Below, piece by piece: positions 1-39,853 of a DNA stretch of 39,853 nucleotides. Made by a program: the position numbers and the translations under genes. How positions within the stretch are numbered: position 1 is the stretch's first letter; the number at the start of each line of letters is the position of its first letter. Source of the stretch: Nemertoderma westbladi (Eukaryota > Animalia > Xenacoelomorpha); NCBI GenBank assembly GCA_032718475.1, contig JAUCBJ010007017.1, positions 1-39,853 of the forward strand, read 5' to 3'. The notes below the pieces were generated by a model that saw only the letters and a list, made by a program, of their open reading frames with translations, did no database searches and was not told where the DNA came from.

Positions 1-24
1 GTTGGCGGGATTGAATAAGCTAAC

Positions 25-1855
25 ACCGGTACAATGGATGTACCGGTACAATGGATGTACCGGTACCATGGATGTACCGGTACCATGGATGTACCGGTAC
101 CATGGATGTACCGGTACCATGGATGTACTGGTACCATGGATGTACCGGTACCATGGATGTACCGGTACCATGGATGTACCGGTACCATGGATGTACCGGT
201 ACCATGGATGTACCGGTACCATGGATGTACCGGCACCATGGATATACCGGTACCATGGATGTACCGGTACCATGGATGTACCGGTACATAGATGTACCGG
301 TACCATGGATGTACCGGTACCATGGATGTACCGGTACCATGGATGTACCGGTACCATGGATGTACCGGTACCATGGATGTACCGGTACCATGGATGTACC
401 GGTACCATGTATCTACCGGTACCATGTATGTACCGGAACCATGTATGTACCGGTACCATGGATGTACCGGTACCATGGATGTACCGGTACCATGGATGTA
501 CCGGTACCATGGATGTACCGGTACCATGGATGTACCGGTACCATGGATGTACCGGTACCATGGATGTACCGGTACCATGGATGTACCGGTACCATGGATG
601 TACCGGTACCATGGATGTACCGGTACCATGTATCTACCGGTACCATGTATGTACCGGAACCATGTATGTACCGGTACCATGGATGTACCGGTACCATGGA
701 TGTACCGGTACCATGGATGTACCGGTACCATGGATGTACCGGTACCATGGATGTACCGGTACCATGGATGTACCGGTACCATGGATGTACCAGTACCATG
801 GATGTACCGGTACCATGGATGTACCGGTTCACATGGATGTACCGGTGCCATGGATGTACCGGTGCCATGGATGTACCGGTACCATGGATGTACCGGTACC
901 ATGGATGTACCGGTACCATGGATGTACCGGTACAATGGATGTACCGGTACAATGGATGTACCGGTACCATGGATGTACCGGTACCATGGATGTACCGGTA
1001 CCATGGATGTACCGGTACCATGGATGTACTGGTACCATGGATGTACCGGTACCATGGATGTACCGGTACCATGGATGTACCGGTACCATGGATGTACCGG
1101 TACCATGGATGTACCGGAACTATGGATGTACCGGTACCATGTATGTACCGGTACCATGTATGTACCGGTACCATGTATGTACCGGTACCATGTATGTACC
1201 GGTACCATGGATGTACCGGTACCATGGATGTACCGGTACCATGGATGTACCGGTACCATGGATGTACCGGTACCATGGATGTACCGGTACCATGGATGTA
1301 CCGGTACCATGGATGTACCGGTACCATGGATGTACCGGTACCATGGATGTACCGGCACCATGGATGTACCGGTACCATGGTTGTACCGGTACCATGGATG
1401 TACCGGTACCATGTATGTACCGGTACCATGGATGTACCGGTACCATGGATGTACCGGTACCATGGATGTACCGGTACCATGTATGTACCGGTACCATGGA
1501 ATTACCGGTACCATGGATGTACCGGTACCATGGATGTACCGGTACCATGGATGTACCGGTACCATGGATGTACCGGTACCATGGATGTACCGGTACCATG
1601 GATGTACCGGTACCATGGATGTACCGGTACCATGGATGTACCGGTATCATGGATGTACCGGTACCATGGATGTACCGGTACCATGGATGTACCGGTACCA
1701 TGGATGTACCGGTACCATGGATGTACCGGTACCATGGATGTACCGGTACCATGTATGTACCGGTACCATGGAATTACCGGTACCATGGATGTACCGGTAC
1801 CATGGATGTACCGGTACCATGGATGTACCGGTACCATGGATGTACCGGTACCATG
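25..1855. repeat. 17-bp minisatellite (ATGGATGTACCGGTACC)n, ~107 copies, intronic
   Basis: 17-bp period visible directly. The unit contains overlapping palindromes GTACCGGTAC, GGTACC and CCATGG. It explains the 17-aa periodic ORFs in all frames. Confidence 0.97.
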
Positions 1856-1860
1856 CATAC

Positions 1861-2031
1861 CTCAAGGGATTTTATATTCTTTCTACACAATTTCTCCAAC
1901 TCCTGGAGATCATTGTCGCCTTTACTAATAGTATCCAACAAAGCAGGAATATTAATGTTGTGTTGCTCCGACATTTCTGATACTTTGCCACGTAAACTAG
2001 TTATCACCGATCGCTGCCTCGGTATTTCTGT
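1861..2031 (-). CDS. SYNE1: Nesprin-1-like spectrin-repeat protein, exon (TEIPRQ...IKSLE), 171 nt, phase 0/0
   Basis: Acceptor ttgcag and donor gtatgc; open helical frame, phase-compatible with the preceding exon. Confidence 0.85.
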
Positions 2032-2194
2032 CTGCAATAGAGTAAAATGGCGGAATATTTAAATGAACAATAATGACTTTTAGCAATTTAAAAGAGTTGA
2101 CATGATAATATTGAAGGTTATTGTGTTATTGTAAGTGTGTGTAATGCAGGATAGTTATGCAGTTTGATAAATGTTACACTTGAAGTTTACTTAC

Positions 2195-2314
2195 TTGTTT
2201 TTGAGACAACTTTTCTCCAGTATTGTCTGAATTATCCCAATTTATATCCGAGCTCAAATGCAGAAGGGCTTCCTCCGACCAAAGTCTAAACGGTTCCAAA
2301 TTCTCATTCACGTA
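2195..2314 (-). CDS. SYNE1: Nesprin-1-like exon (YVNENLEPFRLW...SQKQ), 120 nt, phase 0/0
   Basis: Acceptor cacttag, donor gtaagt, no stops. Too short for the ORF track; translated by hand. Confidence 0.8.
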
Positions 2315-2527
2315 CTAAGTGATAAAAAACATCAAGAATAAAGTTTATCTGGCGTCAATCCAATATTATCAATAACATTTAATTACATATAAGTAACTCA
2401 TTGATAAATATTAATTTAAGTTAATAATTTAATTATTAATTATTTTTTGTTAATAATTGTCCGATGCAGCGAATAATTTTTTATATTTATATACAATTTT
2501 ATTCAATTTATAAAGTTATTTATCTAC

Positions 2528-2728
2528 CTTCCAGTCTTTAAGCAGGAGATTCATTTGTTCTGTTTTAGCATCCAACTTGCCCAGTAGTAGATGCCACTTC
2601 CCCCTCAACGCATCCAAATTATCGTCAGGGAGCAACCATTCGTTGGCAATAGATTTAGAGAGTTTCTCTACCAGTTCATTAGCTTCATCCAATAAAGGTT
2701 GCTTGGTAACCAGTAGTTCAGAATGATC
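2528..2728 (-). CDS. SYNE1: Nesprin-1-like exon (DHSELL...LRGKWHLL...KDWK), 201 nt, phase 0/0
   Basis: Acceptor gattag, donor gtagat; spectrin-repeat Trp pattern. Confidence 0.85.
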
Positions 2729-3019
2729 CTAATCAAATACAACGCAATAATTAATTAATTTATTTAGTAATACTGCAACTCCGTTTGTTGCAGAATAAAA
2801 AAGGGGTTAAAATAATATCTTTTTGATCACAAATTTTAATAATAGTAAAAAAAAAAAAAAATAGAATACAACCATTCCGTATGATTCTAACTTTTAATTC
2901 TACCTATAATATAATATTAATGATTTAAATTAAATATAAAATATATTAATTATTAAAGCATGTAAACAGACTTATATTCGCTGTTATTCGATTTGTAGTA
3001 AGTGAACCTATTTATGCAC

Positions 3020-3190
3020 CTTGTATGATTCCAAAAGTAGTGCAACATCATCCGCATTGCGGACATTGGATGTTTCTTGCGACAGCTGTTGTTGAGCGTC
3101 GTTAATTCTTTCATGGAGTGATTCAACAACATCGTCATAACGAGATATTAAGCTCAGCAAAGTATTGTAATGACTCTCCTTCTTAATCAA
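3020..3190 (-). CDS. SYNE1: Nesprin-1-like exon (LIKKESHY...LESYK), 171 nt, phase 0/0
   Basis: Acceptor acccag, donor gtgcat; matches ORF 3008..3190. Confidence 0.82.
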
Positions 3191-3360
3191 CTGGGTAAAA
3201 ATAAAAAAATAAACGTCTAAATTACGGGAGTATCAGTAATGAACAACAAACAGTGACCCATAATAGTAGATGAAGGTTTATGAAGATGGGTTAAAGGCTG
3301 ACTTTCGTAAACAAAAGGTAAATAATTAATAGTTATCTAGTTAAATTGTATGTCTCTTAC

Positions 3361-3499
3361 CAGTATACTAAGTTCATCTCTCCTTTTATTGAAATCAGCA
3401 ACTTGTTTACTGAGCTGAGGTTCTTTACTTCTATCGATATTAGTAACATCAGCAATAACTGTCCCCATCTGTTGTAAAGGTGCGTTTAAAGCTTGCAGT
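3361..3499 (-). CDS. SYNE1: Nesprin-1-like exon (LQALNAPL...ELSIL), 139 nt, phase 2/0
   Basis: Acceptor ccctttag, donor gtaaga; phase fits both neighbours. Confidence 0.83.
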
Positions 3500-3579
3500 C
3501 TAAAGGGAAACAAGGTTGATTAAGACTGTTTCTTGTATGTTAGAAAGATTACGTGACATTTAATGATAAAATGAGAGCC

Positions 3580-3962
3580 ACATTATAGACTGAAGGGTAG
3601 ATGTAGACACGTATAGGATACATTTTAAGTTACAACTCCCGTTCAACACAGCTCAGCAATAATGTCGACAATGTCGTCCAAGTGGGATGAAGCCGGACTT
3701 CCAATTTACTCAAAAATCAAATCGTATCCAATTTAATGTTTATAAATCTTGGGTTTTTCTGAGGCGGAATAACGTGATATGTTGCTACGTATATTAGGAG
3801 CATTTATTTCTAAACAATTATTCCTATTTAGTAATTCCGTCAGTAATATAGTGTTACATGTGTGTTATGCATTACTTATGTGTCCAATGTACATTATGTT
3901 GTTCCCGGATTGCCGGCGTACGAAATGAAATGAAATGAAAGGAAATAAATAAATAAATAAAA
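3580..3962 (+). mobile_element. Probable 3' remnant of a non-LTR retroelement ending in a (GAAAT)n(AAAT)n tail
   Basis: Simple-repeat tail at ~3921-3962 is typical of LINE/SINE 3' ends. The 5' boundary is a guess and no recognisable ORF was found. Confidence 0.35.
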
Positions 3963-3986
3963 TATTATAAGCGGCTTATAACCCAC

Positions 3987-5293
3987 CTGGATTTCATTTC
4001 CAGAACTCCGCGTTGTTTTTCTTTAACTAATTCTACTTTTACAATTTTATCAGAATGTTTGCATATCGTCTGTCGTTGAATCGCATCTAACACCCCGCTT
4101 ATATCTTCTATTAGCGAACCAAATTGTAACATCAGCTTCTCCATTATTACTAGTTGCTGCAAAGCATTCTCGATCTTATGGCTTACATCTGAAGCATTAT
4201 TCAGTACAGCAGATGTTACATCGATAAATGTTAAAGTGGCATAGGTTTCCCTATCAATTACTTTTAATTTGCAATCCAACGACTTATTGTCTAGATACGA
4301 AGAATTGCGTTCCCATGGTGACATTACCTTAAATATTTGACTAAGTTGTGATTGGTAGTTACCCAGTTGAACCTCATTCACATCACCACTCTCACTTATT
4401 GCGTTGACTTCCAGTAACTGCTTTTCAATATCTTCACGCAGGGTTAGCAGCTTATCCCATTGGTCCAGCTGTGTTTCGCGTAGATTCACAAACCTCATAA
4501 ATTCATTCTCAACTTCTATTAGTTCGTTGTAACCACCCATAGCTTCAAGAACTTCAGAATTTTCTCTACTAGAGGAATATTTCGCAAACTGAGTCGCGAT
4601 TTTCGAAGAATTTTCTAGATTTTCTTCAAATTTTTCTCTCGTTTGTATAATTAAGGCACGTTGATTTACAATTTCATCCGCGAAAACCTTCAATTCGAGA
4701 TTTAATTCCAATGACTTGCTATCAATAATCTCCTTATATTTAGCAAAATCGTTCTGAAAAGTCTCTCTGGCATCTATAGTGGAATTCAATAGGTCCAATC
4801 GCTCTGCAATTTGCTGACTATCACGTCTCCAACGCGCATCAATGTTAGCCAATGATGTTGCTATGGAGCCTGTTGCATTTGTAGTCTGTAAATGATTACC
4901 TATTGATGACCACTCATTGTATTGTGATTGACACTCTCTTAGTTGATTCTCCATGTTACTGTACGTGTTTATATATTCAAGAAGAACATTTCGGGAATGT
5001 TTATCATAATGAGCGGCATCCTCTTCTAATCTACCTTCTATGCTCTCCAGTACGTTAACCAAAATATCCCGTAAATGCTCGTATTGTTGCCATGTTCGCA
5101 TGTTATTGGACAACTCAGAATGTCGAGCCTCAGCATGATTGGCTGCCAACTTCCAGCGTTTCTCCATAGTGTCAGTCTCATTGGTTGCTTCGGTTGATAC
5201 TAGGACGGCCTTGTGGCGAAGCTCCACAATGTCACCTCTATGATCTTGGATGTCGTTTTTAATTACCTTATTTGCTTCCAATAAAGATCCAAT
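3987..5293 (-). CDS. SYNE1: Nesprin-1-like large exon, 1307 nt, phase 0/2
   Basis: ORF 3965..5281 is helical with spectrin-like motifs (EKRWKL, TWQQYE, DARWRR); acceptor aaatag, donor gtgggt. Confidence 0.9.
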
Positions 5294-5512
5294 CTATTTA
5301 TAAATATTATAATGAATTAACTCTTGAATGCATCTAATGTAAGTGTAATGTAATATTATACTAATCAATAGCTGTTGTAGATCAAATCCAAAACATATAG
5401 CTTTGTAACATTATATATCAAAGGGGTTTCTCACATAAATTATGATACCTAGAATCTACCATCATGTAGAATGAAGTCTATCCATATTAATGTTAACCAG
5501 ATTTGTACTGAC

Positions 5513-5649
5513 CTCTGTACTATTATTGTATGATAATTCTTCTACAGCCAACTGATGTTCAACCGAGTTGAGCCAAGATCGCAAGTTATCGAGTTTCAAC
5601 TGATATGCCTTCTTATTCCGCAAACTTTCCTCTGCTGTTTCATATTGAC
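5513..5649 (-). CDS. SYNE1: Nesprin-1-like exon (QYETAEES...LRSWLNSVE...STE), 137 nt, phase 1/0
   Basis: Acceptor ttctag, donor gtcagt; spectrin helix-A LxxWL motif; phase matches the exon at 18160. Confidence 0.85.
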
Positions 5650-7230
5650 CTAGAAATTAGACGTTAACTCTTAAATAAAAGTAATTATCTACACAAGTGG
5701 GGCCTTTGTGCAGCGAAAGCTGCAAGCCATCTTAGCGAACAATTATAATTATACTATGGCTAGTTATATATTGACTTCCGACAAGTATGGCTTCCAACAC
5801 ACACACTGGCAGACTTTTGGAAAACGGCCAAATTATAATTATAACAAGTTCGGTGATGGCTCAGCTTGACATAGTTAACAAACTATGTCAAGGTAGGCTG
5901 GCACTTGATGAGTATAGTACATGGCGAAATTTTTATTTATAATAATACTTTCTTTTATTTCCATAACCCAAATATATATATATATATATATGTATAACGA
6001 ACCTTTTACGCCCATTGAATATGTAAAAACGGTTTACATATGCAGTGGCGATTTCGTTCCCAAATATATATTGACGTTCTGTACACATTCGAAGATACTT
6101 TGTAAAGCGCATGAAAATAATGAGTGTATACAGTAGCGTTTTCGTCAAGAAAAAATTCGTCAAAACTTACGATCTTTTAAAAAAACACAGTATGTTAGTT
6201 TTATACAGTATAATTAATAAAAATTGTTAAGTGTAGGTAAACTTTACTGACTTTCAAGTACTGTACAAGTAGAGTAGTTGTATTGAGTAGGATATCAGCC
6301 TACTGTATATACAGTAGTGCAAAACTACTGTAGGCCTACTATACATTCCGATTATTCTGTGTTTCTGTTTATTTATTATTTAATTATTAATTCACAACCA
6401 AGTTTGATATATTTTGTTTTATTAAAACCCTATATCACTATATAACCTGACAATTTCAAATGGGAAGGGGGGGGGGGGATATACGCAAGAAATATTTAAC
6501 CTACTTCAAGGGAAAATCGATGCGCAAATACCACCAACCAGCAAGAATGAAACGGGAACTTACGATATAAACTCTCATGTCACTCAGTTTCCCCTTTCTT
6601 CACACATTTATTCCCCTTGTAAGCTTAATCCGTGCTTTGTTAGCGTTAGGTAAACATGCGAACATTGAACATACAATTTCATTTCAGACGTTAATAAAAT
6701 TATGTTTTGACGACCAACAAGTTACATTACATACTGTAGTAGGCCTATGTAAAAAAACGATGATACGTAAACATTGATACGTAAACAATGATACGTAAAG
6801 TCAATCGCCAGAGACTTGACTTTACCTGACATACTTGACTTGACATTGCATTGACTTGAAATATACCCCATTTGGCTTTGTCATCCTTCAGTTGATATAA
6901 TTCAATTCTCATACTTGATTTGACATACACAAACTTGACTTGAAATTCTTCTGCCAAAAGAAGTCAAATATGCTAAGTTAAGTACGTCAACTTTAAGTCA
7001 AGTAAAGTGATCACTTAAACAGGCTATGATTTCTACATTATTTATGTATACATTTTGTCATTGTCACCACTATATTTCGTCAATTTAAGTCGATGAAATG
7101 CCAAAGGTAGGAAAAAATAAACATTTAAAGTCACAAATACGCCACAAATAATCCAAGTCGACATTTTATATATAGGAATATATAATGTAACAAATTCTCC
7201 AATCGGTGTTGTTAAAACGCCTTTCGTATA

Positions 7231-7368
7231 AAAAATAAATCTAAAGGGTTACAAATACGACGTATTTGTAACCCGTTAGATTTATTTTTAAACTTTCCGC
7301 GATGTGAAGACAAGCTTTGTATGTGACGTCGTCACATACAAAGCTTGTCTTCATATCGCGGAAAGTTT
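7231..7368. repeat. Two abutting long palindromes (29-bp and 39-bp arms, 1-nt centres)
   Basis: 7231-7259 pairs with 7261-7289 (1 mismatch); 7290-7328 pairs with 7330-7368 (1 mismatch). Confidence 0.92.
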
Positions 7369-8379
7369 TGCTATCAGTCGCATTTTTTCTAAGCCCTGAC
7401 ATATTATGCATTAAGCCTATTTATATTAGCCTACTGTACCAGACTGAAAATCATATTTTTTAGATTGTTGGCTGGTTATATTTACTTAACATACTGTACT
7501 TTATTTGACATACAGTATTTGACTTAGCTTATTCTACTTGACATAATTGACTTGACATACTTGACTTGACAAAGTTGATTTAACTAAGATGTGCCAATAA
7601 TGCTCCCACAGGAACCATCAGCTATTACAAAAAGCCCGATAATTGTCAATCATCTAAGTAATCTTCAGGATAACCAATTTCATAATTATAATAGTCGATT
7701 TTTTTGGAGTCCAGCCAATGGCATTCTAGAACGGTTTATGTAGCACAATGTAGCGACGTCATTAAGTACGCTGATTTGCCAACCCTGCGAGTTGGTAAAT
7801 ATTCGGATTCTAGGCCTGGGACGGTATTATGATGGGGGGTGGTAGTGCTGGTGTCAAGTCTAGCATGTCAAGTCAAGTATATCAAAATAAATTAGAAATT
7901 AGAACCTTAACATTCCTACACCATTACTGAATATAGTGTCTTTCTTTTAGTGTCGATATTATATTGCACCAGTTGCGCCGTTATTCTTCGTACTGTATTT
8001 ATAGTGAATTCTGGGTTCCAAAGGAAAGGTCATGGAAGCGTGTCAGAAAACGCGGCTAAAAGCGCGGAAAAAACGCCTCAACGAAAATGGCCTTCTCAGT
8101 AGGCCTTGTGCAAATTATTATTTTTTTTCTACCTTTGGCGTTTTATGGACTTCAATTGACGAAATTGTTTCATAATGCGATTAAGTTGTGACAATGAAAA
8201 GATATATGCATAAATAATGGAATCAAGTGTATTCACAGTGTTGAAGTCAATGGCTTCTATGTCCAACTCAATTTATCGATTAAACTCAATGATATTGAAT
8301 TTATTTTCCTTAAAGTTACCCACTCTTCTACACATGTGTGTGAAAGTCAAAGCCAAGCTAACATTAAAGCATAGAACAT

Positions 8380-8502
8380 CGCCGTGACCGTCACAAAGGT
8401 CGAACCCCCCTCCCCCTGTCACAAAATGTCACGCAAAAAAGACTGTCTACCCCCCCCCCCCCCCCCCCCCCTAGTGCGTGACATACTTTATGAACGCCCC
8501 CC
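8380..8502. mobile_element. One end of a MITE-like DNA transposon (...cgtgacatactttatgaacgcccc)
   Basis: Resembles, from memory, a common invertebrate MITE terminus with a poly-C tract and gtcac/gtgac subrepeats. No partner TIR was found. Confidence 0.35.
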
Positions 8503-9399
8503 TTGTCATTTTATCGACTTCAATTGACGAAATAGTTCCATTATGCGATTAAGTTTTAACAATGAAAACATTTATGCATAAATATTGTAGCAGACATAGC
8601 CTGTTTAAGTGATCACATTACTTGAGGCACTTGACTTCTCTTGGCGGAAGAAATTCAAGTCATGAATTTCAATTCAAGTATGTCAAGTCTGGTCAATTCA
8701 AGTACATATGTCGGGTCAATTATTTTGTCAAGTCAAGTCCTAGTTTGTCAAGTAAAGTGTATCAAGCGAAGTCTAGTATGCCAAGTCAAGCACATTTATA
8801 TCAAGTGAAGTCAAGTACTGTATATCACGTCAGTTATGTCAGGCCAAGTCATGTCAAGTCAATAATTTCAAGTCAAGTAAAATATGTTAATTTGTCAAGT
8901 CAAGTAATGTACAGTATGTTACGTAAATATGTCAACAGAAGTATATCAAATCAAATAGGCCTATATCTTTAAGTCAAGTGGAGTATGACAAATAAATTAT
9001 GTCAAACCAAAAATCACAAGCCATGTCAAGTACCGATATGTCAAATCAAGTATGACAAGTCAAGTATGTCAAATGAAGATGGTAGAAATGAAATGATAGA
9101 TGGGATTCAGTTGTTTCGGTCGCTCTCTCTATGTATAGATAGTAAACAGCAACACAGATTAGCGACGAACTTTATATGAAATACCAGTTGAAGACAGTTT
9201 TTACTTAGAAACCATGAAATGGAGACATAGCTTAATTCGCATTATTTTATAATGAAACAGTAAACGAAATTTTCATATCTATTTTAGTTTTGGAGTTATT
9301 TGATTTTTTGTAGACCTCACTTATTTTGAAATTAGTATAAATTTAAGTGGTCAATTTTTTGTAAGATAAGCTATTACTTTTTCAACATACTATAATTGT

Positions 9400-9949
9400 A
9401 TTTGTCCTACAGGATAATTTTCGCTATGAGTTTTCCTGTTCAGTGATTTCATTTCAATTGTTACTTTCCACGGCTGACGGATTCTAGACTGTCCATCAGT
9501 CTGTCTGTCTGTCTGTGTGTCGGTTTGTCTGTCAAAATTAGGGAAATATGATATGTAACAAAATATTTTGCTTGTGGGTGAAATGAAATCACTGACCAAG
9601 AAAACCCCATAATTATTTGTTAATTTGATATATTTCTCAATTTTGACAGACAAAAGACAAACAGGACAGACAGACCGACAGACAGACAGACGTAAAAACA
9701 TTAAATAATCAATCAAACGTAAAAAAAATAGCTACCGGAAATGAAATTACCGACCAAGAAAACCCCATAAATAGATATGTTTCTTAATTTGATTTATTTC
9801 TCAATTTTGACAGAAAGACAGACCGACAGACAGACGTACAAACATTAAACAATAAATCAAACGTAAACATAGATATCAGAAATGAAATCACCAACCAAGA
9901 AAACCCCATATATAAATTTTTTTGTTAATTTGATTTAGTTCTCAATTTC

Positions 9950-9987
<38 letters not shown>

Positions 9988-10330
9988 AAGTCTAGATTTC
10001 TTTAAACTGGAAAAGTGAAATTTTAACTGTAATTACCACCCAGTGACATTTTAAATGTTATCACCACCCAGAAAAACCTTATAACACAAATTTTGAACAG
10101 TTTGTGCACTTCTTAAATTTTAACAGACTGACAAACCAAAAACAGACAGACTGACTGACATGCAGACAATCGTCTAGAATCGATATATAGTGAAAACCGA
10201 TATCGTATTATAAATCATCGGCAAATAAAAACCCAATAGCAAAAAAATTTAGGTGGTGGTGTTATATTTATTTATTTGTTACATTTTTGACAGAGAAACA
10301 GACAAGTATTCAGACAAACAGACAGAGTGA
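9400..10330. mobile_element. Non-autonomous repeat with (GACA)n microsatellites and ~140-160-bp internal repeats, possibly Helitron/HINE-like
   Basis: The block aaatgaaat..accaagaaaaccccata..aatttgat..tctcaattt.gacaga recurs at ~9581, ~9739 and ~9879. An inverted (CTGT)n block lies at ~9480-9540. The family assignment is inference. Confidence 0.5.
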
Positions 10331-11852
10331 CCTCCAATAAAAATACAAATTAAAATATTGTCGCCAAAGTTCCATACACTGATGTGTATCTGAATTCTGA
10401 CGTATGTACCTAATGTTTTACAAGTCTGCTTTGAAATATCGTAAAAGTTTACATAATAATCCCCCAATTACAGAAAATTGGCGGGAACGTTTGAAACTCT
10501 CATAACTTTAAAGCCGTTTTTCTCAAAACTTTGTTAATATTTGGTCATTAGACTACTAATTTTCAAAACTCAATATCTTTATCGGATTTGAAATCTGTTT
10601 TCAGTGTTCGATTCAGCATAAAAATGTGTATTTGAATCAATAAAAAAACACAAAATTATTTTTTGTAACCGTAGGTCGGATTCTTGATCAAACCCCACAT
10701 TTTTAGATAATTAGTCATTATTATCATATGTAATAAATCACACAAGAATTTGCACCACAGGTTTCTTGGACGTATTTTTAACTTGTATATTTATTTTTTA
10801 TACAACAGACGTGTTTCATCAGTACTAATTACATAATTTGTTACATTATTCATTCTTGCTGTATATATTGCATATTATAATGGCGAATTAATGCTATTAA
10901 CTTTTGACGCATTTGCAACTATATATATATATATTTCATGTGTATGATAAAAAGGCATATATGTTACATACATATATCGCATCATTTTACTACAATTCAA
11001 CATTATTTTGGTGATAGCATTAACTAATGTTTCCTTTATTAAATGAGAATAAAATATTTAAAACAAAAATAATATCTAAAAGTATTAGTTAGTTAGTTTA
11101 TTTATGATGATCTTAATCTGATGATTGTAATCTGAACACTGTATATTGTATAATTCATAGCCCCATAATAAAAATAAATTGGCAAGATACCATCATATCA
11201 GTTCATTATTACCAGCATTAATTCAACACAGTGGCGATCCACTTAGACTATTTACTCTATCTAATGGAAACTACCCATTTACAAGCGAGTTTATCAAAAG
11301 TGAAGCAGTTTAGCACAGAAAAAGCTTTCTTCGTGGTGGATTAAGTAATTTTATGTTCATTGGTACTTTGCACTGGTGGAACAAAAAAATAGTGTGTGAC
11401 ATCTGACTTTAGACCAAAAATACACTGAGAGCGCCACTAAGGCGTAATCGTTACAAGTAGTCAATACGCCCAGATATCCATGATAACGCCCTTGTTACAT
11501 TTCCCAAAATCGTTAAAACGCCGTTATACATAACCATTTATGTCGAATTCGCTACGTGTTACATCTATATATAAATGAGGCAGCACCGTAATGAATTACT
11601 TTAGCTGATAATAGCTGGAAATAAGTGTCAAGTAGGGCTAGCAGGGGCTCGCCTGCCAAGACTACAGTGGAGTTGAACTAATACACAAAATTAGCTAATT
11701 AATTAAGTAAACAGTTGCCGGTAATATATAATTATCATCACAGTCACCCAGACACAATAATTTCGTGACACATCCCGAGGCAGGATAGCGGCACGAAAAT
11801 AAATGTCAACAAATAATGCATCCCTCATTGATCCTTACACACATAATTGGTT

Positions 11853-12285
11853 TTATGTTATGCCGTCGTATCGATGATATTGGCTGAGAAATTTTTTTTT
11901 TAATTGAATTGAGAAATGATTTGTAGTCCTTTTGTAGTTTAGTTGATTTATCTAAAGAGTTCCAGATTTTTATTAATGATACAATTATACTTGAGAAACC
12001 ATAATCATTATTTGTACTTGGTATTGTAATATTTCCTGTTCTAGAATTAATAATTTGATCGGCAGTAGTGTTTCTAATAGTTTTGTTATTAGTAGTATAA
12101 TGTGGGTTTCCCTGTATTCTAATGTTGTTTGTATGTAAAAGTGGTAGTTGTAATTGTTTGAAAGGGCGTGATAGTTTATTTACATATTTATAAAAAAATT
12201 TTAAACCAGTGTACTCTCTAAGTGAGTATAGATTTGGTAATTTAGCTAAGGTGCGTAGCTGCGTGCCAGTCAGGTCACGTATTTT
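11853..12285 (-). pseudogene. LINE ORF2 C-terminal region, frameshifted at a T8 run (12282-12289)
   Basis: Hand translation gives IRDLTGTQLRTLAKLPNLYSLREYTGLKFFYKY...IKIWNSLDK...FLNSIKKKILSQYHRYDGIT*, a typical CR1/L2-group C-terminus. Confidence 0.75.
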
Positions 12286-13297
12286 TTTTACTGAAAACTA
12301 TGCGAAGGCCGTAATTTTGTTGTTTATCTAGGTTGTATAATAGTTCTTTATATCCATGTTTTTTATGTAGGGGCGCTAGTAAATTACTACAGTAATTGTG
12401 ATGTGGTAAAACTGTTGCCTTAAATATATTTAATTTAGTTTTAACAGATAACTGGCCCTTGATTCTCCGCAAACAGGAGTTCGCCAGTCCCATTTTATTA
12501 GATATGGATTTAATTTGGCACTTCCAATTCAATTTATTATCTATATAGACGCCCAAATATTTTATATTTTCAGATTGTGGTATTATGGTATTTTTTGTTG
12601 TTAGTTTTATATCGTCAGTTTCAGGGGAGCGACTGTGCGGGGATAATAGTAAGAATTCTGTCTTGTCCGTATTAAGGTTTAGGTGTAGGTTTGCAAAAGT
12701 AGTCTCTAGGTCATTTACTTGTTTTTCTAGTGTCGCCGTAGCTATTTTTGGATCAGTATGTGAAAAAAATATCAGAGTGTCATCAGCGTATTGCACAAGA
12801 TCAAGATCAAAGAAAGTTTTTAAATTATTTACATATAAAAGGAATAATAGTGGTCCTAACTGCGTTCCTTGAGGTACCCCCCTGTTTATAGTTTCCCATT
12901 TTGAATAAGTCTCATTTATTTTAACACGTTGTGGCCTGTCCCTTAAGAAATTTTCTAGCAGTGTAATGGCGGTCCGATGTAATCCCAGGCATTTTAGTTT
13001 TTTAAGCAGAATCGCGTGGTTCAAAGAATTGAAAGCCTTAGAGAGATCCAAAGCAGCTACAGCCACAAATTTATTTTTATCTACTTGTGCTCTCCATGAC
13101 TCTGTGGTATAAATAATTGCATCAGATGTGGAATAGCCCTTTTGGAAACCAAATTGTTTTTTATTAATCAATTTATGCTTATTTATGTAGATGTATAATT
13201 GGTTTATTATTACTTTTTCGAAAATTTTCTCAAATGTCGATGTTACAGATATTGGGCGGTAATTTTCGGGGTCTAAAATGTCACCTAAAAATGTCAA
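12275..13297 (-). CDS. LINE ORF2 reverse transcriptase domain (fragment)
   Basis: Motifs NYRPIS, QFGF, DLSKAF, GVPQG..LGPLLF, YADD, KYLGV. Confidence 0.95.
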   Translation of the reverse strand: MTFLGDILDPENYRPISVTSTFEKIFEKVIINQLYIYINKHKLINKKQFGFQKGYSTSDAIIYTTESWRAQVDKNKFVAVAALDLSKAFNSLNHAILLKKLKCLGLHRTAITLLENFLRDRPQRVKINETYSKWETINRGVPQGTQLGPLLFLLYVNNLKTFFDLDLVQYADDTLIFFSHTDPKIATATLEKQVNDLETTFANLHLNLNTDKTEFLLLSPHSRSPETDDIKLTTKNTIIPQSENIKYLGVYIDNKLNWKCQIKSISNKMGLANSCLRRIKGQLSVKTKLNIFKATVLPHHNYCSNLLAPLHKKHGYKELLYNLDKQQNYGLRIVFSKKNT

Positions 13298-15972
13298 ATA
13301 TCACTTAGTTTCAGTTTCTGAGGGAAGACTGAAGTGGTTAGACATTTATTGATAATAAGTGTTAATGGAGTAACTATTTGGTATCTAACAAGTTTAATAA
13401 TTTTAGGTGGCATACTGGATGGACCATTTGGTTTATTTATATTTATTTTGCTTAGGATATCAAATACTTCCATGTCACTAACGTTGAAAAATGCAAATTC
13501 AGGCCTTAACTGCATCTGCGATTCTTCATTGTAAGAAGTGGTATTATTAGACCAATCCTTATTGTAGTGCTGGGGAGTATTTGATGTTTTGAGTCCTAGG
13601 TTTAAAAATACCCTATTGAAAATCTTAGCGATACTGGATTTAGTGTTGTAAATAATATTGTCCATATCCCTTAAGCGATTAATTTTGGTTTGTGCCTTTT
13701 TTTTATTTAGAATAGAATTGATTATATTCCACCGCAGTTTTGGATCCTTCGCAGTGCCAAATTTATCCCGCATGTGCTGGTTTTTCATATACTTATTTAG
13801 ATTATTATATTTGTTACGTGCACTTTTGAAGGCTTTATAATAAAAATCCTGTTTTGTGGATCGCCATTGTTGTAGTTTGTTCATTTTTTCTTTACGTAGT
13901 TCTTCAAGCTCCTTCGTCCACCATGGAGTATTGATCGGCGGTTTTTTGTTCTCGACAATCAATATTCTCCTGAATGGCGCATGGATATCAAGAACGGCCT
14001 CCATTTTCGCTTCCAAATAGTCATAGCAAAAATTTACGTCCGGACTGTGATACAATGGCGACCAATCAATTTTGTTAATGTCCTCAATGAATTTTGATTC
14101 CGAAAATTGTTTGAAGTTTCTAATAGTTTTCCAACTTTTTTCATTATTTTGGTTGTCCAATTTGTAATTTATATTTGTATTTAATATTACAGTTTCGTGA
14201 TCAGAAAAATCGCAAAATAGAGTAGATGTGTTAATTATTGGTAGATTGTTATCTGAGGTGATAATGAGGTCAAGTAAGGAGTTTTTTGTTTTTCCAAAAC
14301 GAGTCGGTTCGCTGCTATTAATTAATTTCAGGTCGTATTTAGAAAGCATTTCATGGAGATCCCTTGTTTTAATGTTATTTTTATCAAGAATATCGATATT
14401 AAAGTCACCTCCCATTATAATCTCGGTCGATGGATTGTTAATAGCATTCTCGATTTCCTCACTGAAATCTGTTATGAAATTCTTTGAGTTGGGTGGGTTA
14501 TAAGTAACATTTATAAGAAATCGATTATCTACTTCAACCCAAAGCGAGTCGTACGGTACCTTCTTATTTTTTATTTTGATGTCAGGACGTATTTTTTGAG
14601 ACATGTTGTCTGGTATATACAATAATACCCCACCTCCTCGTTTCCTCCTGCGATCGCAGCGATGAACGTTGAATCCCGGCAGAGCAATGGAGCGGTTCGA
14701 GTGTCTTTGTTTCAGCCAAGATTCTGTGATACCTATTATTATATTGCTTGAAATACCAGACAAGATATCCTTTAGTTCGTCATAATTTTTTACTAAGCTA
14801 CGGGTATTTAAGATCATATATTTCAGATTGTTTTGATTTATAATTAAGTGTTCTCGAATATTATCAGTATTTTTACTACTCCTCCTACGTTCTGATTGTT
14901 TATTTAATTTAATATTTATTTTTTTTAGGATTGGTCCTGGGTTTAGGTGTATATCTCCACATCTATGAATTAGCTGAGAGATTATTAAAGCATGTATTAT
15001 AGATATTTGTATAAGGATAGGAGTTAACAGTGCAATTATGTCTATAATTATATTTGCTTTGGAAGTTAATTTAGAAGTGTTATTTATAGAGCATATTGAG
15101 TTATTGTTAGTGGTAGTTTTATTTTTATTTGGTGATTTATGAGATACGAGACCTGGCTGCCACCAGCTACACGCGCTAATGTATATTATTATTATTGTAT
15201 TTAAATTACGTCTAATTGAAGTACTGGTGGGACATAGATGAGTAAGTATTCTTATTGTTAGTGATGTTAAAATGAAGTTTGATATTAGTATTGCTATTGG
15301 TAGAGTTGTAGTCAGTATGGAGGTAATAGATTTGTCAGTAAGCTTACGTTGAGTATAAAGAGATATATTGACTAGTAGTCCTAGTATTATATTACATATT
15401 ACGAGTGTCGATACCATTAAATTATATTTTAATTTGTATTTTTTGGATTTATATTTGATATACCGTAATGCACCCGTTATCAATGAATTAAGATACGACA
15501 TAGTAGATATGCATACTTTTGAGAAAATTTTTCGACGAATTAAATTGCAAATGATAGTAAATATAAATTTGGTTGAGATATATGTAAATATATATATCAA
15601 CTTTATTAAGGAGGAGGGATGTATCATTCCACTACCTATAATAACAACCAACAATCGTAACAATGTGTAACCATTACAACAATGATGTATAATTTGTAGT
15701 TTTACTTTATGTGACGTATTAAAAACGGCAGGTTTGATGTATAATTTGAGCCCCCGCTTCGCAAGTTTTACGAATGTTAATATTAAAAAAGAAAATAGGA
15801 GGCGCTGATTGAACATTAGTATAAGACAGCAGAAATCACAAAATATAGTCATACCAGAGAATTTCTCAAAGCGACCATTGCAGTAAAATAGAGTATCGCA
15901 GTAAAATATACTAAGTATAATCATTATACTATAAAAAATGGTAAAATTTATCATTAAATAACAACTGAACAT
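13294..15972 (-). CDS. LINE ORF2 N-terminal part: hydrophobic leader, 2A-like motif, APE endonuclease, linker
   Basis: Motifs CGDIHLNPGP, NTRSL, ITESWL, GGGVLLY, YNPP, GDFN, LDL, SDH, PWW. The frame breaks at a short duplication at 13273-13296. Confidence 0.93.
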   Translation of the reverse strand: MFSCYLMINFTIFYSIMIILSIFYCDTLFYCNGRFEKFSGMTIFCDFCCLILMFNQRLLFSFLILTFVKLAKRGLKLYIKPAVFNTSHKVKLQIIHHCCNGYTLLRLLVVIIGSGMIHPSSLIKLIYIFTYISTKFIFTIICNLIRRKIFSKVCISTMSYLNSLITGALRYIKYKSKKYKLKYNLMVSTLVICNIILGLLVNISLYTQRKLTDKSITSILTTTLPIAILISNFILTSLTIRILTHLCPTSTSIRRNLNTIIIIYISACSWWQPGLVSHKSPNKNKTTTNNNSICSINNTSKLTSKANIIIDIIALLTPILIQISIIHALIISQLIHRCGDIHLNPGPILKKINIKLNKQSERRRSSKNTDNIREHLIINQNNLKYMILNTRSLVKNYDELKDILSGISSNIIIGITESWLKQRHSNRSIALPGFNVHRCDRRRKRGGGVLLYIPDNMSQKIRPDIKIKNKKVPYDSLWVEVDNRFLINVTYNPPNSKNFITDFSEEIENAINNPSTEIIMGGDFNIDILDKNNIKTRDLHEMLSKYDLKLINSSEPTRFGKTKNSLLDLIITSDNNLPIINTSTLFCDFSDHETVILNTNINYKLDNQNNEKSWKTIRNFKQFSESKFIEDINKIDWSPLYHSPDVNFCYDYLEAKMEAVLDIHAPFRRILIVENKKPPINTPWWTKELEELRKEKMNKLQQWRSTKQDFYYKAFKSARNKYNNLNKYMKNQHMRDKFGTAKDPKLRWNIINSILNKKKAQTKINRLRDMDNIIYNTKSSIAKIFNRVFLNLGLKTSNTPQHYNKDWSNNTTSYNEESQMQLRPEFAFFNVSDMEVFDILSKININKPNGPSSMPPKIIKLVRYQIVTPLTLIINKCLTTSVFPQKLKLSDI

Positions 15973-16065
15973 TATAAAATGGTCATTCTGGATATTATTT
16001 AGAGATACAGTCGATCTGGATAAAATGTTAAAAATACGTTTGATATATTTATTTACGATTTATCA

Positions 16066-17538
16066 TTAAAAATATTGCTCAGTCAGCGGTGTGCTGCTGG
16101 CTGTAATTGCTCTAATTAGGGCTATCGCAGAATCGACTATTGGGTTACTGTCATTACGATTCATTCCGCGATTCCCGTATTGATTGATCGCATCCAACGG
16201 AGTTGGCCGCTGCAACTGCCGAGATGTTGCCGTGTTGAATTGTTGTAGCTGCGGGTTTCTGTACATCGGCTGGTTATGTGGGATTTGCCGTCCCATGGAT
16301 GGAGGAAAACTCCAGGCCGATTGTATTGGAAATTGGCGGCTCGGGAGAGACGGGAACTCTAGCGAGTTGTTCATTAGATGAGCTGGTTGTGGGTTACCGG
16401 TATTCGAGCGAATGAATGGTTGCCGGATCGTTCTGACGGTTTGATCTTTGTTTGTTAGCTTTGTTCCGTGTAGCTGCGATTTAATGTTCCTTGCTAAGAT
16501 ACCTACATACTTTGCCGCGATATGCTTGGAATCGACTAAGTGAGATCGTGTTATATTATCCTGAGGAACGAGAATCACGCCATTAATATTAGCACATAGA
16601 GTTTGTAGTGCCTTGTTAATCGGTTCCACGTTGACATCGGATCTAACGATGAGCTCGGATACGTAAAAACGACAATTTGGCCACCGTTTACGCAGTATTT
16701 CGATACTTCTCTTCGTGTTCCGCGTAATTAAGGGTATATTAGTATTATCCTGGTCACAGTCATTCGTCCCCGCTTGTATATAGATCTGGTTAATTACTCC
16801 GTTAAACTTTGATATTGCTGAGGATGCGTTCCGGATCAGGTCCATAGTGGTAGAACTCGGTACCATCCGGGCCACACAGTCAATTTGCCGAGGGTATATA
16901 TATTTGCGATTACTGTCCATAAACAGTAGTGTCTCCACCAGATTATCTCTATTCTCAGCCGAAGGGACCCTGGTGTATCCCTCGGAGGTGGCACCATCAT
17001 CCGGTAAAGGTACAATCGGGGTGGCTCCATTGTCGTCCTTACTAGTGGATGCCGGACTGGATGTAGAATTGGGATCACCATTCGCAGTAACGAAAGCGGT
17101 TCCGCTATCTGATATTTCGGTGGTTTGGTCCGGGTCTGGCGAAATGATTGGAGCCACATTCCTCTTGTGTGCTTCACTGAGGCTGTGACCTCCCAAGGAG
17201 GGAGGTTTGTTTACATTTTCACTAAGAAGGGTTTTTGTGTTACCGGTAGGCATATTGGTACCGGTATCAATAGACTTACCGGTGCCGGTAGTTGAAACAG
17301 AACCGGTAGGCCTACCGCCGTTATCCTGGTTATGGCAACAACAGCCATTGATAAGCGATTCCACAGCGTTCTCGAGTTTGAATATTCGGATCATATCTCC
17401 ACGTCGGATTTCTTTTAGCTGGGCCAATTCCATTTCCAGTGTTACCAACCTCTCAAACGTAAGCCTACTGCGGTTGCTTGGAGAGCACTCGGTATAACAT
17501 AAACTTCCGTCGGCGTTGGGTGGTATGGTGTGGGAGAA
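16066..17538 (-). CDS. LINE ORF1 C-terminal part: coiled coil plus SGNH/GDSL-like esterase
   Basis: LFMDS, QAGTND and DSKH match SGNH blocks I, III and V. The frame is open from ~17538, upstream of the ORF-track start. Confidence 0.8.
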   Translation of the reverse strand, partial: FSHTIPPNADGSLCYTECSPSNRSRLTFERLVTLEMELAQLKEIRRGDMIRIFKLENAVESLINGCCCHNQDNGGRPTGSVSTTGTGKSIDTGTNMPTGNTKTLLSENVNKPPSLGGHSLSEAHKRNVAPIISPDPDQTTEISDSGTAFVTANGDPNSTSSPASTSKDDNGATPIVPLPDDGATSEGYTRVPSAENRDNLVETLLFMDSNRKYIYPRQIDCVARMVPSSTTMDLIRNASSAISKFNGVINQIYIQAGTNDCDQDNTNIPLITRNTKRSIEILRKRWPNCRFYVSELIVRSDVNVEPINKALQTLCANINGVILVPQDNITRSHLVDSKHIAAKYVGILARNIKSQLHGTKLTNKDQTVRTIRQPFIRSNTGNPQPAHLMNNSLEFPSLPSRQFPIQSAWSFPPSMGRQIPHNQPMYRNPQLQQFNTATSRQLQRPTPLDAINQYGNRGMNRNDSNPIVDSAIALIRAITASSTPLTEQYF

Positions 17539-18014
17539 TTATCTACCGGTATGCTGGTCAGTGTAGTATCTATTTCATTATTGGTACCGTAGGCGGTATA
17601 TCTAGGCCTATCTGAACTGCCTTCCATGAAATACGATTCGTTGAGCGCCCGTCTGGGACTATCGTTACCGTTACCATTACCGGCTGGAACTTTCGTAATT
17701 CCGTAATCGCAAACCGTTGTTTCATTGTCACTTTCATAGGGACTGGTGTCTGGAGTATTCCCTGTGGACTCATCTACGGTTGGGATGATAGTTTTATTTC
17801 TCATATTGATCCTTCGTTGGTAAACTTCGATTTGATCGTCTGGATGTAGTTTGAAGTGTGCCCGTAAACGTAATATTAGTGTCGGTTTTGGGCCAGTTGT
17901 TGGTAGTTTTAAAAAGCGCAGATCTTCTCTTAAAACTTTATTAGTTTGTGTTTCATAATTAAACTCGAGCGTCGTCAGGTCTTCAGCACCATTAGCCTCT
18001 GCTGAGTTGGCCAT
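17442..18014 (-). CDS. LINE ORF1 N-terminal part with SAP-like motif
   Basis: TNKVLREDLRFLKLPTTGPKPTLILRL fits the SAP pattern (LxxxLxxxxLxxxGxKxxLIxRL). It overlaps the downstream ORF in the -1 frame. Confidence 0.72.
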   Translation of the reverse strand: MANSAEANGAEDLTTLEFNYETQTNKVLREDLRFLKLPTTGPKPTLILRLRAHFKLHPDDQIEVYQRRINMRNKTIIPTVDESTGNTPDTSPYESDNETTVCDYGITKVPAGNGNGNDSPRRALNESYFMEGSSDRPRYTAYGTNNEIDTTLTSIPVDNSPTPYHPTPTEVYVIPSALQATAVGLRLRGW

Positions 18015-18159
18015 ATACAGTCAGTGGTTAGTCTGACAGTCAGATTATCAGTTAGGTTAGGTTATTACTGTATTGCAATTTCTGAGCTGAAGTTTACATA
18101 TTACTTTGATTGGTTCACTTACAACTTATGTAATATATCAATCCAGCCAATGAACTAAC

Positions 18160-18328
18160 GTTGAACTTGTCCGAAGATGGAATTCCATTGGCTGTTCAGT
18201 GTATCATATTGGTGCATTATCTTCTTATATTCAGGGTTGTCATAGTCACCGTCCGCAGTCAGCCGGTCGATTGCAGATCTTAGTTCGTCTAGATGGTGTT
18301 TCTTTTCAGTCAATTCTGAATTTATAAT
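18160..18328 (-). CDS. SYNE1: Nesprin-1-like exon (IINSEL...LNSQWNSIFGQVQ), 169 nt, phase 0/1
   Basis: Acceptor tttttgcag, donor gttagt; spectrin helix-C Trp motif. Confidence 0.87.
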
Positions 18329-19136
18329 CTGCAAAAAAATCAAGCAATCAAACTAACTCCCAATTATATACAAATTAAATAAATATTTGAAAAACGTGCT
18401 GTAAGCTGTACGAATTCTGCTGTAAGATAAATGTTCCAGAACTGAAATGGTGCCGGTACTGAAATACTACAACCTACTTATCTTTAAATCAGATTTATAA
18501 CAGATACCTGTATAATAGAAAAGAAAATGTATAATACAATCTCCCTACATTCTACTGTAGTTATGGAAACAGTCATCCTAGTTTTGAAGTTAGAATTCCG
18601 TCATCCGAGGATCACTTGGAGCTGAACTCTGACGAATCTTCTGCACCGAGATGACTGCGGAGTCTTCAACAATGACGATACAAACTGGCTATGGGTGCCA
18701 GAATGTTTTTAATTTGTTTCACTGTAGCTTATATCTGGACGGCCAAAAGGTCGAAAGAGGTTCGCAGCAGAACTCTATCTCTACGACTCTATCTTTTCGG
18801 CTCTTGGCCTGACTTTACCAACTCAATGCTGAAAGACGCAAAAGCTCTCCTGGTGGTTATGCTAGAATCATGTGTCAACCAACATTGGCGGGTATACCAG
18901 CCCCAAATGTGACCTAATGTATAATCAATATGGATACAACCTATATATTCTATAACAGCAACAACACATTAAATATTATTAAATTTGACTGGGATGGAGG
19001 TCTTTCTTGATGTGGATAAGATCGATTTGGAATCCTGCATCGTCGTTTGTACTTTATAAAGTTGACAAGGACGATGCCATTCACATAGTACATATAATCC
19101 CACACAAAAGGGATTAATTAATTAATAACAGCTCAC

Positions 19137-19260
19137 CTTTAATGTTGAGTAAAGATCATCAGGGCCGGTATCTGTTTCATCATTAATCCTCTTTCTTGTC
19201 GACGCCAACCAGTTGTCACAATTCGATATCCGATCTTTTATATTACCTATTTGATATAAC
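19137..19260 (-). CDS. SYNE1: Nesprin-1-like exon (LYQIG...DNWLAST...STLK), 124 nt, phase 2/0
   Basis: Acceptor cccacag, donor gtgagc; open frame translated by hand. Confidence 0.83.
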
Positions 19261-19698
19261 CTGTGGGATTCGAAAATATTATTAGCTTCATTTTTTAAAT
19301 CTGGACTTTTAAAACCGTAAACATAATGAGAAGGGCCGTGTTTCCGAATGTCTCACGGAAAAGAGTTGTTCATAATAAAATTGGGGGGGGGGGGGGGGGG
19401 GGGGGGTGTCTAATATATAATAATTATTAGTAAATATTTAGTAGTAATTGATATTTCTAGCCAACCCCCTAGAAGACAGAATAGAAATGTAAGTGTCTTA
19501 AATTCGGTACCCCCATTGCCAATGCCCGTGTCCATTTTATTTGGATAAGCCATTATTTTTCCTTATTATTATTATTTTATCACATTTGCTTTTATACCTA
19601 ATATTCACTGCGATTATTTAAGACAATCAAAATTATAATAGAGTGATTAAAATAGCTATAGAATCTCAAGCTGCTACTTTACCTCTGTAAGATCATAC

Positions 19699-19871
19699 CT
19701 GTCTGTTATTGAATCAGCCTTATCTCGTAATTGACCATGCAAACTGTTGTAGCTACTGCTGGCGCTCTCCAGTATTCTATCTAACTCATCCTGCCTGGAC
19801 TGACTGCAAGTATTGCGTATTACTAGTTGGTCAGTCTGCAGATGATTCAATGTGGTAGACATTGGCAGAAG
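19699..19871 (-). CDS. SYNE1: Nesprin-1-like exon (LLPMST...SITDR), 173 nt, phase 0/2
   Basis: Acceptor tgtttcag, donor gtatga (required by phase). An in-frame alternative acceptor at 19836 is possible. Confidence 0.78.
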
Positions 19872-20104
19872 CTGAAACAAATATTAAAATGGTTTGGTAG
19901 AACCTGAAAACAAACAAACTGGTTCACGGAGTACAAATAGCCAGTCAGCCACTTAATCTGTACTCGTATAGGTAAATAACTGCTATTAGAAACTACAAAT
20001 AAAATACATAAATATAATACATAATACAAATAATGTACGTGGAGCTGTTGCAAAAACCATATTTATTATGTCCTAACAGTTAACTTCAGTTAAATAATAT
20101 TCAC

Positions 20105-21488
20105 CTCTTTTTCCAAACGTTCTATTTTGTCGAGGGTATCTCTCAGTTCACTTTCGTTTCCGTTATCTTTGCGATGCAAGACTTCTTTGGCGCGTCTCAG
20201 GAATGACATCATGGTCATCTCCGATTCTTCATAACGCTGCCATCCAGTCTCTAGGTCTCCGAGCAAGTCATTTCTCATTCTCACGTCCGATTGCAGGTTG
20301 GCCAGAGATCGTTCCATGGTCAGGTAATCTTTGTTTAAGCTTGTCTGTTCCTTCAACATCCTCAACGTGTCGTACACAGTCGGGACTAGCTTTTCTACCT
20401 CTTTTATAAGCAATGCATGGTCAGCAGCTGCGGATTTAGCTCCAACAAGATTGTCAATGTAAGGGAATTTTGACATATTTACTCCTATCTGATTGAGTTT
20501 GCCTTCTACAACTGATGCCTGCTGTCTACAGTCAAATCTTCGCAGAATTCCTTCTGATCTGGTTGCCATGGTAGCCGAATCATTTAGAAAATCATCCAAA
20601 CGTTTTCTTTCATTTTTAAGTTTAACTTCCTCATCCTCGATTGTGTTTTGATCTCCAATAGTCCGGATTTCGTCCAACTTTCTTTGAAGATTTTCGAAGT
20701 CATGAATTTTATTTTTTCCTTCAGAGTTTCGCTTTTTAAATTCATATAAAATATCGTTATATTTTCTGGAGTCAGATTCAGATTCCCTTAACTCTGCCAA
20801 TATCTGTTCACTGCGATCCAACCACGCGGATAATTCTGCAAATTGCTTCCGGTATTCCGCGAACAGCCCCGGGGCTCGCTCCATCGCTAGAAGTTCCTCA
20901 GCCCGACGCCTTTGGAGTTCGGCTAGACGGGAGCGAAGATCATGATTACCCGAGCCATCGGCACATAAATTTCGCAAACATTCATCGCTGATTTGGTCGA
21001 AGTTGTCATTAAAGAACTCGCGATGCTCGGCAATAATTGAGGCAACATTGTCCCCATCTCGTAGCCGTCGTCTTCCATCACTCAAACGTGACTCTCCCTG
21101 GGAAATCAACTCCAGGAGTATCTGTTTGTCCTTAAGTTGTTGCGATTCTGCTCTATCCAGCAGTAACCGGTCCTTAACCAGATCAAATCGTCGAGAAATT
21201 TCGTGCACTTCATCAGAGATTGTTTGCTTATCATCCTTATCACCAATGATGGTTAACAATGCATCACTGCTGCGTCGGAACTCCAGAGCTAGGCCCGATT
21301 TTGCTATTAGTTCATCGCAGTCAGTAATTCGTCTGTTGTAATCTGACATAGGCTTTCTCAAAAGGGCCTCGGCATTCGATAACCAATCATTGGCATTTGA
21401 TAAATCCTCTCGGTATCTTTTCCATTCCGGTCTGTTCTTCTGCTGGTTCCGCTGCCATTGTATAGCCACAGACTTCAGTTTTTCATAT
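20105..21488 (-). CDS. SYNE1: Nesprin-1-like large exon, 1384 nt, phase 2/0
   Basis: ORF 20090..21469 has spectrin repeats (EWKRY..DWLSNAE, LSAWLDRSE, GWQRYE); acceptor ttttattag, donor gtgaat. Confidence 0.92.
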
Positions 21489-21568
21489 CTAATAAAACAA
21501 ATATTTTTTAAAATAATTTATAGTACAATTCAAATTTTAAATTTCAATAATTATTTATAAACATAATT

Positions 21569-22500
21569 TGTAAGCGGATTCAATTCCATTGCATTATCCA
21601 CCCGAAAATGGGACCAGTGGCATTTTACCAATATAGTTGGGGATACGAGATTACTAATAATATTCTCGCCTCATAACCAACTTTTTTTTGGGGGGGGGGG
21701 GGGGGGGGACGCAGGCCCTAAAGCCACAGAGAGGGGTGAGAGGTCAAACCACCTTGGAGGGAGAACACAGCTAGTAGAGGCTAGCGGCGGGGGGAAACAC
21801 TCACAGGGAGTGCCAAAGTGACGTGTCGCAGTGTCCGAGTGGATACGGCGCCTGAACTGCTTACACAATAGTGTTTGGTGGTGCAGGTTCGAATCCGACT
21901 AAAGGCTGTAGAAATTTCGCACTGTTGTGTCTCTAGGCAAGACACTTTAGACATTAGTGCCTACGCCAACCCAGCGGTATAATGGGAACCTGGCTTTGCT
22001 GGGGTAATGATAATAAAAGCGCTTTGAGTATGCTGAGCGTAGAAAGGCGGTTAGGTTATAAATAACCAATATTATTATTATTATTATATAAGCCAATAGC
22101 AGGCAGGGAAGCACGTGAACAGAGATAAGAAAGCATCCACTGGGTACAGAAGGCCAAGTAGAGTAAGAGGTGAAACCAATATCTGTGTGTATCAATCATA
22201 TAGTTATTCTGTATTCTGTATTACAGTTCACAGAGTTGCAGACCAGTCATAGTTTTCGACCGTCATCACCAACCAGTATCTATCATCTATTACTGATTTA
22301 CTGCTGTCATTCTGTATTTCTGATTTACCGCAATCACATACTAATTCTGTGCTATTATCATTTGGAACATTAACATTGAGGAACACAAACTCTGTTATTT
22401 TCCCCTACGGCTTTCAACCAAAACGATATTAGCTCAGCAGGCCAGCAGGACGGTGACGCGTACTAAACCTAACCCGGTCGGGATCTACGATCCCGTCACA
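21569..22500. mobile_element. Solo LTR (TG...CA) with 5-bp TSD TAATT, interrupted by a SINE
   Basis: Starts tgtaagcgg and ends cccgtcaca; TAATT at 21564-21568 and 22501-22505. Confidence 0.72.
21825..22087 (+). mobile_element. tRNA-derived SINE with L2-type 3' end and (ATT)n tail
   Basis: Box A tgtccgagtgg (21832-21842), box B ggttcgaatcc (21886-21896), central gtgtctctaggcaagacac stem, then aaagcgctttgag...gaaaggcg...tataaat and (att)n. Confidence 0.85.
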
Positions 22501-22896
22501 TAATTTCAAATCAAGAAATTTGGGTAATTTTGGGAATTATGTACATGCATCAACTGTTAACATGTCACGTTGCATTTACGGTTTCAGAAATTCCTCTTCT
22601 GCTTTAAAAAGAGTCCATATTAGCTATTAGCACCCATTTCGTGAATGCCATTCACTCTGAGTACTGAGTAGCATCATAGTGTATGCACAATCAATCAATC
22701 AATGGGATGGAATCTGGTAGCTTATTCCTAAGAGTCTTATTACATACCGGTAAGGCACCAGATCCAATTGATGGTGTATACATACAGTATAAACCATGAT
22801 GCAACTCCAGTAGAACATGGTATTCGTGAGACTTGTACTAATAGACAATATTCGGTTCGCTAAGGTTCGTTCGGGTAGTAGATTGTATTGAATCAT

Positions 22897-25472
22897 AGAA
22901 TATATCTGTAGTAAATTGACTTATATTGAATTAAAGAATATATCTGTAGTAAATTGACTTATATTGAATTAAAGAATATATCTGTAGTAAATTGACTTAT
23001 ATTTAATTAAAGAATATATCTGTAGTAAATTGACTTATATTGAATTAAAGAATATATCTGTAGTAAATTGACTTATATTGAATTAAAGAATATATCTGTA
23101 GTAAATTGACTTATATTGAATTAAAAAATATATATGTAGTAAATTGACTTATATTGAATTAAAGAATATATCTGTAGTAAATTGACTTATATTGAATTAA
23201 AGAATATATCTGTAGTAAATTGACTTATATTGAATTAAAGAATATATCTGTAGTAAATTGACTTATATTGAATTAAAGAATATATCTGTAGTAAATTGAC
23301 TTATATTGAATTAAAGAATATATCTGTAGTAAATTGACTTATATTGAATTAAAAAATATATATGTAGTAAATTGACTTATATTGAATTAAAGAATATATC
23401 TGTAGTAAATTGACTTATATTGAATTAAAGAATATATCTGTAGTAAATTGACTTATATTGAATTAAAGAATATATCTGTAGTAAATTGACTTATATTGAA
23501 TTAAAGAATATATCTGTAGTAAATTGACTTATATAGAATTAAAGAATATATCTGTAGTAAATTGACTTATATTGAATTAAAGAATATATCTGTAGTAAAT
23601 TGACTTATATTGAATTAAAGAATATATCTGTAGTAAATTGACTTATATTGAATTAAAGAATATATCTGTAGTAAATTGACTTATATTGAATTAAAGAATA
23701 TATCTGTAGTAAATTGACTTATATTGAATTAAAGAATATATCTGTAGTAAATTGACTTATATTGAATTAAAGAATATATCTGGAGTAAATTGACTTATAT
23801 TGAATTAAAGAATATATCTGTAGTAAATTGACTTATATTGAATTAAAGAATATATCTGTAGTAAATTGACTTATATTGAATTAAAGAATATATCTGTAGT
23901 AAATTGACTTATATTGAATTTAAGAATATATCTGTAGTAAATTGACTTATATTGAATTAAAGAATATATCTGGAGTAAATTGACTTATATTGAATTAAAG
24001 AATATATCTGTAGTAAATTGACTTATATTGAATTAAAGAATATATCTGTAGTAAATTGACTTATATTGAATTAAAGAATATATCTGTAGTAAATTGACTT
24101 AATTGAATTAAAGAATATATCTGTAGTAAATTGACTTATATTGAATTAAAGAATATATCTGTAGTAAATTGACTTATATTGAATTAAAGAATATATCTGT
24201 AGTAAATTGACTTATATTGAATTAAAGAATATATCTGTAGTAAATTGACTTATATTGAATTAAAGAATATATCTGTAGTAAATTGACTTATATTGAATTA
24301 AAAAATATATATGTATTAAATTGACTTATATTGAATTAAAGAATATATCTGTAGTAAATTGACTTATATTGAATTAAAGAATATATCTGTAGTAAATTGA
24401 CTTATATTGAATTAAAGAATATATCTGTAGTAAATTGACTTATATTGAATTAAAGAATATATCTGTAGTAAATTGACTTATATAGAATTAAAGAATATAT
24501 CTGTAGTAAATTGACTTATATTGAATTAAAGAATATATCTGTAGTAAATTGACTTATATTGAATTAAAGAATATATCTGTAGTAAATTGACTTATATTGA
24601 ATTAAAAAATATATATGTTGTAAATTGACTTATATTGAATTAAAGAATATATCTGTAGTAAATTGACTTATATTGAATTAAAGAATATATCTGTAGTAAA
24701 TTGACTTATATTGAATTAAAGAATATATCTGTAGTAAATTGACTTATATTGAATTAAAGAATATATCTGTAGTAAATTGACTTATATAGAATTAAAGAAT
24801 ATATCTGTAGTAAATTGACTTATATTGAATTAAAGTATATATCTGTAGTAAATTGACTTATATTGAATTAAAGAATATATCTGTAGTAAATTGACTTATA
24901 TTGAATTAAAGAATATATCTGTAGTCAATTGACTTATATTGAATTAAAGAATATATCTGTAGTAAATTGACTTATATTGAATTAAAGAATATATCTGTAG
25001 TAAATTGACTTATATTGAATTAAAGAATATATCTGTAGTAAATTGACTTATAATGAATTAAAGAATATATCTGTAGTAAATTGACTTATATTGAATTAAA
25101 GAATATATTTGTAGTAAATTGACTTATATTGAATTAAAGAATATATCTGTAGTAAATTGACTTATTTTGAATTAAAGAATATATCTGTAGTAAATTAACT
25201 TATATAGAATTAAAGAATATATCTGTAGTAAATTGACTTATATAGAATTAAAGAATATATCTGTAGTAAATTGACTTATATTGAATTAAAGTATATATCT
25301 GTAGTAAATTGACTTATATTGAATTAAAGAATATATCTGTAGTAAATTGACTTATATTGAATTAAAGAATATATCTGTAGTAAATTGACTTATATTGAAT
25401 TAAAGAAAATATCTGTAATAAATTGACTTATATTGAATTAAAGAATATATCTGTAGTAAATTGACTTATATT
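22897..25472. repeat. 38-bp AT-rich minisatellite (AGAATATATCTGTAGTAAATTGACTTATATTGAATTAA)n, ~68 copies
   Basis: 38-bp period visible directly (22897, 22935, ...); highly homogeneous. Confidence 0.97.
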
Positions 25473-25645
25473 ATTCGAATAGTTTTATTACTTACAATTA
25501 GAAACTGATGAAGAAGGATAGTTTATTGTACAATTGGTTGACCTGCTTCGTTTCTTTGTATTGTTCAAATTATGACTCACATGATTAACTGCTCCTAATT
25601 ACAGGTATTGTACCAGATGCACTTAGAATAGCCAGAATTATCTCT

Positions 25646-26284
25646 GTGTTTAAATCTGAGGACCCCACCCTGCCCCAAAAGTATAGACCCATCATATCCG
25701 TGCTCCCACTGTTCTCCAAAATCTACGAAAAAATTGTATACAAGCAATTGATTAAGTACCTCAATAGCCATAACATTCTCTCACCAAGGCAATTTGGTTT
25801 CCGTCTTAAACGCTCAACTCAACTAGCACTACTATCTCTCCTTGATAATATAACATCTGCAGCTGAAAATAAAGACATTTCAATTGCCATATCTATTGAC
25901 CTTGCCAAGGCCTTTGATACAGTAAACCACGATATCCTCATTCAAAAACTACAGGCATATGGGATTGGTGGAAACGCGCTGAACTGGTTTAAGAGCTACT
26001 TAAGTAACCGTAAACAATCTGTTGCCATAGGTAACAGTTCTTCTGCTGACCTCCTTAATATAAACTATGGGGTGCCGCAAGGATCCATTTTGGGACCCCT
26101 ATTATTCCTTATTTACTGTAACGACATCGTCAATGTTTCACAAAAAATATTTTTTATTTTATTTGCTGACGACACAAATATTGTTTGCTCACACAAGGAT
26201 ATTGATACACTTATTACGGCTGTGAATGTGGAACTTGATAAACTTTTTAAATGGTTTTGTGTAAACCGTATTTCCCTAAATTAA
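25646..26284 (+). pseudogene. Reverse transcriptase fragment of the truncated LINE
   Basis: Canonical non-LTR RT motifs; continues after frameshifts in 26395..26592, ~26662..26834 and 28683..28898. Confidence 0.9.
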
Positions 26285-26831
26285 AAAAAACGAAATATTG
26301 AATAATAAAACCTCATAACGTTTCCATACCAATTAATCCCACGACAGTTAAAATTAATGACCAAATTATCCAAAAATCAAACAGCATCAAATTTTTGGGA
26401 ATCATCATTGATGAAAATTTATCTTGGAAACCACAAATCCTAAAATTATTTTCTACTGTTAGCAAAAACATTGGTGTAATAAACAAAGTCAAAGCATTTG
26501 CATCTGGCCAAGCCCTACATTGCCTTTACTACTCCTTGATTAATCCATATTTAAATTACTCTGTATCGCTGTCTGGGGCCACACATCACTGAATCATAGT
26601 GCTGAAAATACAAGCGACCCAACACCAAGAAACAGATGCAAATAATCAGTAAATACAATGACAATTGGAAAACTCCAAAAGGCTCAAACTAAAATCATAA
26701 ATATTATAAACAAACGCAATCCAGAATTTAAACCCCTGACTATTTCCGATATGTACGTTGAGAGCATCGCGTTGATCAGCTTTAAGTATCTCAATAACAT
26801 CCTCCCCCCCATGATGTCCTACCAAACCTTT

Positions 26832-28720
26832 TGACCTCAGTGTCGGCTGTTCACTCACATAACACGCGTGACCTCAGTATCGGCTGTTCACTCACATAAC
26901 ACGCGTGACCTCAGTGTCGGCTGTTCAATCACATAACACGCGTGACCTCAGTGTTGGCTGTTCACTCACATAACACGCGTGACCTCAGTATCGGCTGTTC
27001 ACTCACATAACACGCGTGACCTCAGTGTCGGCTGTTCACTCACATAACACGCGTGACCTCAGTGTCGGCTGTTCACTCACATAACACGCGTGACCTCAGT
27101 GTCGGCTGTTCACTCACATAACACGCGTGACCTCAGTGTCGGCTGTTCACTCACATAACACGCGTGACCTCAGTGTCGGCTGTTCACTCACATAACACGC
27201 GTGACCTCAGTATCGGCTGTTCACTCACATAACACGCGTGACCTCAGTGTCGGCTGTTCACTCACATAACACGCGTGACCTCAGTGTCGGCTGTTCACTC
27301 ACATAACACGCGTGACCTCAGTGTCGGCTGTTCACTCACATAACACGCGTGACCTCAGTGTCGGCTGTTCACTCACATAACACGCGTGACCTCAGTGTCG
27401 GCTGTTCACTCACATAACACGCGTGACCTCAGTGTCGGCTGTTCACTCACATAACACGCGTGACCTCAGTGTCGGCTGTTCACTCACATAACACGCGTGA
27501 CCTCAGTGTCGGCTGTTCACTCACATAACACGCGTGACCTCAGTGTCGGCTGTTCACTCACATAACACGCGTGACCTCAGTGTCGGCTGTTCACTCACAT
27601 AACACGCGTGACCTCAGTGTCGGCTGTTCACTCACATAACACGCGTGACCTCAGTGTCGGCTGTTCACTCACATAACACGCGTGACCTCAGTGTCGGCTG
27701 TTCACTCACATAACACGCGTGACCTCAGTGTCGGCTGTTCACTCACATAACACGCGTGACCTCAGTGTCGGCTGTTCACTCACATAACACGCGTGACCTC
27801 AGTGTCGGCTGTTCACTCACATAACACGCGTGACCTCAGTGTCGGCTGTTCACTCACATAACACGCGTGACCTCAGTTTCGGCTGTTCACTCACATAACA
27901 CGCGTGACCTCAGTGTCGGCTGTTCACTCACATAACACGCGTGACCTCAGTATCGGCTGTTCAATCACATAACACGCGTGACCTCAGTGTCGGCTGTTCA
28001 ATCACATAACACGCGTGACCTCAGTATCGGCTGTTCACTCACATAACACGCGTGACCTCAGTGTCGGCTGTTCACTCACATAACACGCGTGACCTCAGCG
28101 TCGGCTGTTCAATCACATAACACGCGTGACCTCAGTATCGACTGTTCACTCACATAACACGCGTGACCTCAGTGTCGGCTGTTCACTCACATAACACGCG
28201 TGACCTCAGTGTCGGCTGTTCACTCACATAACACGCGTGACCTCAGTGTCGGCTGTGTTCACTCACATAACACGCGTGACCTCAGTATCGGCTGTTCACT
28301 CACATAACACGCGTGACCTCAGTATCGGCTGTTCACTCACATAACACGCGTGACCTCATTATCGGCTGTTCACTCACATAACACGCGTGACCTCAGTGTC
28401 GGCTGTTCACTCACATAACACGCGTGACCTCAGTATCGGCTGTTCAATCACATAACACGCGTGACCTCAGTGTCGGCTGTTCACTCACATAACACGCGTG
28501 ACCTCAGTATCGGCTGTTCAATCACATAACACGCGTGACCTCAGTGTCGGCTGTTCAATCACATAACACGCGTGACCTCAGTATCGGCTGTTCACTCACA
28601 TAACACGCGTGACCTCAGTGTCGGCTGTTCACTCACATAACACGCGTGACCTCAGTGTCGGCTGTTCACTCACATAACACGCGTGACCTCAGTTTCGGCT
28701 GTTCGCTCACATAACACGCG
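26832..28720. repeat. 37-bp minisatellite (TGACCTCAGTGTCGGCTGTTCACTCACATAACACGCG)n, 51 copies, derived from LINE ORF2
   Basis: 37-bp period; 1889 bp = 51x37 plus one 2-bp insertion; the unit encodes TSVSAVHSHNTR. Confidence 0.96.
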
Positions 28721-29202
28721 CCAATCGTCAAACCAAAATTCGTTTCATCAACGGTTTCGCCTCAAAATACGTCGGCAATCTATTTATATTGTTTCCCCTT
28801 TGATTTGGAATAGCCTGCCAACATCTGTAAGGCAGAGCGCCAGAATAAATATTAAAAAAAAACACCTAAGGCAACATCTTTTGAATGGATCTACGTAGGT
28901 TGCTCCAAGGCCTAGTATCCAAATCTATAGATTTAGTTTAATTATTTCGCGTACGCTCTACATCTCCTTTTATACAATACATTATAATAATAAATATTTT
29001 GCAGTATCTATTTTGCATGCATGCATACACTACAACAGTAGGATAATTGTCAGCTTATTTTAGTCTAGTATCATAGCATTATTTGATTTAGTAAACTTCC
29101 AACCTTAACTTCAACTTAAATTTTGCAGTTCAGTGTCAGTACTTAGTAATTGGTAGGTTCAGTATTTTTACATAGCTCTTTACATTTTTTTTTATATTCT
29201 TA

Positions 29203-29241
29203 ATGGTGGATAGTGTAAGGGACTACCCGTCTGTCCACCAT
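29203..29241 (+). other. 3' UTR stem-loop of the truncated LINE
   Basis: atggtggatag pairs with ctgtccaccat (11 bp, one G-U), ~140 nt before the tail. Confidence 0.55.
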
Positions 29242-29986
29242 CTGCACATTGCATGCATGATACCGTGAACACCATAATAGTTATTATTATTTTATTTACT
29301 CCCAGTATTTCACAATTATTATATTATATTATGTATTATTCAATTTATTGCATGTCTTTGTGCGGTAAATGTTGATGAATAAGAATAAAAATAAGAATAA
29401 GAATTCATAAATTCTAATAATTTACCTTATTAATTGTGTCGGTATTAAAGAATTGTGTCGGTAGCTAATATCCACCAAAAGTAATACCAGACACTTTGTT
29501 TACATGTTTCCCAGACTGCCAGAATAATTTTATATCTCCTGGACTAGAATGCCTCCCGTTTGCAATAATGAAATGCAGAGGAGATGCTTGTTTGGATGCC
29601 ATCTGGATCCCAAATGAATGGGGGAATTCGTACGCGTTACATATAACGCCATTGCGGTGCAACTCCCATATAATAATAGGCAATCGTAAGCAATCGATAA
29701 CCCCCCCCCCCCCCCCCCCCCCCCCAATATGGAGACCCGCCTATATAAACTGTATGTATATATATACCATACACACACATCGTAGCATATTGCTTCTCTT
29801 TGTACAATAATTATGCGTCATATCTGTAGGAATACAGGGTGATTTATACGTTTACATAATATGTACGATTGAGTCACTGTGCGAAGTATTTTTAAGTAAA
29901 AATGTGATTGTAAATTAGGAATTTCCTCTCATCATAAGTTTTTAAATTTTTTACATTCTTTAATTCATTAACAAATATAATATAAA

Positions 29987-30331
29987 ATGTCACGCCTTTT
30001 AAAAGAAATTATTATCCTTAGTTTCCTGTTGGTGTTCCATCTAGCGGCAGGAGTTGATATCGAATGTTACACTTACGAGTATTTCTGCGACATGTCGCTA
30101 GATGGCGGTGGCGTTTGTTACGGTCTGTTGCCGGGCGACAGCCGCTTGTGTACCGGGGATGGAGTCAAGTACTGCTACACGGGGGTCTATTACGAGGAGA
30201 CCAACCCGTCTGTAGTATACTACAAGGGCGGATGTTCGAGCTGCGATAAGTTGGGGATGTTGAGCGGGACGTGTCAGAGTCTGGGGTCTCCGCTGACTCA
30301 AGTCTCTGACTCAAATCAACGGTGTATCAAG
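29987..30331 (+). CDS. Nested gene exon 1: secreted Cys-rich Ly6/uPAR (three-finger)-like protein
   Basis: aaaATG start; signal peptide MSRLLKEIIILSFLLVFHLAAG; IECY start; KYCY and KGGC motifs; donor AAG|gtacgt, phase 0; GC-rich against an AT-rich background. Confidence 0.85.
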
Positions 30332-30761
30332 GTACGTTGTAACTATGGAGTTCTGTAGGTCTATGTCTGTCTGGCCTTGCTGCTTTTATTTAGGGCGTGT
30401 GGGACAACATTCCGATGCTGTAAATAATAATTTTATAAATTTTAAAAATGAAAGAATAAAATCTGACTAAACTAACGCCCAACTTTGTTCAATAAATTAC
30501 TGTGGCTAATTAGTTTCCACCAACGTTGTGCCCAAGCTATAAATGGCCGTGTAAAACACTGTATAATATTAATTCCATTTAAATTTCATCATGCTTCTTT
30601 AGCGAATAATTACCGTTTTCAACAAAATTATGTTCTGCTGTGGTTTCAAATCAAAATATAATTGTACTGTATAGAGTTTTCGTGCGATTATCTTATGATA
30701 CCGTCACCTTAATAAATAAATATTTTTCAGCCGTTACAACTGACTGTAAATATATTTTCAG

Positions 30762-30896
30762 AGATGCTGTGGTCTGGATCCCGAGATGACCACCCAGGAG
30801 CAAGAAGATGCAGTTTCCACGGTAACTAAGTGCAACATGCCGGACTACCCAATAGCAGAACCGAGTGTGCCACCCCCAGAATCGGACGATTTATAA
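30762..30896 (+). CDS. Nested gene exon 2 (RCCGLDPEMTTQEQEDAVSTVTKCNMPDYPIAEPSVPPPESDDL*)
   Basis: Acceptor attttcag, phase 0; supplies the CC...CN terminus; spliced product 159 aa with 12 Cys. Confidence 0.78.
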   Translation, partial: RCCGLDPEMTTQEQEDAVSTVTKCNMPDYPIAEPSVPPPESDDL

Positions 30897-31442
30897 TTTA
30901 CGTTTATCTGCGACCACCGACCTTGTACGTACAGTCGAATTAAATTCCAAAAGTTACAAACAGATTTACACAAACATATTTACAAAAACATATATTGGGA
31001 AAAACGATTTAATTCAATATGTTTTTTCTGAGATTAATTTTCAGTGGACTAACACCCATATTAATTAATTGACCTCAAAATGTAGGATTAGAAGAAATAT
31101 CATCTTTTGGATACATGGATGAGCGCAGATGTTAATATAAAGTCTCTTATAAATTTTATAATTATTAATTCCATTGTAGTAATTTGTACTAGTAATTTAC
31201 ATATATTACAGTTTGAACTGGTTTAAAAAGTGACCTATCATAAAAAGTTTGGTGCATTTTGTGTGAATGGTTAGGTATTATTGTTGGACTGTACAACTGT
31301 ACTGTCTTGATGTTACATACACTTAACTTGTTCTTTTCTGTAAAACTATAAGTAAATTCCACCCATTTTCAGTGTTTTGTTTTTGTACTGTGTACAGTAC
31401 TGTTTATACAGTATAGGCCTACAATGTAAATAATATACTCAC

Positions 31443-31683
31443 AGATCTACAGTTTCATTAACTGTGTTCTCCATATATTCTTTATCTAAAGCACCAGTGG
31501 TAATGTTAGCTCTCCTGACTTCCTCTCTCGCACTCAGCATGTTATCGACTAGACCCCTGTAGTATTTCTCGTCAGATGTGTTGAAAAACTTTGCGTATCT
31601 TTGCAGGGCCTCTGTTTCGGTTCCCCGGACTTCAAGTTTATCCAGAAGATCAAGCCCTCGATTAGCCCAGGGTGTAATTTTGC
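31443..31683 (-). CDS. SYNE1: Nesprin-1-like exon (KITPWANRG...TVDL), 241 nt, phase 1/2
   Basis: Acceptor aatacag, donor gtgagt; phase matches the exon at 21488. Confidence 0.85.
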
Positions 31684-32187
31684 CTGTATTAGTAGAAAGG
31701 ATTATATATAAAGTATATTGCATCATATTGATTCAAATTATTTTGTATTTAATTTATAAATTTCCAAAGTGACATACAGTATTCGTATCAGATGGGGCGA
31801 GCCACGAAGTCTGAGCCCGTCCGCAATGCATATTTGACCCGAACCACTACTAAACAATATATGATACTGTTTGCTGTTCCCTACTCTTATATATTTTTAT
31901 ACTGATATACAGAATAATATATTATTCTGTAATGTTGCATCAGATTATATTTGATTGAATTGTTTTTAATGTCATGGGTATCATTCATACTCCCAGCCAT
32001 TGCCGGCTTATCCGACATAACAATATTACATTTACATACAAAACATTAACAACAACTGCACAATAACTTCACAAAATTAACTGCACAATAAAGACCTGAC
32101 AAGATAGTTTATGGTTTATTAATTGAGAGAGTATAAAAACGTTTTTTATGGTTGCTATGTTTATAGTTGTCATATATATTTACAAAC

Positions 32188-32352
32188 CTATGCAATCATG
32201 AATATCGTTTAGAGGTGGAGATATTTCACTAAACATCCTGATTTGATCTCCAGCTGCAGTCCGTATGCCAAGCAATCTGTCTTTGATCATTTTAAGCGTG
32301 TTGAGCATGGATGAAACAGCTTCAGGAGATAAATCTTTTACCATGGATTGCG
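32188..32352 (-). CDS. SYNE1: Nesprin-1-like exon (AQSMVKDLSPE...HDCI), 165 nt, phase 1/1
   Basis: Acceptor ttcttcag, donor gtttgt. Confidence 0.85.
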
Positions 32353-32847
32353 CTGAAGAATTACAATAAACACGAGTGAACAGTGACACAGGACAGAATT
32401 CCTATAGGGTCAGGTATACTAAGTAAGTGATATGTTTAATAGGCTACTTGTGTAAGCGCTTTATAAATATATTAGGGTTAAATAATATTATGTTGAAAAA
32501 TAGGGTCTATACCCTGGTTCAAAAAATAATAAGTGTAAGTATCAGTCAATTTGACGTAGGGGCCTACCACCTACCAGTCTAATTGATCCAACTTTCTTCT
32601 GTATGTACGTATATTACAATCACATCACATCAAACGTAACCCTGTTATATCTGATTACACAAGAAACACACAAGTATTCAAACCCCTTCTTTATAAGAAG
32701 TTAAAATAAAAATCCCTTTCGCTGAAAACTGAATTAAACATAACCATTTTTGAGTTAAATTAATCTCCTCTTAAAACAAACAATTTCTAGACCATATTTC
32801 TGAAAACGTTTATAGCTTCTGTTTCCTTACAATCCCAAATAACATAC

Positions 32848-33032
32848 CTCCCATCGATGTCGTTTTAAATAGTGTTTCCATTTCAGTAATTTCTTCTCTG
32901 ACGTTCTCGAGGTCTTCAATGTTGTATTTGACAGGGAAGTAGGCGCAGAGGACATTGCCATTGAGCAAGATGTCCGCGTCTTCTATCCAAGACTCTAGTT
33001 TATCCACACTTGTATTATATTCTTCCATTAGT
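32848..33032 (-). CDS. SYNE1: Nesprin-1-like exon (LMEEYNTSVDKLESWIEDA...SMG), 185 nt, phase 2/1
   Basis: Acceptor ttttctag, donor gtatgt. Confidence 0.87.
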
Positions 33033-33311
33033 CTAGAAAAATATATATGTAATCTTAATGAATTTTGGAGCAGTTTGGTAATTTAGTAGCAAATTAAAGT
33101 TGTTGCAAAACTTTACTGTCTTGCATTCCATCAACAAATAAATCATAGACTCAACCAGTAAGTCCTGAATTAATGATATGTGTAAATGTGTCTTCAAAAT
33201 TATGGTGATTGTTTGCAAACATATAACGCCAAGCAATAAATTACTTGCTGTGTAGTTAAGTCATTTTTTCATATGTTTGAACCGTAACCGTTTCAGCCTA
33301 AACCAACTTAC

Positions 33312-33511
33312 CTTGATACCTCGTCAGCTCTCATGTAAACCCGCACGCAATCGAATATATCACGCCATCTAGAGTTGAGTAGGAGAAGCTGATGTTTGAT
33401 ATCCAATGCAACTTCGTCGTCAGTGCAATCAATGAGGAAGTTGCCGCAGCTGTTCATTTCCGTGTGAATTCGCTGCCAATGTTTCAAATTCGCGAAGAAT
33501 TGTTTCTGTTC
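33312..33511 (-). CDS. SYNE1: Nesprin-1-like exon (EQKQFFANLKHW...GNFLIDC...QLLLLNSRWRDIF...ADEVS), 200 nt, phase 0/2
   Basis: Acceptor attttag, donor gtaagt. Closely resembles vertebrate nesprin-1 as I recall it (FFRNLPHW...GNFLIETC...QLLLLNGRWRELF), which is the main basis for the gene call. Confidence 0.88.
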
Positions 33512-33949
33512 CTAAAATCATAAAACCACAACCGATCGCGAAGAATTCAAACAGATTGGTAGGGTCGATTTATTTGTCAGATATTTGAAAATGAAATCGA
33601 ATAAACGGTGGGATGGTTAAAGAGTCACCGTTGGCTGATTTGAGCTTCTGAAATGAGCTCTTGTCAGACTGGCTGCCAAGTAAACGTGTATTGGAAAACT
33701 TAGTCAAACCTATCCTTTTAAACAACGTTAGAGCTACTTGGGTATGATTTATTTGTGTGACTTTTTATTTCTATTTTCGGCGAATAGCTCACCATGGGAA
33801 TGAATAAATATTATGAATATGAAATAACAGATTTGTTTGTAACATGATAAATCTATAATTAAATATTAATATTAACTGAACAATGAAATATATATAGTTG
33901 ATGCATAATATATGGTATGGATTGTACCTCGTCCGGCCGATGTACCAAC

Positions 33950-34042
33950 CTCGTCTGGCCTATGTACCATTGGTTCTGCTGTGTCCAACCATTTCTGCAA
34001 ACTATCTACGGATTCATTGTATTTCAACCAATAATCCAAAAC
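33950..34042 (-). CDS. SYNE1: Nesprin-1-like exon (VLDYWLKYNESVDSLQKWLDTAEPMVHRPDE), 93 nt, phase 0/0
   Basis: Acceptor tatttag, donor gttggt (the only one in phase). Resembles recalled nesprin-1 VISNWDRY..VASLQAWLEDAE. Confidence 0.85.
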
Positions 34043-34611
34043 CTAAATAAGGAAAAAAAACATTATCAACATAAGAAACGTTCATCATCAACAGCAGCAA
34101 CATCATTTACAATAATGTGCAATTTATAGTTTGCATGTGAAAGAATATATGCTCAACGTATAGCGAGATACCATATTAATCCACCCATAAAAAATGCAAA
34201 CTCATAGATAAAAAAACCCAAAAAATAACATTAAACCAAATCCAGGTGGAGGCAAGAAGGCACAGGGTGCTAGGCCAGTTACAAATATGTCTACATAATA
34301 CAATAAAAATTTAGTACTGCGGAAACACACATTAAGAAGACATTGCAACTAGGTATGATGTCCTTCCATTATGTAAGTATAATTTTGGTTAATATTTAAT
34401 TTCTGCTTTCTGGGTTATAATTTCGGGACTACCTTAGGGGTTAGAAATAAGTAAAGTAAACAACGAAAATTTAATATGCCTCTCCTCCAGGTTCGATCAC
34501 GGAACCTGCCAGAAGTGGATCAAACGATTAACCTCGAAATCGTTAGTTGGTTATATTAAGATATTGAGTTGCCAGGATATTGCATGTAAATCATGTTGTA
34601 AATTTTCTTTT

Positions 34612-37600
34612 CAACTTACCTCCTCTAACATTGTTCGCATACTCTTTCCAACTTACCTCCTCTAACATTGTTCGCATACTCTTTCCAACTTACCTCCTCT
34701 AACATTGTTCGCATACTCTTTCCAACTTACCTCCTCTAACATTGTTCGCATACTCTTTCCAACTTACCTCCTCTAACATTGTTCGCATACTCTTTCCAAC
34801 TTACCTCCTCTAACATTGTTCGTTTCTTTCCAACTTACCTCCTCTAACATTGTTCGCATACTCTTTCCAACTTACCTCCTCTAACATTGTTCGCATACTC
34901 TTTCCAACTTACCTCCTCTAACATTGTTCGCATACTCTTTCCAACTTACCTCCTCTAACATTGTTCGCATACTCTTTCCAACTCACCTCCTCTAACATTG
35001 TTCCCATACTCTTTCCAACTTACCTCCTCTAAGATTGTTCGCATACTCTTTCCAACTTACCTCCTCTAACATTGTTCGCATACTCTTTCCAACTTACCTC
35101 CTCTAACATTGTTCGCATACTCTTTCCAACTTACCTCCTCTAACATTGTTCGCATACTCTTTCCAACTCACCTCCTCTAACATTGCTCGTTTCTTTCCAA
35201 CTTACCTTCTCTAACATTGTTCGCATACTCTTTCCAACTTACCTCCTCTAACATTGTTCGCATACTCTTTCCAACTCACCTCCTCTAACATTGCTCGTTT
35301 CTTTCCAACTTACCTTCTCTAACATTGTTCGCATACTCTTTCCAACTTACCTCCTCTAACATTGTTCGCATACTCTTTCCAACTTACCTCCTCTAACATT
35401 GTTCGCATACTCTTTCCAACTTACCTCCTCTAACATTGTTCGCATACTCTTTCCAACTTACCTCCTCTAACATTGTTCGCATACTCTTTCCAACTTACCT
35501 CCTCTAACATTGTTCGCATACTCTTTCCAACTCACCTCCTCTAACATTGCTCGTTTCTTTCCAACTTACCTTCTCTAACATTGTTCGCATACTCTTTCCA
35601 ACTTACCTCCTCTAACATTGTTCGTTTCTTTCCAACTCACCTCCTCTAACATTGTTCGCATACTCTTTCCAACTTACCTTCTCTAACATTGTTCGCATAC
35701 TCTTTCCAACTTACCTTCTCTAACATTGTTCGCATACTCTTTCCAACTTACCTCCTTTAACATTGTTCGTTTCTTTCCAACTTACCTTCACTAACATTGT
35801 TCGCATACTCTTTCCAACTTACCTCCTTTAACATTGCTCGTTTCTTTCCAACTTACCTCCTCTAACATTGTTCGCATACTCTTTCCAACTTACCTCCTCT
35901 AACATTGTTCGCATACTCTTTCCAACTCACCTCCTCTAACATTGTTCGCATACTCTTTCCAACTCACCTCCTCTAACATTGTTCGTTTCTTTCGAACTTA
36001 CCTCCTCTAACATTGTTCGCATACTCTTTCCAACTTACCTCCTCTAACACTGTTCGCATACTCTTTCCAACTTACCTCCTCTAACATTATTCGCATACTC
36101 TTTCCAACTTACCTCCTCTAACATTGTTCGTTTCTTTCCAACTTACCTTCTCTAACATTGTTCGCATACTCTTTCCAACTTACCTCCTTTAACATTGTTC
36201 GTTTCTTTCCAACTTACCTTCACTAACATTGTTCGCATACTCTTTCCAACTTACCTCCTTTAACATTGCTCGTTTCTTTCCAACTTACCTCCTCTAACAT
36301 TGTTCGCATACTCTTTCCAACTTACCTCCTCTAACATTGTTCGCATACTCTTTCCAACTTACCTCCTCTAACATTGTTCGCATACTCTTTCCAACTCACC
36401 TCCTCTAACATTGTTCGTTTCTTTCCAACTTACCTTCTCTAACATTGTTCGCATACTCTTTCCAACTTACCTCCTTTAACATTGTTCGTTTCTTTCCAAC
36501 TTACCTTCACTAACATTGTTCGCATACTCTTTCCAACTTACCTCCTTTAACATTGCTCGTTTCTTTCCAACTTACCTCCTCTAACATTGTTCGCATACTC
36601 TTTCCAACTTACCTCCTCTAACATTGTTCGCATACTCTTTCCAACTTACCTCCTCTAACATTGTTCGCATACTCTTTCCAACTCACCTCCTCTAACATTG
36701 TTCGCATACTCTTTCCAACTTACCTCCTCTAACATTGTTCGCATACTCTTTCCAACTCACCTCCTCTAACATTGTTCGCATACTCTTTCCAACTCACCTC
36801 CTCTAACATTGTTCGTTTCTTTCGAACTTACCTCCTCTAACATTGTTCGCATACTCTTTCCAACTTACCTCCTCTAACATTTTTCGCATACTCTTTCCAA
36901 CTTACCTTCTCTAACATTGTTCGCATACTCTTTCCAACTTACCTCCTCTAACATTGTTCGTTTCTTTCCAACTTACCTTCTCTAACATTGTTCGCATACT
37001 CTTTCCAACTTACCTTCTCTAACATTGTTCGCATACTCTTTCCAACTTACCTCCTTTAACATTGCTCGTTTCTTTCCAACTTACCTCCTCTAACATTGTT
37101 CGCATACTCTTTCCAACTTACCTCCTCTAACATTGTTCGCATACTCTTTCCAACTTACCTCCTCTAACATTGTTCGCATACTCTTTCCAACTCACCTCCT
37201 CTAACATTGTTCGCATACTCTTTCCAACTTACCTCCTCTAACATTGTTCGCATACTCTTTCCAACTCACCTCCTCTAACATTGTTCGCATACTCTTTCCA
37301 ACTCACCTCCTCTAACATTGTTCGTTTCTTTCGAACTTACCTCCTCTAACATTGTTCGCATACTCTTTCCAACTTACCTCCTCTAACATTGTTCGCATAC
37401 TCTTTCCAACTCACCTCCTCTAACATTGTTCGCATACTCTTTCCAACTTACCTCCTCTAACATTGTTCGCATACTCTTTCCAACTCACCTCCTCTAACAT
37501 TGTTCGCATACTCTTTCCAACTCACCTCCTCTAACATTGTTCGTTTCTTTCGAACTTACCTCCTCTAACATTGTTCGCATACTCTTTCCAACTTACCTCC

Positions 37601-39853
37601 TCTAACATTTTTCGCATACTCATTCCAACTTACCTTCTCTAACATTGTTCGCATACTCTTTCCAACTTACCTCCTCTAACATTGTTCGTTTCTTTCCAAC
37701 TTACCTCCTCTAACATTTTTCGCATACTCTTTCCAACTTACCTTCTCTAACATTGTTCGCATACTCTTTCCAACTTACCTCCTCTAACATTGTTCGTTTC
37801 TTTCCAACTTACCTTCTCTAACATTGTTCGCATACTCTTTCCAACTTACCTCCTCTAACATTGTTCGCATACTCTTTCCAACTCACCTCCTCTAACATTG
37901 TTCGTTTCTTTCGAACTTACCTCCTCTAACATTGTTCGCATACTCTTTCCAACTTACCTCCTCTAACATTGTTCGCATACTCTTTCCAACTTACCTCCTC
38001 TAACATTGCTCATTTCTTTCCAACTTACCTTCTCTAACATTGTTCGCATACTCTTTCCAACTTACCTCCTCTAACATTGTTCGCATACTCTTTCCAACTT
38101 ACCTTCTCTAACATTGTTCGCATACTCTTTCCAACTTACCTCCTCTAACATTGTTCGCATACTCTTTCCAACTTACCTCCTCTAACATTGTTCGCATACT
38201 CTTTCCAACTTACCTCCTCTAACATTGTTCGCATACTCTTTCCAACTTACCTCCTCTAACATTGTTCGTTTCTTTCCAACTTACCTCCTCTAACATTGTT
38301 CCCATACTCTTTCCAACTTACCTCCTCTAACATTGTTCGCATACTCTTTCCAACTTACCTCCTCTAACATTGTTCCCATACTCTTTCCAACTTACCTCCT
38401 CTAACATTGTTCGCATACTCTTTCCAACTTACCTCCTCTAACATTGTTCGCATACTCTTTCCAACTTACCTCCTCTAACATTGTTCGCATACTCTTTCCA
38501 ACTTACCTCCTCTAACATTGTTCGCATACTCTTTTCAACTTACCTCCTCTAACATTGTTCGCATACTCTTTCCAACTTACCTCCTCTAACATTGTTCGTT
38601 TCTTTCCAACTTACCTTCTCTAACATTGTTCGCATACTCTTTCCAACTTACCTTCTCTAACATTGTTCGCATACTCTTTCCAACTTACCTCCTCTAACAT
38701 TGTTCGCATACTCTTTCCAACTTACCTCCTCTAACATTGTTCGCATACTCTTTCCAACTTACCTCCTCTAACATTGTTCGTTTCTTTCCAACTTACCTTC
38801 TCTAACATTGTTCGCATACTCTTTCCAACTTACCTTCTCTAACATTGTTCGCATACTCTTTCCAACTTACCTCCTCTAACATTGTTCGCATACTCTTTCC
38901 AACTTACCTCCTCTAACATTGTTCGCATACTCTTTCCAACTTACCTCCTCTAATATTGTTCGCATACTCTTTCCAACTTACCTTCTCTAATATTGTTCGC
39001 ATACTCTTTCCAACTTACCTTCTCTAACATTGTTTGCATACTCTTTCCAACTTACCTTCTCTAACATTGTTCGCATACTCTTTCAAACTTACCTTCTCTA
39101 ACATTGTTCGGATACTCTTTCCAACTTACCTTCTCTAACATTGTTCGCATACTCTTTCCAACTCACCTCCTCTAACATTGCTCGTTTCTTTCCAACTTAC
39201 CTCCTCTAACATTGTTCGCATACTCTTTCCAACTTACCTCCTCTAACATTGTTCGTTTCTTTCCAACTTACCTCCTCTAACATTGTTCGCATACTCTTTC
39301 CAACTTACCTCCTCTAACATTGTTCGCATACTCTTTCCAACTTACCTCCTCTAACATTGTTCCCATACTCTTTCCAACTTACCTCCTCTAACATTGTTCG
39401 CATACTCTTTCCAACTTACCTCCTCTAACATTGTTCGCATACTCTTTCCAACTTACCTCCTCTAACATTGTTCCCATACTCTTTCCAACTTACCTCCTCT
39501 AACATTGTTCGCATACTCTTTCCAACTTACCTCCTCTAATATTGTTCGCATACTCTTTCCAACTTACCTTCTCTAACATTGTTCGCATACTCTTTCCAAC
39601 TTACCTTCTCTAACATTGTTCGCATACTCTTTCCAACTTACCTTCTCTAACATTGTTCGCATACTCTTTCCAACTTACCTTCTCTAACATTGTTTGCATA
39701 CTCTTTCCAACTCACCTCCTCTAACATTGCTCGTTTCTTTCCAACTTACCTCCTCTAACATTGTTCGCATACTCTTTCCAACTTACCTCCTCTAACATTG
39801 TTCGTTTCTTTCCAACTTACCTCCTCTAACATTGTTCGCATACTCTTTCCAAC
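34612..39853 (-). repeat. 37/34-bp minisatellite, ~140 copies, running off the window; unit = exon 3' end plus 5' splice site
   Basis: The minus-strand unit GGAAAGAGTATGCGAACAATGTTAGAGGAG|GTAAGTT translates as GKSMRTMLEE|donor. Confidence 0.96.

What the first reader, a model, noticed from the sequence alone, without database searches (positions are those of the whole stretch)
14932..15972. LINE ORF2 begins with a ~340-aa multi-pass membrane-like leader ending at a 2A-like motif
Seen: 1 kb of stop-free AT-rich frame from the ATG at 15972, with about seven or more long hydrophobic stretches (e.g. LMVSTLVICNIILGLLVNISLY, IIIDIIALLTPILIQISIIHALIISQL), ending at CGDIHLNPGP just before the APE domain. 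Established: 2A-like DxExNPGP ribosome-skipping motifs occur upstream of APE in CR1/L2-group LINEs. To my knowledge the leader there is usually short. Inference: the element may encode a separate polytopic membrane protein released from, or anchoring, the endonuclease-RT. That would be unusual cargo, possibly for membrane association or cell-to-cell transfer.
Basis: partly seen in the sequence, partly recalled or inferred. Interest (0 to 1): 0.75.

Follow-up and report, generated by a model that had tools for sequence, protein, structure and literature searches.

The report
Oversized membrane leader on young LINE
A young jumping gene (a LINE) starts its copying enzyme with an unbroken, greasy 347-residue leader, about three times the length seen in related elements, which likely ties the enzyme to the cell's inner membranes and likely rations how much is set free at a weak ribosome-skipping site.

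Summary
The frame from ATG 15972 is stop-free (chance about 4e-12), with six strong and two weak hydrophobic segments, and ends in GDIHLNPGP ahead of APE-RT. The element is a young, multi-copy, two-ORF LINE (SAP plus esterase-like ORF1). Collapsed family contigs in three runs match the leader letter for letter, so it is the family state, but dN/dS cannot be measured.

A hydrophobic leader before the 2A-like motif is a general trait. Among 71 stop-bounded LINE leaders the median is 107 aa and the maximum 221; where measurable, such leaders have dN/dS 0.11-0.50. The nine complete nearest RT relatives have 67-107 aa. This one is the outlier.

It is bipartite. Residues 186-347 are more hydrophobic than their base composition predicts. 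Residues 1-185 are kept open but are only as hydrophobic as T-rich DNA gives. The motif lacks the canonical Glu; 6 of 21 tested peptides with His there skip. No homologue, family or fold was found.

Best reading: an enlarged ER-tethering and throttling leader, mostly left fused. A released membrane protein for cell-to-cell transfer is possible but unsupported.

The parts
11566..18077 (-). Full-length two-ORF APE-type LINE, about 6.5 kb, young multi-copy family, inserted in sense in an intron of a nesprin-like gene
   Evidence: High-depth contigs begin at 11566 and end at 18053-18077 in three runs, and depth falls to flank level outside; Spectrin_SYNE1 on the same strand; exon-like stretch at 18160-18330
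17523..18014 (-). ORF1, N-terminal part with SAP domain (about 17853-17957)
   Evidence: Pfam SAP E=2e-6, above cut-off; family contigs of three runs hold one more base at 17522, so this part and the next are one ORF in the family
16066..17522 (-). ORF1, C-terminal part with SGNH-esterase-like domain
   Evidence: Lipase_GDSL_2 E=0.005, below cut-off; DSN, GTND and DSKH motifs in SGNH order (block definitions recalled)
15973..16068 (-). ORF1 stop followed by two more in-frame stops (TAA TGA TAA) and a 93-nt spacer; ORF1 and ORF2 share one frame; two tiny upstream ORFs, each touching a TAATG
   Evidence: TAATG precedes 16 of 95 ATGs in the element, so the overlap is not notable
15418..15972 (-). 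Leader, N-terminal part (aa 1-185): T-rich, 7 in-frame Met, 3 strong and 1 weak hydrophobic segments
   Evidence: P(open)=5e-7; hydrophobicity not above its composition null, P=0.18
14932..15417 (-). Leader, C-terminal part (aa 186-347): 3 strong and 1 weak hydrophobic segments; the last 95 aa follow the hydrophobic / polar linker / hydrophobic-2A layout of ordinary leaders
   Evidence: GRAVY above null, P=0.0009; position profile against 31 intact leaders; weak internal repeat aa 204-247 vs 294-338, P about 0.008, in 2 overlapping of 5 comparisons, none at DNA level
14932..14958 (-). 2A-like motif GDIHLNPGP (His in place of the canonical Glu)
   Evidence: aligns with the motif of 9 of 9 nearest full-length relatives
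14188..14814 (-). APE endonuclease domain
   Evidence: Pfam Exo_endo_phos E=1.7e-6 and Exo_endo_phos_2 E=1.4e-10
12542..13267 (-). Reverse transcriptase; this copy is frameshifted near 13290, 12282 and 11892, where family contigs differ
   Evidence: RVT_1 E=2.6e-34; tables 3-4

Best explanation
This young LINE's endonuclease-RT frame begins with an open, hydrophobic 347-residue leader, an enlarged form of the 70-130-residue leader common before 2A-like motifs, which likely inserts into the ER membrane during translation and likely holds most of the enzyme there, with only a fraction predicted to be freed at a weak skipping site. Steps. (1) Shown: ORF1 ends in three in-frame stops, and the first in-frame AUG lies 93 nt on. 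(2) Inferred: ribosomes restart at that AUG or at one of the six in-frame AUGs before aa 186, so the stretch must stay stop-free; the T-rich N-terminal half would be spacer drawn into the frame, and the C-terminal half is the selected hydrophobic core. (3) Inferred: the first hydrophobic segment brings ribosome and LINE mRNA to the ER, and the basic run after the last segment leaves APE-RT on the cytosolic side, next to its own mRNA and the esterase-type ORF1 protein. (4) Inferred: partial skipping or drop-off at GDIHLNPG/P releases a small soluble pool of APE-RT for the nucleus, and the fused remainder stays membrane-bound or is degraded. The leader would thus be a tether and a throttle, not independent cargo.
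For: The open frame is far beyond chance, in both halves, and identical in collapsed family contigs of three runs at several times flank depth. No in-frame Met lies between aa 186 and the first APE strand, so an AUG start that includes the motif must include at least 162 aa of leader. All 9 complete nearest RT relatives have 67-107-aa leaders, 8 of them with a hydrophobic segment. 49 of 71 stop-bounded LINE leaders have 1-3 segments. Ordinary leaders show dN/dS 0.11-0.50 in the 19 of 38 pairs that were not saturated, and five elements keep exactly 112 aa without gaps. The leader shares their lack of Asp/Glu (1.5% vs 2.6%) and their layout. 7 of 8 segments score below the 5th percentile of soluble ORF2 minima on a crude insertion scale. 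His variants skip in 6 of 21 tested peptides, and 4 of 6 with Arg-Cys/Ala before the motif, as here, do not skip (PMC13405545 supplement 3); Crack-15_BF E->H had very low activity (PMC3708506). 59% of tested ORF2p 2A-like peptides lowered protein output. 2A-like peptides can act as ER signals (PMC4981915), and the ZfL2-1 ORF1 esterase binds liposomes (PMC3905857).
Against: No RNA, ribosome or protein data exist here. No diverged copy of this leader was available, so selection on its residues is untested. The positive-inside test of an 8-segment topology was not significant (26 of 122 vs 10 of 68 K/R, P=0.18). Only 2 of the 8 segments score as strong on the insertion scale, and no real topology predictor could be run. 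A membrane-bound ORF2p must still reach chromatin, and how is not shown. His is found in 14 of 31 intact elements, and one peptide with the same nine-residue core did skip, so skipping may be better than assumed. The three runs may be the source of the window, and contigs hide rare variants.
Confidence: 0.5

Rival explanations
1. The leader is only a throttle: a hydrophobic nascent chain plus the 2A-like motif stalls ribosomes or sends the product to degradation. Membrane location has no role of its own, and the length is incidental.
For: Leu-rich and hydrophobic 2A-like peptides reduce protein level, 59% of the ORF2p cases tested. Self-restraint was proposed by Odon 2013 and Luke 2013. The N-terminal half is no more hydrophobic than its T-rich DNA gives. 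No confident fold (mean pLDDT 51.5, single sequence).
Against: Ordinary leaders keep length, spacing and residues well upstream of the roughly 20 aa that act in the exit tunnel (dN/dS computed without the last 10 codons). Hydrophobic residues in this leader are clustered (P=0.011).
Confidence: 0.2
2. The leader is a separate polytopic membrane protein, released at the 2A site, with its own job (pore, membrane remodelling, or passing RNPs between cells).
For: 347 open codons with 6-8 segments, longer than all 71 stop-bounded leaders. An alternating topology with basic loops and a loop with 4 N-glycosylation sequons can be drawn. Whole domains upstream of 2A are known in ORF2p (DUB, repeat domains). 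An env-free transmembrane fusogen exists in LTR elements.
Against: No homologue among 1.84 billion representatives, in the word search or in viral contigs. No Foldseek match (low-confidence model). The motif lacks Glu. No myristoylation motif, and size and segment number differ from sORF2/FAST. Sequon count 4 vs 2.5 expected from the loop's own composition.
Confidence: 0.15
3. Translation starts at Met186 (or nearer the motif), and the upstream 185 codons are untranslated spacer that happens to be open.
For: Met186 has G at +4. Composition changes from T-rich to A-rich near there. Only the downstream part is more hydrophobic than its null.
Against: P(open) for aa 1-185 is 5e-7, with 20 and 11 stops in the other two sense frames. 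Seven in-frame and several out-of-frame AUGs would have to be bypassed.
Confidence: 0.1
4. The leader is a captured host, mitochondrial or viral membrane-protein gene fused ahead of the 2A motif.
For: AT-rich, Ile/Leu-rich, and compositionally unlike APE-RT. One weak PHROG row (phrog_19131, unknown function, E=0.001) and one NCBIfam row (SLATT_1, E=0.04, far below cut-off).
Against: No Pfam match for the whole leader under codes 1, 5, 9 or 13, none in PDB sequences or the representative library. The two weak rows cover plain hydrophobic helices.
Confidence: 0.05

Closest known systems
2A-bearing APE-type non-LTR retrotransposons (Rex1, L2, L2A, Crack, CR1, Ingi clades; Odon et al. 2013, PMC3708506, parts 1-4 of 6 read; Luke et al. 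2013, PMC3894237, part 1 of 3 read)
   Same: 2A-like motif in the N-terminal region of ORF2, upstream of APE; His for Glu as in Crack-15_BF; proposed down-regulation of ORF2p
   Different: The motif lies 347 aa from the start, not about 40-80. An ORF1 is present (most described elements lack it). The parts read do not describe the upstream peptide as a membrane protein.
Eukaryotic 2A-like peptides in ORF2p with N-terminal cargo (bioRxiv 10.64898/2026.06.17.732966 = PMC13405545; passages and supplement rows read)
   Same: Variable N-terminal sequence before 2A; hydrophobic helix before the motif; 'reduced abundance' phenotype
   Different: The cargo named there is Josephin/OTU deubiquitinase or repeat domains. 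No multi-pass leader in the passages seen (0 and 1 occurrences of 'transmembrane' in the two versions).
2A-like signal sequences of sea-urchin NLR proteins (Roulston et al. 2016, PMC4981915; passages read)
   Same: One hydrophobic peptide acts as both ER signal and skipping site, giving dual targeting
   Different: 26-aa N-terminal peptides on host genes; here 347 aa with several segments on a LINE ORF2
Esterase-type (type IV) ORF1 LINEs, e.g. ZfL2-1 (PMC3905857, PMC4120745, PMC13343379; passages read)
   Same: SGNH-like ORF1 and a proposed role of membranes in RNP assembly
   Different: ORF1 here starts with a SAP domain (0 occurrences of SAP in PMC4120745), and the element adds a hydrophobic ORF2 leader
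sORF2/FAST-like fusogens of MDG1-group LTR retrotransposons (bioRxiv 10.1101/2025.03.14.642691; passages read)
   Same: Retrotransposon-encoded transmembrane product, with basic runs after hydrophobic segments
   Different: sORF2 is a separate 63-107-aa single-pass ORF, often myristoylated, in capsid-forming elements; none of this applies here

Membership tests
2A-bearing APE-type non-LTR retrotransposon (Odon 2013) | ORF2 with APE and RT | tested here: met
   Pfam above cut-off for both
2A-bearing APE-type non-LTR retrotransposon (Odon 2013) | 2A-like motif in frame upstream of APE (variants included) | tested here: met
   GDIHLNPGP at aa 339-347; aligns with relatives
2A-bearing APE-type non-LTR retrotransposon (Odon 2013) | Motif about 40-80 aa from the ORF2 start; usually no ORF1 (typical traits, exceptions known) | tested here: not met
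   347 aa from the first ATG, 162 from the nearest; ORF1 present
Canonical active 2A/StopGo peptide | D[V/I]ExNPGP core | tested here: not met
   His at the Glu position
Canonical active 2A/StopGo peptide | Measured skipping | not testable with these tools
   Look-alikes: 6 of 21 GD[IV]HxNPGP peptides skip (rows with HPGP, NPGL or the letters elsewhere left out)
CR1-group LINE, named clade (L2, Crack, Daphne) | RT placement against named references (RTclass1) | tested here: inconclusive
   RT falls in a clade (support 0.86) of unnamed 2A-leader elements at 39-42% identity. No named reference was in the tree; the L2/Crack-like label rests on recalled motifs.
Type IV (esterase) ORF1 | SGNH domain with Ser, oxyanion Asn and Asp-His | tested here: inconclusive
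   Lipase_GDSL_2 17.8 bits against a cut-off of 32.9; DSN, GTND, DSKH present; no PDB sequence match
sORF2/FAST fusogen | Short (63-200 aa), single transmembrane segment, separate ORF | tested here: not met
   347 aa, 6-8 segments, in frame with ORF2
sORF2/FAST fusogen | N-terminal myristoylation motif MGxxxS/T (in most) | tested here: not met
sORF2/FAST fusogen | Cell-cell fusion activity | not testable with these tools
   needs an expression assay
Polytopic membrane protein | Several segments able to insert, with positive-inside topology | tested here: inconclusive
   6 segments at KD 1.6 or more, against 6 of 5000 nulls; positive-inside P=0.18; DeepTMHMM not available

The most novel reading that the evidence does not exclude
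This LINE encodes its own 6-8-pass membrane protein, released in part at the 2A-like site. Together with the lipid-binding esterase ORF1p it builds a membrane compartment or vesicle for RNP assembly and export, an envelope-like function that non-LTR elements are thought to lack. It would be the extreme of a widespread, selected, membrane-targeted ORF2 leader not found described in the papers searched.
Probability: 0.15. Interest if true: 0.85.

Novelty: new variant of a known kind. Interest (0 to 1): 0.45.

Why it matters
How LINEs without an AUG at the endonuclease make and ration ORF2p, and whether membranes take part in non-LTR retrotransposition, are open questions (PMC3708506, PMC3905857). 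The survey here shows that the peptide upstream of the 2A-like motif is selected and membrane-like across many elements. This recently spreading family carries by far the longest version seen, together with an esterase-like ORF1. A 347-aa leader is large enough to tag, fractionate and truncate, so it is a good handle for testing ER-tethered ORF2p synthesis. If the extra segments prove dispensable, it is only a length outlier.

Tried and rejected
No whole genome is held, so copies could not be aligned one by one. No RNA holder was listed; this says nothing about expression.

Homology searches with the leader were blank: word search of aa 1-420, proteins of 490-1561 aa only; phmmer of 1.84 billion representatives, 0 at E<=0.001; viral contigs, 69 pattern matches and 0 confirmed; Pfam, NCBIfam, PHROGs and PDB sequences. 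A mitochondrial origin was tested with codes 5, 9 and 13: nothing. The ESM Atlas gave no result for the leader or for a homologue.

Single-sequence AlphaFold2 gave mean pLDDT 51.5, and Foldseek 0 matches at E<=0.001; this is uninformative, so no further fold search was made.

None of 116 APE-side relatives had a hydrophobic leader, but only 4 showed a 2A motif and their starts come from gene callers, so they were not used as the baseline. The viral scan gave 0 LINE-linked hits of 140.

Positive-inside topology (P=0.18) and sequon excess were not significant. An internal duplication is weak at protein level and absent at DNA level. No unusual RNA structure at the ORF1-ORF2 junction (z=-1.1) or the 3' end (z=-0.55). 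No target-site duplication among the 20 largest direct-repeat families shown. An antisense gene was rejected (13-39 stops).

Run X5 holds only 88 bp of the leader; a hole in contigs proves nothing. Literature searches found no paper on a transmembrane ORF2 leader in LINEs. Repbase reports, subscription journals and unread supplements (including Odon's) were not seen.

Full report
Observation. The minus-strand frame from ATG 15972 gives 347 residues without a stop, ending CGDIHLNPGP, and continues into an APE domain. The DNA is 29% GC. A stop is expected in 7.3% of codons, so an open run of this length has P=4.5e-12; the other five frames hold 13-46 stops. Six 19-residue windows reach Kyte-Doolittle 1.6 and two more are weaker. 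Stop-free random sequences of the same base composition gave six or more in 6 of 5000 trials. The motif carries His where the canonical 2A has Glu, and about 39 residues separate it from the first APE strand. The hydropathy scales were recalled.

The element. It spans about 11566-18077, in sense within an intron of a nesprin-like gene. ORF1 has a SAP domain and an SGNH-esterase-like domain (the latter below the Pfam cut-off). It ends in TAA TGA TAA, in the same frame as ORF2, 93 nt before ATG 15972. This copy has small breaks at 17522, near 13290, at 12282 and at 11892, where the high-depth family contigs differ in the way that keeps the frames continuous. Depth is several times the flank and rises toward the 3' end, as 5' truncation would give; it is no exact copy number. 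Over 14932-15972 the collapsed contigs of runs X1, X2 and X3 show no substitution and no indel. The limits are that these runs may be the window's source, X1 and X2 are one sample, contigs drop rare variants, and identical copies give no dN/dS.

Baseline. Of 353 motif hits, 84 had APE-RT downstream and 81 were distinct; 71 were bounded by an upstream stop and 10 ran off the DNA held. The open frame up to the motif had median 107 aa and maximum 221; 0 of 71 reached 300, against 376 here. Segments at 1.6 or more numbered none in 22, one in 34, two in 14 and three in 1. Among the 31 with at least 1100 nt of upstream DNA the maximum was again 221. The nearest RT relatives (39-42% identity) form a clade with this element (support 0.86). 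Its 9 complete members have 67-107-aa leaders ending in the motif; the other 9 show no motif, and most are short, probably cut records. In pairs of related surveyed elements the leader, without its last 10 codons, had dN/dS 0.11-0.50 in 19 of 38 pairs. The other 19 were saturated, and the pairs are not independent. Five elements keep exactly 112 aa without gaps. A hydrophobic, selected, fast-evolving leader is thus a general trait of these LINEs, and this one is the length outlier. Earlier unchecked notes of this scan report the same layout, with stated lengths of about 80-150 aa; they agree but are not independent support.

Anatomy of the leader. In-frame Met occur at 1, 7, 17, 41, 53, 116, 158 and 186, then not until the first APE strand. 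Residues 186-347 are more hydrophobic than their composition predicts (P=0.0009). Residues 1-185 are kept open (P=5e-7) but are no more hydrophobic than T-rich stop-free DNA (P=0.18). That test is partly circular, since selection for hydrophobic codons would itself raise T. The last 95 residues follow the hydrophobic / polar / hydrophobic-2A profile of 31 intact leaders. An 8-segment topology with APE-RT cytosolic can be drawn, but its positive-inside bias is not significant (P=0.18). No homologue, family or fold was found.

The skipping site. Odon et al. (PMC3708506, parts 1-4 of 6 read) place the motif 40-80 aa from the ORF2 start and found the E->H element Crack-15_BF very weakly active. 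In supplement 3 of PMC13405545, 29 rows matched the search and 21 have exactly GD[IV]HxNPGP: 6 are in skipping classes, 11 non-skipping and 4 fall-off. One skipping peptide shares this nine-residue core. Of 6 with Arg-Cys/Ala before the motif, as here, 4 do not skip. His occurs in 14 of 31 intact surveyed elements, so it is a maintained variant, not decay. Partial or weak release is the most likely state.

Mechanism. Shown: gene order, triple stop, open hydrophobic leader, variant motif, family-wide identity. Inferred: restart at the first AUGs after ORF1 (stop-start coupling is known for SART1; the same-frame, extra-stop layout of human L1 is recalled); ER targeting by the first segment (2A-like peptides can serve as signals, PMC4981915); a cytosolic APE-RT beside its mRNA and a membrane-binding esterase ORF1p (shown for ZfL2-1, PMC3905857); and a small freed pool at the leaky site, which rations ORF2p as proposed in PMC3708506 and PMC3894237. 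I give this 0.5, a pure throttle 0.2, a released protein with its own job 0.15, a start at Met186 0.1 and a captured gene 0.05.

Comparison and novelty. The element belongs with 2A-bearing APE LINEs in the broad sense but fails the typical traits (short leader, no ORF1) and the canonical motif. It fails the sORF2/FAST hallmarks. Long cargo before 2A in ORF2p is known, as deubiquitinase or repeat domains. Seven literature searches found no description of a multi-pass ORF2 leader; Repbase reports, subscription papers and unread supplements could hold one. Verdict: a real, new variant of a known kind; interest 0.45.

Noticed in passing
window 25-1855, 26832-28720, 34606-39853 (- strand): Satellites at or made of splice-donor-like sequence. 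The 17-bp array starts right after an open exon-like stretch ending AG|GTATGC; the 37-bp units hold GTGAGT or AG|GTAAGT. They resemble the 'mirage'-type arrays noted elsewhere in this genome by earlier unchecked notes.
   Followed up: partly
window 22886-25472: 38-bp satellite (68 copies) whose minus-strand unit holds an acceptor-like TACTACAG. It lies just before a second, unrelated LINE RT fragment at 25589-26284 (+).
   Followed up: partly
window 17853-17957 (-): SAP domain at the start of a LINE ORF1, ahead of an esterase-like domain. No earlier scan note held all of these words, and PMC4120745 does not mention SAP.
   Followed up: partly
window 15549 and 15145: Part of the family leaves the leader here for other sequence (15549 in X1, X2, X5; 15145 in X3). 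Most likely 5'-truncated copies; a second subfamily with another 5' part is not excluded. Read by eye, the 30 letters beyond 15549 are open in frame in X1/X2 but hold a stop in X5.
   Followed up: partly
window 13277-13298: Short rearranged stretch that frameshifts this copy between linker and RT; one family contig carries 7 more letters there.
   Followed up: partly
window 3965-5293, 18160-18330, 20090-21517 (-): Exons of a nesprin/ANC-1-like spectrin-repeat gene. The LINE sits about 80 nt past a donor site, and run X2 shows a haplotype that departs from the window at the 5' junction, so the insertion may be polymorphic.
   Followed up: partly
window 29981-30358 (+): Cys-rich stretch with a signal-peptide-like start, resembling a three-finger/Ly6-type protein (label recalled; no Pfam hit).
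   Followed up: no
L244-L329 (genome contigs): 35 of 88 2A-motif hits in prokaryote genome records are linked to LINE APE-RT, which points to animal host DNA inside these MAGs.
   Followed up: partly
L002, L042, L066, L076, L306 leaders: Several unrelated leaders start with a similar short motif (roughly M..D...[YW]R..IG.F) before the first hydrophobic segment; not recognised by eye in the window's leader.
   Followed up: no

Follow-up and report, generated by a model that had tools for sequence, protein, structure and literature searches.

A large splice-donor minisatellite at a probable exon–intron boundary of a nesprin-1-like gene in Nemertoderma westbladi

The window analysed here, a stretch of 39,853 nt from Nemertoderma westbladi (Xenacoelomorpha; GenBank assembly GCA_032718475.1, contig JAUCBJ010007017.1), carries down its minus strand a series of open exons that are bordered by AG and GT and agree in phase. 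The Pfam family Spectrin_SYNE1 (PF25034) matches three of the twelve exons scanned, two of them above the cut-off, and because the exons at 34042–33950 and 33511–33312 match consecutive parts of this family the host gene is, by its domain matches, nesprin-1-like. Protein searches found no relative, most of the queries being limited in length and weak, and a search of the PDB gave only weak matches at the level of utrophin (E 0.7–0.8). The first of the two consecutive exons begins at Spectrin_SYNE1 position 97, so that positions 1–96 must come from upstream, and on that side the window ends within a tandem array of splice donors. From upstream to downstream the locus comprises:

34606–39853, minus strand: splice-donor minisatellite with no fewer than 144 units, each of 37 or 34 nt, from repeat and donor counts, extending past the window.
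34620–34647, minus strand: the 28 exon-derived nt of the last unit, ending ..KSMRTMLEE in phase 0, from the X3 contig match and the loose end that X1 and X3 (runs described below) both show behind 34647.
34614–34619, minus strand: the last donor, GTAAGT, which by inference is likely to stand where the ancestral donor stood with respect to the old intron.
34606–34610, minus strand: AAAGA on the intron side, with a second AAAGA exactly 37 nt upstream at 34647–34643, both sides having been read.
34043–34605, minus strand: ordinary residual intron of 563 nt with a pyrimidine tract and an AG acceptor, into which the last copy runs.
33950–34042, minus strand: downstream exon of 93 nt, phase 0-0, starting VLDYW (Spectrin_SYNE1 97–126 of 188, E 1.3e-6, on its own below the curated cut-off).
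33926–33969, minus strand: two-copy, 22-nt duplication of the end of exon 33950–34042 with its GT, from the repeat scan.
33312–33511, minus strand: next exon (Spectrin_SYNE1 128–187, E 1.1e-16, above the cut-off).
32848–33032, minus strand: further nesprin-like exon (weak Spectrin match, E 0.022).
20108–21488, minus strand: large nesprin-like exon (Spectrin_SYNE1, E 9.1e-9).

The repeat scan places a tandem array of period 37 and 144.3 copies at 34606–39853, and since it is clipped by the right edge of the window its 144 units are a lower bound. An earlier note on this DNA had described about 140 minus-strand donors in units of 37 or 34 nt with their intron-side end at 34612; the array is real, with 144 motifs of the form AG/GTRAGT (the slash marks the exon–intron border), while its end lies at 34606 and the figure of about 140 holds as a minimum for an array that leaves the window. 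The donors, counted as G/GTRAGT, run from 39820 to 34619 on the minus strand and all of them (144/144) keep AG/GTRAGT, a motif found beyond the array at one site in the window, at 33312, where it is a real exon end. Sites of the form MAG/GTRAGT number 32 across the window against a shuffle expectation of 1.47, and 31 of the 144 visible array donors carry this full consensus. The 143 complete units (113 of 37 nt and 30 of 34 nt) fall into 25 distinct types, the unit being composed of 28 exon bases and 9 intron bases. The array is very uniform, and the donors, taken as equal in the earlier note, are near-equal, three 9-mers being represented (GAG/GTAAGT 93 times, AAG/GTAAGT 31 times and GAG/GTGAGT 20 times). 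A change of glutamate to lysine in 31 of the 113 37-mers, together with the type that is shorter by 3 nt, indicates that no protein constraint acts on the units. There also seem to be recurring blocks of unit types along the array. When a 211-nt piece of it was folded, the centroid was unpaired over the units (z −1.75) and presented no structure that would hide the donors.

Each unit places AG directly before GT, an arrangement compatible with a recursive-splicing ladder in which AG/GT ratchet points would remove a long intron stepwise. The transcribed strand of the array is, however, 74% purine with a longest pyrimidine run of 4 nt, and this reading, to which we attach almost no credence, was rejected on the absence of a polypyrimidine tract from the units. 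A coding repeat was likewise rejected, every frame being stopped within three units; the 32-aa read-through frame over three units matched no Pfam family.

Short-read contigs from two studies show how the array is joined to the sequence upstream of it. In runs X1 (study P1) and X3 (study P2) unique upstream sequence meets the unit at 34647, and the loose ends behind this position are identical over 30 letters. With the join at 34647 the repeat unit set out in the earlier note stands, except that its leading GG is not exon-derived. The X3 contig, 430 nt in length, has a depth of 12.5 as compared with 18.3 for the flank, which is single-copy depth; its final 30 letters (28 exon nt and GT) are those of 34647–34618 with 0 mismatches, while the other 400 nt are unique. 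For X2 no upstream loose end is listed, and X4 and X5 are without cover at the last unit. X4 includes a plus-strand spliced joint and may be RNA; it covers none of the nesprin exons in 29800–34660. By manual translation the 30 upstream loose letters read V-Q-V-K-T-I-S-V-E with no stop and in the frame of the unit, an isoleucine codon straddling the join, although 10 open codons carry little weight by themselves and two of the three frames are open there by manual count. The single unique upstream exit and the in-frame join to 28 exon-like bases make it most likely that the parent exon ends within the unit, as the earlier note had proposed. The first unit most likely spans the host exon–intron boundary, on DNA evidence that comprises a unique in-frame join at single-copy depth and a following exon that starts at position 97 of Spectrin_SYNE1. 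The peptide of the unit and of the sequence upstream may resemble that of vertebrate nesprin-1. The upstream join coincides exactly with an AAAGA whose second copy lies 37 nt downstream, where the array meets the intron, and the presence of AAAGA at both ends is the pattern left by tandem duplication between short direct repeats, a route mentioned for Alu-derived arrays in the available portion of one report (PMC3389668). The AAAGA pair is likely to have been the microhomology that seeded the first duplication.

A dispersed satellite or an assembly artefact that resembles an exon end by chance would be in keeping with the fact that the window stops inside the array and that no contig crosses it. 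Both were raised in the earlier note as ways in which its reading might fail; as far as these checks, and that of the upstream exon end, could be carried out, they came out in favour of the note. Against them, the unit words occur at high depth in the short-read contigs of two studies, so that the contigs of another study also contain the array; the loose ends listed for X1 and X3 include one unique exit per side, a comparison that diverged copies of the unit elsewhere could escape; the exit on the upstream side meets the array at the predicted microhomology; and no 12-mer of the unit was found outside the array within the window. One unique exit per side fits a single locus better than an artefact, and on these exits and the depth in two studies the satellite or artefact reading was rejected; we regard it as largely refuted already and give it very little weight. 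The unit was not found in a search of metagenome contigs.

The same contigs hint at variation in the length of the array. In X1 unit words have a depth of 2866.7 and the flank one of 17.2; the corresponding values are 506.7 and 27.5 in X2, and 497.6 and 18.3–29.3 in X3. This gives, by manual calculation, a unit-to-flank ratio of about 167 in X1 as compared with about 17–27 in X2 and X3. Scaled by the 31-mer counts of the window, again manually, these depths would correspond to about 390 units in X1, about 34 in X2 and 34–54 in X3, estimates that serve as hints and not as measurements since contig depth is not copy number. X2 and X3 are two runs of one sample and their estimates agree; X1 may be the source sample of the window, and X2 and X3 represent a different, more divergent sample. 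The depths hint at a roughly tenfold difference in array length between samples.

Array formation is not confined to the nesprin exon end. Four large arrays occupy 11,555 of the 39,853 nt of the window (29%), one of them, of 37-nt units, lying within a LINE-like reading frame that it interrupts. Given that these four arrays fill so much of the window and that three of them are not copies of the nesprin exon end, the local genome is one that readily builds such arrays from any sequence. The two-copy, 22-nt duplication at the end of exon 33950–34042 is the smallest stage of the same kind of event; of the two sites that it presents the first is favoured by the collinearity of the Pfam match, which breaks off at position 126 and resumes at 128 in the next exon.

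The consequences of donor choice can be read from the sequence that follows the array. In agreement with the earlier note, the last copy passes into an ordinary intron of 563 nt with its AG acceptor at 34043, and the exon beyond it, which begins VLDYW, is open in phase 0 over 34042–33950. Use of the second donor adds 37 or 34 nt, either of which shifts the frame by one, and brings the reading frame to a stop after 27 nt of the next exon, with 64 nt of that exon still to come. Many junctions lie downstream of this premature stop, and by the usual rule an RNA with such an early stop is a target of nonsense-mediated decay (NMD). Read-through in phase 0 meets a stop before the second further donor in all of the 141 starts tested (141/141). 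Because any later donor yields a premature stop, the full protein is possible only through the first donor, and on this point too the earlier note was right. Skipping of the 93-nt exon would preserve the frame, which makes exon skipping a further available route.

The arrangement is documented in several genes, with the first donor dominant; the comparisons made here follow the portions of the published reports that were available. As in the 37-bp VNTR of F7 intron 7 (Borensztajn et al., 2006), the first unit spans the boundary and copies of the donor follow one another along the intron. The F7 VNTR is polymorphic, and the unit length of 37 that it shares with this array is a coincidence: it has 5–9 units of 4 exon and 33 intron bases with a modest donor (CV 74), whereas here there are at least 144 units of 28 exon and 9 intron bases with strong donors. 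In F7 splicing draws on the first alone of the 5–9 identical donors, the rest becoming active only once it is lost, although in minigenes perfect downstream sites took 70–90% of splicing (PMC1557585); first-donor use, shown for F7, would apply to the present array by analogy. LMNB2 and PDGF use the first donor as F7 does, and in 6-16 (25 pseudo-sites) and CBS (15–20 units in intron 13) the two nearest pseudo-sites are used besides it (all via PMC1557585). These four genes resemble the present case in having an authentic donor followed by repeated copies, in their case with fewer units. The 25-bp VNTR of ABCA7 intron 18 (De Roeck et al., 2018; PMC5954066), which extends from about 12 to 427 units and up to 10.7 kb, shares with this array a unit that includes the donor GT and a very large size range, and use of its second unit's donor results in a frameshift and NMD; its unit, however, starts with the GT and contains no exon sequence, while the unit described here has 28 exon bases. 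The mirages of lancelet Adh3 and of the globins BflGb6 and BflGb9 (PMC3087553) are likewise tandem duplications of exon–intron boundaries, with units of 10–160 bp, unstable in length and set in a polymorphic genome of invertebrate grade, and the available portion of that report describes no disturbance of splicing. The globin mirages have 3–6 units of 81–100% identity, in contrast to the far longer and very uniform array of Nemertoderma. By the sequence features tested, this array belongs to the exon-boundary minisatellites, with F7, CBS, 6-16, LMNB2, PDGF and the lancelet mirages; its kind is already known and its size is matched by ABCA7.

The most probable explanation, which we hold with good confidence, is that the array is a passenger VNTR, a slip-born 37-nt boundary repeat in which the first donor is likely to be used and the later ones are nearly silent. 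The array is likely to have begun with a slip between a pair of 5-nt direct repeats spaced 37 nt from each other, and its growth would then have been that of an ordinary minisatellite of variable length. With a whole donor contained in the unit (9 intron bases), the first copy would have retained a full donor, and the mRNA would have been unchanged by the duplication and by each expansion, which would hence have been tolerated. The donor nearest the exon's acceptor would be expected to win, as judged by the precedent of human F7 and by exon definition, leaving the later donors nearly silent. Rare use of the second or a later donor would bring a premature stop and clearance by NMD, and would be waste and not designed control.

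The same properties can be read as a length-dependent effect in cis, in which longer alleles would lead to the use of downstream donors and NMD, or to skipping of the 93-nt exon, and so tune nesprin-1. Every later donor does lead to a stop, and the 31 full-consensus donors among the 144 beat the likely authentic GAG/GT in consensus match; taken with the competition from perfect pseudo-sites in F7 minigenes, this makes a leak more plausible here than in F7. None of the 18 distinct substitution types hits any of the seven core donor positions (P 0.023 on a uniform and 0.037, or about 0.04, on a base-stratified expectation), while in the LINE-derived array two of the eight variant types break a donor-like GTGAGT. 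The substitution test excluded the 34-nt indel, and an 8-nt segment outside the donor is as quiet only when that indel is ignored; as a single small test in which singletons may be errors, it makes the absence of donor-breaking variants one weak point for function. The hint of tenfold variation in array length is also in line with an effect of dosage. The ABCA7 VNTR provides the nearest published test: in the available portion of the report its length raised downstream exon skipping and lowered expression, but had no effect on the retention of a single unit or on NMD (PMC5954066), and the role of NMD tuner suggested in the earlier note is left unsupported. A leak, even if present, may moreover be an unselected cost. 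An effect of length in cis is on balance unlikely, and we are more doubtful still of its strongest form, in which selection would preserve hundreds of strong donors and length, perhaps between 30 and 400 units, would dial the loss of nesprin-1 through NMD or skipping.

The earlier note had also suggested a U1 snRNP decoy or telescripting platform, that is, an array that loads U1 either to titrate it or to block early polyadenylation of the giant transcript. At least 144 U1-complementary sites with little stable structure are indeed present, in a gene with long AT-rich introns, but the counts of AATAAA do not favour such a role and leave it unsupported. The array contains 0 AATAAA and the 563-nt intron 0 AATAAA and 2 ATTAAA, while it is the 12.5-kb intron lower in the gene that carries AATAAA, 34 times, without any AG/GTRAG site, so that the array is not sited where shielding would be most needed. 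Hundreds of sites at a single locus are in addition tiny against the U1 pool, which is about a million per mammalian cell. A literature search, at the level of listings, returned nothing on U1-decoy arrays and no nesprin minisatellite, and we consider a U1 role highly improbable.

As things stand, the array, most probably a passenger VNTR, adds one large example to a known type of repeat. With hundreds of strong, near-identical donors and apparently short and long alleles it offers a natural test bed, which could probe both how strict the rule that the first donor wins is outside mammals and whether copy number has any cost in mRNA. A length-dependent leak, if shown and selected, would amount to an expression dial of a new kind; were this true, the length of the array would be a heritable and fast-mutating dial on a giant nuclear-envelope protein.

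Besides the splice-donor minisatellite (34606-39853; at least 144 units of 37 or 34 nt) in an intron of the nesprin-1-like host gene, which lies on the minus strand, the window holds the following repeats:

25-1855, minus strand: 17-nt array, 108 copies with a palindromic core
about 11800-18020, minus strand: near-full-length LINE in a nesprin intron
22886-25472: 38-nt array, 68 copies, 18% GC
26832-28720: 37-nt array, 51 copies

The 17-nt array at the left end begins a few bases past the donor of an exon that ends near 1861, and this exon end is not copied in its units. A two-copy, 22-nt duplication at 33926-33969 (minus strand) consists of the end of the next nesprin exon, the first downstream of the donor minisatellite (33950-34042), plus GT; the copies differ at two positions, both synonymous in the frame of the exon, and neither of their donors, GTTGGT and GTACAA, is strong.

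Read on the nesprin strand, every unit of the 38-nt array carries an acceptor-like TACTACAG, with no exon evident at these sites, and 44 units of the 37-nt array contain a donor-like GTRAG. The latter array interrupts a LINE-like frame on the plus strand, in its terminal part; this frame has an RVT_1 domain at 25592-26281. Frame breaks mark the second part of the minus-strand LINE, where endonuclease and reverse transcriptase follow SAP-domain and esterase-like frames.

A plus-strand gene is nested inside a 10-kb nesprin intron, with exons at 29987-30331 and 30762-30896, between which one contig from a public sequencing run, which may be RNA, skips 430 nt with GT..AG ends. Both exons are open, and their product has a signal-peptide-like start, eight cysteines and then CC...CN; it presumably resembles small secreted proteins of the Ly6/uPAR type. 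Pfam returned no significant match.

Unit types within the donor minisatellite seem to recur block-wise. Its transcribed strand is purine-rich with a strong G skew of about 0.72, a composition that could favour R-loops and instability.
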